A DNA stretch of 64,000 bases from Roseobacter sp. (GTDB taxonomy: Bacteria > Pseudomonadota > Alphaproteobacteria > Rhodobacterales > Rhodobacteraceae). Shown one piece after another: positions 1-64,000 of the stretch. The position numbers and the translations under genes were made by a program. The notes beneath the pieces were generated by a model, which was not told the origin of the DNA, did no database searches, and worked only from the letters and a program-made list of their open reading frames with translations. The stretch is from positions 472-64,471 of the forward strand of contig NZ_JBDVLG010000056.1 of the NCBI RefSeq assembly GCF_039970775.1, given 5' to 3'. Within the stretch, counting starts at the first letter, position 1, and every line of letters starts with the position of its first letter.

Positions 1-2539
1 AATCATCGATCTCAATATCGATGCCCATTTCACCTATTATCTTTAGGTTCCGCTCGATCACGTCATTGCGCGCATCAAGAAAAGCAGATTCCAAGAGCTC
101 GAATGTTATCTTACGCGAAGGTAAATTTAACCGCGAAAGATGGGCGCCAAGTTCCGGGTCATTGAGACGGTTCGCCGAAACATTTACAGAAACACGCGGC
201 ACCACCAGCCCGGCTTTTTCCCAGACCCCCACATCATAAAGAGACCGACGCAGCACCAGATCGTCAAATTGCGCAATCAACCCCATATCCCCGGCCGTTT
301 GCAAAAACTCATCCGGCATCATCAGCCCGTATTTCGCACTTTCCCAACGCACCAGCGCTTCCAAGCCGGTCACCTCCAGTGTGGTTGCATCAAACTGAGG
401 TTGATAATAGCACGTGATTTCACCTTGATCAAAACCCGCAAGTAAGGCGTCTGACGAATTTTTACGACGCCTCGCGTCTTCGCTCATTGTGGTGTCATAA
501 AACCGATGCCGCCCACGCCCCGCCTTTTTTGCTTCGTACAAAGCAAGGTCTGCGTTGATAAACAAATTGGTCCCTGCGGTCGGCAAACCGTCAACAACTG
601 AGATACCGATACTCGTCCCGATGTTGCACTCCTGCGGGCCATAATAAAACGGGCGCGACACCTCGCGGATGATATGCGCGGCCATCTCGTCCAAAAGAGC
701 ATCTTCCGGCGCATTAAAAAGCAGCGCAACAAACTCATCCCCACCAACGCGCGATACAAGCGCCGAGTCGGGTGTGTTTTTCTGCAAAATAGTCGCGACA
801 TGGCGCAATGTCGCATCGCCCGCATCATGCCCCATCGTATCATTGATTTGTTTGAACAGATCGACATCAAAATGCAGCACGGCAAGCCGCCCTGATTTTT
901 CGGACATTATTTCAATATGTTCCGTGTAGACCTCATCCAAACGCCTGCGATTTGCCAAACCGGTTAGCGCATCATGGCGGCTCTCATGTTCCAAACCGGC
1001 CCGCGCGATTTCCAGCTCTTGCGCGCGCAATTTATCCTCTGTGATATCAAAATTCACGCCGTAGTAACGCGGCCCGGTTTCTTCATCTTCGACGTATTTC
1101 CCCCGGCTGCGCACATGAATCACCGCCCCGTCAGCGGTCACCATTCGGTAATCGCGCGCCACATCTTTACCCTGCTCTAGACATTCCTCACTATGAGCCA
1201 CGACGCCCGCGCGGTCATCAGGGTGAATGAAACTGGCCCACGCGTCACCGGCCCTATGGTTTTCCCCATCTGTGATGCCCAACATCGCCAGCAATCGGTC
1301 ATCCCAAAACGCCTGGTTTTCGTTCAGGCTATATTCCCATCGCGCCATTCCGCCGGCGCCCATGACAACATCCAAACGTTCCGCCATGCGCCTGCTTTCA
1401 ATCTCAACGGTTTTGATATCGGTGATGTCTGTATCTATCCCGATGATCCGCACGGGCCTGCCCTGAGCGTTGCGGCGGATCACCCGCCCCCGCGTCAGGA
1501 TCCAGACCCAATGACCCTCTTTGTGGCGCTGACGAAACTTGTAGTTAATTATATCCGTCTCACCCAGATCGAGCCGCCGCCGGTAGTCGCGCAGATATCC
1601 TACATCTTGTGGATGCACTGTTGCCAACCAGGTGTCGCCCGTCTCAGGCACCACATCGTTTGGGCTATACCCTCTCAATTGCCGCCAGGTACGTGATAAA
1701 AAATGGCGTCCTCGTTCAAAATCATGGTCCCAAATACCCTGATAGGCACGCAGCACCGTTGTCCTCAAAAGCTCTTCATTTTCGGCGAAAATCGTACGGC
1801 CAACGGGTGTTTCCATCTCATCCGTGACGTCTGTCTCTGAAATGGTGATTTCCAGCGGGGTGCCATCGCTGGCACGCAGGCTAACGTGACCCTCCCCGAG
1901 CAGCGTCATATCCCCGCCTGTCGTTGTCACCCGGTAGGGCAAACACAGCCGGTCCTCCACCATCGATATCATTGCGGAAATCGCGTTTTGCACCATGCCA
2001 AGATCTTGTGAATGAACGGTTTTTAAATACTCCGCCACCCATAGATGCGGTAGTTCGGGAAGGCCTGCCTGTCCCTCTTCCGGCACGCTGCACGCCCCGC
2101 CCTCGACCGCAAACACCCAACGCCGCGCGGGCGATCCAACGGGCAACACCTCGGCCATGTCGTCGCGACGTACAATAATGTCAACGTATTGCCCCAGAAA
2201 TCCGGTTACTACGCCATCACTATCGGCCATGGGTTTTATCGAAAAAAGATGAACCTGATCACCCAGCTTAAGCGGCACCAGAGCCACATCCAACGCCGCG
2301 TGATTATGCCGCATAGCCTCCAGATGGTTGCTGGCCGCCTGCGATTGTGGATGAGGTAAAAATGCGCGTAAATCCGCACCACTCTGCAAATCATTCGTGC
2401 CCTGCACCTGCAAGGACCGGCACAGCGCATTGCATCTGTGTATTTTCAGATCGACAGACACGACGAATGCAGGCCCCGCCAGCGCCTCCACCAGCGGGTC
2501 AAACAAAGAAAATCCGTCGGCATTGCCCCCACGGCTCAT
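1..2539 (-). CDS. PAS/PAC-GGDEF-EAL c-di-GMP cyclase/phosphodiesterase (partial: C-terminus runs off the left edge; absent from the ORF track)
   Basis: Translated by hand from ATG at 2539 (MSRGGNADG...). The frame stays open to position 2. It contains PAS/PAC repeats (VHPQD, IHPDD, WVWILTRG), then HDALTGLANRR, FKQINDTMGHDAGD, RVGGDEF, LEALVRW and GIDIEIDD. Confidence 0.93.
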   Translation of the reverse strand, partial: MSRGGNADGFSLFDPLVEALAGPAFVVSVDLKIHRCNALCRSLQVQGTNDLQSGADLRAFLPHPQSQAASNHLEAMRHNHAALDVALVPLKLGDQVHLFSIKPMADSDGVVTGFLGQYVDIIVRRDDMAEVLPVGSPARRWVFAVEGGACSVPEEGQAGLPELPHLWVAEYLKTVHSQDLGMVQNAISAMISMVEDRLCLPYRVTTTGGDMTLLGEGHVSLRASDGTPLEITISETDVTDEMETPVGRTIFAENEELLRTTVLRAYQGIWDHDFERGRHFLSRTWRQLRGYSPNDVVPETGDTWLATVHPQDVGYLRDYRRRLDLGETDIINYKFRQRHKEGHWVWILTRGRVIRRNAQGRPVRIIGIDTDITDIKTVEIESRRMAERLDVVMGAGGMARWEYSLNENQAFWDDRLLAMLGITDGENHRAGDAWASFIHPDDRAGVVAHSEECLEQGKDVARDYRMVTADGAVIHVRSRGKYVEDEETGPRYYGVNFDITEDKLRAQELEIARAGLEHESRHDALTGLANRRRLDEVYTEHIEIMSEKSGRLAVLHFDVDLFKQINDTMGHDAGDATLRHVATILQKNTPDSALVSRVGGDEFVALLFNAPEDALLDEMAAHIIREVSRPFYYGPQECNIGTSIGISVVDGLPTAGTNLFINADLALYEAKKAGRGRHRFYDTTMSEDARRRKNSSDALLAGFDQGEITCYYQPQFDATTLEVTGLEALVRWESAKYGLMMPDEFLQTAGDMGLIAQFDDLVLRRSLYDVGVWEKAGLVVPRVSVNVSANRLNDPELGAHLSRLNLPSRKITFELLESAFLDARNDVIERNLKIIGEMGIDIEIDD

Positions 2540-2785
2540 AAGGCCCTCGCGCTTAAACCCAGCCTTGGTCATAGCAGGTTGAGCTTTAAGGGCGCGTTAT
2601 CAAATAAAAAATTAGTCGATTTGTACCGATTTCACCCCGTTCCTGCGGGTACGAAACGGTAGGGACACGCCCCGCCATGCTATCGGCATGCGCCAACATC
2701 CGTCCGCGCCGATAGACCGACAGGGGCATCCTCTGGCGCTCACCAGAGGCGCTATGCCGCCACCTTCAACGGCCGCGCCAACGCA

Positions 2786-2809
2786 GCGGCCCCGAAACAC
2801 CGGGGCCGC
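2786..2809 (-). terminator. GC-rich hairpin downstream of scoB, possible terminator
   Basis: GCGGCCCCG-aaacac-CGGGGCCGC, a 9-bp stem about 20 nt after the scoB stop; the U-tract is weak. Confidence 0.4.
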
Positions 2810-2829
2810 CAATGTCTGAGACTTGGGGG

Positions 2830-3453
2830 TTAAACGATCGTCGCGGCCGTTGCGGCGCGCAGCGCGTCCTCGGTCACACCATCTGCCGTCTCAACGATCC
2901 GCAAACCGCCCTCGACCACATCCAGAACACCAAGGTTGGTGATGATCCGGTCCACCACCCCCTGCCCCGTCAACGGCAGCGTACAGGCCGGCAGCAATTT
3001 ACTATCGCCATGTTTATTGGTGTGGTCCATCACCACAATCACACGCCCAACACCGGCGACCAAATCCATCGCGCCCCCCATGCCTTTGACCAACTTCCCG
3101 GGGATCATCCAATTCGCAAGATCACCGTTTTCGGCCACTTCCATAGCGCCCAAAATCGCCGCTGCAATCTTGCCACCACGGATCATGCCAAAGCTGGTCG
3201 CACTGTCAAAATAGGCAGTCCGGTCCAATTCGGTGATGGTCTGCTTGCCCGCGTTGATCAGATCCGCGTCCTCCTCACCCTCGACAGGAAAGGGGCCCAT
3301 GCCCAACATGCCGTTCTCGGATTGCAACGTAATATCTTTGTCGCCCACGTAATTCGCGACCAACGTCGGAATGCCGATGCCAAGGTTCACATACATGCCA
3401 TCTTCGAGCTCTTGTGCCGCACGTGCGGCCATTTGGTTGCGATCCCAAGACAT
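2830..3453 (-). CDS. scoB: 3-oxoacid CoA-transferase subunit B
   Basis: VNLGIGIPT, the catalytic-Glu motif QSENG and GMGGAMDL; it abuts the subunit A gene. Confidence 0.92.
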
Positions 3454-4157
3454 TATGTCGTCTCCTTCTGGCGGACTGTCCGTTGTTCGATACGTTTTTC
3501 GTGTGTTCCCTGAATCACGCGGTTTACATAGATGCCGGGCAAATGGATGCCATCGGGGTCAAGACTGCCCATGGGCACAATTTCTTCGACCTCAGCGACG
3601 CAGATGCGCCCACACATGGCGGCCGGCGGGTTGAAATTACGCGCGGTTTTGCGGAACACAAGGTTGCCCGACGGATCCGCCTTCCATGCTTTGACGATGG
3701 ACAGATCTGCAAAGATCCCTTCTTCCAGGATATAGGTCTCGCCGCCAAAATCTTTGTGCTCTTTGCCCTCAGCAATCACCGTCCCGACACCCGTTTTGGT
3801 GTAGAATCCCGGAATACCGCAGCCCCCCGCACGCATGCGCTCGGCCAACGTGCCTTGTGGGTTGAACTCCAGCTCCAGTTCTCCTGATAGGTACTGCCGC
3901 ATGAATTCCGCGTTTTCCCCAACATAGGAAGAGATCATTTTCTTGACCTGTTTGGATTGCAACAAGATGCCGATGCCGAAATCATCCACACCCGCGTTGT
4001 TTGACGCAAAGGTCAGGTCGTTGGTGCCCGCGTCTTTGATCGCCTGCAACAGCAGCTCTGGGATGCCACACAGGCCAAATCCACCCGCCGCAATCAACAT
4101 GCCGTCTTGCAAAACGTCCTCTAGCGCCAATGCCGCCGTGTCATAGATTTTATTCAT
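3453..4157 (-). CDS. scoA: 3-oxoacid CoA-transferase subunit A
   Basis: [22 protein letters not shown] and KTARNFNP are typical CoA-transferase family I alpha-subunit motifs. Confidence 0.92.
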
Positions 4158-4300
4158 GAAACCCCCATGTAAATGTCAGGCGCGCTGTTGGGCCGGGACC
4201 CGCGCCTGGTGATGCCGAATCCTAAGGCGAACTGTTTCGCGACCGGGCTCCATGTGCAACCATATTCCCACGCGCCAGCATCAAACCCCGGTGTCTCCCG

Positions 4301-5062
4301 TCAGGTGCGCGCCATCCAGCTTAGGGTTTCGTCTGTGGGTGCGGTGGGCTTGTATTCCGCCCCCAAAGGCCCGCGAAACCCCAATTTATCCACCAACCGA
4401 AAGATATGTGCATAGTTGATTTCGCCGGTATCCGGGGGCCCACGGTCAGGGACACTGGCAAATTGAATATGCCCGATCAACGGCAGCAAACGTTCAAGGC
4501 GGCGGCTCAGATCGCCCTCCATCAGTTGAACGTGGTAACAATCAAACATCAGCTTAAGGTTCGGCGCGCCGATCTCTTCGATAATCTGCTGGGCTTGCGC
4601 CGTTGTCGTCAGGAAATATCCCGGCGCGTCATAATGGTTTAACGGCTCAATCAATATTGAAATGCCATGGTGGCCCGCGGCTTCACAGGCGTATCGCAGC
4701 GCGCTGACAAAACACGCATGGGCCGCAGCGCCTTGGGCAAAACCGGCCATCACATGTATGTTTGCGGCCCCGATCTGGGCCGCATAGTGCACCGCCTCGT
4801 CGATCGCGGCGCGGGCCTCATATGTGCGCCCAACCAACGCCGACAGGCCATTGTCGCCCGCCGCCACGTCCCCGCGCCGGGTGTTCAACCCCAACATCGG
4901 CAACCCCGTTTCGGCCAGCGCCGCCACGACATCCTGCACAGGCACCTCGTATGGCCAATGACATTCCACCGCGTCAAACCCCGCAGCCTTGGCCGCACGA
5001 ATGGCATCGGGCAGGGGGCGGTCCGTCCAGAGAAACCCCAAATTCGCTGAAAACTGCGTCAT
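4301..5062 (-). CDS. otnI: 2-oxo-tetronate isomerase / hydroxypyruvate isomerase family
   Basis: FSANLGFLW, GFDAVE, IEPLN, FDCYHVQ and HIQFASVPDRG (Hyi family). The ATG at 5062 overlaps the otnC stop (ATGA), and the gene sits with otnK/otnC. Confidence 0.8.
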   Translation of the reverse strand: MTQFSANLGFLWTDRPLPDAIRAAKAAGFDAVECHWPYEVPVQDVVAALAETGLPMLGLNTRRGDVAAGDNGLSALVGRTYEARAAIDEAVHYAAQIGAANIHVMAGFAQGAAAHACFVSALRYACEAAGHHGISILIEPLNHYDAPGYFLTTTAQAQQIIEEIGAPNLKLMFDCYHVQLMEGDLSRRLERLLPLIGHIQFASVPDRGPPDTGEINYAHIFRLVDKLGFRGPLGAEYKPTAPTDETLSWMART

Positions 5063-5709
5063 GCGTCCCATTCCACGTCAAAATGCGTCACGATATCGGT
5101 GACCTGTTGGGGGCTCAGCATCCGCGCGTCATAGCCCCGCATCAACATCGCCAATCGCGCCGTATCTTCTAATTCTTCGATGGCATTGCAGGCGGCGTGC
5201 ACGTCCTTGCCCGCGACAACCGGCCCGTGATTGGCCAACATCACCGCGCTGCGTTTGCCCGCCAGCCCCCGCACCGCATCGCCCATGGCAGGGTCGCCCG
5301 GCCGGAAAAACGGCAACAGCTTGACCTTGCCCAGTTTCATAATCGCGTAAGGGGTAAGTGGGGGCAGAAAATTATCGGGATCCACGTCTGGCATCATCGA
5401 CCACGCGACCGAATGACATGCATGCAAATGCACCACCGCACCCGCGTTGCTGCGGGTGTCGTAAAACGCGGTGTGCAGGGGCATTTCTTTGGTGGGCGGG
5501 TCGCCGTCAATCAACCGCCCCTGCCCGTCAAACCGGCTCAGGCGTGCGGGGTCGAGCCGGCCAAAACTGGTGCCTGTGGGCGACACCAACAACCCGCCAT
5601 CCGGTGTGCGCGCCGAAATATTCCCCGTGCTGCCCCCCGTGAGGCCACGGTCAAACATCGATTTGGCCAGCAGGCAGATATCTTCGCGCAGGGTCACGTC
5701 GGCGGTCAT
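5059..5709 (-). CDS. otnC: 3-oxo-tetronate 4-phosphate decarboxylase (class II aldolase family)
   Basis: STGNISAR, PTKEMPLH, VVHLHACH and LANHGPVV; directly downstream of a DUF1537 kinase. Confidence 0.88.
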   Translation of the reverse strand: MTADVTLREDICLLAKSMFDRGLTGGSTGNISARTPDGGLLVSPTGTSFGRLDPARLSRFDGQGRLIDGDPPTKEMPLHTAFYDTRSNAGAVVHLHACHSVAWSMMPDVDPDNFLPPLTPYAIMKLGKVKLLPFFRPGDPAMGDAVRGLAGKRSAVMLANHGPVVAGKDVHAACNAIEELEDTARLAMLMRGYDARMLSPQQVTDIVTHFDVEWDA

Positions 5710-6974
5710 GTCAGATCCAGTTTTGAAAGGGCTTGGGCAAAGAACCCTTCGGCGCCAAAATTCCCCGATTTAAGCGCCAAGGCAATCATATGCCCCGCGC
5801 TGTGGCAATACGTCCAAGGAACACCGGGCGCGATTTCGGCGCCGACGTCAAGGCGCGACACGCCCAACGCCTGCGTCACTGCGCCCGACGTTTCGCCCCC
5901 CGCCACCACAAAACGGCGTGCGCCGCAGTCTCGGGCGACCAGCGCCAGACTGGCAAGCGCACGTTCCACCAATGCCCCCGCCGCACCCGCGCCCAATTCT
6001 GACTGGGCGGCGCGCACCGCATCGGGTTCGGCCGTTGCATAGACAAGCGGCGCCGCGGCAAGGTCTTGGTCGCGCAGCCAGTCTTCGGCGGCGGTGCTAC
6101 CGGTATGAAAGAGCGTCAGAGGGTCCAGCCGGTAACTGGGGGCCACCTTGGCGTAGGCCGCCACCTGCGCCCGTGTCATCGCAGAACAACTGCCCGACAA
6201 GACGACCCCACCCCCCCCCGCAGTGGGCGGCGCAGATTTAGCGGTATCGCCCGTTAACATCCCATCCGCCATGTATAACGCGGGCAAGGGCGCAGCGACC
6301 GCACTGCCCCCTGTTAGCAAGGGCATATCCCGGCAGGCAGACGCGATCAGATCCAGATCGGCGTTGGCGACCGCATCCACCACCACATGCCCGACACCGT
6401 CTAAGGCCAACTGCCCCAGCGCCGCCCGGATCGCATCTGCGCCCTGCGCCACGGTCAGCCGGTCCACCAGACCGGTTTGCCCCGTGACTTGCGGCGCCAG
6501 CAACCGCATCAGGCTGCTGTCACGCATCGGCGTCAGCGGGTGATCTTTCATCGGGCTTTCGGCCAAGGGCTGCTGCCCCACAAACAGGTGACCCATAAAG
6601 ATCGACCGCCCGTTTTCGGGGAACGCGGGGCAATAGATCGTTTGTGCCACCCCCAAATCGGCCATCAGGGCCTCGGCCACCGGGCCGATATTGCCGTCAG
6701 GCGTGCTGTCGAAGGTAGAGCAATACTTCCAGAAAAATCGCTTGGCCCCTGCGGCCTGCAACCACGCCAAAGCCGCGCGGCATTCGGCCACGGCGTCGGC
6801 CACAGGGCTGGTGCGGCATTTCAGGGCAATCACCTCAAAGGCCGCCGCGTCGGTGGGCGGGGCGTCGGGCACCCCGATCCGCAGCGAAACCTTGACCCCG
6901 CTGCGCGCCAACAGCCCGGCAAGATCCGTTGCCCCGGTGAAATCATCGGCGATACAGCCCAACACGGTGGTCAT
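5706..6974 (-). CDS. otnK: 3-oxo-tetronate kinase (DUF1537 / four-carbon acid sugar kinase)
   Basis: GCIADDFTGATD, WKYCSTFDST, LSGSCS, AGGETSG and ALKSGNFG. The likely start is MTTVLG at 6974; the track's 7106 start overlaps ltnD. Confidence 0.9.
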   Translation of the reverse strand: MTTVLGCIADDFTGATDLAGLLARSGVKVSLRIGVPDAPPTDAAAFEVIALKCRTSPVADAVAECRAALAWLQAAGAKRFFWKYCSTFDSTPDGNIGPVAEALMADLGVAQTIYCPAFPENGRSIFMGHLFVGQQPLAESPMKDHPLTPMRDSSLMRLLAPQVTGQTGLVDRLTVAQGADAIRAALGQLALDGVGHVVVDAVANADLDLIASACRDMPLLTGGSAVAAPLPALYMADGMLTGDTAKSAPPTAGGGGVVLSGSCSAMTRAQVAAYAKVAPSYRLDPLTLFHTGSTAAEDWLRDQDLAAAPLVYATAEPDAVRAAQSELGAGAAGALVERALASLALVARDCGARRFVVAGGETSGAVTQALGVSRLDVGAEIAPGVPWTYCHSAGHMIALALKSGNFGAEGFFAQALSKLDLT

Positions 6975-7005
6975 ACCCCAGCCACCGTCTGCACGCGGCA
7001 CCGGG

Positions 7006-7899
7006 TCATGCATCCCCCGGCAGGACAAGCCCTGCATTGCGCGCATAAACCTTGGCCACCGCCGCATCATCTTCTGCACCCAGACCTTGGCCCGCAGCCG
7101 CCACAAATTGCTGCAACGCTGCGGCGGTCAATGGCGCGCTAAACTTGTCTGCCTTGGCGATGTCGAGCACGATCCCGAGATCTTTTAGCCAAATATCAAC
7201 CGCGCTATGGGGGGTATAATCCCCCGCAACAATATGCGGCGCACGGTTTTCCAACATCCAACTGGTGCCCGCGCATTTGCTGATCACATCGACAAAGGTT
7301 TCGGGTTTCACACCTTGCGTCATGCCAAAGGTCAGCGCTTCGGCCATGGTCGCGATATGCACGCCAGCCAACAGCTGATTGACCGCCTTCATCGCGGACC
7401 CCGCCCCCACATCGCCCAGCTGAAACACCGTCTCGGCACAGGCATCAAGGACCGCTGCCGCGGCTGCAAAGGCGTCTTTTGACCCCGCTGCCATCACCGA
7501 CAGCTGCCCTGACGCGGCCTTAACCGCACCGCCTGAAATCGGTGCATCAAGATAGTGCACCCCATATTCGGCCGACCGCGCGCCCAGATCACGCGCGACA
7601 TCGGGCGGGACCGTCGCACACGACACAACCACAGCGCCGGGTTTCAGCAAGGGCACCACGCCGTCCGCCCCAAACAACACCGTTTGGGTTTGCTGGGCGT
7701 TCAGGACCACCACAACAACCGTGTCCAGATCTGCGGCGACGTCGGGCAATGCCCCCTCAGCGCCCCCTTCGGCGATGAATTTGGCACATAGATCCGGGTC
7801 TAAGTCGACCCCGAACGTCGCATGCCCTTCGCGTAAAACGGACTGCGCGATGCCATATCCCATCGAGCCCAAACCAATCACGGCTGTCTTTTGCACCAT
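7006..7899 (-). CDS. ltnD: L-threonate dehydrogenase (beta-hydroxyacid dehydrogenase family)
   Basis: VIGLGSMG Rossmann motif, LDAPISGG and MKAVNQLLAGVHIA; context with otnK-otnC-otnI. Start at MVQKT (7899). Confidence 0.85.
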   Translation of the reverse strand: MVQKTAVIGLGSMGYGIAQSVLREGHATFGVDLDPDLCAKFIAEGGAEGALPDVAADLDTVVVVVLNAQQTQTVLFGADGVVPLLKPGAVVVSCATVPPDVARDLGARSAEYGVHYLDAPISGGAVKAASGQLSVMAAGSKDAFAAAAAVLDACAETVFQLGDVGAGSAMKAVNQLLAGVHIATMAEALTFGMTQGVKPETFVDVISKCAGTSWMLENRAPHIVAGDYTPHSAVDIWLKDLGIVLDIAKADKFSAPLTAAALQQFVAAAGQGLGAEDDAAVAKVYARNAGLVLPGDA

Positions 7900-8089
7900 A
7901 CCTGCGTCCTCCCAGACCCTTGCACCATATGGCGCATCAGCATTCATAGGCACTATGTGCTATATTCCGTTAGATTCAAAAGACTTTCCCCAAGGACGTG
8001 ACGTCGCATGCCCTGCCCGAAACCCGCACGGAACATGACGCAATCGCACGCGCCTTTGGCGACGAGCCACCGGGGGTTCGCACCCCGCC

Positions 8090-9136
8090 CTATGGGCCCT
8101 CGGCAACACGCGCGGCCAGCGATATCTTTTGGCCAGATGCCGCAGATCTGTAAATCGCATCCTTGATCCGAATGACGGTCAGATAATCATGCGCTTGGTT
8201 TTCAACCGCGTGCCCGTGCAACACCGCCTGCACCACGTGGTTTTGTAGATGATACACACAATCGCCGCCGAAACCGCCCCACGTGTCAGGCGGCGATACC
8301 ATCACATGGGCCTGATCGCCCTGCGCCCGAAACTGCACCGCGCCGTCCCCTGTCAGGGTCAAAACCCCCTTGGATCCTTCAAACAACGCCTCGCCCATGG
8401 TGCGGCGGTGGTTATCGGCGGGGTGGTCGCAATGGCGGTTGCCATCCAGCACCGTGCGCACGCCATGCGGGTGGTCAAAGATCACAAAACCCGCGTCTTC
8501 GCCTGCAATCGCTGGGTTAATCTGGCGCAAATCCGCATAGACGGCGCTTGGGTTGCCAAACAGGAACCGGAAGGTATCGACCCAATGCACCCCGGTTTCG
8601 TGGATCAAAAACCGAGGCATCTGCTGGAAATAGGGCTGGCGGTCCAGATAGGCGTTTGGCCCCTGCCCGTCACCGGGCCGCACCCTGAAACACGCCTGAA
8701 GCGGGGTGCCAATGCGGCCTGCATCCAGTTGCGATTTGATGCACCGGTACCACGGCATAAACCTGAAATTCTCGTGTATGATCAGCGTTGCGCCCGCGGT
8801 TTCGGCCAGGTCTGCCAGAGCGGTGGCCGTGTCGATATCTAGGCAAAACGGTTTTTGGCAGATGATGGTTTTCACACCGGCGGCCACAGCGGCCCGGATT
8901 GTGTCGCGATGGCCTTCGGGAGGCAGAATGATATCAAGGATATCAGGCACCACCTGCGTCAACATGGCGTGCACATCCTCAAAGGCGGGCAGCCCCGTGG
9001 CCTGCGCCAGTTCGATATTGCGATCTGCGGCCCCCACGCAAGTAACCTGCGCAATGCGCGCCCATGCGTCATAATGAAACTGGCTGAAATACCCCGCACC
9101 AACGCAGGCAACGCGCAGCGCACCGTCTGACATCAC
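8090..9136 (-). CDS. Gfo/Idh/MocA family NAD(P)-dependent oxidoreductase
   Basis: VACVGAGYFS, ICQKPF, HENFRF and ETGVHWVD; translationally coupled to the upstream IPMDH-like gene. Confidence 0.88.
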   Translation of the reverse strand: MMSDGALRVACVGAGYFSQFHYDAWARIAQVTCVGAADRNIELAQATGLPAFEDVHAMLTQVVPDILDIILPPEGHRDTIRAAVAAGVKTIICQKPFCLDIDTATALADLAETAGATLIIHENFRFMPWYRCIKSQLDAGRIGTPLQACFRVRPGDGQGPNAYLDRQPYFQQMPRFLIHETGVHWVDTFRFLFGNPSAVYADLRQINPAIAGEDAGFVIFDHPHGVRTVLDGNRHCDHPADNHRRTMGEALFEGSKGVLTLTGDGAVQFRAQGDQAHVMVSPPDTWGGFGGDCVYHLQNHVVQAVLHGHAVENQAHDYLTVIRIKDAIYRSAASGQKISLAARVAEGP

Positions 9137-10224
9137 ACAGCCCTTAAGGCAGCGCGCACCGCATCTGCCGCCTGATCCGTCGTAGCCGCACCGCCAAGGT
9201 CGCGCGTCAAAGCGCCGCCTTGGGCAATCGCGGCTTCGGTCGCGGCCCGCAGGCGCACGCCATCAGCGCCCAGCGCGGCATTGTCGTACCGTGTCCCTAG
9301 CCAGTCCAACATCATCGCCCCCGACAAGATCATCGCAAAGGGGTTCGCCACCCCCTGCCCCGCGATATCGGGCGCGGACCCGTGGCAGGGTTGAAACACC
9401 GCATGATCCAGCCCGATGTCCGCCGATGGTGCAACGCCCAAGCCCCCCATCAGCCCAGCGCCCAGATCAGACAGGATATCGCCAAACATATTCTCCGTCA
9501 CCAACACGTCAAAATCCCATGGTTTTTGCACAAACCAAAGCGCTGTCGCGTCCACATAGGCGTGATCGCTGGTCAGGTCGGGGTGCTGCGTCGCCTCTTT
9601 ATCGAAAATCTCGCGGAAGAATGCAAAGGCGCGAAAGACGTTCGCCTTGTCGACGCAGGTCACGTGCCCCGGCCCGCGCCCGGTGTCTTTTCGGGTGCGC
9701 GCCATATCAAAGGCGAACTTGAACAACAGTTCAGACGTTTTGCGCGTGATCAACAGCGTCTCGCGCGCTTCGTTTTCGGTGACCTCGCCGCAGCCTTGGG
9801 TGTGAAACAACCCTTCGGTGCTTTCGCGGATCAACACGAAATCTACGGGTTTGTCATCCGGCAGGTTCAACGGGGTCTTTTGGCCCGGAAAAATCCGCAC
9901 AGGCCGCACACCAGCAAAGAGGTTTAGCGCCTTGCGCAGATCAATTTGCGGCGAGATTTCCGTCCCATCGGGATAGCGCACCGATGGTAACCCCATGGCA
10001 GATAACAAAATCGCATCCGCTCCGCGCGCGATCTGCATAGACGTGTCTGGCAAAGAGTGCCCCGTGTTCGCATAATGCGCAGCCCCCGCGGCACAACCGA
10101 TAAAATTTAGGCCATAGCCCCCCTGAACCGCCAGATCCGCCAAAATATCCAGCGTCGGACGGATGATTTCGGGGCCGATCCCGTCGCCTTCGAACACCGC
10201 AACATCAAACGTGTTTTTCATCAC
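9133..10224 (-). CDS. Isocitrate/isopropylmalate/tartrate dehydrogenase family protein, atypical (catalytic Tyr replaced by Phe)
   Basis: GDGIGPEI, LRK...VRP, VDKAN, ENMFGDILSD and PCHGSAPDIAG. It reads RESTEGLF where the family has RExTxGxY. Start is GTG 10224 or ATG 10221. Confidence 0.88.
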   Translation of the reverse strand: MMKNTFDVAVFEGDGIGPEIIRPTLDILADLAVQGGYGLNFIGCAAGAAHYANTGHSLPDTSMQIARGADAILLSAMGLPSVRYPDGTEISPQIDLRKALNLFAGVRPVRIFPGQKTPLNLPDDKPVDFVLIRESTEGLFHTQGCGEVTENEARETLLITRKTSELLFKFAFDMARTRKDTGRGPGHVTCVDKANVFRAFAFFREIFDKEATQHPDLTSDHAYVDATALWFVQKPWDFDVLVTENMFGDILSDLGAGLMGGLGVAPSADIGLDHAVFQPCHGSAPDIAGQGVANPFAMILSGAMMLDWLGTRYDNAALGADGVRLRAATEAAIAQGGALTRDLGGAATTDQAADAVRAALRAV

Positions 10225-10298
10225 TTATCGTGCCTCTTTGTATTTCAGCAGCAGTGCCCTAAGATCACTCAAGATTATCAGTAGCAGCGCATCACAAA

Positions 10299-10314
10299 TT
10301 AATGCATACATTAA
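10299..10314. promoter_or_regulatory. Palindromic operator in the divergent promoter of the IPMDH-like and ABM genes
   Basis: TTAATG-CATA-CATTAA, also a tandem TTAATGCAT x2. The core resembles GntR/FadR-type sites (inference). Confidence 0.6.
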
Positions 10315-10355
10315 TGCATGCGTAAATGAGCCCCAAGGCAGTTACAAGGATCCAT

Positions 10356-10646
10356 ATGTTTGCCGTCACGGTTACCCTGCACATCACACCCGCCCATTGG
10401 GATACCTTTGTGCCCCTTATGGCCCAGAACGCTGCACGGTCGCTGGCAGATGAAACGGGGTGCCACCAATTTGACGTCGCCACAGACCCGGCACACCCGC
10501 ATGAGATGTTTTTATACGAACTTTACACCGATGCCGCCGCCTTTGACGTGCATCTGAACACCGCGCATTTCAAAACCTTTGACACCAGCACGGCCCATAT
10601 GATCGCCGATAAAACCGTGCGGACCTACGCACAGGTGGTCCAATGA
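10356..10646 (+). CDS. ABM-domain protein (putative quinol monooxygenase / LsrG-like)
   Basis: ETGCHQFDV, FLYELYTDAAAFDVHLNTAHF; AAGGA RBS before ATG 10356. Confidence 0.82.
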   Translation: MFAVTVTLHITPAHWDTFVPLMAQNAARSLADETGCHQFDVATDPAHPHEMFLYELYTDAAAFDVHLNTAHFKTFDTSTAHMIADKTVRTYAQVVQ

Positions 10647-11449
10647 CCGACTGGGAGGTCTTTGCAGTCAAATACGCCGACCGCAATGCCCGCACGCGCG
10701 GTGACAGTTTTGTATTTGATGACACCCCTGACGTGCCCCATCCGATGGATTATTTCATGTGGGTGCTGCGGCGCGGGGCCGAAACCATTTTGGTCGACAC
10801 CGGTTATGACATGCACGAAGCCACCCGCCGCGACCGCCCCATTCGTCAGGACCCGGTTGTGTCGCTTGCGCCATTGGGCGTGCGCCCCGAGGCAATCACA
10901 TCGGTGATTGTGACTCACCTACACTATGATCACGCGGGCGGGCTGCATTTGTTCCCCAACGCCAAACTACACATGCAGACGGCGGAAATGGCCTATGCCA
11001 CGGGCCCCTGCATGTGCCATGACACGCTAAACATGCCCTACACAGCGGGTCACATCTGCGAGGCGGTTAAACGTCTATTTTCGGGGCAGGTCGTGTTTCA
11101 CGATGGCGATGCGCAGATCGCGGATGGCGTCACGGTGCATTGCATTGGCGGGCACAGCCGTGGTTTGCAGGCCGTGCGGGTGCGCACCGCTGCGGGTTGG
11201 TTGGTTCTGGCCTCTGATGCGACGCATTTTTACGAAAACATCTTTGCGCGCAAACCGTTCCCCATTGTCGTCGATCTGCAAAATATGCTCGATGGGTTTA
11301 ACCGGCTGGAAACGCTGGCCTCGCATAAATCGCTGATCGTGCCGGGGCACGACCCGCTGGTGACGCGCGCCTACCCAAAAGCCATGGCCGATCACATCTG
11401 GCGTCTGGATCACGGGCCCACCGCGCCCGAGCTGTTTTTACCCGCCTGA
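10643..11449 (+). CDS. Metallo-beta-lactamase-fold lactonase (N-acyl homoserine lactonase family)
   Basis: ILVDTG, THLHYDHAGG (HxHxDH), GGHSRG, LASDATH and VPGHD; ATGA coupling with the ABM gene. Confidence 0.85.
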   Translation: MTDWEVFAVKYADRNARTRGDSFVFDDTPDVPHPMDYFMWVLRRGAETILVDTGYDMHEATRRDRPIRQDPVVSLAPLGVRPEAITSVIVTHLHYDHAGGLHLFPNAKLHMQTAEMAYATGPCMCHDTLNMPYTAGHICEAVKRLFSGQVVFHDGDAQIADGVTVHCIGGHSRGLQAVRVRTAAGWLVLASDATHFYENIFARKPFPIVVDLQNMLDGFNRLETLASHKSLIVPGHDPLVTRAYPKAMADHIWRLDHGPTAPELFLPA

Positions 11450-11471
11450 CGGGTGGGGCACCGCCCAAAAC

Positions 11472-11488
11472 TGCCCAAAATGCAGGCG
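11472..11488 (+). promoter_or_regulatory. Candidate NtrC-type site upstream of ureD
   Basis: TGCC-N9-GGCG, preceded by a GCCCAAAA direct repeat. It resembles Rhodobacter NtrC sites and fits nitrogen control of urease (inference). Confidence 0.4.
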
Positions 11489-11595
11489 CCTTGCGCCTCG
11501 CGCGCTTTGGGGAAATCTCTGCTCTGGTCAAATGCGAGGCCACATGTGACATTAGCGTCCGAAATGAGGCTGGTAAGGACCAAAAAGACGTGCTG

Positions 11596-12411
11596 ATGCG
11601 ACCTGCAACATTGCTGGATCAGCCACGTGCGATCGGGTCTGCGATGGTGTCCAGCAAAGCGCGCGCCGGGCAGCCCTGTCTGGATGGGTTGTATCAGGCC
11701 GGGGCGCTCAAGGTCGTCTTTCCGCGCAACCACCACACCGTCGAGAGCATTTTGGTCAACACCGCCGGTGGCATCACCGGGGGGGATCGGTTTGACATCA
11801 CAGCCACCGCCGGCGCGGGATCGCATCTGACGCTGGCCACCCAAGCCGCCGAACGCGCCTATCGCGCACAGGACGGCCAAACCGGCCAACTGCACACACA
11901 GCTGACCGTCGAAGACGACGCGCAATTGCACTGGCTGCCGCAAGAAACCATCCTATTCGAAGGGTCCGCGCTATCACGCACGCTGAACGTCGACATCGCC
12001 CCCACGGGTCGGTTTTTGATGGTCGAACCGGTGCTGTTTGGCCGCCGCGCCATGGGTGAAGATCTGCACAGCGCCAGCTTTCGCGACAGGGTCGATATCC
12101 GCATGGACGGTGCGCTGGTGTACCGCGATGGTGTGGCCCTCGACGGGGATATCGCCGCCGCATTGGACCGCCCCGCGATTGGGGCAGGCGCGCGCGCGAT
12201 GGCCAATGTGGTGTGGGTCGCCCCCGAAGCCGAAGGGGCCCTGCCCATCGTGCGTGACCTCATTGGCCCCATCGGTGGTGCAAGCCTACTGCAGCCAAAT
12301 TTATTGGCCGCACGGCTGTTGGCCGCAGACGGGTTTGACCTGCGCCAACGGCTTGTGCCGTTGCTCGACCACCTGACAAAAAACACCTTACCGATAAGCT
12401 GGAGACTGTAA
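11596..12411 (+). CDS. ureD: Urease accessory protein UreD
   Basis: NTAGGITGGDRF, QAAERAYRA and WLPQETILF; first gene of the ure cluster. Probable start 11596. Confidence 0.92.
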   Translation: MRPATLLDQPRAIGSAMVSSKARAGQPCLDGLYQAGALKVVFPRNHHTVESILVNTAGGITGGDRFDITATAGAGSHLTLATQAAERAYRAQDGQTGQLHTQLTVEDDAQLHWLPQETILFEGSALSRTLNVDIAPTGRFLMVEPVLFGRRAMGEDLHSASFRDRVDIRMDGALVYRDGVALDGDIAAALDRPAIGAGARAMANVVWVAPEAEGALPIVRDLIGPIGGASLLQPNLLAARLLAADGFDLRQRLVPLLDHLTKNTLPISWRL

Positions 12412-12414
12412 CCC

Positions 12415-12717
12415 ATGCAGCTGACACCCCGCGAAAAAGACAAACTACTGGTGGCGATGGCCGCCCAAGTCGCGCGCACCAGATTGGCGCGCGGCGTCAA
12501 GCTCAACCACCCCGAGGCCATCGCGTTGATCACCGATGCGGTCGTCGAAGGTGCGCGCGATGGTCGGTCCGTCGCGGACATGATGCAGGCGGGCGCCCAA
12601 GTGATCACCCGTGATCAATGCATGGAAGGCGTGCCCGAAATGATCCACGACGTGCAGGTCGAGGCAACGTTTCCCGATGGCACCAAACTGGTCACAGTCC
12701 ACAACCCGATCCGCTAG
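12415..12717 (+). CDS. ureA: Urease subunit gamma
   Basis: [12 protein letters not shown]...[17 protein letters not shown]. Confidence 0.98.
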
Positions 12718-12746
12718 GACTGACCTATTTTCAAGAGGATAATGCT

Positions 12747-13052
12747 ATGATCCCAGGCGAAATCATACCCCAAGACGGCGAGATCATCCTGAACGCCGAC
12801 GCCGTGGCCGTCACTGTGATGGTCGCCAACACCGGCGACCGCCCGGTACAGGTCGGCAGCCACTATCACTTTGCCGAAAGCAACCCCGCGTTGGACTTTG
12901 ACCGCGATATCGCACGCGGTTGCCGGTTGGACATCGCCGCAGGCACCGCCGTACGGTTTGAACCCGGCCAGCGCCGCGAAGTGCAGTTGATCCCGCTGTC
13001 CGGCGCGCGCCGGGTCTTTGGGTTCAACCAACAGGTGATGGGCGATCTATAA
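12747..13052 (+). CDS. ureB: Urease subunit beta
   Basis: MIPGE...[15 protein letters not shown]...[15 protein letters not shown]; GAGGA RBS before 12747. Confidence 0.97.
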
Positions 13053-13120
13053 ACGCCCCCCTCCACAGACATGTTATTTTGATATCGCCTGACCGCGACC
13101 CGAAACCAGAAAGGTACATC

Positions 13121-14830
13121 ATGCCAGCACCCATTTCGCGCGCGAATTACGCCGCCATGTTCGGCCCCACCACCGGCGACAAGGTTCGTCTGGCCGATAC
13201 CGACCTGATCATTGAGGTAGAACGCGACTTCACCACCTACGGCGAAGAGGTCAAATTTGGCGGCGGCAAGGTGATCCGCGATGGCATGGGGCAAAGCCAA
13301 GTCACACGCGCAGGTGGGGCTGTCGATACGGTCATCACCAACGCGCTGATCGTGGACCATAGCGGGATCTACAAGGCAGACGTGGGCCTGAAAAACGGGC
13401 GTATCCACAAGATCGGCAAGGCGGGCAACCCCGACACACAACCCGGTGTGGATATCATCGTTGGCCCTGGCACCGAGGCGATCGCGGGGGAAGGCCGGAT
13501 TTTGACGGCAGGTGGTTTTGACAGCCACATCCACTTTATCTGCCCACAGCAGATCGACGATGCGCTGCATTCCGGCGTGACCACCATGTTGGGCGGCGGC
13601 ACCGGCCCCGCACATGGCACGCTGGCCACCACCTGCACGCCCGGGCCTTGGCACATCGGACGGATGCTACAGGCCGTTGACGGGTTTGCCATGAACATCG
13701 GCGTATCAGGCAAAGGCAACGCCAGCCAACCCGCCGCATTGGTCGAGATGGTCGAGGGCGGTGCCTGCGCCATGAAGTTGCACGAAGACTGGGGCACCAC
13801 GCCTGCCGCCATCGATTGCTGCCTGTCGGTGGCCGATGACATGGACGTGCAGGTGATGATCCACACCGATACGCTCAATGAATCCGGGTTCGTGGAAAAC
13901 ACGGTTGCCGCCCTAAAAGGCCGCACGATCCACGCGTTTCACACCGAAGGCGCGGGCGGCGGCCATGCCCCGGATATCATCAAGATCTGCGGCGACGCGA
14001 ATGTTTTACCATCGTCCACCAACCCGACGCGGCCCTTTACCGTTAATACCTTAGAAGAACATCTGGATATGTTGATGGTGTGCCACCATCTGGACAAATC
14101 GATCCCCGAAGATGTCGCCTTTGCCGAAAGCCGGATCCGCCGCGAAACCATCGCCGCCGAAGATATCCTGCATGATATGGGTGCGTTTTCGATCATCGCC
14201 TCTGACAGCCAAGCGATGGGCCGCGTGGGCGAGGTGTTGATCCGCACATGGCAAACCGCCGACAAGATGAAGAAACAGCGTGGGCGACTGGCGGATGAAA
14301 CCGGCGAAAACGACAACCTGCGTGTGCGTCGGTACATCGCGAAATACACGATTAACCCGGCGATTGCACATGGGGTGTCCCATGAAATCGGCAGCATCGA
14401 GGAAGGCAAGCGCGCCGATCTGGTGTTGTGGAACCCTGCGTTTTTCGGCGTGAAGCCCGAGATGGTCCTGATGGCGGGCACGATTGTCTGCGCGCAAATG
14501 GGCGACCCCAATGCGTCGATCCCCACACCCCAGCCCGTTTATAGCCGGCCCATGTTCGGTAGCTTTGGGCGGTCGGTCGAACACTCTGCCATCACCTTTG
14601 TCAGCGCCGCCGCCGAGGCCGCTGGTCTGCGCGACACGTTGGGCCTGCGCAAACAGGTGGTCGCCGTGAAAAACACCCGTGGCATTGGCAAAAAAGACCT
14701 GATCCTAAATGACGCCCTACCCCATATCGAGGTCAACCCCGAGACCTACGAGGTGCGTGCCGATGGTGAACTACTCACCTGCCAACCCGCCGAAGTGCTG
14801 CCCATGGCGCAGCGGTATTTCATGTTTTGA
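13121..14830 (+). CDS. ureC: Urease subunit alpha
   Basis: [17 protein letters not shown] (carbamylated Lys), HTDTLNE, MVCHHL and SDSQAMGR; start MPAPISR at 13121. Confidence 0.98.
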
Positions 14831-14935
14831 GGTCCGAGTAGGAACCAACGGTGTCTTTGCCACGCGCAAAAGGAACAAGTTGCGCCCTATATTTCTGGCC
14901 CTCGATACAGCGCCTTTTGTCCGTCTTAACCGCGA

Positions 14936-15442
14936 GTGAACATGCTGACCGCCCAAAAAATCACCCACACTCATGACGCCGATGATCACGTCACGCTCGA
15001 CTACGACGCGCGGTTTTTGCGGCGCAAAGTGCTGATGACCGACAAAGGCGATCATGTGCTGGTCGACCTGCCCAAAACGACGTCCCTGAATGCGGGCGAT
15101 GCCTTCGAGGCCACAAACGGCACCCTCATCGGCATTGTCGCGGCCCCTGAGCCCCTGCTGGAAATCACCGGACAGGACCTGCACCGCATCGCGTGGCACA
15201 TCGGCAACCGGCACACCCCCTGCCAGATCGAAACAGACCGTCTGTTGATCCAACAAGACCACGTAATGGCCAGTATGTTGGCGCAACTGGGTGCGCATGT
15301 GCTTGATGTTGTGGAACCTTTCACCCCCGAAGGCGGTGCTTACGGGCACGGGCGCACCCATGGGCACGACCATTCTGCGCAACACGGGCCAGATCATATG
15401 CATGACCACGGGCATAGTCATGGGCACAGCGATGACGACTGA
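14936..15442 (+). CDS. ureE: Urease accessory protein UreE (Ni chaperone, His-rich tail)
   Basis: RFLRRKVL, AWHIGNRHTP and PFTPEGGAYG, plus a His-rich C-terminus. Confidence 0.95.
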   Translation: MNMLTAQKITHTHDADDHVTLDYDARFLRRKVLMTDKGDHVLVDLPKTTSLNAGDAFEATNGTLIGIVAAPEPLLEITGQDLHRIAWHIGNRHTPCQIETDRLLIQQDHVMASMLAQLGAHVLDVVEPFTPEGGAYGHGRTHGHDHSAQHGPDHMHDHGHSHGHSDDD

Positions 15443-16073
15443 TGCGATCCTGACGTTGACGCAATGGCTGTCGCCTGGGTTTCCTGTGGGGGCGTTTGCC
15501 TATTCGCATGGGTTGGAAACTGCGATTGCGACGATGCAATTGAAAACAATCGGAGATCTGGGCGATTGGCTCGAAGATCTGGTCGCCTTTGGCGGGGGGC
15601 ACGCCGATCTGGTGATTTTGGCGGCGGCCTACCGCGCCCGTCCACCTGAAGTGGCGCAGATCGACGCCACCGCGCGCGCCTTTGCCGCCAGCGCCGACCG
15701 GCTGCTTGAAACCGACCAGCAAGGGGCCGCCTTTGCCCGCACGGTCGATGCCGTTTGGGGCACAGATCTGGGGCCCCTGACATATCCGGTTGCGGTGGCT
15801 CGCGCCGCGCGGTCGCAAGACATCGCGCTGGATGTAACCGCCCGCATGTATTTGCACGCCTTTGCCGCCAATTTGATTTCTGCATCGGTGCGGCTGGTGC
15901 CTTTGGGCCAGACAGACGGGCAGCGTCTTTTGGCCACGCTGGCGCCCCTGATCACCGCCACAACCGAACGTGCTTTGGCCACCGCGCTTGATGATCTTGC
16001 CGCGCCGTGTTTTGCGGCCGACATTGCGGCGATGCAGCATGAAATACTCTATTCAAAGGTCTTTCGTACATGA
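15432..16073 (+). CDS. ureF: Urease accessory protein UreF
   Basis: [32 protein letters not shown]-terminal HE..YSKVFRT; start MTTD at 15432. Confidence 0.95.
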
Positions 16074-16693
16074 ACTTGAACGGTCCACTTCGTATTGGCA
16101 TCGGGGGCCCCGTTGGCGCCGGAAAGACCACCTTGACGGCCTGTCTGGCCCGCGCATTGGGCCCGGATCATTCCATCGGCGTGATCACCAATGACATCTA
16201 CACCCAAGAAGACGCGGACGCCTTGATGCGGATGCAGGTGCTGCCACACGACCGCATTATCGGGGTCGAAACCGGCGGCTGCCCGCACACGGCGATCCGC
16301 GAAGATGCGTCGATCAATCTGGCCGCCGTGGCCGAAATGCAAACCCGCCACCCCGAGGTTGAGGCGATCTTGATTGAAAGCGGCGGTGACAATCTCAGCG
16401 CGACGTTTTCGCCGGAACTGGCGGATGTCACGCTATATGTGATCGATGTGGCCGCGGGCGAAGAGATCCCCCGCAAGGGCGGCCCCGCGATCACCCGCTC
16501 GGATATTTTGATCATCAACAAAACAGACCTTGCGCCACATGTCGGGGCCAGTCTGGATGTGATGCGCCAAGACGCTGACCGCATGCGCGCCGGACGGCCA
16601 TTTTTCTTTACGGCGCTTCGACATGGAGATGGGTTAGACGCGGTGATTGACGCCCTGCGTCAGGTGTCTGGACTAGGCCTCGTCGAGGCGTAG
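16070..16693 (+). CDS. ureG: Urease accessory GTPase UreG
   Basis: [23 protein letters not shown] and NKTD. Confidence 0.97.
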
Positions 16694-16888
16694 CAACGTT
16701 TACCTTGGTTTGACTGTCTGTGCGTGCCGTTTGGTATCATCAAGCGCCGCGTCACCCTGAACACTGGGCGCAACCGCTGTTAGAATTCCAATCCAATGGG
16801 CGAAGGTATCCCCAGAAAACATGGCCAAGCTTGACAGAAACACCCATTCTAAAACGTTTTTCCACGTCGCCCGGCCACGCCGCACCAC

Positions 16889-17902
16889 CTAAGGTGCTGC
16901 CAAAGACCCCCGAGCGATAAACTCTGTCGGCAGCTCAACCGACACCGCATCCGCGCCACCGTTCAGCTTGGCCAACAAAGCACGCGCCGCAGCTCGGCCC
17001 ATTTCGGTCTGTGGAACTCGAACCGTTGCAAGAGGCGGCGTGACAACAGAGGCCAACCCAATATCGTCGAACCCGACCAACGACAGCTGCCCCGGCACAT
17101 CAACGCCCATGTCTCGTGCCCGCATCAAAGCCCCCGTCGCCAAAACGTCGTTCCCACAAATCACGACGGTGGGCCGCGCATCTGATGTCATGATGCGTTC
17201 AAACGCTTCGGCACCGTATTCCAACCGATATTTCGCCTCTTCTGAGTGCACCAAAACGGCGCCCTGATCATGCGCCGCAATAGCGTCGATCACCCCCTGA
17301 TACCGATCCGATGCACGGTCATTCCCCGCGTGCGGGCCAGAGATCATTGCGATCCGCCGGTGTCCCAGCCCCAAAACACGACGGGTCGCGTCAAAAGCCG
17401 CCTTGTGGTTGTCAAAACCGATGCAAAGCTGGTCAATATCGGGGCGAAAATACCATGAAATAACATGCGGCACCCGTCGCTTGGCCAAGAAATCTCGGGT
17501 CGCTTGGGGACGGGCCTGACCAATCAACATCAGCCCATCAGCGCCATGGGCAATCAAAGCCTTGATCTGCCGGAATTCCTGATCCGGATCGTCTGCAGTC
17601 GTGGCCAAAAGCAAGTTCACACCTGCCTCGGACAACGCCTCCTGGAAGGCTTGGACCCCCGTTGCAAACATCGCATTTGCCATGCTGGGAATGATCGCGC
17701 CAACTGTATTGGTCCGGTTTGAGGCCAGCGCGCGCCCGCCAAAATTTGGCGTATACCCCAAGGTTTCGATCGCACGTTCGATCTTGACACGCGTTGGTTT
17801 GGCAACCTTATCGGGGTCATTAAGAGCCCGCGATATACTGGCGGTGGACACGCCCGCCATGCGGGCGACGTCTTCTAAAGTGGGCGCGGTAATTTTGGTC
17901 AT
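16889..17902 (-). CDS. LacI-family transcriptional regulator of the DHPS locus (HpsR-like)
   Basis: PTLEDVARMAGVSTASISRAL HTH, LGYTPN and GFDDI; divergent from hpsN. Start MTKIT at 17902. Confidence 0.92.
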   Translation of the reverse strand: MTKITAPTLEDVARMAGVSTASISRALNDPDKVAKPTRVKIERAIETLGYTPNFGGRALASNRTNTVGAIIPSMANAMFATGVQAFQEALSEAGVNLLLATTADDPDQEFRQIKALIAHGADGLMLIGQARPQATRDFLAKRRVPHVISWYFRPDIDQLCIGFDNHKAAFDATRRVLGLGHRRIAMISGPHAGNDRASDRYQGVIDAIAAHDQGAVLVHSEEAKYRLEYGAEAFERIMTSDARPTVVICGNDVLATGALMRARDMGVDVPGQLSLVGFDDIGLASVVTPPLATVRVPQTEMGRAAARALLAKLNGGADAVSVELPTEFIARGSLAAP

Positions 17903-18002
17903 AATCAATTTATAGCGTGCTTTGTGCCGGATGGCTTCCGTTTTCGGAAAAATACACAACATATTGAATTAAAACAATAAACTTATATCTTGCGCGAATC
18001 TA

Positions 18003-18016
18003 TGTAAGCGCTTACA
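18003..18016. promoter_or_regulatory. LacI-type operator
   Basis: Perfect palindrome TGTAAGCGCTTACA with a central CG, between the LacI gene and hpsN. Confidence 0.82.
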
Positions 18017-18149
18017 AAAATAGTTAACGCGAGACACTTAACTTCGTTTCACGGCGACACCCCCGCATAAAAGGCGTCGGCCATTTGACCGGCCCTCGTG
18101 GATGGCGCCGGTTACACCCACGACCCCGATGATCAGATAGGACCCTTTC

Positions 18150-19457
18150 ATGGCGCGCGCATATCTTAAGAAAGCTCAGAAAACTGCGATGACGGATGCG
18201 GGCGATGTGCGCGCGACCGTTCAGGACATTCTGGATGATATCGAGGCTGGCGGCGACGCGACGGCCCTGAAATACGCGCAGAAATTCGACAATTATCAGG
18301 GCCGCACCGTGCTGGGCGAGGAAGAGATCGCAGCGGCATCTGTCCTTGTGTCGCAAAAGCTGAAAGATGACATCGCGTTTGCGCATGACAACGTGCGCCG
18401 CTTTGCGGAGGTCCAGAAATCCACGATGACCGACGTGGAACTAGAAGTCGTGCCGGGGCTGATCGCGGGTCAAAAGGCCATCCCCTGCCGAGCGGCAGGT
18501 TGCTATGTTCCTGGTGGGCGGTACAGCCACATCGCCAGCGCCATCATGACGGTAACAACCGCCAAAGTGGCCGGTTGCCAAAACATCACAGCCTGTTCGC
18601 CCCCCCGCGCTGGCGAAGGCATCGCGCCCGCGATCATCTATGCGGCCAATCTGTGCGGCGCCGACAAGATCCTGTCCATGGGCGGCGTGCAAGGCGTTGC
18701 CGCGATGACCTTTGGCCTGTTTGGCCTTCCCAAGGCGGATATTTTGGTCGGGCCCGGCAACCAGTTTGTAGCCGAAGCCAAACGCATTCTTTTTGGCCGC
18801 GTCGGCATCGACATGATCGCAGGGCCTACCGACAGCCTGATTTTGGCGGATCACAGCGCCGACCCCTTCATTGTGGCAACAGATCTGGTTGGACAAGCCG
18901 AACATGGGTATAACTCGCCAGTTTGGTTGGTGACAGACAACCGCGCGCTGGCCGAAAAGGTGATGGAAATTGTTCCAAACCTGATCGCCGACCTACCAGA
19001 ACTGAACCGCACCAATGCAGAAGCCGCCTGGCGCGACTATGCAGAAGTCATCATCTGCGACACCCCCGAAGAAATGGCAGCCTGTTCTGATGATTACGCC
19101 CCCGAACACCTGACCGTGCAGGCGGAAAACCTGCCCTGGTGGTTAGACCGGTTGCAATGCTACGGATCGTTGTTTTTGGGCGAAGAAACCACCGTGGCCT
19201 TTGGCGACAAGGCCTCTGGCACCAACCATGTTTTGCCCACGTCGCAATCAGCGAAATATACCGGCGGCCTGTCGGTGCACAAATACATGAAAATCGTCAC
19301 TTGGCAGCGATCTACACGGGACGGCGCGCGCCCCATCGCCGAGGCCACGGCGCGCATTTCGCGGTTGGAAGGCATGGAAGGGCACGCGCGGTCGGCGGAT
19401 GCGCGGTTGCACAAATACTTCCCGGATGAAAATTTCGACCTGTCAGCGCGGGATTGA
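18150..19457 (+). CDS. hpsN: Sulfopropanediol (DHPS) 3-dehydrogenase, histidinol dehydrogenase homologue
   Basis: HisD fold with YVPGGRYSHIASA, QAEHGYNSP, DKASGTNHVLPT and EGMEGHAR, matching the roseobacter HpsN type as recalled; followed by hpsO/hpsP-type genes. Confidence 0.9.
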   Translation: MARAYLKKAQKTAMTDAGDVRATVQDILDDIEAGGDATALKYAQKFDNYQGRTVLGEEEIAAASVLVSQKLKDDIAFAHDNVRRFAEVQKSTMTDVELEVVPGLIAGQKAIPCRAAGCYVPGGRYSHIASAIMTVTTAKVAGCQNITACSPPRAGEGIAPAIIYAANLCGADKILSMGGVQGVAAMTFGLFGLPKADILVGPGNQFVAEAKRILFGRVGIDMIAGPTDSLILADHSADPFIVATDLVGQAEHGYNSPVWLVTDNRALAEKVMEIVPNLIADLPELNRTNAEAAWRDYAEVIICDTPEEMAACSDDYAPEHLTVQAENLPWWLDRLQCYGSLFLGEETTVAFGDKASGTNHVLPTSQSAKYTGGLSVHKYMKIVTWQRSTRDGARPIAEATARISRLEGMEGHARSADARLHKYFPDENFDLSARD

Positions 19458-19463
19458 ACCCAG

Positions 19464-20216
19464 ATGACCGCGCTCTTTGATGTGTCTGGCAAAACAGCCT
19501 GCGTGACCGGGGCCAGCAGCGGCCTTGGCCGTCAGGCGGCGCGGCGGTTGGCCGAAGCCGGGTGCCGGGTCGTCGGGGTGGCACGGCGCGGCGATCAGTT
19601 GGCTGAATGGCAATCCCAAACCAACGGGGATACCGCCGCAGTGACCGCGGATTTGTCGGACCGATCTGCTTTGGGTGACGTTGCTTCGGCTGTGTCAGCA
19701 CCCTTTGGGACAATCGACATTCTGGTGAATGCAGCAGGTATCAACACCCGCCAACACGCCGATGACGTCACCGACAATGGTTGGGATCTAACGCTCGATC
19801 TAAACCTCGCGGCGCCCTTCTTTTTGGCCCAAAAACTGGTGCCCGGCATGAAAACGCGCGGATGGGGGCGGATCATCAATTTTGCGTCGCTGCAATCGCA
19901 ACGCGCCTTTGCAAACGGCATCAGCTATGGCGCGTCAAAGGGTGCGGTCGAACAAATGACCCGCGCCATGGCCGAAGCATGGTCTGGCAACGGGATCACC
20001 GCAAACGCGTTGGCCCCCGGATTTTTCCGCACCGAATTGACCGGCCCCGTCTTTGCCGACCCAGTTCTGGCGCAACGCAACGCCGATCAAACATGCATCG
20101 GGCGCAACGGCGAACCAGCAGACCTAGACGGCCCGCTTATGTTCTTTTGTTCTGACGCCTCTGCTTATGTGACCGGCCAAACATTGTTCGTCGACGGGGG
20201 GTTCACCGCAAAATGA
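19464..20216 (+). CDS. hpsO: SDR dehydrogenase (HpsO-type DHPS 2-dehydrogenase)
   Basis: TGASSGLG, NAAG and YGASK; position directly after hpsN. Confidence 0.78.
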   Translation: MTALFDVSGKTACVTGASSGLGRQAARRLAEAGCRVVGVARRGDQLAEWQSQTNGDTAAVTADLSDRSALGDVASAVSAPFGTIDILVNAAGINTRQHADDVTDNGWDLTLDLNLAAPFFLAQKLVPGMKTRGWGRIINFASLQSQRAFANGISYGASKGAVEQMTRAMAEAWSGNGITANALAPGFFRTELTGPVFADPVLAQRNADQTCIGRNGEPADLDGPLMFFCSDASAYVTGQTLFVDGGFTAK

Positions 20217-21220
20217 AAGCGCTTGTTTATACCGGTGTCAAAGAGCTGTCATATATGGACCGCCCCATGCCCCAACCGCAAGACGATGAGGTGTTGGTTC
20301 GGGTCATGGCATCTGGCATCTGCGGGTCGGATATGCACGCGTACCTGGGGCATGACGCCCGCCGCCCCGCGCCGCTGACCTTGGGCCACGAAGCCGCAGG
20401 TGTGGTGGTGGGCGGCCCGGACGATGGCCGCCGCGTGACGATCAACCCGCTGGTGGCGTGCCAAGCCTGCGGGTTGTGCGACACCGGTCGCGAAAACCTA
20501 TGCGCCAGACGCCAGATTATCTCGATGCCACCGCGTCAGGGCGCCTTTGCCGACTATGTCACCATGCCGCCGCGCAACCTGATCACTGTGCCAGACCACA
20601 CGCCCCTGACACATGCAGCGCTGGCTGAACCCATCGCCTGCGGCTGGCACGGGGTGCGGCTTGGGCGCGGTGTTCTGACCTGCGATCTGTCTTCGGCACG
20701 GACTGTGGTGATCGGCGGCGGCGCGATTGGCGTTGGCGCGGCATTGTCGCTGGCCGCACAAGGGGTGGGTGATATCACCTTGATCGAACCAAACGAGACG
20801 CGGCGTGCGCATCTGGCTGATATCGCAGGGTTTGAGGTTTGCGGCCCAGACGAGCCCGCGATGCCTGCCGAAGGGTCAGCGGATATTGTGATTGATGGCG
20901 TTGGTTTTGCCACCACGCGGGCATCGGCCAGTACGATTGCGCGCGCCGGTGGGGTGATCGTGCACATCGGGCTTGGCGAGGCCACCGGGGGCCTCGATAT
21001 ACGGCGGATGACCTTGCAAGAAATCACGTTCATCGGCACCTACACCTACACCGCTCGGGATTTTGCAGAAACAGCAGCCGCTATATTTGACGGCCGTTTG
21101 GGCAAACTCGACTGGATCGAAACGCGCCCCTTGTCAAAGGGGCACAGGGCCTTCAAAGACATCCGCGCAGGCCATGTCCCCGCCCCAAAAGTCATTTTGA
21201 CCCCCGAACACGACGCGTGA
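20213..21220 (+). CDS. hpsP: Zn-dependent alcohol dehydrogenase (HpsP-type)
   Basis: GICGSD, GHE, CQACGLC...C structural Zn and GGGAIG; coupled to hpsO. Confidence 0.78.
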   Translation: MKALVYTGVKELSYMDRPMPQPQDDEVLVRVMASGICGSDMHAYLGHDARRPAPLTLGHEAAGVVVGGPDDGRRVTINPLVACQACGLCDTGRENLCARRQIISMPPRQGAFADYVTMPPRNLITVPDHTPLTHAALAEPIACGWHGVRLGRGVLTCDLSSARTVVIGGGAIGVGAALSLAAQGVGDITLIEPNETRRAHLADIAGFEVCGPDEPAMPAEGSADIVIDGVGFATTRASASTIARAGGVIVHIGLGEATGGLDIRRMTLQEITFIGTYTYTARDFAETAAAIFDGRLGKLDWIETRPLSKGHRAFKDIRAGHVPAPKVILTPEHDA

Positions 21221-21424
21221 CAACGGGCATACTAACTAGCAGATGCGCGCCAGAAAGACCATTGATATGCACATGGACCCGGTGATCCTGCCACCACCAT
21301 ACCAAAGACGCGGTTGCTTTTTAGGGCACGCAGGGTGGCGCGTTCTGGGCTGTGCGCCCCGACCTTTCCCTTTCATACGTTAACAGCGCTGCTGCATCAG
21401 CGCCTCACCACAAGGAGTACTTAG

Positions 21425-21931
21425 GTGTCCATCAGTAGTAAGATTGTGGATGACTTCGTTGCCAGCGGCATCGATTTTGTCACCACTGTACCATGCAAAC
21501 AATTGGCCGGCGTGATCGAAGACATTGAGGCCCGCAAAGAGATCTTCCATATTCCGTCCAACAAAGAAGACGAAGGCATGGGCCTGTGCGCCGGCGCCTA
21601 TATGGGCGGCAAGCGCCCTGCGATCATCATGCAAAACACCGCCATCGGTGTGACCATCAACACATTGGTCACCCTGACGCAGTTCTACCGGATGCCCCTG
21701 CCGATGTTGATTTCCTATCGCGGTGAACTGCGCGAGCCGGTCGCCTGTCAGGTGGAAATGGCCGTGCACACCAAAGCGCTGCTGAACCAATTGCTGATCC
21801 CGACGTATCATTTTCACAAGGAATCCGACGCAGAAGAACTGCCCGAGATCCTGAAATACTCTTTCATGTGCAATAAACCTGTGGCGATCCTGACGGATGC
21901 GTCCTTCTGGGGAGGCTACGGCGACCAATGA
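21425..21931 (+). CDS. comD: Sulfopyruvate decarboxylase subunit alpha
   Basis: GTG start after an AAGGAG RBS; TVPC, NKEDEGMGLCAG, MQNTAIG and SYRGE; sulfonate context. Confidence 0.85.
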   Translation: MSISSKIVDDFVASGIDFVTTVPCKQLAGVIEDIEARKEIFHIPSNKEDEGMGLCAGAYMGGKRPAIIMQNTAIGVTINTLVTLTQFYRMPLPMLISYRGELREPVACQVEMAVHTKALLNQLLIPTYHFHKESDAEELPEILKYSFMCNKPVAILTDASFWGGYGDQ

Positions 21932-22482
21932 TCCGTTCTGAAATCCTGAAAGACATCGCCCCGATCCTGCGCGACCAACTGGTGATCTGTAACATCGGCA
22001 TCCCCAGCCAAGAGCTGCACGCCATCGATGATCAGCCCACAAATTTCTACATGCTGGGTACGATGGGCTTGGCCTCGTCGATTGGTCTTGGTGTGGCGCT
22101 GGCACAATCCAAACCCGTGATCGCGATCGATGGGGATGGGTCGATTTTGACCAACATGGGCACCTTGCCAACCATCGCCAACAACGTCGCAAATAACTTC
22201 ATCCTGATGATCATCGACAATGGATCTTATGGATCCACCGGCGATCAACCCACCTATGCCGGTAAGAAAACATCACTGGCCAAAGTGGCCGAAGCCTGCG
22301 GATGCGAGCGGGTGATTGAATGCAAAGACGTCGATACCGGGCGCGTCCTGCAAGAGGCGTTGGACAGCGGCGAGATGACGGTCATGGTCGTGAAATGCGA
22401 CAGTGGCAACGCCAAGATGCCGGTGATCACCATGGACCCTGTCGTGATCCGCGACCGGTTTATGACGTCGGTTAAGGCCTAA
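21928..22482 (+). CDS. comE: Sulfopyruvate decarboxylase subunit beta (ThDP-binding)
   Basis: FYMLGTMG, IDGDGS...DNG ThDP motif and STGDQPT; coupled to comD. Confidence 0.85.
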   Translation: MIRSEILKDIAPILRDQLVICNIGIPSQELHAIDDQPTNFYMLGTMGLASSIGLGVALAQSKPVIAIDGDGSILTNMGTLPTIANNVANNFILMIIDNGSYGSTGDQPTYAGKKTSLAKVAEACGCERVIECKDVDTGRVLQEALDSGEMTVMVVKCDSGNAKMPVITMDPVVIRDRFMTSVKA

Positions 22483-22486
22483 GCAC

Positions 22487-23590
22487 GTGCGCCGTGCGGA
22501 TGCCATCCACAGCTATACAGACGCCCGCCGCCTGGCGCGCCGACGTTTGCCGTGGATGGTATTCGACTACATTGATGGAGCGGCGGGAGAAGGTGTGGCC
22601 GAGGCCCGCAATCTTGCCGCTCTGCGCGACATTCAGTTGCAGCCGCGCGTTTTGGTCAACGTCAAGGACCGCGATTTGAGCGCACCTGTCTTTGACCATG
22701 CAGGTCACGCGCCCTTTGGGATCAGCCCGATGGGGATGTGCAACCTTTCAGCGCCGGGCGCCGACCTGATGTTGGCGCGCATGGCCGCAAAACACCACGT
22801 ACCGGTTGGAGCATCTACCGTGGCGTCAACCAGTCTTGAGAAAATCATCGACGAAGCCAACGGTCACGCCTGGTTTCAGCTGTATTTTAGCGGCGATGGC
22901 AGCGGGACACAAAAGCTTGTTGAACGTGCCAAAGTGGCCGGATATCGCACGTTGGTCGTGACGCTAGACGTCCCCGAAGTTGGCCGCCGCCCGCGCGAAC
23001 TGCGGCGTGGTTTCAAGATGCCCTTCCGCATTGGCCCGATGCAATTTATTGACTTTGCGCTGCATCCGTTTTGGTCAATCCCAACGGTACGGGCAGGAAC
23101 ACCGGTGCTGGCCAATTTCACCCAAGATGGATTTTCCTTTGATCGCACCGAAAGCCGGGCCGCCGCTGACTGGGGGTTTTTGAAACGGCTGCGCGATCAA
23201 TGGGACGGGCAGCTGGTTGCCAAAGGTGTCACCCATGTGGGCGATGCCTTGCGCTTAAAAGAAGAAGGCGTCGACGCGATCCAAGTTTCGAGCCACGGAG
23301 GGCGTCAGTTGGATGCCGGACCGCCCCCGATTTTGGCATTGCGCGCCATTCGCGACGTCGTTGGGGACACATATCCGTTGTTTTATGATAGCGGCCTGCG
23401 GTCTGGTGAAGACGTCGTTAAGGCGTATCAAATGGGCGCGAGTTTCGTTTTCTTTGGGCGCGCGATGCAATTCGCGATTGCCGCAGGCGGTGAGCCCGGA
23501 TTGCACCGCCTTTGGGATTTATTGACACAAGAGGTGGGGCTGACGTTGGCCCAAATGGGCCTGTCACGCCTGCCCCGCTCTGATTGTTAA
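22487..23590 (+). CDS. FMN-dependent alpha-hydroxy acid dehydrogenase (SlcD-like sulfolactate dehydrogenase candidate)
   Basis: FDYIDGAAG, ISPMG, WFQLY, VSSHGGRQLD and DSGLRSG; downstream of comDE. Confidence 0.82.
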   Translation: MRRADAIHSYTDARRLARRRLPWMVFDYIDGAAGEGVAEARNLAALRDIQLQPRVLVNVKDRDLSAPVFDHAGHAPFGISPMGMCNLSAPGADLMLARMAAKHHVPVGASTVASTSLEKIIDEANGHAWFQLYFSGDGSGTQKLVERAKVAGYRTLVVTLDVPEVGRRPRELRRGFKMPFRIGPMQFIDFALHPFWSIPTVRAGTPVLANFTQDGFSFDRTESRAAADWGFLKRLRDQWDGQLVAKGVTHVGDALRLKEEGVDAIQVSSHGGRQLDAGPPPILALRAIRDVVGDTYPLFYDSGLRSGEDVVKAYQMGASFVFFGRAMQFAIAAGGEPGLHRLWDLLTQEVGLTLAQMGLSRLPRSDC

Positions 23591-24282
23591 CCGTTGATCA
23601 CATCCACAATCCGGCGCGCGATTGCATCGCTGCCCTTTTTGGACGGGTGAATGCGATCGCCCCCGTGGAATGACCTGTCTCCATGCGGGACCAACCCCTG
23701 CAACGAGACAAAATGCACACCGCTGTCGGCTTGCGCCATGCGGCCAATGCGGCGCTCCAGCTCGTTTCCTTCGCTGCGGCAATGTTCGATGATCGACCCC
23801 ACACCAGGGCTGCGCAGATACCCGACGTAAATAACCCGCGCGCCGGACTGACGAATGTTCTGCACCATAGCCGCGATCTTGCCAGATTGACCATCGGCGC
23901 TGATCATCCGGTTGATCTTGCCGTCGCACCGGATGCAACCACATCCCAGCCACAAATCATTGCCGCCGCCGTTCACGATCACCCAATCCCATTGTCCGGG
24001 TACATATTGCTTTGAGATGTTCAGGCCCATCGCACCCGTGATCGGCAAGTGGTACAAAACACGTGCACCAACCACCGAACGGTCAATGACCTGCTGCTGC
24101 AGCATTTGCTCAACACCGTCAGCGATGCCTTCATCGCTCCCCGCGTGCCAGGCCATCATGGAATCACCCATCGCGAGGATCCGGGGCGATTCGCCACGTG
24201 TGACTGCCTCGCCGCAGGCACTCAACAGCACCGCCAACGCGCAGAATTGAATCAATAGAAATTTCAATGTTACACCCACCAT
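23587..24282 (-). CDS. SGNH/GDSL hydrolase family lipoprotein
   Basis: Lipobox LSAC, block I GDS, GGGND and DRIHP. Confidence 0.85.
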   Translation of the reverse strand: MVGVTLKFLLIQFCALAVLLSACGEAVTRGESPRILAMGDSMMAWHAGSDEGIADGVEQMLQQQVIDRSVVGARVLYHLPITGAMGLNISKQYVPGQWDWVIVNGGGNDLWLGCGCIRCDGKINRMISADGQSGKIAAMVQNIRQSGARVIYVGYLRSPGVGSIIEHCRSEGNELERRIGRMAQADSGVHFVSLQGLVPHGDRSFHGGDRIHPSKKGSDAIARRIVDVING

Positions 24283-24558
24283 TTTTCGACACGATATATC
24301 CGCATCTCCCGGTTTTATTCATAACAATCGGGTTCTGAAATTCGGTTAATCGCCACCGGATGAGGCCCTTCAAAACCTATAACATTTAATAAAATACGCC
24401 GTATTAACCTATTTTCAGTCGCTTTAGATAAACGTTAATCTGTTTCACGCCTCAACCATACGCATATGTATTGTAAATTCCCGCGGCGTTACGTGCAAAT
24501 TACACACCGCGTCAGCACCCTCATTTGCGCCCTCAAAAAACAGGTTCAAAACGGGCAG

Positions 24559-24576
24559 TTGTCACAAGACTGTCGT
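24559..24576 (+). promoter_or_regulatory. Pho box (PhoB site) upstream of ugpB
   Basis: TTGTCAC-AAGA-CTGTCGT: two 7-bp half-sites with an 11-bp period, resembling CTGTCAT-N4-CTGTCAT, about 180 nt before ugpB. Confidence 0.65.
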
Positions 24577-24754
24577 CTATGCCGCGTAGGGGACGCCCGT
24601 GCACAGGTGCGGACTCAATCCCGTTGAAGCCGATTGATATCACGGCTATCGTGATCGAACATCGCCTGCTGTCGCACATAAAATACTGCGCCGCGCAGGC
24701 GGGTCGCAGGACACTGAAATGCCTTGCGTAACCGACAAGGGTTTGGAGAAAAAC

Positions 24755-26053
24755 ATGAAACTAATCAAAATTGCTGCAACGACAGCATTTGGCCTGACGG
24801 CCAGTGCCAGTTTGGCAGAAACCGAAATCACCATGTGGCACGCGATGGGGGGACAGTTGGGGGAGACAGTCAACCAAATCGCAGAAAATTTCAACGCGAG
24901 CCAAGGCGACTACACGATCACGCCCGTGTTCAAAGGGACCTACGAAGAGACCCTGACCGCAGGTATCGCGGCCTTCCGTGCCGGCGAACAGCCCAACATC
25001 ATGCAGGTGTTTGACGCCGGTGCCGCCACCGTAATTGGTGCCGCAGGCGCGGTCATCCCGGTTCAGGATCTGTTTGAGCAAAATAAAATCGATTTCGACA
25101 TCGATGACTACATTGCTGGCGTACGTTATTTCTACGCGGATTCAGATGGCAAGATGATCGGCATGCCGTTCAACTCGTCCACTCCGATCCTGTATTATAA
25201 CGAAGACGCCCTGACTGCCGCTGGCGTAACAGCGCCCAAAACATGGGAAGAATTCGCCGAAACCACAGCGCCTGCATTGAAAGACGCCGGATACATCCCG
25301 TTGTCCCAATCGCACCTGCCATGGATCTTTACCGAAAACTTCTTTTCGCGCCATGACATCCAATTTGCCAACAACGGCAACGGCTATGACGAACCGGCGA
25401 CAGAAATCCTGGTGAACCACCCGGCGATCAAAGCACATTTCCAAGCGCTCGCAGACTGGAAAGAAGCAGGTCTGTTCGAATGGTACGGCACCGGTTGGGG
25501 TGACAACTCCAAGCCCTTCGAAGACGGCAAAGTCGCAATGTGGCTGGGGTCTTCCGGGTCTTTTGGCGGGTTGACGCAAAAAGTCGAATTCCCTTTCTCG
25601 GCGACCATGTTACCCTATTGGAACGGCGTGACCGAAGAACCCAAGCAGACCTTTATTGGTGGTGCGGCCCTCTTTGCGATGTCCGGCCAGTCGGCTGAAG
25701 AAAACGAAGCAACTGCGAAGTTCTTTGAATTCATGGCGTCCTCCGAAGTGCAGGTCATGTGGCACAAAGAAACCGGCTATGTGCCAATCACAGAAGCCGC
25801 CTACGATCTGGCCAAAACCGAAGGCTACTACGCAGAAAAACCAGCCGCCGAAGTTGGCATTCAACAGCTGTCCTTGCCAGCTGGCGATTGGACCCGTGGG
25901 TACCGTATGGGCTTTTACGTGCAGATCCGTGACGTGATGAACCGTGAATACGGCCGCATCCTGACCGGCGAAACAAGCGTCGAAGATGCCTTTGCCACCA
26001 TCGAAGAAGAAGCCAACGCTTTGCTTGCACGTTTTGCAAAGACCCAAGGCTAA
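24755..26053 (+). CDS. ugpB: sn-glycerol-3-phosphate-type ABC transporter substrate-binding protein
   Basis: Signal peptide, MWHAMGG, QVFDAGAAT, MPFNSSTP, IGGAALF and TGYVP; GGAGA RBS before ATG 24755. Confidence 0.85.
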   Translation: MKLIKIAATTAFGLTASASLAETEITMWHAMGGQLGETVNQIAENFNASQGDYTITPVFKGTYEETLTAGIAAFRAGEQPNIMQVFDAGAATVIGAAGAVIPVQDLFEQNKIDFDIDDYIAGVRYFYADSDGKMIGMPFNSSTPILYYNEDALTAAGVTAPKTWEEFAETTAPALKDAGYIPLSQSHLPWIFTENFFSRHDIQFANNGNGYDEPATEILVNHPAIKAHFQALADWKEAGLFEWYGTGWGDNSKPFEDGKVAMWLGSSGSFGGLTQKVEFPFSATMLPYWNGVTEEPKQTFIGGAALFAMSGQSAEENEATAKFFEFMASSEVQVMWHKETGYVPITEAAYDLAKTEGYYAEKPAAEVGIQQLSLPAGDWTRGYRMGFYVQIRDVMNREYGRILTGETSVEDAFATIEEEANALLARFAKTQG

Positions 26054-26068
26054 CCATCCATAATACGA

Positions 26069-26094
26069 TCAGGCGGCCCACGCAGGCCGCCTGA
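26069..26094 (+). other. Intercistronic hairpin after the binding-protein gene
   Basis: TCAGGCGGCC-cacgca-GGCCGCCTGA, a perfect 10-bp stem; typical mRNA-stabilising or attenuating element. Confidence 0.6.
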
Positions 26095-26123
26095 CATTTT
26101 TAACGACCCTGGGGGGACAACAG

Positions 26124-27005
26124 GTGAAACGCGCTGGGTTTACACATCCTTGGCTGCCACTCTTATTGCTGGTGCCACAACTGGCCATTATTATGGTCTT
26201 CTTTTATTGGCCGGCGGGTTACGCTATCCAATCATCCTTTTATCTTCAGGACCCGTTTGGGTTTGGCTCGACCTACGTCGGGACGGACAACTACACCGAC
26301 ATCCTGAAATCCTCCGAATACAAACGCGTGGCGTGGTTCACGCTTTGGTATACCGCTCTGGTCACGTTTTTGTCGCTGGGCATTGCCTTGCTACTGGCCG
26401 TGAAGGCCGACAAGGTCATCCGCGGTGCCAAGACATACCGCACCTTATTGATGTGGGTGTACGCCGTCGCCCCCCCCGTAGCCGGGTTGACGGGTGTGAT
26501 GTTGTTCAACCAAGGCAACGGCCCCATAACCGAGCTCTACGCGTTCTTTGGATACGAATTCCGTCTGGGCGTGAACTACAGCGACACCGCGACTGCGATG
26601 GTCGTTGTCGCCGTGTGGAAACAGATCCCGGTGAATTTCATCTTCTTCCTGTCGGGCCTGCAATCGATCCCCCGCGCGGTGCGCGAAGCGGCCCTGATCG
26701 ACAATGCGTCCGGCACCCGCCGCTTTTGGGATATCACCTTCCCGCTGCTGGCACCGACCGCGTTTTTCTTGCTGATCATCAACATCACATATGCGCTCTT
26801 TGACACCTTCGGTATCATCGACACACTGGTGAAAAGTGAACCGGGCAACAACCCAATGACCCTTGTCTATAAGGTCTTCGTCGACGGGTTCCGTGGCAAT
26901 GATCTGGGTGGGTCTTCGGCGCAATCGGTGATCTTGATGGTGCTGGTTCTGGCGTTGACGATCTTCCAGTTCCGGTTCCTCGAACGCCGCATCCACTATA
27001 CGTGA
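26124..27005 (+). CDS. ugpA: ABC transporter permease
   Basis: Hydrophobic helices and the EAA loop EAALIDNA; UgpA-like N-terminus. Confidence 0.87.
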   Translation: MKRAGFTHPWLPLLLLVPQLAIIMVFFYWPAGYAIQSSFYLQDPFGFGSTYVGTDNYTDILKSSEYKRVAWFTLWYTALVTFLSLGIALLLAVKADKVIRGAKTYRTLLMWVYAVAPPVAGLTGVMLFNQGNGPITELYAFFGYEFRLGVNYSDTATAMVVVAVWKQIPVNFIFFLSGLQSIPRAVREAALIDNASGTRRFWDITFPLLAPTAFFLLIINITYALFDTFGIIDTLVKSEPGNNPMTLVYKVFVDGFRGNDLGGSSAQSVILMVLVLALTIFQFRFLERRIHYT

Positions 27006-27017
27006 GGGAGCATAAAC

Positions 27018-27920
27018 ATGGCTGATATTACACAAGACCTCACCGACGTCGCACCCGACACGGCGCGCAAACGCATCAAATGGGAAGCGGTTGGCGACCA
27101 CGCTGTGCTGATCACGGGGGCATTGTTGATGCTGCTGCCGATCTATCTGGTGTTCGCCTCTTCGAGCCACGACCCGCTGACGATCCACCGTCACGGAATG
27201 CAATGGGGGTTCGGCAGCGATCTAGCAGCGAACTTCCATCAGGCGATGTTTGAAAAAGGCGGCTTCACCGATGAAGTCGACGGTTTCAAAATGCTGATGA
27301 ACTCGCTTATCCTCGGGATAGGGTTTGCCTTTGGTAAAATCCTGATCGGCATGATGGCGGCCTACGGCATCGTCTATTTCCGCCTGCGGTTTGCGACATT
27401 CGCCTTTTGGATCATCTTCACCACGCTGCTGTTGCCGCTCGAAGTGCGCATCTTGCCCTCTTACGAGGTCATCCAAAGCATGGGGCTGGCCAACACCTAT
27501 ACGGGCCTGATCGTTCCGCTGATCGCGTCGGCAACGGCCACGTTCTTCTTCCGGCAGTTCTTTCGGTCGGTCCCTGAGGAACTCGTCGAAGCCGCACGCA
27601 TTGATGGCGCCGGTCCGGTGAAATTTTTCATCGACATTTTGGTGCCGCTGAGCCGCACAATGATTGCGGCGATGTTCATCATTATGTTCGTCTTTGGCTG
27701 GAACCAATATCTATGGCCCACGCTGATCACCACCGATGAAAACCTCTTCACCCTGGTGCGGGGCATCCGGCAGATCATTCAGGTCTATAGCGATGGCAAC
27801 TCGATCCCGGAATACGGGCAAGCCATGGCGCTGTCGCTGATTGCGATGCTGCCGCCTGTGGCGATCGTGGTGTTCTTTCAAAACTGGTTCGTCAAGGGCC
27901 TCACAGAATCCGATAAGTAA
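27018..27920 (+). CDS. ugpE: ABC transporter permease
   Basis: LPLEVRILP, EAARIDGAG and WNQYLWP. Confidence 0.87.
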   Translation: MADITQDLTDVAPDTARKRIKWEAVGDHAVLITGALLMLLPIYLVFASSSHDPLTIHRHGMQWGFGSDLAANFHQAMFEKGGFTDEVDGFKMLMNSLILGIGFAFGKILIGMMAAYGIVYFRLRFATFAFWIIFTTLLLPLEVRILPSYEVIQSMGLANTYTGLIVPLIASATATFFFRQFFRSVPEELVEAARIDGAGPVKFFIDILVPLSRTMIAAMFIIMFVFGWNQYLWPTLITTDENLFTLVRGIRQIIQVYSDGNSIPEYGQAMALSLIAMLPPVAIVVFFQNWFVKGLTESDK

Positions 27921-27932
27921 GGAGCCATCAAC

Positions 27933-28982
27933 ATGGCAAATGTTAAACTCGACGGGGTCCGTAAGGTATACCCAAACGGTGTCGAAGCGGTGGAACCCTG
28001 CAGCATCGACATCCCCCACGGTGAATTGATCGTGCTGGTCGGGCCATCAGGGTGCGGCAAATCCACACTGCTACGTATGGTTGCGGGCCTCGAAGACATC
28101 ACCGGCGGCACATTGCACATCGGTGATCAGGTCATGAACGACACCGACCCAGCGCACCGGAATATCGCGATGGTGTTCCAGAACTACGCGCTCTATCCGC
28201 ATATGACTGTGGCCAAAAACATGGGCTACGGGCTGAAAAACCGCGGGCTGCCCAAATCAGAGATCGAAGCTAAAGTCATTGACGCGGCAAAGATGCTGAA
28301 CCTGACCGAATACCTAGACCGCCGGCCCAGCCAGCTGTCTGGTGGGCAACGTCAACGTGTTGCGATGGGCCGCGCTATTGTACGATCGCCTGATCTGTTT
28401 TTGTTCGACGAACCGCTGTCGAACCTGGACGCAAAGCTGCGCAACCAAATGCGTATCGAGATCCGTGCGCTGCAACAACGGTTGGACGTCACGGCGATGT
28501 ACGTCACCCACGATCAGGTCGAAGCGATGACATTGGCTGACCGCATTATCGTGCTGAACGCCGGTAAAATCGAACAGGTCGGCACGCCCGCAGAGATCTA
28601 TAGCAAGCCCGCCTCTACCTTTGTGGCAAGCTTTATGGGTGCGCCGCCGATGAACATTTTTGAGGGCACAAGCGACGGTCAACAGGCGACATTGGACGGT
28701 GGTTTGTCACTGAACGGCGCCGGTGCTCCTACGGCAACCGGTAAGATCCGCATTGGGATCCGCCCCGAAGACGTGACCCTTGATGATGCGGGCGCCCTGC
28801 CCTTTGAGGTCGATATTATCGAAGAACTGGGCGCACATCGGTTGCTGCACGGCAGCCTTAGCGGGCAGCCTTTCTCGGTGAGTGTGGCCAAAGATCAAGC
28901 CGCGCAAACAGGGCCCACACGGATCACATTGAAACCCGACGCGGTGCACTTCTTTGACGCCGACGCGGGCCGTCGCCTGTAA
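27933..28982 (+). CDS. ugpC: ABC transporter ATP-binding protein
   Basis: GPSGCGKST, LSGGQRQR, DEPLSNLD and YVTHDQ. Confidence 0.9.
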   Translation: MANVKLDGVRKVYPNGVEAVEPCSIDIPHGELIVLVGPSGCGKSTLLRMVAGLEDITGGTLHIGDQVMNDTDPAHRNIAMVFQNYALYPHMTVAKNMGYGLKNRGLPKSEIEAKVIDAAKMLNLTEYLDRRPSQLSGGQRQRVAMGRAIVRSPDLFLFDEPLSNLDAKLRNQMRIEIRALQQRLDVTAMYVTHDQVEAMTLADRIIVLNAGKIEQVGTPAEIYSKPASTFVASFMGAPPMNIFEGTSDGQQATLDGGLSLNGAGAPTATGKIRIGIRPEDVTLDDAGALPFEVDIIEELGAHRLLHGSLSGQPFSVSVAKDQAAQTGPTRITLKPDAVHFFDADAGRRL

Positions 28983-29119
28983 CACCGCGATTGCTGGCGC
29001 TGGGGGTAACCTTGGCGCCAGAGACCACCCCAAAGAGGCCCACCCCGCAAGAGGCAGGCCCGGTTTGAGACACGCGTCAGTAAAACCAAACACCCCCCAT
29101 TTAGCACAGCCTCAAAAAC

Positions 29120-29150
29120 AAAGAGCCCAACGGCAACCGCTGGGCTCTTT
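29120..29150. terminator. Bidirectional intrinsic terminator between ugpC and the pyrimidine operon
   Basis: AAAGAGCCCA...TGGGCTCTTT inverted repeat between convergent genes. Confidence 0.7.
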
Positions 29151-29180
29151 CGTCGTGGTTCACACTAAAACCGCAAAGGG

Positions 29181-30176
29181 TTAGTTCAACGCTTTGTCCG
29201 TGATCGCCGTGGTGAACGCACCTTCTGGTACTTTTGAAATCACCGGGTCAGACCCACCTGCCAGCAGGGTTTCAACCGTACGGTTGAAATCAGCCTCATC
29301 CAACGCACCGTCAGACCCGGCCGTCAGCTTGGCGATCTCTTGCATCATACGCAGCTGCGCTTCTTCAGATTGAGCACCTGTGTCGTCGTTTTCGATGATG
29401 ATGCTAGCGGCTTCGGCTGGATGTGCCTCGGCGTACTTCCAACCCTTCATCGACGCGCGCACAAACCGCACCATTTTGTCGACAAAAACCGGATCCTCGA
29501 GGTTTTCTTCTAACGCGTAGATCCCGTCTTCGAGGGTGGCGACCCCTTGGTCTTCGTACTTAAAGGTCACCAGTTCATCAGGCGACACACCTGCATCCAA
29601 AACCTGACCGTATTCATTATACGTCATCGTTGAAATACAATCGGCCTGCCGTTGCAGCAATGGATCAACGTTAAACCCTTGCTTCAGAACCGTGACGCCA
29701 TCTTCGCCACCATCCGTGCCGATGCCTTCTTGGGACATCCAGCTTAGGAAGGGGTATTCATTGCCAAAAAACCACACACCGATGGTTTTGCCTTTGAAGT
29801 CATCAACCGATGTGATCCCAGAGTCTTTCCAGCACGTCAGCATCAGACCAGAGGTCTTGAACGGTTGCGCGATGTTCACCACCGGCAGACCTTTTTCGCG
29901 GGCAGCCAACGCAGATGGCATCCAGTTCAGCATCACGTCCGCGCCACCGCCGGCCAACACTTGTGGGGGGGCAATGTCGGGGCCACCGGGCAGAATGGTC
30001 ACGTCCAGCTCTTCTTCGGCGTAGAACCCTTTGTCGAGGGCCACATAGTACCCGGCAAACTGGGATTGCGTCACCCATTGCAATTGCAGATTGACGGTAT
30101 TGGCATGGCCATCCGCCTGTGCCGTTGTGGCGCCGAGTGATGCTGCAAGCGCAGCCGCAAGTGCGAGTTCTTTCAT
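29181..30176 (-). CDS. ABC substrate-binding protein, NMT1/THI5-like (pyrimidine/ureide uptake)
   Basis: Signal peptide, LQWVTQSQFAGYY and GGPDIAP; last gene of the dihydropyrimidinase operon. Confidence 0.87.
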   Translation of the reverse strand: MKELALAAALAASLGATTAQADGHANTVNLQLQWVTQSQFAGYYVALDKGFYAEEELDVTILPGGPDIAPPQVLAGGGADVMLNWMPSALAAREKGLPVVNIAQPFKTSGLMLTCWKDSGITSVDDFKGKTIGVWFFGNEYPFLSWMSQEGIGTDGGEDGVTVLKQGFNVDPLLQRQADCISTMTYNEYGQVLDAGVSPDELVTFKYEDQGVATLEDGIYALEENLEDPVFVDKMVRFVRASMKGWKYAEAHPAEAASIIIENDDTGAQSEEAQLRMMQEIAKLTAGSDGALDEADFNRTVETLLAGGSDPVISKVPEGAFTTAITDKALN

Positions 30177-30224
30177 AGTAATCTCCTTGTTGAATACATG
30201 TTATCGCGGTTTGTCACCGTCTGA

Positions 30225-31070
30225 TTATCGTTGCGATGGATGCCAAAAGGTCACCCGTTGTTCTATCACTGCCATCACACCATAAAGCGCGGACCCTGCG
30301 ATCGCGGCTATGATAATTTCTGCCCAGACCATGTCCATGGCCAACTGACCGACGGACGTCGAAATGCGGAACCCCATCCCCACTGTCGGAGAGCCAAAGA
30401 ATTCGGCCACAATCGCCCCGATCAGGGCCAAGGTTGTCGCCAGCTTCAGCCCGTTGAAAATAAAGGGCATTGCCGCTGGCAGGCGCAGTTTGAAAAGGGT
30501 CGGCCAATAGCCCGCGCCATAGGTGCGCATCAGATCGCGCTGCATCACGCTGGTGTCTTTGAGACCCGCAACCGTGTTTACAAGGATCGGGAAAAACACC
30601 ATCACCCCGACCACGGCCGCCTTTGACTGCCAATCACTGCCCAGCCATTTAACGAAAATCGGCGCTGTGCCAACAATGGGCAATGCCGCCATGAACGCCC
30701 CCACCGGCAAGATACCTTTGGTCAAAAACGGCGACCGATCCGCGAGGATCGCCACCACAAAGGCTGCGATCATACCCACGACGTACCCCGTGAGCGCACC
30801 TTTCAGGATGGTCTGTTCAAAGTCCGCCCACAGCAGATGTAACGACCCAGCAAAGCGCACAATAATCGCCGATGGCGGCGGCAATATCACCGCACTAACG
30901 TCCAGCATTTGCACCAAGATTTCCCACATCGCGATGATAGTCACACCAAAGATCAGCGGGATCAGAAACCGGATAGAGCGCGTATCAGACGCCGCCGAGT
31001 GAGACAGCCGCGCATTCAACCACCATCCGGCCGCCCAGATCGCACCGGCGTATATCCATGCCATGATCAT
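30225..31070 (-). CDS. ABC transporter permease
   Basis: KLRLPAAMPFIFNGLK and GAIVAEFF; ATG 31070 overlaps the upstream stop. Confidence 0.88.
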   Translation of the reverse strand: MIMAWIYAGAIWAAGWWLNARLSHSAASDTRSIRFLIPLIFGVTIIAMWEILVQMLDVSAVILPPPSAIIVRFAGSLHLLWADFEQTILKGALTGYVVGMIAAFVVAILADRSPFLTKGILPVGAFMAALPIVGTAPIFVKWLGSDWQSKAAVVGVMVFFPILVNTVAGLKDTSVMQRDLMRTYGAGYWPTLFKLRLPAAMPFIFNGLKLATTLALIGAIVAEFFGSPTVGMGFRISTSVGQLAMDMVWAEIIIAAIAGSALYGVMAVIEQRVTFWHPSQR

Positions 31071-31987
31071 GCTGCCTGCATCCCCATTTGCTTGAGCGTC
31101 TGCCGTTCGATCAGGCTGAGTAGTGCCACCAAAGCGGCGGCTGTCAGGGCGGCTGCAAACAACGCAGCCCACGTCACGAGCGGCTGGCCATATTGGTCGC
31201 CCACCAACATCCGTGCGCCGAACCCCGCCCGTGCGCCTGTTGGCAATTCGCCCACAATCGCACCGACCAAGGCCGCAGAAATACCTATCTTGAGGGACGC
31301 AAACAGATAGGGTGTAGAGGCCGGCAACCGCAGTTTCCAAAAGGCTTGGTTCGCGTTGGCATTATATGTACGCAGCAGGTCCAACTGCATCGTATCGGGG
31401 CTGCGCAGACCTTTGACCATGCCGACAACCACCGGAAAGAAACTAAGGTAAGCCGAAATAATCGATTTGGGCAAAAGCCCCTGAATGCCAATAGCGCCCA
31501 ACATCACAATGATCATCGGCGCCAAGGCCAAGATCGGGATGGTCTGAGATGTGATCGCCCACGGCATCACTGATTTGTCCATCGTGCGATTGTACACAAT
31601 GCCAACCGCCAGCACGATCCCCAGCGTTGTGCCCATCGCAAACCCCAGCAAGGTCGCGGATAAAGTCACCCAACCATGAAACACCAACGACCGTTTTGAG
31701 GTTATCTTTTTGGCAAATACTGTGTCGTATAGCTCACCCACGACCTGATGCGGTGACGGCAAGCGGGGCCGTTTTTGCACAAAGGTCTGCGAGATGATCG
31801 CCGGGTTCATCACGGCCAGTGCCACACCGGTTAGTTCTTGACGTGCGGCAGGCGTTTCGGGGGTAACAATGACACCGTCGCGTGCCGCCTGATCTGCGGT
31901 CAAATGTGCGTTCATCGGGATAACGCAGGCCGTCCAGAAGGCGACGATCACAAGGATCACGGTCAAAACGGGCAAGATGCGGGTCAT
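31067..31987 (-). CDS. ABC transporter permease
   Basis: SQTIPILALAPM, KLRLPASTPYLFASLK and GAIVGELP. Confidence 0.88.
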   Translation of the reverse strand: MTRILPVLTVILVIVAFWTACVIPMNAHLTADQAARDGVIVTPETPAARQELTGVALAVMNPAIISQTFVQKRPRLPSPHQVVGELYDTVFAKKITSKRSLVFHGWVTLSATLLGFAMGTTLGIVLAVGIVYNRTMDKSVMPWAITSQTIPILALAPMIIVMLGAIGIQGLLPKSIISAYLSFFPVVVGMVKGLRSPDTMQLDLLRTYNANANQAFWKLRLPASTPYLFASLKIGISAALVGAIVGELPTGARAGFGARMLVGDQYGQPLVTWAALFAAALTAAALVALLSLIERQTLKQMGMQAA

Positions 31988-32074
31988 CTGTAACGCCCCC
32001 CTGCGGTTTTAGTGGTATCACCCGCCCGTTTGGTGCGTACCGATGCACGGACTGCGGCGTGTGTTGTGCGCAGG

Positions 32075-32848
32075 TTACGCATCCGTGTGCCCCGCGCGCA
32101 GCCCATCCCGGACCCGGTGGGAAATTTCGATAAATTCCGGGCTGTCGCGAATATCGAGCGGGCGTTCACGCGGCAGCGGGCTTTCGATCACGTCAGAGAT
32201 CCGACCGGGGCGCGGGCTCATCACAACGATCTTTGTGGACAAATACACCGCTTCAGGGATCGAATGGGTCACAAAGCCGATGGTTTTTTCTGTTCGGGCC
32301 CAAAGGCCTAGCAGCTGTTCGTTCAGATGGTCGCGCACGATCTCATCCAATGCGCCAAAAGGTTCGTCCATCAGCAAAATATCGGCATCAAACGCCAAAG
32401 CCCGCGCAATAGAGGCACGCTGCTGCATCCCGCCCGAAAGCTGCCACGGGAATTTCTTTTCAAATCCAGCCAGATCGACCAGATCCAACACCCGCGTCAC
32501 CCGTTCCGCCTGATCGGATTTGGAAAACCCCATGATCTCAAGCGGCAGTCGGATGTTGCCGCCGATGGTCCGCCACGGGTACAACCCTGCGGCCTGAAAC
32601 ACATAGCCATACGCCCGCGCACGGCGTGCTTCGTCGGGGGTCATCCCGTTGACACTGATCTCGCCAGAGGTCGGCGTTTCCAACCCCGCAATACACCGCA
32701 AAAACGTGGTTTTACCGCACCCAGATGGGCCAATAAACGAAACGAAATCGCCCTTTTCGATGGTCAGGCTAACCCCTTTGAGGGCATGAACCGGGCCATC
32801 GTTTGTCTCAAACGTCAGATCCAGATCTCGAGCTTGGATAAGTGTCAC
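32075..32848 (-). CDS. ABC transporter ATP-binding protein (SsuB/TauB-like)
   Basis: GPSGCGKTT, LSGGMQQR, DEPFGALD and FVTHS. Confidence 0.92.
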   Translation of the reverse strand: MTLIQARDLDLTFETNDGPVHALKGVSLTIEKGDFVSFIGPSGCGKTTFLRCIAGLETPTSGEISVNGMTPDEARRARAYGYVFQAAGLYPWRTIGGNIRLPLEIMGFSKSDQAERVTRVLDLVDLAGFEKKFPWQLSGGMQQRASIARALAFDADILLMDEPFGALDEIVRDHLNEQLLGLWARTEKTIGFVTHSIPEAVYLSTKIVVMSPRPGRISDVIESPLPRERPLDIRDSPEFIEISHRVRDGLRAGHTDA

Positions 32849-32921
32849 ACCGCGGTCCTTATTGTCACAAACAGACGCCCCAGGCAGGACGTCCGCGCAC
32901 CGTTACCACTAATCGAAACCA

Positions 32922-34376
32922 TCAGACACCCGTTTCCGGGATGCCTGTCCGCGTAACGGGACGCGGCGCAGTCAGCTCTTTCCACGATGACAGCGCCTTG
33001 TTGACGGTGCCGTTGCCCGCGCGTTTGACGAATTGGCCGTGCCCTTCTTGGGTGCGGATCTCGCCGTCATGAACCGCCACATGCCCACGTGTCAGGGTGA
33101 ACCGTGGCAGCCCCTTGACCTTCTGCCCCTCGAACACGTTGTAATCAATCGCAGATTGCTGGCTGCTGGCCTGAATGGTCTTTTCTTTTTCCGGGTCCCA
33201 CACAACCAGATCGGCGTCAGCCCCCACCAACACAGCCCCCTTTCGCGGATAGCAATTGAGGATCTTGGCAATATTCGTCGACGTCACGGCGACAAATTCA
33301 TTCGGCGTCAGGCGGCCCGTTGCAACACCGTGGGTCCACAGCATTGGCATCCGGTCTTCCAGCCCCCCCGTGCCGTTAGGAATTTTCGTGAAATCCCCCA
33401 CACCCGTGCGCTTTTGTTCGGTGGTAAAGGCGCAGTGATCGGTGGCCACCACGCTTAGGCTGCCCGCTTGCAACCCGGCCCACAGGCTGTCTTGGTGCTG
33501 CTTGTTGCGAAAGGGCGGTGACATGACGCGGCGCGCGGCGTGGTCCCAATCGGCGTTGAAATATTCGCTTTCGTCCAACGTGAGGTGCTGGATCAACGGC
33601 TCGCCCCAGACACGTTTGCCCTGTTGACGCGCCCGGCGAATGGCCTCGTGGCTTTCCTCGCAAGAGGTATGCACCACATAAAGCGGCACCCCGGCCATAT
33701 CGGCGATCATAATCGCGCGGTTGGTTGCTTCGCCTTCCACTTGCGGCGGGCGGGAATAGGCATGCGCCTCTGGCCCGGTGTTGCCCTGCGCCAGTAGTTT
33801 CGCGGACAGTTCTGCGATCACATCGCCGTTTTCGGCGTGCACCATTGCAATGCCGCCCAATTCAGACAAGCGGTTGAAAGACGCGTATAGTTCATCGTCA
33901 TTCACCATCAACGCTCCTTTATAGGCCAAGAAGTGCTTGAACGTGTTGATCCCACGATCCTTGATCACGCTTTCCATTTCGTTGAAGACCTGCTCGCCCC
34001 ACCATGTCACGGCCATATGGAACGAATAGTCGCAATTGGCGCGGGTTGATTTGTTGTCCCACATCTTGAGCGCGTCATGCAGGCCCTGCCCCGGTGACGG
34101 CAGCGCAAAATCGATGACCATCGTTGTGCCACCGGCCAATGCCGCGCGGGTGCCGCTCTCGAAATCATCCGACGAATAGGTGCCCATAAACGGCATCTCG
34201 AGATGGGTATGCGGGTCAATCCCACCCGGCATGACATAGCACCCCGTCGCATCCAGCGAGACATCACCTTGCAGGTTTGGGCCAATTTCAACGATCTTGC
34301 CGTCTTCGATCAAGACATCGGCCTTGTACGTCAGGTCATGGGTGACGATGGTGCCGTTTTTGATGACTTTACTCAT
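32922..34376 (-). CDS. hydA: Dihydropyrimidinase
   Basis: GGIDPHTH, FKHFLAYK, MVHAENG, YVVH and ATDHC; start MSKVIK at 34376. Confidence 0.93.
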   Translation of the reverse strand: MSKVIKNGTIVTHDLTYKADVLIEDGKIVEIGPNLQGDVSLDATGCYVMPGGIDPHTHLEMPFMGTYSSDDFESGTRAALAGGTTMVIDFALPSPGQGLHDALKMWDNKSTRANCDYSFHMAVTWWGEQVFNEMESVIKDRGINTFKHFLAYKGALMVNDDELYASFNRLSELGGIAMVHAENGDVIAELSAKLLAQGNTGPEAHAYSRPPQVEGEATNRAIMIADMAGVPLYVVHTSCEESHEAIRRARQQGKRVWGEPLIQHLTLDESEYFNADWDHAARRVMSPPFRNKQHQDSLWAGLQAGSLSVVATDHCAFTTEQKRTGVGDFTKIPNGTGGLEDRMPMLWTHGVATGRLTPNEFVAVTSTNIAKILNCYPRKGAVLVGADADLVVWDPEKEKTIQASSQQSAIDYNVFEGQKVKGLPRFTLTRGHVAVHDGEIRTQEGHGQFVKRAGNGTVNKALSSWKELTAPRPVTRTGIPETGV

Positions 34377-34422
34377 GCTGGGTCTCCGTTCGTATTCTGT
34401 GCGTTGTGGTTCGAGCCGCGGC

Positions 34423-35673
34423 TTATCCGACCACTTGCGCTGTTTCCAAAACCGCGTGCAGCAACACATCCGCACCCGCGGCCGCCCATTGCGGCGATAT
34501 TTCTTCGGCCTCGTTGTGGCTTAGACCATCCACGCAGGGGCACATAACCATCGCAGTTGGCGCCACGCGGTTGACCCAACACGCGTCATGACCCGCCCCA
34601 GAGATCAGGTTCATATGGCTATAGCCCAGGCTTTCAGCCGCGTTGCGAACGGCTGCCACGCAGGTCTCGTCAAAGCTGACGGGGTCAAACCCACCGACCT
34701 TTTCAAAGGCGATTTCCATGCCCATATCATCCGCAATTTTGGTGGCCTCCGCGCGCAGGCGGGTTTCCATATCCAAAATCACGTCCAAGCTTGGCGACCG
34801 GAAATCAACGGTAAAAACCACCTTACCGGGGATCACATTGCGCGAATTGGGGTACACATCGATGTGGCCCGCGGCACCTACCGCATGCGGCGCGTGGCTC
34901 CATGCGATTTCGTCGACTTTTTCAAGAATGCGCGACATCGCCAGCCCTGCGTTTTTGCGCATGGGCATCGGCGTTGACCCGGTGTGGCTGTCTTTGCCGA
35001 TCACTGTGATCTGCGTCCAACTTAGGCCCTGACCATGGGTCACGACACCGATCTCTTTGTTTTCCGCCTCCAGTATGGGGCCTTGTTCAATGTGAAGCTC
35101 AAAGAAGGCGTGCATTTTACGCGCACCCGTTTCTTCGTCGCCGCGCCACCCGATACGTTTGAGCTCGTCTCCAAACGTCTTTCCTTCGGCATCGGTGCGG
35201 GCATAGGCCCAATCTTGGGTGTGCAGCCCCGCGAAAACGCCCGACGACAACATCGCAGGCGCAAACCGCGTGCCTTCTTCATTGGTGAAATTTGTCACCA
35301 CGATGGGGTGTTTGGTTTTGATATCCAGATCATTCAACGTGCGAATAAGCTCGAGCCCACCGAGAACGCCCAAAATGCCATCGTATTTCCCGCCGGTCGG
35401 CTGGGTATCAAGGTGGCTGCCAACATAGACAGGCAATGCGGTTGCGTCGGTCCCCGGCCGGGTCGCGAACATATTGCCCATCTGGTCAAGACCCATGGTG
35501 CAGCCCGCCGCCTCGCACCACTTTTGAAACAACGCGCGCCCTTCGGCGTCTTCGTCTGTGACGGTCTGGCGATTGTTGCCACCTGCCACACCGGGACCGA
35601 TAGCAGCCATATCCATCAGGCTATCCCACAAGCGTTCGCCGTTGATTCTAAGGTTCTTTCCAGCAATACTCAT
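34423..35673 (-). CDS. Beta-ureidopropionase / N-carbamoyl-amino acid hydrolase (M20 Zn hydrolase)
   Basis: GSHLDTQPTGGKYDG, NEEG, ELHIEQGP and SGAGHDA; start MSIAGK at 35673. Confidence 0.9.
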   Translation of the reverse strand: MSIAGKNLRINGERLWDSLMDMAAIGPGVAGGNNRQTVTDEDAEGRALFQKWCEAAGCTMGLDQMGNMFATRPGTDATALPVYVGSHLDTQPTGGKYDGILGVLGGLELIRTLNDLDIKTKHPIVVTNFTNEEGTRFAPAMLSSGVFAGLHTQDWAYARTDAEGKTFGDELKRIGWRGDEETGARKMHAFFELHIEQGPILEAENKEIGVVTHGQGLSWTQITVIGKDSHTGSTPMPMRKNAGLAMSRILEKVDEIAWSHAPHAVGAAGHIDVYPNSRNVIPGKVVFTVDFRSPSLDVILDMETRLRAEATKIADDMGMEIAFEKVGGFDPVSFDETCVAAVRNAAESLGYSHMNLISGAGHDACWVNRVAPTAMVMCPCVDGLSHNEAEEISPQWAAAGADVLLHAVLETAQVVG

Positions 35674-35710
35674 TCGGTGCTCCATTGGTCCCTGAGCCGG
35701 TAGATTTATT

Positions 35711-35726
35711 TTGACCAACCGGTAAA
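35711..35726. promoter_or_regulatory. RutR-type operator
   Basis: TTGACC-AACC-GGTAAA, close to the TTGACC-N4-GGTCAA RutR consensus, between the hydrolase and the TetR gene. Confidence 0.72.
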
Positions 35727-35850
35727 AAAGAACGCTAACAGAGGACTGGAGTGTGTCAAGTATTTTGCCTAAACCCACGCAATCCCCGTGGTAATTGCCA
35801 AAAGTTAATGCACTTAATGAGGCCCGCGCCCCCAGGAGCAAACAAAACGC

Positions 35851-36462
35851 ATGTCAAAGACGCAGACCCGCATACAGCTTAAAAATAACGCAGCAATATT
35901 GGCGGCGGGCTTGAACGTATTTTCGCAATTTGGCTTCAGGGGGTCGACCCTGGATCAGATCGCCAAAGAGGCCGGGCTGTCCAAGCCGAACCTCATCTAT
36001 TATTTCGCGTCCAAAGATGCGATCTACCGCGCGCTTTTAGACCAACTGCTCGAAGATTGGCTGGAGCCGATTTACACCATCGACGAAGACGGCGACCCGG
36101 TTGCGGAAATCACCGCCTATGCGAAACGCAAATTGGCCATGAGCCAACATTACCCCCGCGAAAGTCGCCTGTTTGCCAATGAGGTTATTCAGGGCGCGCC
36201 GCAGATTGGCGACACATTACGCGGGGAACTGCGCCGCGTGGTCGGGCGCCTTGTCGGCGCCATCGAGCGGTGGATCCAAGAGGGTAAAATACGCCCCGTA
36301 GAGCCGCATCATCTGATTTTCTCGATTTGGTCAATCACGCAGCACTACGCCGATTTCGACGTGCAAGTGCGTGCAATCCTGAAAGACACAGACCCTTTTC
36401 CGGGGGCTGAAACGCATCTGGAAGAAATGCTGCACCGGATGCTCTCAATCGATACAGGCTAA
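35851..36462 (+). CDS. rutR: TetR-family regulator, RutR type
   Basis: GFRGSTLDQIAKEAGLSKPNLIYYF, ESRLFANE and IWSITQHYADF; divergent from the pyrimidine catabolism genes. Confidence 0.85.
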   Translation: MSKTQTRIQLKNNAAILAAGLNVFSQFGFRGSTLDQIAKEAGLSKPNLIYYFASKDAIYRALLDQLLEDWLEPIYTIDEDGDPVAEITAYAKRKLAMSQHYPRESRLFANEVIQGAPQIGDTLRGELRRVVGRLVGAIERWIQEGKIRPVEPHHLIFSIWSITQHYADFDVQVRAILKDTDPFPGAETHLEEMLHRMLSIDTG

Positions 36463-36624
36463 CGTTGCAGCACGTACAGGCAGTGTCACACCCGCATCTC
36501 ACAGCGGCACCAACGGTCCAAGCGACGTTGATGATCTCGCGGTCATCAATGGCCAACATATTTGAACAGGCGCGTGGCCCTCAGGGTGGTATGGCCGCCC
36601 ATATTTGAGCGACCATAAATCGGC

Positions 36625-36987
36625 TTAGCCGAAGATATAGAAGGCAAGTTTGTTGCCGTCTAGGTCGCGCACGTAGGCGCCATAAAAGACGTCGTCGATA
36701 CGTTGGCCGGGTGCGCCTTCATCTGTTGCACCAAGCGAAAGTGCCTTGGCATGCAGCGCGTTCACTTCGTCTTTGGACGACGCGGAAAACGCGATCATGG
36801 CGCCGTTGCCGCACGATGGCGCTTCACCGTTGAAGGGTTCGCAAACCGCAATCATTGGTGCGTCCATTGTCTTGCCGATCATCGCCAAGCGGCCGATGTC
36901 CACGTGTACGGTGGCGTCGAACAGATCGCAGTAGAATTTTTTTGCCACATCGATGTCTTTTACACCAATCGTTGAATAACCAATCAT
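36625..36987 (-). CDS. VOC/glyoxalase family protein
   Basis: MIGYSTIGVKD, GNGAMIAF, GATDEGAPG and YVRDLDGNKL; GGAGA RBS. Confidence 0.88.
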   Translation of the reverse strand: MIGYSTIGVKDIDVAKKFYCDLFDATVHVDIGRLAMIGKTMDAPMIAVCEPFNGEAPSCGNGAMIAFSASSKDEVNALHAKALSLGATDEGAPGQRIDDVFYGAYVRDLDGNKLAFYIFG

Positions 36988-37295
36988 GAGAATCTCCATT
37001 TGTGTTGACTGTGATCAACCTACTAGAAGGTTGACGCGCATACTGCAAGAGCAAGTCGCACCCTCACCAGATTGTCATCCACCGATTTCGGGCGCTCCGG
37101 CTGCAACCACAGGTTAAAAATCAGGTAAAATGAAATTCAATTTATGCCTTCAAGTCAAAGGCCATTCCCACAAGGGTGCCTTCATTTTTCATTCACCATC
37201 TTGCCACTTTTTAAGGCGGTATATCGCCTCAATTCAACGATTTTAAATAGTATTGAATTAGCCCCATTGTCGCACTAAGCGGCGAGGGAAAATTC

Positions 37296-40133
37296 ATGGC
37301 GAATAAAATTGCCACTGAAGAAACATGTTTGTTTTGGCGTTACACGCGGCGATACTTATTCGCCATGGCGTTGGTAAGTGGCGCGATTCTCGTGGGCGCT
37401 TATCACGTCAATCAGGTGCTTGAACTCAACAGGCGTGCAGGTGCCGTCATCAGCACCGCGGCCGCACAACACACGTTGGCCCAACGGCTTGTGCTAATCC
37501 CTGATCGCATCGCATCGCAAACCAATAACTACACAAAAAGCCAGATGTTGCGTGCCGCCCGCGACGTGGTTCAAGAAATGCGTGCAGGTCATGCGTTTTT
37601 AATGACCGGCGACAATTCGATAGCCCCCCCCGCCCGCGCCTCCGAGACGCTTGAACAACTCTACCTCGCTGGTGGTCAACGACTGGAACGCACGGTGGGT
37701 CGGTTTCTGGATACTTACGAGAAATACCTCGAAGATCCTGATGCCAATTGGGCTATTATCAATGTGGAACGGGTCAATGTCGAAAACTTCCTTATGGTTA
37801 CGCTCGAACGTGCCGCAGATTTACACGCCGAAGTGGCCGAAGGGAAAATGGACAGGGCAATTGAATTGCACCGCATCTGGATCGCTGTCGCGCTCGCGCT
37901 GGTTGGTTTTGTGGTTCTATTCGTGTTTCGCCCCCTCGCGCGCGACGCCGCACGGGCCGTCGGAACAATAAGCGCCGAACTTGACGACCGGGCAGTTTTA
38001 CTTTCGCGGTCTTTTACAATCGCGAAGCTTGGTCACTGGCGAATAGCAGATCAAACATCCAGTGAGGTATGGTTATCGAAAGAGGTTATCGACCTTCTTG
38101 AACTGGATCTAGAAGAGGGCGCGCATCCCCTTTTTGTACTTCAATTCGACACTCAAAATGGGGCCCGCGATACAGCAACCGCCGCTTTGCAAGACGTTTG
38201 GGAAACGGGCCATCGCTCCATCGCACGCTCAACGTACGAAAAACTCAATGGCGATCATCTGGAATTGGTTATCCACATGGATGCCGAAATCGATACATCG
38301 GGCAATGTAGTAGCCGTTGTGGGGGTGATAACGGACCGCACATCAGAAACGGCAGCCGATCAGGCATTGATCGACAGTTACGAAGTGATCGAACGAAAAT
38401 CGCATGATTTGGTCGAAGCCCAACGTTTGGGCAAGCTAGGGACATGGCGGCACGTGATCGGAACACATAGATTGGAGTGGGACGAGAGCGCATTCGAATT
38501 GTTGGGCATGGATCCCACCCGTTTTGAGACATCTATAGATAACGTAAATCGTTTATTCCTTGAGGGCGATCTCGGGCGCGTGACCCAACTTACGGAACGT
38601 GCAATCACCACGGGGCAGTCCCAATCAGATACGGTTCAGGCGTATCGCGGCGATGGCTCAGTTGTCGATTTGCACATCCGTTTCAAGCTTGAATGTGATG
38701 AACATGAAAAACCCCTTGCGGTATTCGGGACCTTGCAAGACGTTTCCAAACAACGTGCCGCCGCGCGAGAATTAGAGCAATTGGCCTATTTTGATGGGTT
38801 GACCGGATTGGCAAACCGCACACTTTTTTCCCGCGAGTTGAACCGTGTCAGTAAAGCTTGCGCAGAAATCAAGCATCAGGCTGCGTTACTTCTCATCGAT
38901 TTGGATCATTTCAAAGAGGTCAACGACACGTTAGGCCATCAAGCTGGCGACGAACTCCTCGGGGTGGTCGGGCACCGGCTGGCCAAAGTTTTTTCAGACA
39001 TTGGGTTTGTCGCGAGACTGGGCGGAGACGAATTCGCCGTGATCGTCGAGCATGATATTTCCACCGCAAAGATCGACAGCCTATGCCAAGACATCATAAC
39101 GAACATCAGCTTGCCGGTCTCGCTGTCCTTGGGCAAGGTGCAAACCAACGCAAGCATCGGGGTTGCGCTTGCACCGCTTCATTCTGTCGAACCAGACGAA
39201 TTGCTCAGCTTCGCAGACCTCGCACTTTACTCATCCAAAGAGCAAGGTCGCGGCAGAGCTTGCTACTATACAGAAAACTTCAGCACGGCACTTGAGACCA
39301 GAATATCGCTTGGCAATAAGATACGTCGCGCCATCGACAAAAAACGGTTCGAAGTCCACTATCAACCGTTGGTAGACATCCGCACGCAAACCGTCTGCAG
39401 TTTTGAGGCCTTACTCAGACTACCGAATGGCGATGGCGGATACATCCCCCCATCAGAATTCATCGCGGTTGCCGAAAGCTCGCACCTGATCGCGGATCTT
39501 GGCACTTTCGTTTTACATAAAGCCTGTGAGGATGCGCAATCTTGGGTGGCGTCGGGCCAACCTCGGCGCACGGTATCCGTCAACGTTTCGCCCGCGCAAA
39601 TCTGGCATGGTGATCTGGAACAAGTCATCGACAGCGCGTTGAACGCCTCAGGCCTCAGCCCTGATTTATTATGTCTTGAGCTGACGGAAAGTGTTTTTGT
39701 GGCAGACAGTATTGAAAGACTGAACGGCATCCTTTGCCGGCTGCATCAAAGAGGTATCCGCCTTGCGCTTGATGATTTCGGGACAGGCTATTCGTCTTTA
39801 GGGTATCTGACCCGCCTGCCCTTTGACATCTTAAAAATCGATCGCATGTTTGTATCCAAAGCGCATGCAAGCGCCGAAAAAAGAAAAATGCTGCGCGGGG
39901 TGGTAAGCTTGGCAAAGGGGCTCGACTTGAAAGTCACGGCAGAAGGTGTCGAAACGGCAGAAGAATTGAATTTGGTACGCGATCTGGGCTGCGATACCAT
40001 TCAAGGGTGGTATTTTAGCAAAGCGCTCCCCAACGCTCAGGCCTTGGTCAACGCAGAACGTATTGACACGCAACGGTCGATGACCATCCCCGATACGCCC
40101 AAGAACCTGTACAAAGGCGGCTCACTCAGCTGA
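37296..40133 (+). CDS. Membrane sensor (PilJ/NarX-like periplasmic domain)-PAS-GGDEF-EAL protein
   Basis: Two TM segments, ISTAAAQHTLAQRL, PAS-like repeats, DGLTGLANR, RLGGDEF, FEALLR, ELTES, DDFGTGYSSL and AEGVET. Confidence 0.92.
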   Translation: MANKIATEETCLFWRYTRRYLFAMALVSGAILVGAYHVNQVLELNRRAGAVISTAAAQHTLAQRLVLIPDRIASQTNNYTKSQMLRAARDVVQEMRAGHAFLMTGDNSIAPPARASETLEQLYLAGGQRLERTVGRFLDTYEKYLEDPDANWAIINVERVNVENFLMVTLERAADLHAEVAEGKMDRAIELHRIWIAVALALVGFVVLFVFRPLARDAARAVGTISAELDDRAVLLSRSFTIAKLGHWRIADQTSSEVWLSKEVIDLLELDLEEGAHPLFVLQFDTQNGARDTATAALQDVWETGHRSIARSTYEKLNGDHLELVIHMDAEIDTSGNVVAVVGVITDRTSETAADQALIDSYEVIERKSHDLVEAQRLGKLGTWRHVIGTHRLEWDESAFELLGMDPTRFETSIDNVNRLFLEGDLGRVTQLTERAITTGQSQSDTVQAYRGDGSVVDLHIRFKLECDEHEKPLAVFGTLQDVSKQRAAARELEQLAYFDGLTGLANRTLFSRELNRVSKACAEIKHQAALLLIDLDHFKEVNDTLGHQAGDELLGVVGHRLAKVFSDIGFVARLGGDEFAVIVEHDISTAKIDSLCQDIITNISLPVSLSLGKVQTNASIGVALAPLHSVEPDELLSFADLALYSSKEQGRGRACYYTENFSTALETRISLGNKIRRAIDKKRFEVHYQPLVDIRTQTVCSFEALLRLPNGDGGYIPPSEFIAVAESSHLIADLGTFVLHKACEDAQSWVASGQPRRTVSVNVSPAQIWHGDLEQVIDSALNASGLSPDLLCLELTESVFVADSIERLNGILCRLHQRGIRLALDDFGTGYSSLGYLTRLPFDILKIDRMFVSKAHASAEKRKMLRGVVSLAKGLDLKVTAEGVETAEELNLVRDLGCDTIQGWYFSKALPNAQALVNAERIDTQRSMTIPDTPKNLYKGGSLS

Positions 40134-40256
40134 ACCAATCTGCACAACCCCCCGCGCTGCCTGCAAAATCAACCCGGGTCAACGATACGTTGGAAAGTCG
40201 CGCGCAACCAATGCGAACCACCGTCTAGATCACCGGGCCCAGACGGCGCGCGCATC

Positions 40257-41456
40257 TTATTCCAACCCCATGCAACTGGCGTAATAGCTGACAGTCGCGG
40301 GCCAATCCGAGAAGATACCCGCGACCTCAACGTCTTGTGCAAGCACGTCAATCACCTGATACATCGCGCCATCCGATGTGATCGCATCGCTGATTGATTG
40401 GTAATACCAGCCTCCACCGCTTTGCAAAGGCCCAGACCGTTCCATCGTCCAAGCGATGAGTTCCAACCCAGCCTCGCGCGCTTGCACCGCGTAGGTCGAG
40501 GGGACAATTTTGCCCTCCTCCAACGTCAACAACATCCAGATTGGCGGGGCCAGATAATTCACGCCCATCTCCTTGAGCGCATCCAACTGATGCACCCAAG
40601 TGGCGGGCTTTTCTGAATCCCATCCAGCCTGACGATAGCTGTCATCCAGATAAACCGCCTGCGCGCCAAATTCCGGCTCGTTGTTGATCCAATAAAGCAC
40701 ATCTTCCAAGTTGAATGACTGCGGCCAGACATCTGCCGCCGGGACACCCGCATCTTTGTAGGCATCGATCAGCTTTTGCGCATAGTCTGCTTGGCTGAAG
40801 CCATCGTAAGGCATGTCGACAACCGGGCTTTTAAGTTCGGGGGTGAACTTCACGCCAAGCGATTTGAACAACGCGATCGATTCTGCATGGCTGATCAGCA
40901 CGCCCCCATCGGCGGCATAAAGATCGGTGCGCCAATTGGCGGTTCCATCCATGTAGGCGTCGACCGTCTGCGCGGTTGTGTCCGCCGCGTCCATTTTGCC
41001 CGTGAGGGTGCGAAAATCGGCCAACGTAATATCGGACGTTCGACATTCAGCGGTGGCTGCGGTATCGCCGTTGGCCGGGGTGAAACCCGCCGTGCATTTC
41101 GCCGCCAAATCGGTGGCCAAGATATTGGTTGTGGTGTGCAGATCGTCCTGCGCATGGCGGCACACCAGATGTTTGTCCGACGTAAACGTCACATCGCACT
41201 CCAAAATCCCTGCCCCCATACGCGCCGCGGCCACATGGCTTTCGACCGTGTGTTCAGGAAACTGCATGGGCGCACCGCGATGCCCGATGGAAAAATTCGT
41301 GCGCGCCACCGGGTCACCGGCGCATGACAGCAATTTATCCTTCAGCGCCCCCGGTTCCATCTGGTCAACCAAATAAAGCGGCCGTGGCCCGGTGGTAATC
41401 GGGTCAGCCAACGCGGGCGTCGCAACCGCAATCGAAAGTAGGAGAGATCTGAGCAT
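40257..41456 (-). CDS. Secreted glycerophosphodiester phosphodiesterase (GlpQ/GDPD family)
   Basis: Signal peptide, IGHRGAP..FPEHT, ILECDV, CRH and FSDWP; start MLRSLL at 41456. Confidence 0.9.
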
Positions 41457-41610
41457 ATTTGGACCTTTCAAGACAGTTTGAGGGGGATGATACCGCAATG
41501 TGGGTGTATGGTGTCGGGTCTATGGCGCGCGGCGCAGGTCATTATGGACCGCACAGCCAAACCACATGCGGTTCGCGGATGCGCAAGCCTTCCTGCGCAT
41601 CCGCGGGGTG

Positions 41611-42654
41611 TCATTTGATTTCGAAATCCATCGCAGCCCCGATTGTGCCGTTCCAGACGGTGGTACAGTCGTCGCCGCACCGGTCTTTATATGCGGGCAA
41701 AACGGCGTTTGTCGCGGCATCCGCCATCAACGCGATATCGGCGGGTGTGGCGGCCACCAATGTCATATCGGCCGCCGTGCCGTAATCGCACGCCCCGCCC
41801 CTGTTGCACGCCAAACCATCGGCAGTTTCCGTCGACGCCAGCGCAAACATGTCCTCTTCGAGCGCCATCAACCCGTTTTCGAGCGCCGCCTGCGCAGCAG
41901 CGTCGACGTCGTTCCACCAGTCCATATTCGCGATATGCGCAATAACGCCGTGGTTAATCGGCACCGCCGAAATATAGTCGGCCGGTTCATGCCATTTCGC
42001 AAGGAACCCCGACAATGCACCCGTGATCGCACAGTCGATGGTGCCGTTAGCCATGGCTGTGGGCACTTCGCCAAACGCCATCCCGATGGGCGATGCGCCG
42101 ATATATTCTAGAAACACCTGCTGCGATGCGCCAGACGCGCGCACCTTGCGCCCTGCCAGATCGGACAGCGTGGTGAACGCGTCGCGACAGTACACGACCT
42201 GACTTTGATAGGTGCCATAGCCCAGCAATTTGATGTTGTGATTGGTTGCGAGGTAATCGGCGTGGGTCGCACGAAACGCTTTGGCGGCGGTGTGCACGGC
42301 CTCAACATCGGCCACGACACCCACCAGATCTGTTGCCTCGTTCATCGGCACGGACCCGGATGTATAGGCCAAAACCTGATGCGCCATCTGCACCGTCCCG
42401 TTGGAGACCAACGAAAACAGCTCGCCACCCTTGAAGCCGAGTTCATTGAAAGGTTTGACATTTGCAGTGATCGCACCGCCACTGTTTGCAACGATGGTGT
42501 CTGTCCAAAACGGCAATTCCATGTCTTTGTACATTGACAGGATCCCGATGGACCCAACGACATTCAGCTGTGTTTTCGGGATGTCTTGGGCATTGGCGTG
42601 AGCCGTCGTCAGACCCAGCGCAAGCGCGCCAAACAATGTGAAATTCAGTTTCAT
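41611..42654 (-). CDS. TRAP transporter substrate-binding protein (DctP family)
   Basis: Signal peptide, DLAGRKVR (conserved Arg), FGEVPTAMANGTID; start MKLNF at 42654. Confidence 0.88.
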   Translation of the reverse strand: MKLNFTLFGALALGLTTAHANAQDIPKTQLNVVGSIGILSMYKDMELPFWTDTIVANSGGAITANVKPFNELGFKGGELFSLVSNGTVQMAHQVLAYTSGSVPMNEATDLVGVVADVEAVHTAAKAFRATHADYLATNHNIKLLGYGTYQSQVVYCRDAFTTLSDLAGRKVRASGASQQVFLEYIGASPIGMAFGEVPTAMANGTIDCAITGALSGFLAKWHEPADYISAVPINHGVIAHIANMDWWNDVDAAAQAALENGLMALEEDMFALASTETADGLACNRGGACDYGTAADMTLVAATPADIALMADAATNAVLPAYKDRCGDDCTTVWNGTIGAAMDFEIK

Positions 42655-42692
42655 AATAACCCCTCTATTGCGTTGCGCAGGAACACCCTGCC

Positions 42693-43991
42693 TTATTTTG
42701 GATTGATAGCTTCGGGCAGCCAAAGCGCGAGCCCCGGCATGATAATCAGCAACGTCACCATGATCAGCATGGCGATCAAAAAAGGGATCGACCCCACAAA
42801 CAGGTCAGAAATAGACCCCGCCTTGCGCACCGCCTGAACGATATACAGGTTCAACCCCACCGGCGGTGTGATCAACGCCGCCTCGATCAAAATCACAAAT
42901 ACGATGCCCCACCAAACGGGGTCGTACCCCAGCCCAACAATGACCGGCACGATGATCGGGGTGGTGGCGATCATCATGGAAATCGTCTCCATGAAACACC
43001 CCAAGACGAGGTAAAAAGCGATGATCGCCAACAGCATACCCAACGGCGGCCACCCCAACCCCAACAGCGATGTGGTGATCGCATCCACCAGGCCAATCGA
43101 CACCATCACAAGGTTCAGGAAAAACGCGGCCAGAACGATCAGCATGATCATGCAGGTGGTGCGCACCGTCCCCTCAAACGCGCTGAGCAAGACGGGCACC
43201 GTCAATTTGCCGTTGATCGCGACCAAACCCAGGGTGGCCATCAACCCAAGGGCGGCGGCCTCTGTGGGCGTGGCCAGCCCCACATAGATCGACCCGACGA
43301 CGACAAAAAACAGCCCCAACGGCGGCAGTAAATGCGGCAACCCTGCGATGCGCGCAGGCCAAAGTGACCCTCGCGCCTGCGGTGCGCCCGCGACAAGCGA
43401 TGGTTTTATCAGCACCGCCACCAATACGATCCCGGAAAACAACATCGCCAACATCAAACCCGGAATGAACCCCGCGGCATAAAGATCGGTGACCGATGTT
43501 TGCGACAATACCGAATAGACGATCATGTTGATGGACGGCGGGATCAAAATGCCCAACGTCCCGCCCGCGGCGATGGAGCCCAGAAACAAGGGGCGATTGT
43601 AGCCGCCCTTGTCCATATTGGGGACAGCGACGGTGCCTATTGTGGCCGCCGTTGCCAGCGACGACCCCGACGTCGCCGCAAAAACAGCGCTGGAGGCGAT
43701 ATTGGTATGGATCAATTGCCCCGGCACGCGGGCGAACCACGGTGCAAGCGCGTCAAACAGGCGTTCTGAGACGCCTGACCGGTGCATCAATTCGCCCATC
43801 ATGATGAACATCGGCGCCGCGATCAGGATGAAGTCGTTCGAGTGGCTCCAGAAAATTGGGCCGGATGCGCGGGTAAGCGGGATAAACGCGTAGTTTTCCG
43901 ACAAAAAGAACGCCGTCAGCGCCAGCACTGCCGCAACCGGCAGGCTCAGGGCCAGACCAACCAACAACAAGAAAATCGACGCCTTGATCAT
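42693..43991 (-). CDS. TRAP transporter large permease (DctM)
   Basis: SGSSLATAAT, GGTLGILIPPS and ITPPVGLNL. Confidence 0.92.
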   Translation of the reverse strand: MIKASIFLLLVGLALSLPVAAVLALTAFFLSENYAFIPLTRASGPIFWSHSNDFILIAAPMFIMMGELMHRSGVSERLFDALAPWFARVPGQLIHTNIASSAVFAATSGSSLATAATIGTVAVPNMDKGGYNRPLFLGSIAAGGTLGILIPPSINMIVYSVLSQTSVTDLYAAGFIPGLMLAMLFSGIVLVAVLIKPSLVAGAPQARGSLWPARIAGLPHLLPPLGLFFVVVGSIYVGLATPTEAAALGLMATLGLVAINGKLTVPVLLSAFEGTVRTTCMIMLIVLAAFFLNLVMVSIGLVDAITTSLLGLGWPPLGMLLAIIAFYLVLGCFMETISMMIATTPIIVPVIVGLGYDPVWWGIVFVILIEAALITPPVGLNLYIVQAVRKAGSISDLFVGSIPFLIAMLIMVTLLIIMPGLALWLPEAINPK

Positions 43992-44572
43992 GGTTTGGGG
44001 GCCTCTAGGTCAATGCCGATCTCGGCCATCTCGTCTTTGAGATCAGGGTTGGACATCACGGTCTCGACCCCGTTCAGGTCCCGTGCGACCCATCGCGACA
44101 ACGCAAAAACAGGCGTCAAACAAGCGACCGTCGCGAACCAGACAAAGCCCAGCCACCAGATACCCTGCGGCAACAGCAAGGGCACCTGCAGCGTGGATTG
44201 CGACCGCGCGCCCAGTTTCCAGCTTTGCGCCAAGACATCAAACGAATACCACGCCAATGCGACCGCCGTCACCGCCAAGGCAATGGCCGCCGTCATATCG
44301 AACGCCAACCGAAGCGGCCGGGGCAGTTGCGCCGATAAGATATCCACGCGGATGTTGGCTTTGCTGGTGACGGTAAAGCCCATGCCCAAACCAATGCATG
44401 CCGCGAATGCGTAACTAGAGATCTCAAAACTCTCCAGAACGGTGCGCCCAACAACCGCACGCGACACGACATCGATGCTGATCGGGAGCGCGCATCCAAA
44501 GAGGATAACGGCCCCGGCAAGCCAAGCCATCCACCGGCTTAGCCGTGTCACAACATCATGCATATGCAGCAC
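43988..44572 (-). CDS. TRAP transporter small permease (DctQ)
   Basis: Four hydrophobic helices, NIRVDIL; coupled to dctM. Confidence 0.85.
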   Translation of the reverse strand: MLHMHDVVTRLSRWMAWLAGAVILFGCALPISIDVVSRAVVGRTVLESFEISSYAFAACIGLGMGFTVTSKANIRVDILSAQLPRPLRLAFDMTAAIALAVTAVALAWYSFDVLAQSWKLGARSQSTLQVPLLLPQGIWWLGFVWFATVACLTPVFALSRWVARDLNGVETVMSNPDLKDEMAEIGIDLEAPKP

Positions 44573-44700
44573 CGATGATCCCCCTGTTCACCACCGTCCT
44601 GCGGGAGGTTCCTCTATTTCTTCATATTCATCAATAGTATATCGCCGCGTTGCAGGTTTGGGGTCGTTGTTTTCAACGCAACTGCCAGAAATTGCCACCC

Positions 44701-45771
44701 TTACCCGGCATAGCCCGGCAGATCGAACGCATCGGCATAACCAAACAACCCAGCACTCCCCCCGGTATGCAGAACCACGACGTTGTTCATCCCGTCGAAG
44801 TACCCCTTGGCGATTTGATCAATCAAACCGTCCAACCCCTTGCCCGAATACACCGGATCAAACAGCAGCCCTTCGGTTTGCGCCAAAAGCCGCACAGCTT
44901 TGCGCATACCTTCCGTCGGCACCCCATACCCCGGCCCGACATAGTCGCAATTTGCCCGCACCTGATTGCGCTGGATGGCCACGCCCGTGCCCAGATGGTC
45001 GGCGGTTTTGGTGGCCAAATCATACACCATCTGTTCTTGTTTTTCTCGCGGCGCGCGCACCCCGATGCCAAGCAGATGAATATCGCTTTGAAGGGCGGCA
45101 AGGCCCGTCACCAGACCTGCCTGCGTTCCCGAACTGCCGGTGGCATGAACCAATGCGTCCACCGCGAGCCCAATTTCCATTGATTGTTCGACCAATTCAC
45201 GTGCGCAATTCACATACCCCAACGCGCCAATTGGGTTCGACCCGCCCCCCGGTATGATGTAGGGTACATCGCCCGCGTCGCGCAGATGCGCGGCCAATGT
45301 TTCCATTTCGGCATTCATATCGGCCCCATTAGGCCGTTTGGACACGCGCGCGCCATGCAGGCGGTCCAATAGCACGTTGCCATTCAGAATATAGTTTGGG
45401 TCATTTGACCCCGTCCGGTCTTCCAGCAAAACATCGCACCCCAGCCCCAGCTTTGCTGCCGCTGCCGCCGTTTGACGCGCATGATTCGACTGGGTCGCCC
45501 CTTGGGTGATGATGGTCGTGGCACCCTTTTCGCGGGCATCCGCCATCAAATATTCCAGTTTTCGGGTCTTGTTCCCCCCGGATGACAACCCGGTGCAATC
45601 GTCACGTTTGACCCACAGACGCGGCCCGCCCAACATCTCGCTCAGCCGGTCCATCGGTTCCAACGGCGTCGGCCAATGCCCCAACTTCACCCGTGGAAAT
45701 GCCCCAAGAGCGCGTTCCAGCGCCTTGCACGCGTCATGCATAGGATCGGTGAATGCTTCGGTTGTGGTCAC
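44701..45771 (-). CDS. cuyA: PLP-dependent cysteate sulfo-lyase / D-cysteine desulfhydrase family (CuyA-like)
   Basis: [44 protein letters not shown] and LHTGG. The S/T residues exclude ACC deaminase. It closely resembles roseobacter CuyA as recalled. Confidence 0.75.
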
Positions 45772-45881
45772 AAGATGCGTCCCCCATTGCGCTGTTTCCC
45801 AAAGCGTTGCACGTGGTGGGCTTGTCTGGATACTGCCGATTTCCTAGGGTGCTCATACCAAAAGTATTGGCAAATGAAGGA

Positions 45882-46820
45882 ATGGCCATGGATCTCCGGT
45901 GGCTTGATGATGCGTTGGTGTTGCTCGAAGAACGGAACTTGACCCGCGCAGCAGCACGCAGAAACATAACGCAACCAGCCTTTTCACGGCGCATTCGCAG
46001 TTTCGAAGACTGGCTGGGCACACCCGTCTTGGACCGTGGCAGCAACAGCATAGGCCTAAGCCCCGCTTTGGCTGCGAACGAACGAGAGATACGCGCCCTG
46101 TCCGAACGCATCTACGCATTGCGCGGTCGTATCGCCAATTTTGAACCCGCCCGGTCAACCATCACCATCGCCGCGCAACATGCTCCGATCCACTCGACGT
46201 TCCCCGACATGGCCGTTTGGGCAAAACATCTGTACCCCACGGTGAGTTTTCGGATGCAGGCAGGGGATCACCGCGACTGCGTGTCGATGTTTTTGCGCCG
46301 CGATACCGATATCCTTTTGTGTTACGAAGCGGAAGGTGACCCCCCGCTGCCTTTTGGCGATGCCATCAAACGGGCAGTATGGGGCACCGATTATCTCGTG
46401 CCCGTCCTTGGCGGCGACCTGCGCAATATGGTCGCGGCTGACGGATCGATCCCAGATGACCTGCCCGCCATTGTTTACCCCACCACCAGTTATTTCGGTG
46501 AGATCCTGGGCAAACGGGCCAAACCCTTCGGCACCAGCCCCCAGTCGCGCAACGTGGCCTGCGAGACCGCATTTTCCAACGGCATCAAAGAGTTGGCGTT
46601 GAAAGGGATCGGGGTCGGGTGGGTCCCGCTAAGCATGTCGCAGAGCGAACTTGAAAGCGGGGACCTCGTCTCTGTGGCGCCTCAATTGGGCGAATTACCG
46701 GTGCAAAACACACTGTATGCCTATGCGGCAGACGAGGTTCCCACCGCGCTGTTAAACGCGTGGGACAAAAAAGGCGGCGTCGAGGCCCCCGTGCAGCCGA
46801 CACCCCCAAGCACAGGTTAA
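45882..46820 (+). CDS. LysR-family regulator (CuyR-like position)
   Basis: LTRAAARRNITQPAFSRRIRSFEDWLG HTH; divergent from the cuyA-like gene. Start 45882 or 45888. Confidence 0.9.
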   Translation: MAMDLRWLDDALVLLEERNLTRAAARRNITQPAFSRRIRSFEDWLGTPVLDRGSNSIGLSPALAANEREIRALSERIYALRGRIANFEPARSTITIAAQHAPIHSTFPDMAVWAKHLYPTVSFRMQAGDHRDCVSMFLRRDTDILLCYEAEGDPPLPFGDAIKRAVWGTDYLVPVLGGDLRNMVAADGSIPDDLPAIVYPTTSYFGEILGKRAKPFGTSPQSRNVACETAFSNGIKELALKGIGVGWVPLSMSQSELESGDLVSVAPQLGELPVQNTLYAYAADEVPTALLNAWDKKGGVEAPVQPTPPSTG

Positions 46821-46897
46821 CCAAACGCGGTTCTTCACGCGCGCGTTAACATTTGGTCAATACCCTCTTGGTACCGTTCAGTAGGAGGAACGGTGAC

Positions 46898-47152
46898 ATG
46901 GCAGTCTTATCCACGCTGATCGGCGGTCTGTTGGGCTTTTTCACCTTCTTGATTGCATTGATATTTTTCGACACCAGCTTTTTGTATGCGCTGGTCTTGT
47001 ATGTTGGGGTCGGGGTCGGGTTTGCGCTCATGGCTTTGCTGACCACATACATCTGGTACACCATGGCAAACCGGTCGCCGCCGCGGCGCCTCATCGCGAC
47101 CTGCCAAACCCGGTTGAGCCCAAATAGCCCGGCACAAAAACACCTCGGCTAA
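46898..47152 (+). CDS. Small hypothetical membrane protein (84 aa, about 2 TM helices)
   Basis: AGGAGG RBS before ATG 46898; hydrophobic N-terminal two thirds. Confidence 0.6.
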   Translation: MAVLSTLIGGLLGFFTFLIALIFFDTSFLYALVLYVGVGVGFALMALLTTYIWYTMANRSPPRRLIATCQTRLSPNSPAQKHLG

Positions 47153-47287
47153 GCACCCAAAATTTATAGCTTTGCACAGCACAGTTTCGCCTACGTTGTA
47201 ATCGTTTCTCTTGCCAGATCGCGACAACTCTGTCATACGCGCCCGTGCAAACGTTATTCTTTTTCGACCTGATGTCTCCCTTCAAAG

Positions 47288-47344
47288 GTGGTCAGTCTTC
47301 GATCCAGACCGACCACGCCGGGCCATCGCACTCATGCGGATGGC
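47288..47344 (+). promoter_or_regulatory. Structured 5' UTR of the cold-shock gene
   Basis: Two hairpins (GTGGTC..GTCT/AGAC..GACCAC and GCCATC..GATGGC) just before the AAGGAG RBS. csp leaders are known thermosensors. Confidence 0.5.
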
Positions 47345-47366
47345 GCAAATCAAGGAGACCACGGAT

Positions 47367-47573
47367 ATGGCCACTGGCACCGTAAAATGGTTCAACACCA
47401 CAAAAGGCTTCGGCTTCATCGCACCAGACGGCGGCAGCAAAGACGTGTTTGTACACATCTCAGCTGTTGAGCGCGCAGGTTTGACTGGCTTGGCCGACAA
47501 CCAAAAAGTGACGTTCGACATTGAGGCAGGCCGTGACGGCCGCGAAAGTGCATCGAACATCGCACTCGCATAA
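47367..47573 (+). CDS. cspA: Cold-shock protein
   Basis: [18 protein letters not shown] (RNP1) and DVFVHISA (RNP2), 68 aa. Confidence 0.95.
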
Positions 47574-47593
47574 GCGACGCGACATTCATCGAG

Positions 47594-47621
47594 AAAACCG
47601 GCGTTCTGCGCCGGTTTTTTT
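47594..47621 (+). terminator. Intrinsic terminator of cspA
   Basis: AAAACCGGCG-ttctg-CGCCGGTTTT followed by a T-run. Confidence 0.85.
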
Positions 47622-48004
47622 GTGCGATCATGGTAGATGATCACCCCAGTTTCGGCAAAACCGTGGTATTTTAAGGCCCAATGCTGCTGCGGCCCGCGTG
47701 CAATCGCCAATCAGCCGGTGATCCGCGCGAGACACCCGCGACTGAAACAACCACGTAACCGCCCCAAACCCACCTGACAATCACGCATGAGTTTGGCGTC
47801 CTCGCCGAGATCAAGGCATCTACCGGCCTGTGGATGACCCATGCCATGAACGGCAATAGCCCCGCCCGTTTACACTCGGGAAATAATCAGCCTTGCATGC
47901 GATACGTCTAAAAAACGTAAGCCATTGATATAAAATAATATTACACCAAAATTCAGACATGCCTGCATTTATAAATCACGCCAGCGCTCAGAAATATTCA
48001 CCAG

Positions 48005-48020
48005 TGTGACCCCGGTCACA
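48005..48020. promoter_or_regulatory. CRP/FNR-family consensus site
   Basis: Perfect TGTGA-CCCCGG-TCACA, about 80 nt upstream of the small ORF at 48098. Confidence 0.5.
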
Positions 48021-48097
48021 GACCCGTAGGCCCGTTTACCTTTAGGTTAAGGTGTGAGCTGAGGAGATGTGACTTTCTCAGAAGTGGAGTAGTGATT

Positions 48098-48265
48098 GTG
48101 ACCACAGTACCAACATTTCATGACGACCGCCGGATTATTGTTCCGGATCTTACCCCAATTCCGCGCACCTCTTCCTGGCGCGCAACGGGGTGCAGCCCAG
48201 TCAGCCGTCGTCCTGGCCCGACATGCCCTTCTGCTTGGCATTTCACCGACTGGGCTGATCTCTAA
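48098..48265 (+). CDS. Unannotated 55-aa small protein ending HFTDWADL
   Basis: GGAG RBS, GTG start (48098, or 48092), stop TAA 48263-48265. The C-terminal FTDWA motif resembles a recurrent ending of roseobacter small proteins (recalled, unverified). Confidence 0.6.
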   Translation: MTTVPTFHDDRRIIVPDLTPIPRTSSWRATGCSPVSRRPGPTCPSAWHFTDWADL

Positions 48266-48311
48266 CCAACCGGGAGCACAGTTTTTCTCCCCCTGTGTTT
48301 CTCTCGTCTTT

Positions 48312-48344
48312 GACGGGTCGGTGTTTGCGCTGGCCCGTCTTTTT
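48312..48344 (+). terminator. Intrinsic terminator after the small ORF
   Basis: GACGGGTCGG-tgtttgcg-CTGGCCCGTC followed by TTTTT. Confidence 0.75.
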
Positions 48345-48450
48345 CGCCCCCAAAGCCCCCCAGTCACAGCGCCCTCTGTCCGCGAATCGTGGCTGGTCAA
48401 ATACATCGAATGCTGCCACCACTCTCCCAACACAGTGCAAAGGGGATCGT

Positions 48451-48933
48451 GTGACAGCAGTATTACTCAGCGGCCTTGTGATGGGCACGCTCGCAACCGT
48501 GATGATGGATATCTGGGCGCAAATTCTGACACGTACGGCGGGGGTGCCTGCACCAAACTGGGCCATGGTCGGGCGTTGGGTGGGGCATATGCCGCGCGGG
48601 CAGTTTACCCACACCAACATGGCAGATGCGAATCAGGTACCGGGAGAACGCCCCATCGGCTGGGTTTTCCATTACGCGGTCGGCCTCGTTTACGGCATCG
48701 CCCTTGCGACCCTCATGGGCCCCGACTGGCTGGCCGCACCGACATTTGCGCCCGCGTGGATCTTTGCAATTCTGACGATCGGCTTTGGGTGGCTCGTGAT
48801 GCAGCCCGGCATGGGCCTTGGGTTGGCCGCATCACAAACACCCGCCCCATGGCGTGCACGGGCGTTGGGTTTGCTGGCCCATACCGTCTTTGGAATAGGG
48901 CTATGGTTGGGCGCACTGGTCCACATGCACTAA
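48451..48933 (+). CDS. DUF2938-type membrane protein
   Basis: GTG start; ATVMMDIW, NWAMVGRW, GWVFHYAVG, MQPGMGLG and AHTVFG. Confidence 0.8.
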   Translation: MTAVLLSGLVMGTLATVMMDIWAQILTRTAGVPAPNWAMVGRWVGHMPRGQFTHTNMADANQVPGERPIGWVFHYAVGLVYGIALATLMGPDWLAAPTFAPAWIFAILTIGFGWLVMQPGMGLGLAASQTPAPWRARALGLLAHTVFGIGLWLGALVHMH

Positions 48934-49048
48934 CTTTGCGGGCTCGATGCGCCAACCCAATGCGGTTCATCCGCTGATAGGTGTGGAGACCCCATCAAGC
49001 CAACAGGAATGGCGGCCATATTAGCCGCCACTCGATTTCAAAGGGATC

Positions 49049-50704
49049 TCAGCGCGCGAACTTCTTATGCTTCAAGCGTTTCGGCTCTAGGGCATCGGCG
49101 CCAAGACGGCGTTTTTTGTCGTCTTCGTAGTCCTCAAAGTTGCCTTCGAACCATTCCACGTGGGCTTCGCCTTCGAATGCCAGAATGTGGGTGCAAATCC
49201 GATCCAAAAAGAACCGGTCGTGCGAAATAACCACCGCGCAGCCGGCGAAATCGACCAACGCATCCTCTAGGGCGCGCAACGTTTCGACATCCAAATCGTT
49301 GGTCGGCTCATCGAGCAACAGCACGTTCCCGCCCTCTTTCAACAGCCGCGCCATGTGCACGCGGTTGCGTTCCCCGCCCGACAACAGCCCGACTTTCTTT
49401 TGCTGATCGCCGCCCTTGAAGTTAAAGGACGAACAATAAGCCCGAGAGTTCACCTCGGCATCACCCAGTTGGATCAACTCGGCCCCGCCCGAAATCGCCT
49501 GCCAGACGTTTTCGTCTGCGGCCAGATCATCGCGGCTTTGATCCACGTAAGACAAATCAACCGTATCGCCATATTCAATGGTGCCCGCGTCCGGCTCCAA
49601 TTGCCCCGTCAGCATCTTGAACAACGTGGATTTACCCGCGCCGTTGGGCCCGATCACACCAACAATCCCCCCCGGTGGCAGCGAAAAGTCCAGCCCCTCG
49701 ACCAGCTGTTTGTCACCCATATGTTTGGCCAGCCCAGTGACCTCGATCACCTTGTTGCCCAGACGCGGCCCATTGGGGATAACGATCTGCGCCCGCGAGA
49801 GTTTTTCGCGCTCTGATACGTCGGCCATTTCATTGTAGGCGTTGATCCGCGCCTTGGATTTCGCTTGCCGTGCTTTGGCGCCTTGGCGCATCCAGTCCAG
49901 CTCGCGCTCCAGTGTTTTCTGACGGGATTTATCCTCGCGGGCCTCTTGGCTCAGACGTTTGGCTTTCTGTTCCAGCCAGTCAGAATAGTTGCCCTCGTTC
50001 GGGATGCCCTTGCCCCGGTCCAGCTCCAGGATCCAGGTGGTGATATCATCCAGGAAATACCGGTCGTGTGTGACGATCAGAATGGTGCCCTTGTAGGCGA
50101 TCAGGTGGTTTTGCAGCCACGCGATGGTTTCGGCATCAAGGTGGTTGGTCGGTTCATCGAGCAACAGCATATCAGGCGCTTCGAGCAACAGTTTGCACAG
50201 GGCAACGCGGCGCGCTTCCCCACCCGACAGGTTGGCGATCTCGGCGTCATCTGGGGGGCAGCGCAGCGCTTCTAGGCTGACGTCGATCTGGCTGTCCAGA
50301 TCCCACAGGTTTTCCGCATCGATCTGGTCTTGCAACTGGGCCATTTCGTCGGCGGTTTCATCCGAATAATTCATCGCCAATTCGTTGTACCGATCAAGGA
50401 TCGCCTTTTTATCGGCTACCGCCAGCATCACGTTTTCACGCACTGACAGACTTTCATCCAGCTTGGGCTCTTGTGGCAGGTACCCCACGGTTGCGCCTTC
50501 GGCGTGCCATGCCTCGCCCTGAAAGTCTTTATCAATCCCTGCCATGATCTTCATCAGCGTGGATTTACCCGCGCCGTTCACCCCAACGACGCCGATTTTA
50601 ACACCGGGGAGAAAATTCAAGTGGATGTTTTCAAAACATTTCTTGCCACCGGGGTAGGTCTTGGAAACACCAGACATATGATAGACGTATTGATAGGCGG
50701 CCAT
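49049..50704 (-). CDS. ettA: Energy-dependent translational throttle protein (ABC-F)
   Basis: GVNGAGKST, LSGGEARR, DEPTNHLD, second NBD GPNGAGKST and LSGGERNR; true start MAAYQY at 50704. Confidence 0.95.
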   Translation of the reverse strand: MAAYQYVYHMSGVSKTYPGGKKCFENIHLNFLPGVKIGVVGVNGAGKSTLMKIMAGIDKDFQGEAWHAEGATVGYLPQEPKLDESLSVRENVMLAVADKKAILDRYNELAMNYSDETADEMAQLQDQIDAENLWDLDSQIDVSLEALRCPPDDAEIANLSGGEARRVALCKLLLEAPDMLLLDEPTNHLDAETIAWLQNHLIAYKGTILIVTHDRYFLDDITTWILELDRGKGIPNEGNYSDWLEQKAKRLSQEAREDKSRQKTLERELDWMRQGAKARQAKSKARINAYNEMADVSEREKLSRAQIVIPNGPRLGNKVIEVTGLAKHMGDKQLVEGLDFSLPPGGIVGVIGPNGAGKSTLFKMLTGQLEPDAGTIEYGDTVDLSYVDQSRDDLAADENVWQAISGGAELIQLGDAEVNSRAYCSSFNFKGGDQQKKVGLLSGGERNRVHMARLLKEGGNVLLLDEPTNDLDVETLRALEDALVDFAGCAVVISHDRFFLDRICTHILAFEGEAHVEWFEGNFEDYEDDKKRRLGADALEPKRLKHKKFAR

Positions 50705-50873
50705 GGGATGCTCCTGTCGCGTGGGATGAGGTTTGCCCCCTGATACCGGGCCACGCGCGGGGGCACAATGCGTGATCCGGGCCGCAGGCGGACACCGCAC
50801 GCATGACCCGCCCATTGACAAGCGCCGCGCGGGGATCTTGAAGAGAACAGCAATAGCCAAAGGGCGATCAGAT

Positions 50874-51515
50874 ATGCGGCAAGGTTTTCCCATCGCGCGC
50901 ACCGGCGAGGTTATCGGCCTTTTGGGCGGGTCCTTTGACCCCGCGCACGTCGGCCACGCCCATATCACGCGCGAAGCCCTTAAACGGTTCGGGCTGACAC
51001 GGGTGTGGTGGTTGGTCAGTCCCGGCAACCCCTTGAAATCACACGGTCCGGCACCGTTGGGCGCGCGTTTGGCACAGGCGCGCTGGGTCATCGACCACCC
51101 CCGCGTTAACATCACTGACATTGAGGCAAAATTGGGCACACGGTATACGGCGCAGACGTTGGTGCGGTTGCGCGCATACTATCCCGGTGTGCGGTTTGTC
51201 TGGTTGATGGGGGCCGATAATCTGGCGCAGCTGCATCATTGGCGCAATTGGCGGCAGATCATGCGGTCCGTACCGGTTGGCGTTTTGGCCCGCCCCGGCG
51301 ACCGGATGGCCGCCCGGACGAGCCCCGCCGCCCGGCTTTTTGCCCCGTCGCGGTTGGCGGGTCGCGCGTCGCAGCTGTTGGGCCATGCGCAGGCCCCTGC
51401 GTGGTGTTTTGTGAACGTTCCAATGGTCGCGCAATCGTCTACGGCAATCCGCGCAACGGGCGGCTGGACGGGCCAAGACACGCCACCTCACGGAATTTTA
51501 AACACTGTAGGGTAG
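50874..51515 (+). CDS. nadD: Nicotinate-nucleotide adenylyltransferase
   Basis: [26 protein letters not shown] and SSTAIR; start 50874. Confidence 0.93.
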
Positions 51516-51558
51516 GCAATCGGTTGTCTCAGGCCCCCCGCTAAGGTTTAGTTGCACC

Positions 51559-53052
51559 ATGAACATCCGATCCCTACCCCGACGCGCGTTTTTGTCAGGC
51601 GCACTCGCCTGCACGGCCCTGCCCGCAGTGGCGCAGGCCCCGACGGTATCTTTACGGCCCCGTTTGCGGGATCTACGCCGTGCCAATTCATCCGGCCTTG
51701 ATGCGTTGTTAAGCAAATCAGGGGTCACCGGTCAGGTCGTGTTTGCCGTCGCAGACGCAGACACCGGCGATGTGCTCGAAGGGCGGCTAACGCAGGTCGG
51801 GCTAGCCCCTGCCAGCGTCGCCAAAGCCATAACAGCCGTCTATGCCCAAGACACTTTGGGCGCAGAGCACCGGTTTTCGACAACGGTGACCGCCGCCGGC
51901 ACCATATCAAATGGCATCCTAGACGGAGATCTTATTCTGGTGGGCGGCTGTGATCCAACGCTTGATACCCGTGGGCTGGCCGATTTGGCCACACAGCTCA
52001 AAGCGTCCGGCCTGCGCGAAGTTCGTGGCCGATTTATCGTGTATGAAAACGCCCTGCGCCCGTTGCCGTCTATCGACCCCGGACAACCCGACCACGTAGG
52101 CTATAACCCTGCGGTGTCGGGCATTGCCCTCAACTACAACCGCGTACATTTTGAATGGCGGCGCAATGCCGGGAAATACGCGCTCACGATGGACGCGCGC
52201 ACTGCGGGGTACCGCCCCGATGTGACCATGGCGCAGATGGAAGTCGTGGACCGATCCGTGCCAATTTTCACCTACGAAGACATCGCAGGCCATGATCAAT
52301 GGACCGTCGCCAAAGGTGCTTTGGGCAAAGAAGGCGCGCGCTGGCTGCCTGTGCGGCGGCCCGGGCTTTACGCCGGGGATGTGTTCGCGACCTTAGCGCG
52401 GTCCCACGGGATCGTGCTGGCCCGTCCCGAATTGACAGCCACGGTGCCCCAGACAGGCCTGACCACATTGGCCCACATACAAAGCCCGCCTTTGCGCGAC
52501 ATCCTGCGCGGCATGTTAAAGTTCTCCAACAACCTAACCGCCGAAATGGTTGGGCTGGCAGCCACGCGCGCCCGCACCGGGCGGGCACATACATTGGCAG
52601 GGTCCGCGCGGCAGATGAACCTGTGGGCGATAGAAAAATTAGGGATGCAAAAGCCCGCTTTTGTTGATCATTCGGGTCTGGGGGCGGCCAGCCGCATCAC
52701 CCCGCAAGACATGGTGCGCGGGCTCGCAGCGGCACGGCGCAATGCAACGTTGCGCCCGATTTTAAAACCCGTCACCTTGCGCGATGCCAAAGGGCGGCCG
52801 CTCAAAAACCACCCCATCAAGGTCGATGCCAAGACAGGGACCCTAAATTTTGTATCGGGTTTGGCGGGGTACATTACCGCCCCCAACGGCCGCGAGATGG
52901 TCTTTGCAATCTTTTGCGCCAACGAAGACATCCGCGCCACGATCACCCGCGCCAACCGTGAACGCCCCAAAGGCGCACGACCTTGGGCCAACCGCGCGCG
53001 GCGTTTACAGCGCGACTTGCTCGAGCGATGGGGCAATCAGTTCTCAGCCTAA
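51559..53052 (+). CDS. dacB: D-alanyl-D-alanine carboxypeptidase/endopeptidase (PBP4, Tat-exported)
   Basis: Tat motif RRAFL; catalytic SxxK (PASVAK), SxN (FSNN) and KTG. Confidence 0.92.
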   Translation: MNIRSLPRRAFLSGALACTALPAVAQAPTVSLRPRLRDLRRANSSGLDALLSKSGVTGQVVFAVADADTGDVLEGRLTQVGLAPASVAKAITAVYAQDTLGAEHRFSTTVTAAGTISNGILDGDLILVGGCDPTLDTRGLADLATQLKASGLREVRGRFIVYENALRPLPSIDPGQPDHVGYNPAVSGIALNYNRVHFEWRRNAGKYALTMDARTAGYRPDVTMAQMEVVDRSVPIFTYEDIAGHDQWTVAKGALGKEGARWLPVRRPGLYAGDVFATLARSHGIVLARPELTATVPQTGLTTLAHIQSPPLRDILRGMLKFSNNLTAEMVGLAATRARTGRAHTLAGSARQMNLWAIEKLGMQKPAFVDHSGLGAASRITPQDMVRGLAAARRNATLRPILKPVTLRDAKGRPLKNHPIKVDAKTGTLNFVSGLAGYITAPNGREMVFAIFCANEDIRATITRANRERPKGARPWANRARRLQRDLLERWGNQFSA

Positions 53053-53180
53053 CGGCATGCAGCGCCCATTAAAAAAAGCGCCGCATGTCGCGGCCCGTTA
53101 TTTTGACCGGCTCAGTCGGGGTGCCGCCATTTACCCAATGCGCGATGGTCCCGCCCGAAACCGACAGTTCCACACCGCGA

Positions 53181-53603
53181 TCAGGTCAAATGCCGCGCGC
53201 GTGCGCCACGTTCGATGGCGGCGGCATGCAACCGATCCAGATCAAGCTCATACCGAATCTCTTCGAGCAACCGAAGCTCTGCTTCGTCCAGCGTACCATC
53301 CGCCGCGGCGACATCGCACGCCAACGCATACCCGGTTTCAAACAACCGCTCTGGTAGACCTTCGCGGATAAGACCAAACAAGGCATCCAACCCGTCTTCT
53401 TGTTCGAACAAATCAAATACGGTTTGGCTGACAATCTTCATACGGTCTTGATCGTATTCAGAAAAAATCGGCAGCAACTGTACGGCCGTCTGGATTTTCA
53501 CCAGTTCGGCCGTGCGAATGTCTTCATCCGACGCAGAAACCGCCATCATCAGGGCCACGAGGCAGTCTTGGGGCGAAAAGGAATGGGGCGCGTCATCTTG
53601 CAC
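53181..53603 (-). CDS. TerB-family (tellurite resistance-like) protein
   Basis: ALMMAVSASD, ETGYALACDVAAADG and LLEEIRYEL; GTG start at 53603. Confidence 0.78.
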   Translation of the reverse strand: MQDDAPHSFSPQDCLVALMMAVSASDEDIRTAELVKIQTAVQLLPIFSEYDQDRMKIVSQTVFDLFEQEDGLDALFGLIREGLPERLFETGYALACDVAAADGTLDEAELRLLEEIRYELDLDRLHAAAIERGARARHLT

Positions 53604-53718
53604 GGGGCAGGCTCTTTCATATTTGGTCTGGGCGTCCAGATTATTGACGCCAATGCTGCAACGCAATAGGGACAGGCGCAACCGGCGTATGGGCGCCAGG
53701 ATTATATTTAGGTGAGTT

Positions 53719-55302
53719 ATGTCTCAGATACGCGACGCCGCAATGACAAGCAAAGCATGGCCCTTTGAAGAGGCGCGCCGTATCCTCAAACGCTACGCCA
53801 AAACACCGCCCGAAAAGGGGTATGTGTTGTTCGAAACCGGCTATGGCCCCAGCGGCCTGCCCCATATCGGCACCTTCGGTGAGGTCTTGCGCACCACGAT
53901 GGTGCGGCGTGCGTTCGAACAAATCTCGGATATTCCAACACGTTTGGTGTGTTTTTCGGATGATCTGGACGGGATGCGCAAGATTCCGGGCAATGTGCCG
54001 CAGCAAGACATGCTGGCCGAACATATGCACAAACCACTGACAAGCGTGCCTGACCCCTTCGGCACCCATGACAGCTTTGGCGACCATAACAACGCGATGC
54101 TGCGACGGTTCCTCGATACCTTTGGGTTCGACTATGATTTTTATTCGGCCCGCGAATTTTACAAATCCGGCCAGTTCGATGACGTGCTGCGCCGCGCTGC
54201 GGAACGCTATGACCAAGTGATGAAAGTCATGTTAAAAAGTCTGCGCGAAGAGCGTCAGCAGACCTATTCGATTTTTTTGCCGATCCACCCTGAAACCGGG
54301 CGTGTTTTATACGTGCCCATGAAACATGTGGATGGGGTTAACCACACGGTGACGTTTGACGACCCCGACGGCCGCGAATGGACATTGCCGGTGACGGGCG
54401 GCAACGTGAAACTACAGTGGAAGCCCGATTTTGGCGCCCGCTGGGCTGCGTTGGACGTCGATTTTGAGATGTACGGCAAAGAGCATGCCACCAACACCGC
54501 GATTTACGACCGTATCTGCGAGATTTTGGGGGGCAAAAAGCCCGAACATTTCAGCTATGAGCTGTTTCTTGACGAAAGTGGGCAAAAAATCTCCAAGTCC
54601 TCGGGGAACGGGATTTCGATTGACCAATGGCTCAGCTACGCGAGCACGGAAAGTCTGTCGTATTTCATGTATCAAAAGCCCAAAACGGCCAAGCGGATGC
54701 ATTTTGACGTGATCCCCAAGGCGGTGGACGAATACCACCAACAACTGCGCGCCTATGCGACGCAGGATGTGGTTCAACGGTTAAACAATCCGGTGTGGCA
54801 CATTCATTCGGGCGATGTTCCGACGTCAAACATGGTCGTTCCTTTCTCAATGTTGCTGAACTTGGCAAGTGTGTCTACCGCCGAAGACAAATCGCATTTG
54901 TGGGGGTTCATCCAGCGCTATGCCCCTGAAACATCAGCAGAAAACAACCCCGATATGGATGCGGCAGCTGGGTTTGCCGTGCGATATTACAATGACTTTG
55001 TGAAACCCCACAAAGTCTATCGCGCGGCCAGTGATCTGGAACGCGAGGCCCTGACAGACCTGCGCACGCAGCTGGCCGCCTATGATGGCCCCGTGGACGA
55101 CGAAGCCTTGCAGTCCATTGTTTACGCCTGTGGTCGCGAACGGTTTGACCCGTTGCGCGCATGGTTCACAGCGCTTTACGAGGTCCTTTTAGGTGCCAGC
55201 CAAGGGCCACGGTTTGGCGGGTTTATCGCGCTTTACGGCGTGACCGAAACGGTGGCGTTGATTGATCAGGCGCTGGCTGGCGCGTTGACCTGCGAAGGCT
55301 AG
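53719..55302 (+). CDS. lysS: Lysine--tRNA ligase, class I
   Basis: [22 protein letters not shown] and KISKSSGNG. Confidence 0.96.
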
Positions 55303-55364
55303 TGCCTTGCCTTAGGCCCGGCGCGCCTTACCCTTTTGCTAGGTGGCAACAAGGGGGTGGCGCT

Positions 55365-55766
55365 ATGCGTAAGGTATTCATCGGGCTAATTCTGGCGCTG
55401 GGGCTGGCGACAGCCCTGCCCGCCCAACAGGCGGATATTCAGGCGACAATCACGCGCCAGTTCGACGCGTTTCGGGCTGATGATTTTGACACCGCGTTTG
55501 AATTCGCCAGCCCCAACATTCAACGATTAATGCGAGACCCGCAAACCTTCGAGCGGATGGTGACGCAGGGCTACCCTATGGTCTGGCGCTCCGGCCAGAT
55601 CCACTTTCTGGGCCTGCGCCAACAGGGCGAAACCTATACACAACGGGTGCAGATTACCGACCAGACAGGCCAGGTACACCTGTTAGACTATCACATGATC
55701 TCCACGGATGCGGGCTGGCGTATCAACGGGGTCCAGATCCTTGAAAGCGGGCCCTTAGGGGTCTGA
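55365..55766 (+). CDS. DUF4864-type secreted protein
   Basis: Signal peptide, QFDAFRADD..AFEFASP, MVTQGYPMVW and WRINGV. Confidence 0.8.
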   Translation: MRKVFIGLILALGLATALPAQQADIQATITRQFDAFRADDFDTAFEFASPNIQRLMRDPQTFERMVTQGYPMVWRSGQIHFLGLRQQGETYTQRVQITDQTGQVHLLDYHMISTDAGWRINGVQILESGPLGV

Positions 55767-55858
55767 CCCGTCCGGCACCGTCACGGTGGTCAAGGGCTGC
55801 ATTAACCCTTGCGCAGTACATCTGCCATTCCCGCGATTGGCGCGGCAAAGGGTAGAGA

Positions 55859-57613
55859 ATGAACAAGGCGATCACCGATGGGGCAGCGCTCATGCCTCCT
55901 GCGTTTCACGAGGCGTTCGGGGCGTATTTTGTGGAGACCGGCGTGGGCACCCCCACAACCATCGACACATTGGGCACGTTGATCGCGGATGACCCCGATT
56001 TTGGCACATGTCTGGAATTGCACAGCCCCGAGCGCAACCTGCGCCTGCGCTATCAGGGTGAAACACCGCTACTGCCGGGGTGTTATTTGCGGATCTCGGC
56101 GCGGGTCAAGGCCACCGGCGGGCCGCTTACGTCGGTGCGCATTGCCGGATTCGCCGGCGGCGCCGGGGGCGTGGCGGTGAACCCCGCCCAATCGACAGGG
56201 CCCGCGGTGCGTCTAACTGCGTTGGATCAGGTCACCGAGGTTCATGCCATCGTCGGGCCCGGCACGCGGTTGGGCGTCGATATGGCGTGGGGCCCCGCCG
56301 CGTTATATGGGCAGTTCGGGTTGGACATCACGGGCCCAAAAGGCACCATTCTGCGCGTTGATCAGATCACCATCGAAGACGTCACCAACGTGTTTGCATC
56401 GCAGATGATATCGCAAATTGATGTGCGCGATTTTGGGGCCATCGGCGACGGTGAAACCGATGACAGCGCCGCCTTTGAAGCGGCCAATATTGCCGCAGGT
56501 GGGCGCATTATTTCGGTCCCACGCGGGCAGTATTATCTGGGCCGCGATATCGTTTTAACATCGCCTGCGCGGTTCGAAGGCCAGATCTGTATGCCCGAGG
56601 AGGCTGTGCTTTTACTAAGCCGTAACTTTGATCTTCCCAGTTATCACGATGCCTTTGGCACCCCGTCGCTTGCCCTGCGCAAGGGGCTGCAGGCGCTCAT
56701 GTTACCGGCAGCCCCCAATCGTCTGGACATGAAGGGGCAGACCGTCATGCTCAGTGCTCCGTTGGTGGTCGCGCCGCCACAAGGTGTGCAGGCCGCCAAG
56801 GTGCGCAAGACCCTTTGCAACGGTCGGATCACGGCCTTGGTCAGCCCCGATTGGATGTTCGAAGAACATACCCTGCAGGCCCATTGGAGCCCGGAAAACC
56901 CCAACCTCTTGACCGCGGCGGGCACCGCAGCACAGATCCCTGTGGGTGCTCGTGTCACCGGGGCTGGCGTGCGCACCGAAACCTATGTTTGTGCCAAAGA
57001 CCCCAAGGCACAGACCTTGACCCTCAACGGGCCGTTGGGCGGCGGCACGGGCTCTCGGGCATTAACCTGCACGCGGTTCCGATATCTGTTGGATTTCAGC
57101 GCCTTCGCAGACCTCAATGACGTCTGCCTGTCGAACATCGAGCTGTGCGGAGAGGGCGTGGCCAGCGGGGTCATGCTTGCGCCGCGCGGGTCCGGTTTTC
57201 GCATGAATGATTGCACAATCCGCGACATGCGCGACCGGGGGTTAACGTCCTGCGGCACCGGTTGTCACGCATTGGTTTTAGACCGCAGCAGCTTTTTCAG
57301 CCGTCGCCGGACATCCCTGCCGTATTTGGGGTTCAACGCCAACGCGGGCGGCCTGCAGATTGTGAACTGCCGATCAGACGGCGCCCATGCATTTGGACAT
57401 TTCGCGGGGGAAAGCATGTTGATGACCGGGTCTCGGGTCAATAACACCACCGGCGAGCCCCACCCCGGTCTGATCCTCGAGCATAGCACCGGCTTTTTGC
57501 TCACGGGCAATTGTTTTGACGCATGCAGTGTCGTCGCGGGCCCCGATCAGGAGGTCATAGAACCCGATGGGAACTTGTTTTCATTGCGCACCGCCCGCGC
57601 CGCGCCCCATTAA
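55859..57613 (+). CDS. Parallel beta-helix (pectate lyase 3 / GH28-related) protein, divergent
   Basis: IDVRDFGAIGDGETDDSAAF motif; N-terminus MNKAITDG..GETPLLPGCYLR typical of a conserved Rhodobacterales family. Confidence 0.75.
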   Translation: MNKAITDGAALMPPAFHEAFGAYFVETGVGTPTTIDTLGTLIADDPDFGTCLELHSPERNLRLRYQGETPLLPGCYLRISARVKATGGPLTSVRIAGFAGGAGGVAVNPAQSTGPAVRLTALDQVTEVHAIVGPGTRLGVDMAWGPAALYGQFGLDITGPKGTILRVDQITIEDVTNVFASQMISQIDVRDFGAIGDGETDDSAAFEAANIAAGGRIISVPRGQYYLGRDIVLTSPARFEGQICMPEEAVLLLSRNFDLPSYHDAFGTPSLALRKGLQALMLPAAPNRLDMKGQTVMLSAPLVVAPPQGVQAAKVRKTLCNGRITALVSPDWMFEEHTLQAHWSPENPNLLTAAGTAAQIPVGARVTGAGVRTETYVCAKDPKAQTLTLNGPLGGGTGSRALTCTRFRYLLDFSAFADLNDVCLSNIELCGEGVASGVMLAPRGSGFRMNDCTIRDMRDRGLTSCGTGCHALVLDRSSFFSRRRTSLPYLGFNANAGGLQIVNCRSDGAHAFGHFAGESMLMTGSRVNNTTGEPHPGLILEHSTGFLLTGNCFDACSVVAGPDQEVIEPDGNLFSLRTARAAPH

Positions 57614-57616
57614 CGG

Positions 57617-58285
57617 TCAAAAATCGCGCCAAAGCCCGAGTTTGAACTGCGTTTCGCCACCCCCCATAATCGGGAATTCCACGCCCAATTGCGCCGTGTA
57701 GGGCCCCTTGCCCGGTACCACCAACACCGAAGGCGCGAATTTTGCGAAGACCTCTCCGCCTTGGTGGGTCATGAAGACCTGCGCCATACCCTTGAAATGC
57801 TTAGTGAAACCCAAACCGACCGTTCCATCCAATTTGATGCGGGTGTCCAACGAGCTACCGGGGATATTCAGGCTGCTGTCGATCACCGCCCAGCCATAGC
57901 GTTCGCCGATTTGGATGCCGCGCCCCCAAGACACCCCCGCCTCGACCGCAGGTGCGAAAACCATGTTCTGCGACCGCGCACCCACCCCAAAATGCCACGC
58001 CCATTTGTGCGTGGCCTCTGGTGCGCTGATCGGGAACCGCAAGAAAACGATCGCCGACCCTGATTGTTGTAGCGTGCGGTCGATGCCATAAAAAACATCC
58101 GCACCCAGCGTGATGTTATCGCGCAGCCCGTATTCGAAATACCCCGAGCCCGACACGTCTTTTTCCGCCGTGATACTGCCAGAGGTCGCCACGAAGGCCT
58201 TGCCCTTTTCGCGCAGCCACGGCCCCGCCTGTGCGGCCTGAGCACATGCCAAAACGATACTCATGGCCAGTGTATGCACCCGCAT
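57617..58285 (-). CDS. Hypothetical exported protein, probable outer-membrane beta-barrel
   Basis: Signal peptide (AQAAQA), alternating hydrophobic strands, C-terminal Phe (LGLWRDF). Confidence 0.65.
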   Translation of the reverse strand: MRVHTLAMSIVLACAQAAQAGPWLREKGKAFVATSGSITAEKDVSGSGYFEYGLRDNITLGADVFYGIDRTLQQSGSAIVFLRFPISAPEATHKWAWHFGVGARSQNMVFAPAVEAGVSWGRGIQIGERYGWAVIDSSLNIPGSSLDTRIKLDGTVGLGFTKHFKGMAQVFMTHQGGEVFAKFAPSVLVVPGKGPYTAQLGVEFPIMGGGETQFKLGLWRDF

Positions 58286-58362
58286 GACAAAACTCTCCCG
58301 CGCCAGAATATGGTTAACGGGCCTTAATAAATCGTAAACCCACTCCGAATGGCGCGCCTGTG

Positions 58363-60567
58363 CTACCGCCCCTTTTTGCGTTTGACGCCACCGCGCATAC
58401 CGCCCCGCCCCATGGTGCTGCGGCCCGACGCCTTTTGCGCGTCATCCACCGCCTTTTCCACCGCGTATTGGCGCGCCATCGGATCATCCGCGATGGCCAA
58501 ATCGACCGCCTCCAGCCGCTTGACCTCATCGCGCAGTCGGGCGGCCTCTTCGAATTCGAGGTTCTCGGCAGCTTTGCGCATATCCGTGCGCAACCCATCC
58601 AGCACGGCTTGCATGTTGCCGCCCGCCATCTGTTTATCGATCTTAGCCGTGACGCGCGACTGGTCGGTGTCACCTTGATAAAGCCCCGAAAGAATATCCT
58701 CGACGTTTTTCTTGACCGTGGCGGGTGTGATCCCGTGTTCTTTATTGTAGGCGATCTGCTTGGCGCGGCGACGGTCGGTTTCGGCAAGCGCACGTTCCAT
58801 CGATCCGGTGATGCGATCTGCGTACATAATCACGCGGCCTTCGGCGTTGCGCGCGGCCCGGCCAATAGTCTGCACCAATGACGTTTCTGACCGCAAAAAC
58901 CCTTCTTTGTCCGCATCCAAAATCGCCACCAACCCACATTCAGGAATATCGAGCCCCTCGCGCAACAGGTTGATCCCGATCAGCACGTCAAACGCCCCCA
59001 ACCGTAGATCCCGCAGGATCTCGATCCGTTCGATCGTGTCGATATCCGAATGCATGTACCGCACACGGATGCCCTGTTCGTGCATATATTCCGTCAGGTC
59101 TTCGGCCATGCGTTTGGTCAGCGTGGTGCACAGCGTGCGGTAGCCGTCGGCGGCAACCTTGCGCACCTCGTCGAGCAAATCATCAACCTGCATATCGACG
59201 GGTCGGATCTCAATCATAGGGTCCAAAAGGCCCGTCGGGCGGATCACCTGTTCGGTGAACACGCCGCCTGTTTGTTCGATCTCCCAGTTTGCGGGGGTGG
59301 CCGATACAAACACCGATTGCGGGCGCATCGCGTCCCATTCCTCGAATTTGAGCGGGCGGTTGTCCATGCATGATGGCAACCGAAACCCATGTTCGGCCAA
59401 CGTAAATTTACGCCGGTAGTCGCCCTTGTACATGCCGCCGATCTGCGGAACAGACACGTGGCTTTCATCGGCAAAAACGATGGCGTTGTCGGGGATAAAT
59501 TCGAACAACGTGGGGGGTGGCTCGCCCGGCGCACGGCCTGTCAAGTACCGCGAATAGTTCTCGATGCCGTTGCAAACGCCCGTCGCCTCTAGCATTTCCA
59601 AATCGAAATTGGTGCGTTGTTCAAGCCGCTGCGCCTCGAGCAACTTGCCATCAGCCACCAATTGGTCGAGCCGGATTTTGAGCTCCTTTTTGATCCCAAT
59701 CACGGCCTGCTGCATCGTGGGTTTGGGCGTGACATAGTGGCTGTTGGCATAAACGCGAATTTGGTCGAAATTGTCGGTTTTTTCACCGGTCAGCGGGTCA
59801 AATTCGGTGATAGATTCCAGGTCTTCGCCGAAAAAAGACAAGCGCCACGCGCGATCTTCGAGGTGTGCGGGGAAGATTTCAAGGCTATCCCCGCGTACTC
59901 GGAACGACCCGCGCTGAAACGCCTGATCATTGCGCCGGTACTGTTGCGCCACCAAATCTGCCATGACTTGGCGCTGGTCGTAGACCGACCCAACCTTCAA
60001 ATCCTGGGTCATCGCGCCGTATGTTTCCACCGACCCGATGCCATAGATGCACGACACCGACGCCACGATGATCACATCGTCACGTTCCAACAGCGCCCGC
60101 GTCGCCGAGTGGCGCATACGGTCGATCTGCTCGTTGATCTGGCTCTCTTTTTCGATGTAGGTATCCGACCGCGCGACATAGGCTTCGGGTTGGTAGTAGT
60201 CGTAATAGCTGACGAAATATTCGACCGCGTTGTCGGGAAAGAACCCTTTGAATTCACCGTAAAGCTGCGCCGCCAGTGTCTTGTTTGGCGCCAGAATAAT
60301 CGCCGGGCGTTGGGTCTGTTCAATCACCTTGGCCATGGTGAAGGTCTTACCTGTCCCCGTCGCGCCCAGCAAAACCTGATCTTGGTCGCCATTCAGAACC
60401 CCCGCGCTGATCTCTTTGATCGCGGTGGGTTGGTCGCCTGCGGGTTCGAATTCGGTGACCAATTCAAATGCTTTGCCACCCTCCAGTTTCGGCCGCGCCC
60501 GCACATCGGGTGCAGGGTTGGCCATAACGGCAGGGACTTGCGAAGAATCAGTTTGGGCGTACGGCAT
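58363..60567 (-). CDS. uvrB: Excinuclease ABC subunit B
   Basis: [31 protein letters not shown] and QTIGRAARN; start MPYAQ at 60567. Confidence 0.97.
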
Positions 60568-60693
60568 GATGGCTCCTTGGCGTCCCCACCAAAGTGTCAT
60601 GAATACGTCTGGGTTCAAGGGGGCGCAGGGGCATGTTGCCAGAAACTGTCCGGGTTTCCGGGCCAAGACGCGCCATTCAACACGGTGAGGCTG

Positions 60694-61503
60694 CTAAAGC
60701 AGCCCCAGAGTTTTGAACGACGTTTCTTCTTTTTTGCCAATGATCACGTGGTCATGCACCCGCACATCAATCGCCCCGCAGGCCACCACGATATTATCTG
60801 TCATCAAGATATCAGAATCGCTTGGCGAAGGGTCACCAGAGGGGTGGTTGTGCACCAGAATCAGCGCCGAGGCGTTCAATTCCAGCGCGCGTTTGACAAC
60901 TTCGCGAGGGTAGACAGGCACGTGGTTGACCGTGCCGCGCGCTTGTTCCTCATCTGCGATGACTGTATTGCGATTGTCCAGAAATAGGATGCGAAACTGT
61001 TCGGTGTCACGATGCGCCATGGTCGTGCGGCAGTAGACAATCAGATCATCCCAACCCGAAAGCGCGCATCGTTCCAACACCTTAGCCTGCGCCATGCGGT
61101 GGGCAAAGGCCTCTACCAGACGCAGCTGCAGAAAGACCTTTTTAGTCGTGCCCCGCACTTGCAACAGCCGGTGTTCAGAGGCCGCTACCACACCATTCAG
61201 GTCACCGAATGTCTCGAGCAACTTTTTAGCCAGCGGTTTTGTGTCGATCCGGTCGATCGCGTTAAACAGCAACAATTCCAGCAATTCATATTCGGGCATG
61301 GCCGCGTGACCACCCGTCAAAAACCGATCCCGTAAGCGGCCCCGGTGGCCAACATAATGCGGCGATGGGCCACCGCCCCTTGACGCAAATTCGCCCGGTT
61401 TTAGCGCGCGCGTCTCGGCCCAGGCGGGGATGCGCCTGTCCAAGTCATCTAACCCACGCATGGCCTCTTCCGAGAACCCGTTATCATTACTTGCCACGAC
61501 CAT
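60694..61503 (-). CDS. radC: RadC/JAB-domain protein
   Basis: GHRGRLRDRF, EQFRILFLD, GTVNHVPVYPRE, HNHPSGDPSPSDSD and HDHVIIG. Confidence 0.92.
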   Translation of the reverse strand: MVVASNDNGFSEEAMRGLDDLDRRIPAWAETRALKPGEFASRGGGPSPHYVGHRGRLRDRFLTGGHAAMPEYELLELLLFNAIDRIDTKPLAKKLLETFGDLNGVVAASEHRLLQVRGTTKKVFLQLRLVEAFAHRMAQAKVLERCALSGWDDLIVYCRTTMAHRDTEQFRILFLDNRNTVIADEEQARGTVNHVPVYPREVVKRALELNASALILVHNHPSGDPSPSDSDILMTDNIVVACGAIDVRVHDHVIIGKKEETSFKTLGLL

Positions 61504-61706
61504 TGCGCCTTTCCCGATTCCCAATCGTGATGGCAGGGTGGAAGGTCTTGGTTAGTGAAAGGTTAACCTCAGCCGCCTGTATGTTGAATATTCCGCCCAA
61601 ACAGAGGTTTCGCATCATGTGTGTTTCAAATACCGCGCATTGGAGCCTTGCCACACTGCGGTAAATCAAAGATATAATAAGGCACGTCATTTTCAGGAGC
61701 CAACAG

Positions 61707-62018
61707 ATGCGCGCACGCATTTACCAGCCCGCCAAGACAGCGATGCAATCCGGCACAGCCAAGACCCACGGCTGGGTTCTTGAATTTGCGCCGGCGTCTG
61801 CACGCGAGGTTGATCCGTTGATGGGTTGGACCTCGTCCACTGACACGCAAAGTCAGGTGCGCCTGCGGTTCAAAACCAAAGACGCAGCGGTAGATTACGC
61901 CCACGAAAACGACATCGACGCCGACGTGCAAGAGCCCAAAAAACGCCGTGCCAACATCCGGCCCGGCGGTTATGGCGAAAATTTTGCAACCGGACGACGC
62001 GGCGCCTGGACCCACTAA
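61707..62018 (+). CDS. ETC complex I subunit (NDUFS4-like)
   Basis: [23 protein letters not shown] and VRLRF. Confidence 0.92.
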
Positions 62019-62177
62019 TGCGGCGTTAGACCTAGGCAATTCGCCTGCTCATTTATGGCGTTACGCGCAGCACATTTGTAGTGCGTGCAGCCCCTGCAAA
62101 AACAGATACCCCATCAATTCAAAGGGCGGCCTATTTGGTCGCTCAAACGACGTACAACACGGCTGGAGCCTGCCCTC

Positions 62178-63104
62178 ATGAGCATCACACATCTCGTCAC
62201 ACATTCCGGCGGTTTCCACGCGGATGAACTGCTGTCGTCGGTCATTTTAACGCGTCTGTTTCCCCAGGCCGAACTGCTCCGCAGCCGAGATAAGGCATGG
62301 ATCACACCGCGCGCGGACCGGATCATCTATGACGTCGGCGGCAATTTTGATGCGGCGGCACAGATTTTCGACCACCATCAACGGCCCAATCCGCTGCGCG
62401 AAGATGGCCAACCCTATAGCTCCTTCGGTTTGATTTGGGCACAATATGGTCGTGACTATCTGGCCGCGATGGATGTTCCAGAAAAAGACGCGGATGCTAT
62501 CCACGCGTCCTTTGACAAGGGGTTTGTTCTGCCCGTCGATTTGGTCGACAATGGTGCGGTGAACACGTCAGAGGCCGGGCCGCTGTTTTCCGGCATGACG
62601 TTACCGGTGTTGCTGGAAAGCCTGAAAACCGTGTTTGACGACCGCGAAGACGGTGCAGATGATCGCGCCTTCATGGCCGCACTTCCCGTGGCCCGCGCGT
62701 TTATCGAAGCTCAGATCAAACGCAAAGCCGCCAAATTCCGGGCCGAAGACATGGTCTTGTCGGCCATCCGCGCCGCAGGTGCGGGCCGCGTTCTGGAGCT
62801 GCCAATGGGCATGCCTTTCCGCGCGGCGGTAGAAAAGGCAGGCGCCGAACATTTGTTGTTTGTCGTCCATCCGCGCGGCGCTGACTGGACGCTGACCACG
62901 ATCCGCGTGGGCGATGACACCTTCGAGAACCGCGCGGATTTACCCGCCGCTTGGGCGGGGTTGACCGATGGCGCGCTTGAAACCGCAAGCGGCGTCACGG
63001 GCGCGAAATTCTGTCACAATGGGCGGTTCATCGCAGTGGCGAACGCCCGCGACGCAATCTTGCAAATGGCGGATATCGCGGTAACCGAGGCCACCAAAGA
63101 ATAG
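62178..63104 (+). CDS. MYG1 family protein (DHH-like exonuclease)
   Basis: THSGGFHADE, DVGG, FDHHQ, YSSFGLIW and FCHNGRFIA; GGAG RBS before ATG 62178. Confidence 0.9.
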   Translation: MSITHLVTHSGGFHADELLSSVILTRLFPQAELLRSRDKAWITPRADRIIYDVGGNFDAAAQIFDHHQRPNPLREDGQPYSSFGLIWAQYGRDYLAAMDVPEKDADAIHASFDKGFVLPVDLVDNGAVNTSEAGPLFSGMTLPVLLESLKTVFDDREDGADDRAFMAALPVARAFIEAQIKRKAAKFRAEDMVLSAIRAAGAGRVLELPMGMPFRAAVEKAGAEHLLFVVHPRGADWTLTTIRVGDDTFENRADLPAAWAGLTDGALETASGVTGAKFCHNGRFIAVANARDAILQMADIAVTEATKE

Positions 63105-63277
63105 CGCAAGTATGGTACATTCCTATTCTAAAGCAACGGGTTACGGTGTGCAGGCCTTGTTATATCATCTGCGATGAACGTGTTTTGACCACCTTGGCAC
63201 CTATTCCGAAACGGTGCAAAATGCGCCAGTGTCACCACAGTGATAGCCCCGCAACGTCAATTTTGGATGGGTTTTAA

Positions 63278-63736
63278 ATGGCCTTTATAATCGCGGCGAC
63301 AGACCCAAACACCCCCGATGTCGCCGCCTTGCTGACGCGGCATTTAGAGTTGATGCAAGATCAATCGCCACCTGAAAGCTGCCATGCACTGCCGTTAGAC
63401 GCGTTCTCAGACCCTGACGTTACGGTGTTTACCCTGCGCGAAGCGGACACCCTGCTGGCTGTCGGGGCCCTGCGGATGGATGCAGGCTGGGGCGAGCTCA
63501 AATCGATGCATACCGCGCAATCGGCACGCGGTCGTGGCGCCGCGCGCGCCTTGCTGGACGTGTTGATCAACGTAGCGCGCGATGCCAACCTGACCCGGCT
63601 GTACCTTGAAACCGGATCAGGGCCAGAACACATGGCGGCGCGGCGGTTATATGCGTCGGCTGGGTTCAGCGCGTGCGCACCGTTCGGGGATTATCTGCCT
63701 GACCCGCTCAGCTATTTCATGACACGGGCCATCTGA
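63278..63736 (+). CDS. GNAT N-acetyltransferase (YsnE-like)
   Basis: SPPESCHAL, ELKSMHT..ARGRG, LYLETG and LY...GF. Confidence 0.88.
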   Translation: MAFIIAATDPNTPDVAALLTRHLELMQDQSPPESCHALPLDAFSDPDVTVFTLREADTLLAVGALRMDAGWGELKSMHTAQSARGRGAARALLDVLINVARDANLTRLYLETGSGPEHMAARRLYASAGFSACAPFGDYLPDPLSYFMTRAI

Positions 63737-63777
63737 GACTTGCACACCGCCCGCCACTACGGCAAAAGTCATGCAAG

Positions 63778-63854
63778 GGGCCCTTAGCTCAGCTGGATAG
63801 AGCAGCCGACTTCTAATCGGCAGGTCGAGGGTTCGAATCCTTCAGGGCTCGCCA
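63778..63854 (+). tRNA. tRNA-Arg (anticodon UCU)
   Basis: Acceptor GGGCCCT/AGGGCTC, D arm, anticodon arm GCCGA-CTTCTAA-TCGGC, GTTCGAATC T-loop and encoded CCA. Confidence 0.97.
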
Positions 63855-64000
63855 TCTCCCCTTTTGTGAAGCGTCAGATAGTTTGTCCTTTTTGGACAAG
63901 GTCTTTCCATTTACGACACATAATTTTGCCATTGGTATGACTGCAGTTGTGATGCCATCTAGTGCTTCCCCTTTTTTGAACTGGTTTTGAGCAAAGCGCT

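Follow-up and report, generated by a model that had tools for sequence, protein, structure and literature searches.

The closest described system is the four-step L-threonate/D-erythronate pathway, in which LtnD or DenD, OtnI, OtnK and OtnC act in turn and L-threonate is converted to DHAP and CO2 (Zhang et al. 2016 PNAS, as summarised in PMC12994016; E. coli ygbJKLM). The Roseobacter sp. locus studied here, part of a 64,000-nt stretch referred to as the window (NZ_JBDVLG010000056.1, assembly GCF_039970775.1, positions 472 to 64,471), holds this gene set in the same order as E. coli ygbJKLM, and next to it four genes that are not part of that pathway. We find that these four genes belong to a widespread, uncharacterised module that in many bacteria is found with the last two enzymes of the pathway and, presumably, shares its end products. 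In the loci examined outside the genus Roseobacter this module carries, in place of LtnD/DenD and OtnI, an IPMDH-family enzyme, an ABM-fold protein, a Gfo/Idh/MocA protein and a lactonase, a GntR-FCD regulator in place of the E. coli repressor YgbI, and TTT or TRAP transporters instead of a YgbN-type permease.

Other ways of supplying such enzymes have been described. The Ltn3D bypass of Paracoccus litorisediminis (PMC12994016) also provides OtnK/OtnC with a 3-oxo acid without LtnD and OtnI and is likewise found in marine Rhodobacterales, yet Ltn3D is a single short-chain dehydrogenase (SDR L-threonate 3-dehydrogenase), whereas here there are two unrelated dehydrogenases, an ABM protein and a lactonase, and no SDR was seen in the window's cluster. 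The ApnO route of D-apionate catabolism (Carter et al. 2018; PMC13753588) follows the same logic, from acid sugar to 3-oxo acid to phosphate ester to decarboxylation, by an oxidoisomerase, a DUF1537 kinase and a decarboxylase, with an optional dehydrogenase plus lactonase in front. However, the kinases here are of OtnK type and not OiaK type (86-126 bits against a cut-off of 700), the decarboxylase has the class II aldolase fold and is not RuBisCO-like, and ApnO is described as KARI-like, whereas this Gfo is a classical Gfo/Idh/MocA protein.

Two of the extra proteins have relatives of known chemistry. The ABM protein shares the fold of LsrG, the phospho-DPD isomerase, and the proposed chemistry, shifting a keto group along a hydroxy-ketone through an enediol, is of the same kind, but it is not an LsrG orthologue, there are no lsr genes, and the proposed substrate is an unphosphorylated 2-oxo sugar acid. 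The IPMDH-like enzyme shares with tartrate dehydrogenase, D-malate dehydrogenase, isocitrate dehydrogenase and IPMDH the fold, the metal-binding aspartates, the catalytic Lys and the three substrate arginines, and an ICDH-like Ser-x-Gln sits where ICDH has Ser113-x-Asn115. It differs in that the catalytic Tyr is replaced by Phe, no equivalog cut-off is reached and its genomic partners are sugar-acid enzymes.

Architecture of the Roseobacter locus

The first-pass annotation, made from the sequence alone, described ltnD-otnK-otnC-otnI, a coupled IPMDH-like/Gfo pair, a divergent coupled ABM/MBL pair and a palindromic operator between the pairs. This description is confirmed in full, and all eight ORFs are real and intact (Table 1). 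The IPMDH stop and Gfo start overlap as TGATG, ABM and MBL overlap as ATGA, and otnK/otnC and otnC/otnI also overlap. The palindrome is the only match in the 64-kb window, and across 22 genomes of the genus it is the only conserved block in an otherwise unalignable intergenic region. The 190-nt gap at 7900-8089 between ltnD and the Gfo gene holds no ORF remnant and shows no RNA structure (z = 0.28). The first-pass annotation cautioned that this gap may hold a separate ltnD promoter, and the caution is supported by a conserved -35/-10-like block. Neither a gntR regulator nor a transporter for the module was found in the window.

Table 1. Features of the locus (positions are those of the 64,000-nt window; bit scores are given against the equivalog cut-offs)
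Position	Strand	Feature	Supporting observations
4301-5071	-	otnI-like 2-oxo-tetronate isomerase (xylose-isomerase-like TIM barrel)	PF01261; best NCBIfam hit NF043033 OtnI, 284 bits, below the cut-off of 325
5059-5709	-	otnC, 3-oxo-tetronate 4-phosphate decarboxylase (class II aldolase fold)	NF043034 OtnC equivalog, 291 against 250; in the tree nested inside the OtnC clade of the core clusters, sister to the Tateyamaria core OtnC (99/96)
5706-6974	-	otnK, 3-oxo-tetronate kinase (DUF1537)	NF043035 OtnK equivalog, 537 against 350; PF07005 and PF17042; start refined to ATG 6974; the only DUF1537 kinase found in this genome
7006-7899	-	ltnD, L-threonate 2-dehydrogenase	NF043037 LtnD equivalog, 405 against 350; start ATG 7899, preceded by a GGGAGGA ribosome-binding site
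7952-7979	-	Candidate promoter of ltnD-otnKCI	-35-like TTGAAT (7979-7974), 16-nt spacer, -10-like CATAGT (7957-7952); conserved in 7 genomes of the genus while the surrounding sequence is not; below the threshold of the consensus scanner
8090-9133	-	Gfo/Idh/MocA oxidoreductase, proposed front-end dehydrogenase (lactol or aldose to lactone)	PF01408, PF22725 and PF02894, no equivalog; model pLDDT 94; nearest structure 5UHW, an A. radiobacter oxidoreductase with NAD+ and Mg2+
9133-10221	-	IPMDH/ICDH-family dehydrogenase with the catalytic Tyr replaced by Phe (RESTEGLF)	PF00180; F139 aligns with Tyr139 of T. thermophilus IPMDH; R96, R106, R132, K192, D224, D248 and D252 are kept
10300-10325		Operator of GntR type (GT..AC core), inferred from sequence	Palindrome TAATGCATACATTA (10300-10313) plus an overlapping second copy TAATGCATGCGTAA (10312-10325)
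10356-10646	+	ABM-fold protein, proposed 2-oxo to 3-oxo acid-sugar isomerase or tautomerase	PF03992; LsrG equivalog 40.6 against 135; LsrG among the nearest solved homologues; true start is the second ATG, with an AAGGA ribosome-binding site, where all orthologues start; E33, C36, E55, Y57, H66, H71 and K86 invariant in 49 orthologues
10643-11449	+	Metallo-beta-lactamase-fold (MBL) lactonase	PF00753; intact HxHxDH site; H92-x-H94-x-D96-H97, H171, D192 and H236 conserved; AHL-lactonase equivalogs 52-68 against 360-475

Linkage of the module to OtnK and OtnC in other bacteria

Comparative genomics supports a functional link between the four extra genes and the otn genes. Of 36 fully flanked IPMDH+Gfo loci from other genera, 33 have ABM, 33 a lactonase (MBL, or SMP30 in its place), 35 a GntR-FCD regulator and 23 OtnK/OtnC within 10 kb, leaving 13 without OtnK/OtnC at this distance, whereas LtnD and OtnI were found in none. 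OtnK/OtnC also lie within 10 kb in nearly all genomes of the genus. A tendency of the four genes to occur without otn genes had been named beforehand as grounds for abandoning the link, and these counts show that this is not the case. The typical order is OtnC-OtnK-MBL-ABM-[TctABC or DctPQM] <> IPMDH-Gfo-GntR, carboxylate transporters of the TTT or TRAP type usually sitting in the cluster, and the genes are shuffled but kept together in Hoeflea, Sneathiella, Pelagibius, Marinomonas and Woeseiaceae. The kinases and decarboxylases of these clusters pass the OtnK and OtnC equivalog cut-offs.

The invariant partners are IPMDH(Phe) and ABM, and Gfo and the lactonase are an exchangeable front end. 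The Gfo gene is absent from some otherwise complete clusters, and SMP30/SGL lactonases take the place of MBL in Marinomonas, Woeseiaceae and a further taxon (G031). On Rhizobium and Agrobacterium plasmids, where GntR-IPMDH-ABM-...-OtnK-OtnC is one operon, ALDH plus two extended SDRs replace Gfo plus lactonase. We regard these as non-orthologous replacements that keep the function. The operator TAAYGTATRCATTA is conserved across classes, from Roseobacter to Marinomonas and Rhizobium, and lies upstream of the IPMDH operon in about 35 loci of other genera and upstream of the Rhizobium and Agrobacterium operons. Phe in place of the catalytic Tyr is found in 78 of 79 orthologues and on the Rhizobium and Agrobacterium plasmids.

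A proposed second entry into the pathway

The first-pass annotation had inferred that the four genes form an upstream module funnelling a C5/C6 sugar, a lactone or an ascorbate-breakdown product into tetronate, an interpretation that our data support only in part. The tie to the otn genes holds, but the module does not feed tetronate through LtnD. As elsewhere it occurs with OtnK/OtnC only and never with LtnD or OtnI, it most likely enters at or just before the OtnK step and stands in for LtnD/OtnI, while an origin of its substrate in ascorbate breakdown remains a conjecture.

Based on these data we propose the following scheme, to which we assign a probability of roughly 0.58. Gfo would oxidise a lactol or acid-aldose to a lactone, which the MBL lactonase would open to the free sugar acid. 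This may be an aldonate or, fitting the carboxylate transporters and the retained dicarboxylate-binding arginines better, an aldaric (pentarate-type) acid. IPMDH(Phe) would then oxidise the 2-hydroxyl to a 2-oxo acid without the decarboxylation and C3-protonation step that needs Tyr, and ABM would move the keto group from C2 to C3 through an enediol, as LsrG and OtnI do. A 3-oxo-pentarate would then lose CO2 to give 3-oxo-tetronate, and the single OtnK and OtnC of this genome would convert the product to DHAP and CO2. What the comparison itself establishes is the co-occurrence and order of the genes, the replacements in the front end, the shared operator sequence, the descent of the window's OtnC from within the core-cluster clade, the single DUF1537 kinase and the Tyr to Phe exchange with the other catalytic residues kept, whereas the order of steps, the role of each enzyme and the substrate class are inferred from sequence and context alone.

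Some observations sit uneasily with this scheme. The genus keeps OtnI next to OtnC even where LtnD is missing, which is odd if ABM already does the job of OtnI. IPMDH-family enzymes normally need a beta-carboxylate and the arginine that binds it is retained, which argues against a simple aldonate substrate, and carboxylate transporters together with an aldose-type dehydrogenase are not explained by a neutral sugar. Penturonic acids, the substrate that the pentarate variant needs, are not known to be common. In addition, the 13 loci without nearby OtnK/OtnC and the lack of a regulator or transporter for the module in the window count against it, and ltnD probably has its own promoter, so co-regulation of the two halves is unproven.

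Two other chemistries for the same module are unlikely, and about equally so. In the first, IPMDH(Phe) is a true oxidative decarboxylase acting on a branched 3-carboxy sugar acid, such as a 3-C-carboxy-tetronate released from a carboxy-lactone, and releases an enediol that ABM ketonises to 3-oxo-tetronate. Loss of Tyr would prevent protonation at C3, a protonation that would give the 'wrong' 2-oxo tautomer. All beta-carboxylate and metal ligands are indeed retained, a carboxylate transporter plus a lactonase fits a carboxy-lactone, and one contig (L107) has only SMP30, IPMDH, OtnK and OtnC. However, we know of no such natural substrate apart from aceric acid, which is 5-deoxy and would not give an OtnK substrate, and the Rhizobium front end, with a sugar ABC transporter and three oxidoreductases, fits stepwise oxidation of a linear sugar better.

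In the second, the module is reductive and acts on longer chains. ABM and the lactonase would act first on an ascorbate-type enediol lactone to give a 2,3-diketo acid, IPMDH(Phe) would reduce the 2-oxo group to a 3-keto acid, and OtnK and OtnC would act on a C5 or C6 3-oxo acid, a non-homologous version of the E. coli yiaK-lyxK-sgbH logic. ABM and MBL are translationally coupled, and OtnK/OtnC homologues accept 3-oxo-D-gluconate in vitro (PMC12994016). The E. coli TRAP system YiaMNO takes 2,3-diketo-L-gulonate, LsrG acts on a 2,3-dione, and ascorbate products are plentiful around algae. On the other hand, the clusters hold no epimerases to process L-xylulose 5-phosphate, whereas a C4 route ends directly in DHAP, Gfo has no role in this scheme, the Rhizobium version lacks a lactonase and imports a neutral sugar, and in this genome the same single OtnK must serve the L-threonate route.

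It is less likely still that the two halves are only neighbours in this genome, the divergon being a separate, perhaps decaying, unit and ltnD-otnKCI working alone on L-threonate from its own promoter. The lack of regulator and transporter in the window and the promoter-like block upstream of ltnD fit this view, as does the variable content between Gfo and otnC within the genus, where two genomes have no otn genes nearby. Yet all four ORFs are intact and 74-84% identical to orthologues across the genus, the operator is retained, OtnC is by descent the module's own decarboxylase, and the linkage with OtnK/OtnC recurs in distant taxa and on plasmids. The alternative raised in the first-pass annotation, degradation of AHL or AI-2-type signals, is rejected, since AHL lactonases and LsrG, although the best-scoring named families, score far below their cut-offs (67.5 against 375 for AiiA; Table 1 for LsrG), an unrelated SMP30 lactonase replaces MBL and ALDH replaces the lactonase in Rhizobium, the conserved partners are OtnK/OtnC, carboxylate transporters and a GntR-FCD regulator, and no lsrK or lsrF was seen among the conserved neighbours in the gene-family clustering of the 80 loci.

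In our best reading the locus is a composite of two entries into one pathway end, the known route from L-threonate through LtnD, OtnI, OtnK and OtnC, and an uncharacterised module under a GntR-type operator whose invariant core in other bacteria is an IPMDH-family enzyme lacking the catalytic Tyr, an ABM-fold protein, OtnK and OtnC. In this view the module has been joined to ltnD and otnI in the genus Roseobacter and in this genome has lost the adjacent regulator, and the four genes most likely form a second route into the end of tetronate catabolism.

Genes, starts and operator of the locus

The observation made in the first-pass annotation held, as ORF listing and profile searches confirmed the eight genes (see the table), whereas its interpretation was only partly supported. 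LtnD, OtnK and OtnC pass the NCBI equivalog cut-offs. OtnI remains below its cut-off and yet it is the best-scoring family for its protein, ahead of hydroxypyruvate isomerase (251 bits against a cut-off of 353), and its position next to otnC matches that of E. coli ygbM. The order ltnD-otnK-otnC-otnI is that of E. coli ygbJKLM, and the flanks of the locus are scoAB and ureD. None of the four additional proteins reaches any equivalog. Reading of the sequence refined three starts (otnK ATG 6974, Gfo ATG 9133 and ABM ATG 10356) and showed translational coupling of IPMDH with Gfo (TGATG) and of ABM with MBL (ATGA).

Positions of the features in the window and in the related loci that were compared
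Sequence	Feature	Position	Strand	Basis or content
Window	otnI	4301-5071	-	NF043033, 284 bits against a cut-off of 325
Window	otnC	5059-5709	-	NF043034, 291.4 against 250
Window	otnK	5706-6974	-	NF043035, 537.2 against 350; DUF1537 domains PF07005 and PF17042
Window	ltnD	7006-7899	-	NF043037, 404.9 against 350
Window	190-nt gap	7900-8089
Window	Gfo/Idh/MocA gene	8090-9133	-	PF01408, PF22725 and PF02894
Window	IPMDH-family gene	9133-10221	-	PF00180, 287 bits
Window	Putative operator	10300-10313		1 mismatch to TAAYGTATRCATTA
Window	Overlapping second copy of the operator	10312-10325
Window	ABM gene	10356-10646	+	ABM Pfam domain; LsrG (NF007791) 40.6 against 135
Window	MBL-fold gene	10643-11449	+	HxHxDH and distal His/Asp metal ligands
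Window	TRAP transporter	41611-44572		About 31% identical to the cluster-linked DctM proteins
L126 (Sulfitobacter mediterraneus M342 plasmid)	Complete core cluster	2273-14536		Between an IS6 transposase and a tyrosine recombinase
L127 (A. tumefaciens HAMBI 105 plasmid)	Operon with IPMDH(Phe), ABM, OtnK and OtnC	2553-13539
L128 (R. etli IE4771 plasmid)	Operon with IPMDH(Phe), ABM, OtnK and OtnC	3557-15510		Next to tkt, fbp and fba
L042 (genome G031)	Cluster	6000-11600		Lower GC3 than its flanks
L124 (Woeseiaceae)	Reduced module	7787-13598		OtnK-OtnC-ABM-IPMDH-sodium:solute symporter-SMP30-GntR
L107	Reduced module	6187-11092		OtnC-OtnK <> SMP30-IPMDH only
L022 (same genus)	Aspartate-dehydrogenase-like gene	11574-12383		PF01958 and PF03447
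L021 (same genus)	Aspartate-dehydrogenase-like gene	7475-8380		PF01958 and PF03447
L036 (same genus)	Aspartate-dehydrogenase-like gene	15287-16141		PF01958 and PF03447
L032 and L033 (same genus)	Aspartate-dehydrogenase-like gene			PF01958 and PF03447
L021, L026, L028, L030, L031, L034, L035 (same genus)	otnC-otnI without ltnD and otnK			Directly after Gfo, or after gntR or the aspartate-dehydrogenase-like gene
L108-L123 (Bradyrhizobium and related)	IPMDH(Phe) in an unrelated operon	around 10001

The intergenic region between the divergent pairs holds TAATGCATACATTA, which differs at one position from the module operator TAAYGTATRCATTA, together with an overlapping second copy. It is the only match in 64 kb at up to 3 mismatches, so that no further copy lies in front of ltnD, and in an alignment of 22 genomes of the genus it is the only conserved block in an otherwise unalignable spacer. 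At up to 2 mismatches it recurs 27-171 nt upstream of the IPMDH operon in about 35 loci of other genera, and about 120 nt upstream of the SMP30 gene that precedes IPMDH in Marinomonas, whereas only one hit anywhere else was seen in about 1.4 Mb of flanks. By our estimate a 14-mer at up to 2 mismatches is expected about 0.07 times per 21-kb locus. The site also lies 40-44 nt upstream of the first gene of the related Rhizobium and Agrobacterium plasmid operons. Its GT..AC core is typical of GntR-family sites, and a GntR-FCD gene follows Gfo in most clusters. In contrast, tblastn found no gntR, TctABC or close DctPQM homologue within the window. The only TRAP transporter there belongs to a cuyA-like unit noted in the first-pass annotation, and is therefore not an obvious transporter for this module.

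The gap between ltnD and Gfo was searched for remnants of gntR or of the aspartate-dehydrogenase-like gene seen elsewhere in the genus, and none were found; nor did it show a terminator, a consensus promoter or RNA structure. As a block of TTGAAT, 16 nt and CATAGT, about 50 nt upstream of ltnD, is conserved in seven genomes of the genus, ltnD-otnKCI probably has its own promoter, as the first-pass annotation suspected.

Conservation of the gene set within and beyond the genus

The IPMDH-like gene has 74-84% identical orthologues in nearly all sampled genomes of the genus, and in the 24 loci compared the divergon always lies next to ureD. Downstream of Gfo the content varies. Gfo is followed by a gntR gene overlapping its stop, by an aspartate-dehydrogenase-like gene on the other strand, or by nothing, and then by ltnD-otnK-otnC-otnI (about half of the loci), by otnC-otnI only (seven loci), or by no otn genes (two loci). 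The window has the most compact form. The aspartate-dehydrogenase-like gene sits repeatedly beside the cluster, on the opposite strand and in varying positions, and is absent from the window and from other genera. That seven genomes retain OtnI without LtnD is not explained if ABM is the isomerase.

A scan of species-representative genomes with an alignment of the IPMDH-like protein returned 80 loci, out of at least 593 relatives, from Roseobacteraceae, Paracoccaceae, Rhizobiaceae, Sneathiellaceae, Rhodovibrionaceae, Oceanospirillaceae, Granulosicoccaceae, Woeseiaceae and Bradyrhizobium. By tblastn and all-against-all clustering, the 36 loci outside the genus that have at least 9 kb on both sides and IPMDH and Gfo adjacent contain ABM in 33, a lactonase in 33, GntR in 35, OtnK or OtnC in 23, and LtnD and OtnI in 0. 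These relatives are not independent samples, although the taxonomic spread and the rearrangements argue against mere inheritance. The usual order is OtnC-OtnK-MBL-ABM-[TctA-TctB-TctC or DctM-DctQ-DctP] <> IPMDH-Gfo-GntR, and the kinases and decarboxylases of these clusters pass the OtnK and OtnC equivalog cut-offs. Gene order is reshuffled in Hoeflea, Sneathiella, Pelagibius and Woeseiaceae while the set stays together, and Marinomonas, Woeseiaceae and the genome G031 use an SMP30/SGL lactonase instead of MBL. Two reduced versions were found, of which the Woeseiaceae locus lacks Gfo and carries a sodium:solute symporter; it is conceivable that lactonase, IPMDH(Phe), OtnK and OtnC are the minimal working set.

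In the cluster on the Sulfitobacter mediterraneus plasmid the automatic (PGAP) names are generic, 'N-acyl homoserine lactonase family' and 'putative quinol monooxygenase'. The mobile elements that flank this cluster and the lower GC3 of the cluster in G031 both point to horizontal spread.

A second architecture was found on plasmids of Rhizobium etli, R. phaseoli, R. gallicum, Sinorhizobium fredii and Agrobacterium tumefaciens, most of them conjugative, which carry IPMDH(Phe) relatives. In the two read in detail (A. tumefaciens HAMBI 105 and R. etli bv. mimosae IE4771), one operon of up to 11 genes holds a sugar ABC transporter, an extended SDR, GntR-FCD, IPMDH(Phe), ABM, a type II HAD hydrolase, an aldehyde dehydrogenase, OtnK and OtnC, and the R. 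etli record adds a second extended SDR after otnC. The invariant set is therefore the regulator, the operator, IPMDH(Phe), ABM, OtnK and OtnC, whereas the front end is exchangeable, being either Gfo, a lactonase and a carboxylate transporter, or SDRs, ALDH and a sugar transporter. Unlike these, Bradyrhizobium and related genomes have the IPMDH(Phe) gene in an unrelated operon (CoA-transferase family III, a Dpp-like ABC transporter, a Zn-dependent alcohol dehydrogenase, then IPMDH(Phe)) without Gfo, ABM, OtnK/OtnC or the operator, so the enzyme has a second, different use.

Features of the enzymes and their descent

The IPMDH-like protein has the Iso_dh fold, and its R96, R106, R132, K192, D224, D248 and D252 align with Arg94/104/132, Lys185 and Asp217/241/245 of T. 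thermophilus IPMDH. The catalytic Lys-Tyr pair of the family is broken, however, as F139 stands in place of Tyr139. The motif RE[ST/Q]TEGLF was found in 78 of 79 orthologues and on the Rhizobium and Agrobacterium plasmids. The best equivalog score is 297 against 540 (AksF2), with LeuB at 240 against 353 and TTC at 246 against 470, and no LeuB, tartrate dehydrogenase, ICDH or homoisocitrate dehydrogenase cut-off is reached. By our reading of the alignment, six and four residues before the first Arg the protein has Ser-x-Gln, where ICDH has the Ser-x-Asn that binds the gamma-carboxylate, which points to a polar or anionic group on C3. In the established mechanism of this family Lys is reported to be the base for hydride transfer and Tyr to protonate C3 after decarboxylation (Aktas and Cook 2009). 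Loss of Tyr therefore fits an enzyme that oxidises a 2-hydroxy acid without completing the decarboxylation and protonation step.

The nearest characterised relative of the ABM protein is LsrG, which moves a keto group along a hydroxy-dione, although the protein scores far below the LsrG cut-off. The MBL-fold protein has a complete dinuclear metal site, with H92, H94, D96, H97, H171, D192 and H236 conserved in 46 orthologues, and yet it scores only 42-68 bits against cut-offs of 360-475 for the quorum-quenching AHL lactonases (AiiA, AidB, AhlS, AttM and YtnP). The predicted Gfo structure is confident (pLDDT 94) and its top fold matches are all Gfo/Idh/MocA oxidoreductases, in keeping with its N-terminal Rossmann and C-terminal alpha/beta domains. 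It is closest to an unpublished A. radiobacter oxidoreductase crystallised with NAD+ and Mg2+ (PDB 5UHW). We considered whether this entry might be the apionate oxidoisomerase ApnO, but this is not supported, since the entry title says only 'oxidoreductase ... NAD+ and magnesium', no paper among those searched cites it, and ApnO is described as KARI-like. An attempt to infer the ligand from the transporter binding proteins gave nothing, as the best PDB relatives (4p47 for DctP and 25hk for TctC) are distant and their molecule names name no ligand.

In maximum-likelihood trees the OtnC of the window is nested within the core-cluster OtnC clade, sister to the Tateyamaria cluster (99/96), whereas its OtnK falls in a different clade from the kinases of the other Rhodobacterales clusters. 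This fits an ancestral module whose kinase was replaced when ltnD-otnK was inserted. As the genome has only one DUF1537 kinase, both entries must share it.

A proposed second entry to 3-oxo-tetronate

While the conserved association, the regulator site, the residue pattern and the replacements are established by our comparisons, the order of reactions is inferred from sequence alone. We propose that Gfo and the lactonase (or the SDRs and ALDH) produce a free sugar acid, that IPMDH(Phe) makes the 2-oxo acid and ABM the 3-oxo acid, and that OtnK and OtnC give DHAP and CO2. Two substrate variants fit, an aldonate (tetronate) or a pentarate, whose 3-oxo form would lose CO2 spontaneously to give 3-oxo-tetronate. 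The pentarate variant explains more of the observations, namely the carboxylate transporters next to an aldose-type dehydrogenase, the retained dicarboxylate ligands, and the three oxidoreductases of the R. etli front end, which match the three oxidations needed to turn a neutral pentose into a pentarate; its weakness is that it needs penturonates, which are not known to be common. A decarboxylating variant and an ascorbate or diketo-acid variant cannot be excluded. A hexarate (C6 di-acid) is rejected on chemistry, as decarboxylation of a 3-oxo-hexarate gives a 4-oxo-pentonate, which is not a beta-keto acid that OtnC could use. The degradation of AHL or AI-2 signals, which the first-pass annotation offered as an alternative, is rejected on scores and context.

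Other bypasses into this pathway end, Ltn3D and ApnO, have been described (PMC12994016, PMC13753588), but among the papers that could be searched none on this cluster was found for OtnK/OtnC together with IPMDH, LsrG or TTT transporters, for L-erythronate or for ascorbate catabolism. In its furthest form, to which we give a probability of about 0.5, our reading is that of a previously undescribed, widespread and mobile catabolic pathway that would reach 3-oxo-tetronate through two new enzyme activities. The first would be an IPMDH-family dehydrogenase that has given up its catalytic Tyr and acts as a non-decarboxylating 2-dehydrogenase of a sugar acid or di-acid, and the second an ABM-fold 2-oxo/3-oxo acid-sugar isomerase, a non-homologous analogue of OtnI. 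The substrate would be an as yet unrecognised marine and rhizosphere metabolite, such as a penturonate or pentarate-type or tetrose-type compound, or a product of ascorbate breakdown.

OtnK and OtnC are annotated automatically as L-threonate or D-erythronate enzymes, and yet they are shown here to be part of a second conserved gene set with no assigned substrate. The module was seen in about 60 loci from two proteobacterial classes, on Roseobacteraceae plasmids, and in a variant form on conjugative Rhizobium and Agrobacterium plasmids, and its conserved operator and regulator offer a direct handle for finding the inducer. Resolving the pathway would correct 'AHL lactonase family' annotations that could be misread as quorum quenching, and would assign functions to an IPMDH subfamily that breaks the Lys-Tyr rule of its family and to an ABM protein now annotated as 'quinol monooxygenase'. 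It would also name a carbon source used by many marine Rhodobacterales and by legume symbionts.

Follow-up and report, generated by a model that had tools for sequence, protein, structure and literature searches.

A conserved IPMDH/ICDH-family clade with phenylalanine at the catalytic tyrosine position lies inside an orphan sugar-acid gene module of Roseobacter and other bacteria

The 64,000-nucleotide stretch of a Roseobacter sp. contig analyzed here (the window; NZ_JBDVLG010000056.1) encodes an IPMDH/ICDH-family dehydrogenase in which phenylalanine occupies the position of the catalytic tyrosine, and both the enzyme and the clade to which it belongs are real and conserved, the enzyme being a variant form within a known family and part of an orphan pathway for a sugar acid. 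Judged from its residues and its gene context, the chemistry of the enzyme probably differs from that of its well-known relatives, as an initial annotation of the locus had proposed.

Family assignment of the dehydrogenase

The gene and its altered active-site codons are located as follows.

9133..10224, minus strand: Iso_dh (IPMDH/ICDH/TDH-family) dehydrogenase of the Phe139/Gln277/Gly104 clade, with start GTG at 10224 or ATG at 10221
9805..9807, minus strand: Phe139, codon TTT, at the catalytic Tyr position by alignment to the family
9391..9393, minus strand: Gln277, codon CAA, at the Glu of EPxHGSAP (T. thermophilus E270)
9910..9912, minus strand: Gly104 codon at a conserved Asn (T. thermophilus N102), likewise specific to the clade

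The gene is a single minus-strand open reading frame of 362–363 amino acids with 0 internal stops (residues are numbered on the 362-aa form). Its product scores 287 bits against PF00180 (gathering cut-off 27), which places it in the Iso_dh superfamily, and its AF2 model (pLDDT 97) matches 4F7I and 3FLK at TM-scores of about 0.9 and 33–38% identity. At the same time, it falls below the cut-off of all 16 NCBIfam models that it resembles, including those for LeuB (TIGR00169, 239.6 bits, cut-off 353.2; PRK03437, 249.2, cut-off 393), for tartrate/D-malate dehydrogenases (TIGR02089, 245.6, cut-off 470.4; PRK08194, 221, cut-off 501), and for AksF, PRK08997 and ICDH, where the top score, from AksF as the best-scoring NCBIfam model, was 297 against 540 (AksF and ICDH cut-offs are 500–540). 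Membership of the LeuB, TtuC/DmlA, AksF and ICDH families was ruled out by these cut-offs and, by profile scores, the protein is an Iso_dh member in none of the superfamily's named functional families. The initial annotation had likewise held that it is not LeuB, and a canonical leuB of the same genome lies on another contig (C63); this was the sole other Iso_dh-family gene found in the genome, with no partner paralogue detected. An Atlas search with the dehydrogenase returned automatic family names only, and our literature search, in the partial literature it covered, found no study on the Phe/Gln clade.

Comparison with the closest known enzymes shows which parts are shared. Like LeuB of T. 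thermophilus (4F7I and 2Y41; TM 0.88–0.90, 37–38% identity), the dehydrogenase has three Args, the Lys, three metal Asps and the NAD-type Asp of HGSAPD, whereas LeuB Tyr139, Glu270 and Asn102 are Phe, Gln and Gly here, a side-chain-pocket residue is polar, and the context is catabolic. TtuC/DmlA (3FLK; TM 0.90) are also catabolic and act on hydroxy acids, but share 33% identity, keep Tyr and Glu (RENTEGEY), and have TKSN and SLWG motifs. A dimeric ICDH (6M3S) is the best Foldseek match and has in common with the dehydrogenase a polar residue four positions before the first Arg; AksF and ICDH, however, keep Tyr and Glu, and the module in the window is without aconitase-type partner genes.

Active-site changes and what is retained

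In the motifs R132-E-S-T-E-G-L-F139 and Q277-P-C-H-G-S-A-P, Phe139 falls on the family Tyr and Gln277 on the family Glu, both gap-free in HMMER alignments to solved IPMDH and ICDH chains, so that the two substitutions read by the initial annotation (Phe, codon TTT, for the catalytic Tyr, and QPCHGSAP for EPxHGSAP) are borne out. Its reading that the substrate Args, the Lys and the metal Asps are kept also holds (R96, R106 and R132; K192; D224, D248 and D252), and the NAD-type D285 is retained as well. A third active-site change, absent from that annotation, is G104, which replaces the ANLRP Asn (Gly in 93% of clade sequences, Asn in 95% of those outside). Gln92 (PQIDLR), four residues N-terminal of Arg96, is polar where IPMDH has Leu, and the Glu/Leu/Leu side-chain pocket of LeuB is not present. 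Arg82 was considered as a distal carboxylate ligand and set aside; a hairpin salt bridge with Glu88 is possible.

Across 60 diverse clade sequences, the redox residues are 97–100% kept, Tyr stands at 0% and Phe at 60/60, and the Lys-Tyr catalytic pair characteristic of beta-decarboxylating dehydrogenases is accordingly missing from all of them; the outgroup for these counts was 84 Tyr/Glu sequences, which are 100% Tyr by group definition. In 2009, Aktas and Cook reportedly assigned two roles to the family Tyr, contact with the beta-carboxylate and protonation of the enol. IPMDH variants mutated at this Tyr keep a few per cent of their activity, which indicates that Phe alone leaves decarboxylation possible. 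In the Iso_dh family, hydride transfer from C2 is driven by Lys and metal, the latter of which also promotes decarboxylation (PMC8468904).

Distribution and ancestry of the clade

RESTEGLF and QPCHGSAP are both present in 119 of 119 top homologues (74–84% identity). More distant genome loci, to about 45% identity, still have Phe and Gln; these come from Alpha- and Betaproteobacteria, Acidobacteria, Planctomycetes and other groups. The Phe139 codon across fetched loci is TTC in 62 and TTT in 30 and, with both motifs in all of the top homologues and two Phe codons in use, the substitution is neither chance nor decay; the possibility raised initially, that the Phe is private to this strain, is thereby put aside. 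Within the host family, Rhodobacteraceae, the Phe enzyme occurs in 31 of 150 sampled genomes, related genomes among which are not independent samples, and Phe-clade modules are also found on Rhizobium and Sulfitobacter plasmids.

In a tree built without the two diagnostic columns, the Phe group is recovered as one clade, but with a UFBoot of only 38 at its base, against 100 each for the proteobacterial core and the acidobacterial group, and FastTree with the diagnostic columns included gives 0.97 for the Phe/Gln clade. The Phe group adjoins a Tyr+Gln sister group in the trees, which indicates that Gln arose first. As to whether Phe and Gln define a conserved clade, a check suggested by the initial annotation, Phe is clade-wide, but the two changes were not one event, since Gln also occurs in the Tyr-bearing sister group. 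One sequence nested in the Phe clade (L036, 515–1621) shows an apparent reversion to Tyr, with DKSG for DKAN; no module genes were seen in its vicinity. His occupies position 92 (PHLRLR) in a second Phe subclade (L045 and L138–L154, e.g., L142, L146 and L153), which is about 48% identical to the window protein and retains the same partner genes. Two genomes (G003 and G019) have two clade members each.

Gene module in the window

The dehydrogenase gene is situated upstream of ltnD-otnK-otnC-otnI, and the genes for an ABM-fold and a lactonase-like protein run divergently from it.

8090..9136, minus strand: Gfo/Idh/MocA oxidoreductase (Gfo), whose start overlaps the dehydrogenase stop; best PDB match 5UHW
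10356..10646, plus strand: ABM-fold, LsrG-like small protein, candidate ketol isomerase in place of OtnI
10643..11449, plus strand: lactonase-like protein of the metallo-beta-lactamase fold, its gene overlapping the ABM gene by 4 nt
7006..7899, minus strand: ltnD, L-threonate 2-dehydrogenase (NF043037, 404.9 bits, cut-off 350)
5706..6974, minus strand: otnK, 3-oxo-tetronate kinase (NF043035, 537 bits, cut-off 350)
5059..5709, minus strand: otnC, 3-oxo-tetronate 4-phosphate decarboxylase (NF043034, 291 bits, cut-off 250)
4301..5062, minus strand: otnI-like 2-oxo-tetronate isomerase (NF043033, 284 bits, below the cut-off of 325)
10298..10327, no strand: A/T-rich palindrome separating the two divergent gene pairs, a candidate operator for a regulator of the GntR family

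Against the OiaK model, the window's otnK scores 101 (cut-off 700), and the ABM protein scores 40.6 bits against the LsrG model PRK10486 (cut-off 135), with which it shares the fold family only. Of 25 close loci, 13 have an upstream ATGCAT core. An unlinked GntR-family gene (C44, 73623–74282) is 60% identical to the module regulator of other genomes, and its product would likely act on the palindrome at 10298–10327.

Several neighboring features were also noted. A urease operon (11491–16693) directly follows the lactonase gene, as it also does in Roseobacter fucihabitans (L158), and in L148 a Phe-clade gene has urease accessory genes as neighbors. Between the Gfo gene and ltnD, R. fucihabitans has an aspartate-dehydrogenase-like gene (L158, 12127–12936; PF03447 and PF01958), and the window has a 190-base gap. 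Further along, 16889–22482 holds a LacI regulator, a histidinol-dehydrogenase-like gene, an SDR, a zinc dehydrogenase and two ComD/ComE-like genes and, recognized from translations, looks like a DHPS/sulfolactate catabolic cluster.

Conservation of the module

Across 68 Phe-clade loci flanked by 4 kb or more on both sides, some of them close kin, tblastn with the module proteins (which can miss distant ones) found Gfo in 46, lactonase in 45, ABM in 46, otnK in 25, a TRAP/TTT carrier in 31 and GntR in 39, and found no module genes in 15 Tyr/Glu loci used for comparison. Among the sampled genomes of the host family, a Gfo orthologue is present in 30 of 31 carriers versus 3 of 119 others, and OtnK in 29 of 31 versus 29 of 119. 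Three unrelated folds serve as the lactonase in different loci (metallo-beta-lactamase, SMP-30 and amidohydrolase), and a distant locus (L156) has a VOC protein in the ABM/isomerase slot. The kinases of module loci pass the OtnK cut-off, not that of OiaK.

In the otnK-bearing loci, an ABM gene is present in 25 of 25 and otnI in 3 of 25, and 20 of 25 are without LtnD, DenD or OtnI, which favors a putative OtnI role for the ABM protein. A Sulfitobacter plasmid carries a compact module without ltnD, denD or otnI. At the genome level, replacement of DenD or LtnD by the dehydrogenase was considered and rejected, as there is no anti-correlation and both are enriched in carriers (DenD in 27 of 31, LtnD in 21 of 31, both in 19 of 31, with the window's genome having both).

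Variants of the module were found elsewhere. In Rhizobium/Agrobacterium, Gfo and lactonase give way to a sugar ABC carrier, an extended SDR, a HAD protein and an aldehyde dehydrogenase; in these loci (L017, L019, L083 and L084), the HAD is of type II, HAD and extended SDR are duplicated together in L019, and tkt, fbp, fba, tpi and rpiB stand beside the module in L084. In Streptomyces (L060, 6266–11081; L061, 6145–9086), an Asp/Glu racemase-family gene and a xylose-isomerase-like gene accompany a Tyr+Gln Iso_dh of a separate lineage, which otnK-otnC follow in L060, a second orphan route into OtnK.

Proposed function

From the observed residues, fold, conservation, gene module, and OtnK/OtnC family membership, we infer the following reactions and their order. 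On balance, we lean toward the dehydrogenase being a homodimeric NAD+- and Mn/Mg-dependent C2-dehydrogenase for a (2R)-hydroxy sugar acid without a beta-carboxylate, which would release the 2-oxo acid, with CO2 lost downstream and the ABM protein replacing OtnI. The Gfo enzyme would oxidize a furanose to a lactone, and the lactonase would open it to a 2-hydroxy acid; the dehydrogenase would then form the 2-oxo acid, with Lys192 as base, three Asps holding the metal and the Args holding C1. The ABM protein may next move the carbonyl to C3, in place of OtnI, before OtnK phosphorylates and OtnC decarboxylates the product to DHAP. Tyr would be dispensable in such a reaction, since neither of its jobs (beta-carboxylate holding and enol protonation) would be needed.

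Several lines of evidence argue for this oxidation without decarboxylation. A sugar dehydrogenase and a lactonase yield a 2-hydroxy acid, which suits the retained half of the active site, and a pathway with its own isomerase slot and its own decarboxylase is most simply read as needing C2 oxidation alone. TtuC oxidizes L-tartrate without decarboxylation, so the scaffold is able to stop at the oxo acid. In two genomes (G032 and G118), the module is complete but no DenD or LtnD was found, which also supports C2 oxidation by the Phe enzyme. As for the end product, the kinases being OtnK rather than OiaK, and neither RpiB nor a second TPI being found in the window's genome (90%-complete), favor DHAP over erythrulose phosphate, and a route via 3-oxo-isoapionate and erythrulose phosphate was set aside on the same grounds.

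The known tetronate pathway (LtnD/DenD-OtnI-OtnK-OtnC) and its bypasses through Ltn3D and ApnO use the same kinase and decarboxylase (PMC12994016, PMC13753588), and the logic of 2-oxidation followed by isomerization (PMC12994016) is common to it and to the route proposed here. It differs in that its entry dehydrogenases have other folds, OtnI is a TIM barrel and not ABM, and no Gfo/lactonase front end is described there. The oxidative D-apiose pathway (ApsD, ApnL, ApnO, OiaK) has a similar order of dehydrogenase, lactonase, oxidation and DUF1537 kinase, but here the Gfo is a distant match with Arg for Tyr232, an OtnK stands in the place of OiaK, and RpiB was not detected.

Some observations count against our preferred reading. 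The three carboxylate-binding Args and the Lys are retained as in decarboxylating members, and loss of decarboxylation is not forced. DenD and LtnD are frequent enough in carriers that the dehydrogenase would often be redundant were the substrate a tetronate, although redundancy of such dehydrogenases is known from Ltn2D with Ltn3D (PMC12994016). The Tyr-bearing Iso_dh preceding otnK-otnC in Streptomyces shows, further, that Phe is not required to feed OtnK.

Candidate substrates

The match of Gfo to 5UHW is distant (118 bits); we take 5UHW to be the D-apiose dehydrogenase ApsD, an enzyme for a 3-C-branched furanose, with a substrate site presumably made up of Gln165, Asp178, His182 and Tyr232, the last of these a substrate contact. 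At these positions, Gfo keeps Gln and His and has Glu for Asp and Arg for Tyr, and this Arg234 is present in 53 of 53 covered orthologues where 5UHW has Tyr232. TRAP/TTT carriers (31 of 68 loci) and the invariant Arg234 together suggest that the sugar is already anionic or acid, although the transporter argument is weakened by the many modules, the window's included, without a linked transporter; the binding proteins of the TRAP and ABC systems had only distant PDB matches, which indicated no ligand. The acid-sugar substrate proposed in the initial annotation finds support in gene context. OtnK and OtnC take C5 and C6 acids in vitro (PMC12994016), so that chain length is not set by these two.

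A pentarate from a pentauronate, the 3-oxo form of which would lose CO2 to give 3-oxo-tetronate, is a tentative candidate; it resembles isocitrate with OH for the beta-carboxylate, which fits the lost Tyr and the polar Gln92, but no pathway or abundant source for pentarate was found in the literature searched. A tetronate from a tetrose appears less likely, and a longer or branched aldonate somewhat less so again; D-erythronate and L-threonate are simple substrate candidates. Equally tentatively as for the pentarate, the clade may be a dedicated non-decarboxylating IPMDH/ICDH branch at the center of an undescribed C5 uronic acid route, with the LsrG-like protein as a new ketol isomerase, in which pentauronate would be converted to pentarate, then to 2-oxo- and 3-oxo-pentarate, 3-oxo-tetronate and, finally, DHAP.

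Alternative explanations

The retained Args, Lys and Asps would also suit an oxidative beta-decarboxylase acting on a 3-hydroxy-branched C5 diacid, e.g., 3-(hydroxymethyl)tartrate from a 3-C-carboxy-tetrose, where the enediol left by decarboxylation would not be protonated at C3 without Tyr, and ABM or Lys192 would turn it into 3-oxo-tetronate. Such an enzyme, the strongest of the rivals though doubtful, would account for coexisting DenD and LtnD and is consistent with the carboxylate transporters in modules, with the apiose-type nearest solved relative of Gfo and its change of Tyr232 to an invariant Arg, and with the Rhizobium version, whose sugar ABC carrier is joined by an aldehyde dehydrogenase as a possible source of the second carboxylate. 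Against it, loss of Tyr removes the beta-carboxylate contact, and the Gfo–5UHW match is distant. We know of no abundant natural 3-C-carboxy-tetrose, and aceric acid, which fits an apiose-type Gfo with an extra Arg, was rejected by reasoning on its wrong C2 configuration and its missing terminal hydroxyl, needed by OtnK.

Coupled chemistry in one site appears unlikely, whether as an oxidoisomerase with the 3-oxo acid as its immediate product, a decarboxylase with catalytic NAD+, or oxidation of D-apionate followed by formaldehyde loss to an oxo-tetronate. PdxA-family ClxD is one precedent on such substrates. ApnO (PMC13753588) is another, and both the resemblance of Gfo to 5UHW and the aldehyde or alcohol dehydrogenases adjoining some clade members are compatible with such coupling. 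However, nearly every module has a separate small isomerase-type gene, for which a one-site oxidoisomerase would have no use, and the kinase type and the absence of a detected RpiB in the genome also speak against it.

We give still less credence to a generalist D-malate/tartrate/3-alkylmalate dehydrogenase in which Tyr-to-Phe is tolerated and mechanistically meaningless. The fold and most site residues are canonical, the clade contains the apparent reversion to Tyr, and the family does include generalists such as DmlA (cited in PMC11353897), but the protein lies far under the TTC, DmlA-type, leuB, AksF and ICDH cut-offs, Phe is fixed in the clade in both codons, and malate or tartrate products do not need OtnK.

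A non-catalytic or regulatory subunit is highly improbable. Yeast NAD-IDH offers a natural precedent, since its regulatory subunit IDH1 has Phe at the same position, but IDH1 is non-catalytic, functions as part of a hetero-oligomer and no longer has one of the Args and two of the metal Asps, whereas the full redox site is retained here and the only further family member found is LeuB, on another contig. Decay or sequencing error private to the window's genome, for which nothing was found in favor, is rejected, as the motifs are common to all 119 close homologues and to relatives of several phyla.

Significance

The Lys-Tyr pair is treated as a hallmark of the family, and a large natural clade that retains the redox site but has fixed Phe offers a direct test of the role of the Tyr. 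Thousands of clade proteins probably carry a mistaken annotation as 3-isopropylmalate dehydrogenase. The conserved module would constitute a complete, assayable orphan pathway into DHAP, and the identity of its substrate would name a sugar acid consumed by marine and soil bacteria and give functions to four orphan families. If the C5 uronate route holds, it would represent an unrecognized carbon source for about one fifth of the sampled genomes of the host family and for soil bacteria.

Follow-up and report, generated by a model that had tools for sequence, protein, structure and literature searches.

Does a TRAP transporter encoded directly behind a cuyA-like lyase gene import a sulfonate for that lyase? 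The question is raised by a five-gene unit in a 64,000-nucleotide stretch of Roseobacter sp. DNA (the window), which the original prediction read as a sulfonate uptake system and, together with an hps-com locus elsewhere in the window, as the second branch of a bifurcated pathway. Its account of the gene layout and of the lyase family stood up to analysis; most of its interpretation did not. As predicted, lysR is divergent from cuyA-like-dctQ-dctM-dctP, all five ORFs are intact, and the unit itself holds no racemase or sulfite exporter gene. The regulator gene, a LysR family match, lies at 45888-46820 on the + strand, its start having been moved from 45753 to 45888 on the basis of the Shine-Dalgarno position and homologues. 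A divergent control region without strand (45772-45887), delimited from the sequence and presumably containing the promoter, separates it from the lyase gene, here called cuyA' (44701-45771, - strand); no sigma-70 consensus was found in this region by a promoter scan. The remaining parts all lie on the - strand: the cuyA'/dctQ junction (44573-44700), dctQ (43988-44572; small permease, 194 aa; 71-81% identity to PF04290 genes of D-glutamate cyclase cassettes), dctM (42693-43991; large permease, 432 aa; TIGR00786, 291 > 268; 86-92% identity to cassette relatives) and dctP (41611-42654; binding protein of the single-arginine type, 347 aa; TRAP_S1 match). Directly past the dctP stop, a 14-bp GC-rich hairpin (41572-41607, no strand), with a T-run only on its + strand side, is a possible transcript end.

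The identity of the lyase was borne out. The protein scores 518.5 bits against the NCBIfam D-cysteate sulfo-lyase model NF052482 (cut-off 450) and carries the catalytic Lys, Ser, Asn, Tyr and Thr, taken from PMC11193023, that are conserved in alignments with D-cysteine desulfhydrase and CuyA. An ACC deaminase identity was rejected (250 bits, cut-off 392). With cuyR-cuyA-cuyZ of R. pomeroyi (SPOA0159-0157) and cuyAB of B. wadsworthia (PMC11193023) it shares the enzyme family, the catalytic residues and a LysR gene placed divergently. The window lyase differs from these systems in having an importer next and no cuyZ or cuyB neighbour, and in its position in the tree, where, at 62% identity to R. 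pomeroyi CuyA, it falls outside the clade of that characterised enzyme on a separate branch, CuyA' (support 100/100). Judged by sequence, it is a CuyA-family lyase of the CuyA' clade. The LysR belongs with it, being 64-75% identical to the LysR proteins that adjoin the closest cuyA' genes and 34% identical to R. pomeroyi CuyR.

The separate branch and the missing CuyB and CuyZ neighbours are also what might be expected if the CuyA' clade mainly cleaved D-cysteine or another beta-substituted D-alanine, with the TRAP as importer or passenger. The nearest solved structure, 7YSK, is annotated as a D-cysteine desulfhydrase, CuyA enzymes have a D-cysteine side activity (PMC11193023), and most CuyA' loci pair the lyase with a ProX-like ABC system and an alpha/beta hydrolase. 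Against this, the window lyase passes the CuyA equivalog cut-off and falls below all three D-cysteine desulfhydrase cut-offs, and its GATQSNH and EDR motifs are those of CuyA, unlike the Salmonella enzyme. We regard a D-cysteine-type substrate as improbable.

Linking such a lyase to an importer was reasonable, since an ABC importer directly follows the lyase in 43 of 45 CuyA' relatives. The 45 loci comprise 33 with ProX-ABC, 10 with GltI-ABC and two of other kinds, with no other TRAP. The window lyase nests among the GltI-ABC cassettes (support 100/98), which have the order binding protein-permease-permease-ATPase, and the control region aligns with two relatives (L198/L199) at the DNA level. 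By homology, these data establish the lysR-cuyA' half as part of a Roseobacter lyase-ABC importer cassette, GltI-like in the nearest relatives.

The TRAP genes have a different ancestry. They nest among 80-87% identical cassettes adjoining a D-glutamate cyclase and an M20 hydrolase, in which a lysR lies next to M20 hydrolase-dctQMP and the latter faces the cyclase gene. The smallest supported set of the DctP tree comprises six cyclase-linked rows, one unlabelled row and the window. Of the 13 close relatives for which downstream DNA was available, 7 have D-glutamate cyclase; cyclase or oxoprolinase genes occur in 23 of 64 mid-distance relatives, and the more distant ones adjoin oxoprolinases. 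No cuyA occurs beside any of the 53 TRAP relatives with at least 3.3 kb of upstream DNA, nor did the relatives as a group have sulfonate genes as neighbours. Among individual loci, one has hpsN 6 kb off with an ABC system between, and two have comDE-like genes. The homologies thus assign the dctQMP half to an M20 hydrolase-dctQMP/D-glutamate cyclase cassette, whose LysR has nothing beyond the fold in common with the window LysR (15%, E 4).

At the DNA level the two halves meet within a short interval. Positions 41613-44584 align only with TRAP cassettes (70-77%) and positions 44706-46787 only with lyase cassettes; for the stretch 44585-44705, blastn matched neither. In the source cassette an M20 gene precedes dctQ, and the last approximately 90 nt of the junction are probably its decayed 3' end. 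The evidence for this reading is moderate: the junction reads YTIDEY against HIVDEY/HTVDEF, in register, with approximately 50% ungapped identity at an offset of 0 to -1, while the local score exceeded 1000 of 1000 shuffles against L195 only and was weak against the others (31-220/1000). No second genome with a cuyA'-TRAP junction was found among approximately 100 DctP loci and 60 lyase loci. Pararhizobium IMCC21322 has both modules, 4.3 Mb apart, the lyase with its own ABC importer. A junction known from one assembly only could be a metagenome assembly chimera. The two sides have similar GC and GC3, genome contamination is 0.01%, and the M20 tail at the junction is probably decayed and not intact; an artefact is very improbable. 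The cuyA'-TRAP pairing is a one-genome rearrangement that joined two modules.

The binding protein itself was examined for features that could indicate its ligand. Its AlphaFold model has the TRAP fold (pLDDT 92), and searches of the PDB by sequence and by fold turned up no solved relative more than 20% identical and none close enough for ligand transfer. The conserved anion-binding arginine to which the prediction had pointed (KVR) is present as Arg172. It is invariant in 117 homologues and is the family-wide TRAP carboxylate arginine, uninformative on sulfonates. The DHPS binder HpsK (PMC13335735) and the isethionate binder IseP (PMC11668362) have the fold and this arginine in common with the window DctP and differ from it at other residues. 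Gln152, also invariant in the 117 homologues, aligns with Arg184 of HpsK, leaving no two-arginine clamp; Val94 and Tyr97 replace the Ser-x-x-Asn of domain I, the register of the Ser/Asn pair being less sure at the 21% identity to HpsK; and Phe194 replaces the capping Trp. Single Arg and Gln are instead the combination seen, by alignment with 2PFY and 2PFZ, in the Bordetella pertussis pyroglutamate binders DctP7 and DctP6. Both rank with the top matches by profile and by fold, and oxoprolinase and D-glutamate cyclase genes adjoin the relatives of the window DctP. The two are probably not orthologues of it, and at approximately 20% identity, where aromatic-acid and sialic-acid binders score equally well, their ligand is not transferable by sequence. 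At 37 candidate pocket positions, assigned by alignment rather than from coordinates, no window-specific residue was found; most are invariant in 42 close relatives, and they match those of the cyclase-linked relatives. His92 and His235 do not vary within the close clade; Thr and Phe stand at these positions in most oxoprolinase-linked members. The two histidines could accommodate a second acid group. Because the importer lacks the residues of known sulfonate importers and has relatives associated with D-glutamate cyclase and oxoprolinases instead of cuyA, the TRAP is probably not the proposed sulfonate uptake system.

We give about an even chance to the explanation that the unit is a rearranged two-module mosaic in which the TRAP most likely keeps a glutamate-type ligand. 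The TRAP genes would no longer have the promoter and upstream gene of their source cassette, and dctQMP would be transcribed by read-through from cuyA' under the control of the cuyA' LysR. DctP would hold a carboxylate via its single Arg172, and its ligand would most likely be that of the source clade, 5-oxoproline, D-glutamate or N-acyl-glutamate; a D-glutamate cyclase (53%) and hydantoinase/oxoprolinase genes are present elsewhere in the genome. From a substrate of D configuration, most likely external D-cysteate, the lyase would form pyruvate, ammonia and sulfite by PLP-dependent beta-elimination. The sulfite could be handled by genes on contig C22, where a YeiH/CuyZ-like exporter adjoins xsc-pta and Soe-like genes are also found. 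The adjacency of lyase and TRAP would then reflect history, with no shared pathway. This TRAP cassette does land behind unrelated genes, since in other close relatives the slot before dctQ holds a gene for an FAD oxidoreductase or one resembling glycerol kinase, or stands empty.

Several observations sit less easily with this explanation. The source clade's ligand is itself deduced from neighbouring genes, and the histidine pair could fit a second acid group. The TRAP occupies the importer slot of the 43 relatives, with no terminator-like site between cuyA' and dctQ, and a search of the genome for an orthologue of the GltI-like binding protein found none (best 26%), which would leave the lyase otherwise without an importer. 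All of dctQ, dctM and dctP are intact, and their dN/dS is approximately 0.1 or less, although dS is near saturation and the values cannot date selection relative to the rearrangement. The same observations on slot, histidines and missing orthologue would suit a functional transporter swap, in which a TRAP pre-adapted to acidic D-amino acids now imports D-cysteate for the lyase, with no racemase needed. D-cysteate, an aspartate isostere, would be bound by its carboxylate. The TRAP clade adjoins D-glutamate cyclase, and the displaced importer belonged to the glutamate/aspartate-binding GltI family. Of 33 Roseobacter genomes, 22 have a lyase of the CuyA' clade, and the racemase CuyB occurs in only one of those 22, with none found in the other 21, so the substrate should arrive D-configured. 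R. pomeroyi cuyA2 (SPO2657), the gene for a second CuyA-type lyase of that species, is likewise followed by a sulfonate-associated ABC importer (SPO2658-2661; PMC9870897, PMC9038784) in the same component order as in the window's nearest relatives; the window differs in having a TRAP in that slot. A swap is nevertheless confined to a single genome, is accompanied by no candidate pocket change from the cyclase-linked relatives and no sulfonate clamp, and concerns a cassette also found behind unrelated genes. We consider it possible though doubtful. The fuller claim, that an uncharacterised clade of single-arginine TRAPs takes up acidic D-amino acids and here replaced a GltI-like ABC to supply D-cysteate to a racemase-independent CuyA', is tentative and slightly more doubtful. 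If true, cysteate could be carried by a TRAP lacking the known sulfonate clamp, and direct D-cysteate uptake from seawater would be indicated.

The remaining part of the prediction linked the unit to the hpsR-hpsNOP-comDE-slcD locus (16889-23590, no strand; HpsN-like, SDR, Zn-ADH, ComD, ComE and SlcD-like products), which lies outside the unit. This locus is indeed transporter-less, and its end at 23590 is 18.0 kb from the dctP stop. The TRAP was proposed to replace HpsKLM as importer of DHPS, sulfolactate or cysteate, with cuyA' as the second branch of a comDE/cuyA pathway. HpsK was not found in the genome, slcD, comDE and xsc are all present, and three congeners have a cuyA'-ABC cassette approximately 15 kb from hpsN. 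Against this model, among 33 congeners hpsN is present in all 33, HpsK in 8, and this TRAP in none; in 25 of them hpsN occurs with no HpsK found. The same transporter-less hps layout appears in all 30 congener loci shown and is the genus norm. The loci are separated by 18 kb of unrelated genes, in a gene content unlike that of congeners, and DctP has neither the clamp of HpsK nor close similarity to it. Transamination of sulfopyruvate would yield L-cysteate. The CuyA enzymes that have been characterised prefer the D-isomer 50-100-fold (PMC11193023), and CuyB, which would link L-cysteate to a D-specific lyase, was not found in this 90% complete genome with the family model and two CuyB queries. 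SuyB was not found, the sole PF04295 match being GarD-like. Given a D-specific CuyA, no CuyB and a genus-wide transporter-less layout, a bifurcated pathway joining both loci is unlikely, and the combined model of HpsKLM replacement and a second branch is very unlikely. Under the mosaic explanation, the unit would be independent of the hps-com locus, which itself has a complete ComDE-Xsc route.

That no characterised cysteate TRAP is known, as the prediction had it, agrees with our literature searches. Cysteate import, the function proposed for the window TRAP, is performed in R. pomeroyi by CuyTUVW (SPO3040-3043), an ABC system verified with mutants (PMC10130141), whereas the window transporter is a TRAP. 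The paper that established the D-preference of CuyA (PMC11193023) found it puzzling and pointed out how little is known of where either cysteate isomer comes from in nature. The CuyA' clade, nearly always accompanied by an importer and almost never by a racemase, offers a direct test, in that the ligand of the binding protein should name the natural substrate. The window TRAP pairing is the weakest entry to that question, and the GltI-like, ProX-like and IseP-like partners of its relatives are better targets; adjacency plus a conserved TRAP arginine is insufficient for ligand assignment. A better candidate for a sulfonate TRAP was seen in three other genomes, where a CuyA-type lyase occurs with an IseP-like DctP.

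DNA-level alignment divided the unit into two halves of separate origin: positions 41613-44584 aligned to TRAP cassettes only and 44706-46787 to lyase cassettes only. All five genes are intact, with lysR on the plus strand (45888-46820) and, on the minus strand, the cuyA-like PLP enzyme gene (45771-44701) followed by dctQ, dctM and dctP down to 41611. The original prediction described this layout accurately, including its distance from the hpsR-hpsNOP-comDE-slcD locus, the end of which lies 18.0 kb away. The proposed lyase family was also confirmed, since the enzyme scored 518.5 against a cut-off of 450 on the curated D-cysteate sulfo-lyase model. No other CuyA-type gene is present in the 3.74 Mb assembly, which is 90% complete. 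Scores fell below the cut-offs of the D-cysteine desulfhydrase and ACC deaminase models, and these identities were rejected. A lyase substrate other than cysteate is improbable given the model passed and the desulfhydrase cut-offs missed, and D-cysteate is the substrate we infer.

Identity of the window lyase to R. pomeroyi CuyA is 62%, against 75-86% to members of a distinct group, here CuyA', and the split between the two clades has 100/100 support in a maximum-likelihood tree with a midpoint root only. Among 45 distinct CuyA' loci, the lyase gene is followed by a ProX/ProV/ProW-like ABC importer in 33, a GltI-like amino-acid ABC importer in 10 and neither in 2; a window-type TRAP follows it in none. 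An alpha/beta hydrolase usually accompanies the ProX/ProV/ProW-like system, and the commonest cassette (33 of 45 loci; L143-L161, e.g. L156:6283-12803) joins lyase, this importer and the hydrolase without the cysteate racemase CuyB. The lyase tree places the window enzyme inside the GltI-type cassettes (100/98), whose LysR proteins share 64-75% identity with the window LysR. In gene order, the lyase-plus-ABC layout matches SPO2657-2661 of R. pomeroyi, where a second lyase (SPO2657, 'cuyA2') precedes ABC genes SPO2658-2661, described as a possible sulfonate importer (PMC9870897) or entered under cysteate (PMC9038784). The cuyA'-GltI cassette can be mobile, because one copy is carried on a conjugative Phaeobacter plasmid (L019:1428-13091). 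There it adjoins genes for an aspartate ammonia-lyase, an amino acid racemase and a dicarboxylate/amino acid symporter.

The TRAP half comes from a different setting. The closest DctP relatives (80-87% identity) are encoded in cassettes of lysR and M20 hydrolase-dctQMP facing a D-glutamate cyclase gene (PF07286), while relatives at 55-60% are often preceded by hydantoinase/oxoprolinase A and B genes and, in one case, by a LamB/YcsF (PxpA-family) cluster. Of 13 close loci for which downstream DNA was available, 7 had the cyclase, and cyclase or oxoprolinase genes were present at 23 of 64 mid-distance loci; cuyA was found at none of the 53 loci whose upstream DNA was long enough, all these tallies being of distinct proteins with at least 50% identity that include many near-copies and so are not independent. 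In a FastTree phylogeny the supported set around the window DctP held six cyclase-linked proteins and one unlabelled. The captured TRAP would still carry a glutamate-type ligand, the leading reading, to which we give an even chance. A 37% paralogue of the window TRAP lies elsewhere in the genome in a D-glutamate cyclase-dctPQM-DUF2848-M24 peptidase-LysR-amidase cluster (contig C48; L175:5415-13183). A 110-aa protein without a Pfam match accompanies the TRAP clade downstream of dctP (L105:9874-10206); it is missing in the window, and a 58% homologue is present on contig C41 (44824-45159).

Among relatives the slot before dctQ may be empty or may hold an M20 gene (full or truncated), a glycerol kinase-like gene or an FAD oxidoreductase gene. 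In the window, the last ~90 bases of the gap encode YTIDEY, which falls in register with HIVDEY and HTVDEF of the M20 tail, and then a stop. Ungapped identity to the M20 tail is about 50%; the match to the tail of one TRAP cassette copy (L195) was better than all 1000 shuffles, and matches to four other loci were weak (31-220 of 1000 shuffles). The gap end is probably a decayed M20 remnant, which would place the breakpoint inside that gene and count against an assembly chimera at the junction, an explanation we consider highly improbable. Other TRAP cassette copies also have a truncated or apparently decayed M20 gene (L195:1566-2174, L026:150-300), which suggests its repeated loss. The TRAP genes have lost the control region that lay upstream of them, and no terminator-like site was found between cuyA' and dctQ, so read-through from cuyA' into dctQMP, and with it co-transcription, is likely.

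The binding site was compared with characterised sulfonate binders. The DHPS-binding HpsK anchors its sulfonate through Arg184, Arg207, Asn128 and Ser125 (PMC13335735), and in the isethionate-binding IseP this role falls to two arginines, Ser95 and Asn98 (PMC11668362). No solved structure shares more than about 20% identity with the window DctP, which we aligned to a congener HpsK verified against 24GC (E 1e-195). The anion-binding arginine noted originally is present as Arg172, but it aligns with the family-wide arginine, described as a carboxylate filter (PMC4646407). The HpsK Arg184 position is Gln152, matching the Gln of pyroglutamate binders 2PFY and 2PFZ, the Ser/Asn pair is Val94/Tyr97 and the capping Trp is Phe194. 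With the second Arg, Ser/Asn and Trp missing, the alignment places this DctP outside the sulfonate-clamp type. The window residue was common among 42 close relatives at every one of 37 candidate pocket positions, most of which were invariant. Co-option of the TRAP for D-cysteate is a tentative alternative: the protein could grip cysteate through the ligand's carboxylate, and His92 and His235 of the close clade could accept a second acid group, but the clamp is lacking and the candidate pocket positions match those of its relatives.

The TRAP had also been proposed to replace HpsKLM, and the unit to form a comDE/cuyA bifurcated pathway together with the hps-com locus, a model we regard as very unlikely. 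Among 33 Roseobacter congeners, hpsN is present in all 33 (L262-L291; window 16889-21220; hpsR immediately adjacent at all 30 loci shown), whereas HpsK was found in only 8 and an orthologue of the window TRAP in none, so the TRAP is not co-distributed with hps. An hps locus lacking a transporter is thus usual for the genus and creates no need for the window TRAP. On contig C22, xsc neighbours pta-like, exporter and Soe-like genes, and the contig also has a taurine-type ABC system; with comDE, xsc completes a ComDE-Xsc route for sulfopyruvate. Both characterised CuyA enzymes favour D-cysteate 50- to 100-fold and need CuyB for the L-form (PMC11193023), and no CuyB was found in the 90% complete assembly. 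For these reasons the transamination branch through the window lyase would be poor, unless CuyA' stereochemistry differs or the tenth of the genome absent from the assembly contains cuyB. Across the congeners, CuyA' occurs in 22 of 33 and CuyB in 4, each also with canonical CuyA; only 1 of the 22 CuyA' bearers has CuyB. A CuyC-like (cysteinolate racemase-like) gene (contig C52:94009-95217; L221), 57% identical to a cuyA-linked copy, sits amid housekeeping genes.

In three congeners (L292 and L293 in G424 and G408; also G421) some 15 kb separate hpsN from a cuyA'-GltI cassette; the intervening genes differ from those in the window, and the arrangement is probably independent. Most congeners examined carry a Usp-like 134-aa gene (hpsQ-type) between hpsP and comD; it is missing in the window (21221-21424), where only 44 nt ahead of comD still match.

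Each part of the unit is of a known kind, no other genome was seen to have the cuyA'-TRAP combination, and for neither clade could a characterised member be confirmed. Better sulfonate-TRAP leads come from DNA other than the window. A further three genomes carry lysR and CuyA-type lyase-dctP-dctQ-dctM (L312:5212-11592 in G178, L313:6558-12910 in G225, L323 in G329), followed by an amidase gene in G178 and G225, the two examined. Two lyases tested from these cassettes passed NF052482 (517 and 500 bits), and the DctP of the cassette is IseP-like (E 1e-59) and retains Ser-x-x-Asn, Trp and the two arginines. The cassette is a much better cysteate- or sulfonate-TRAP candidate than the window TRAP, of the kind sought in the original prediction, and its ligand is possibly an N-acyl-cysteate.
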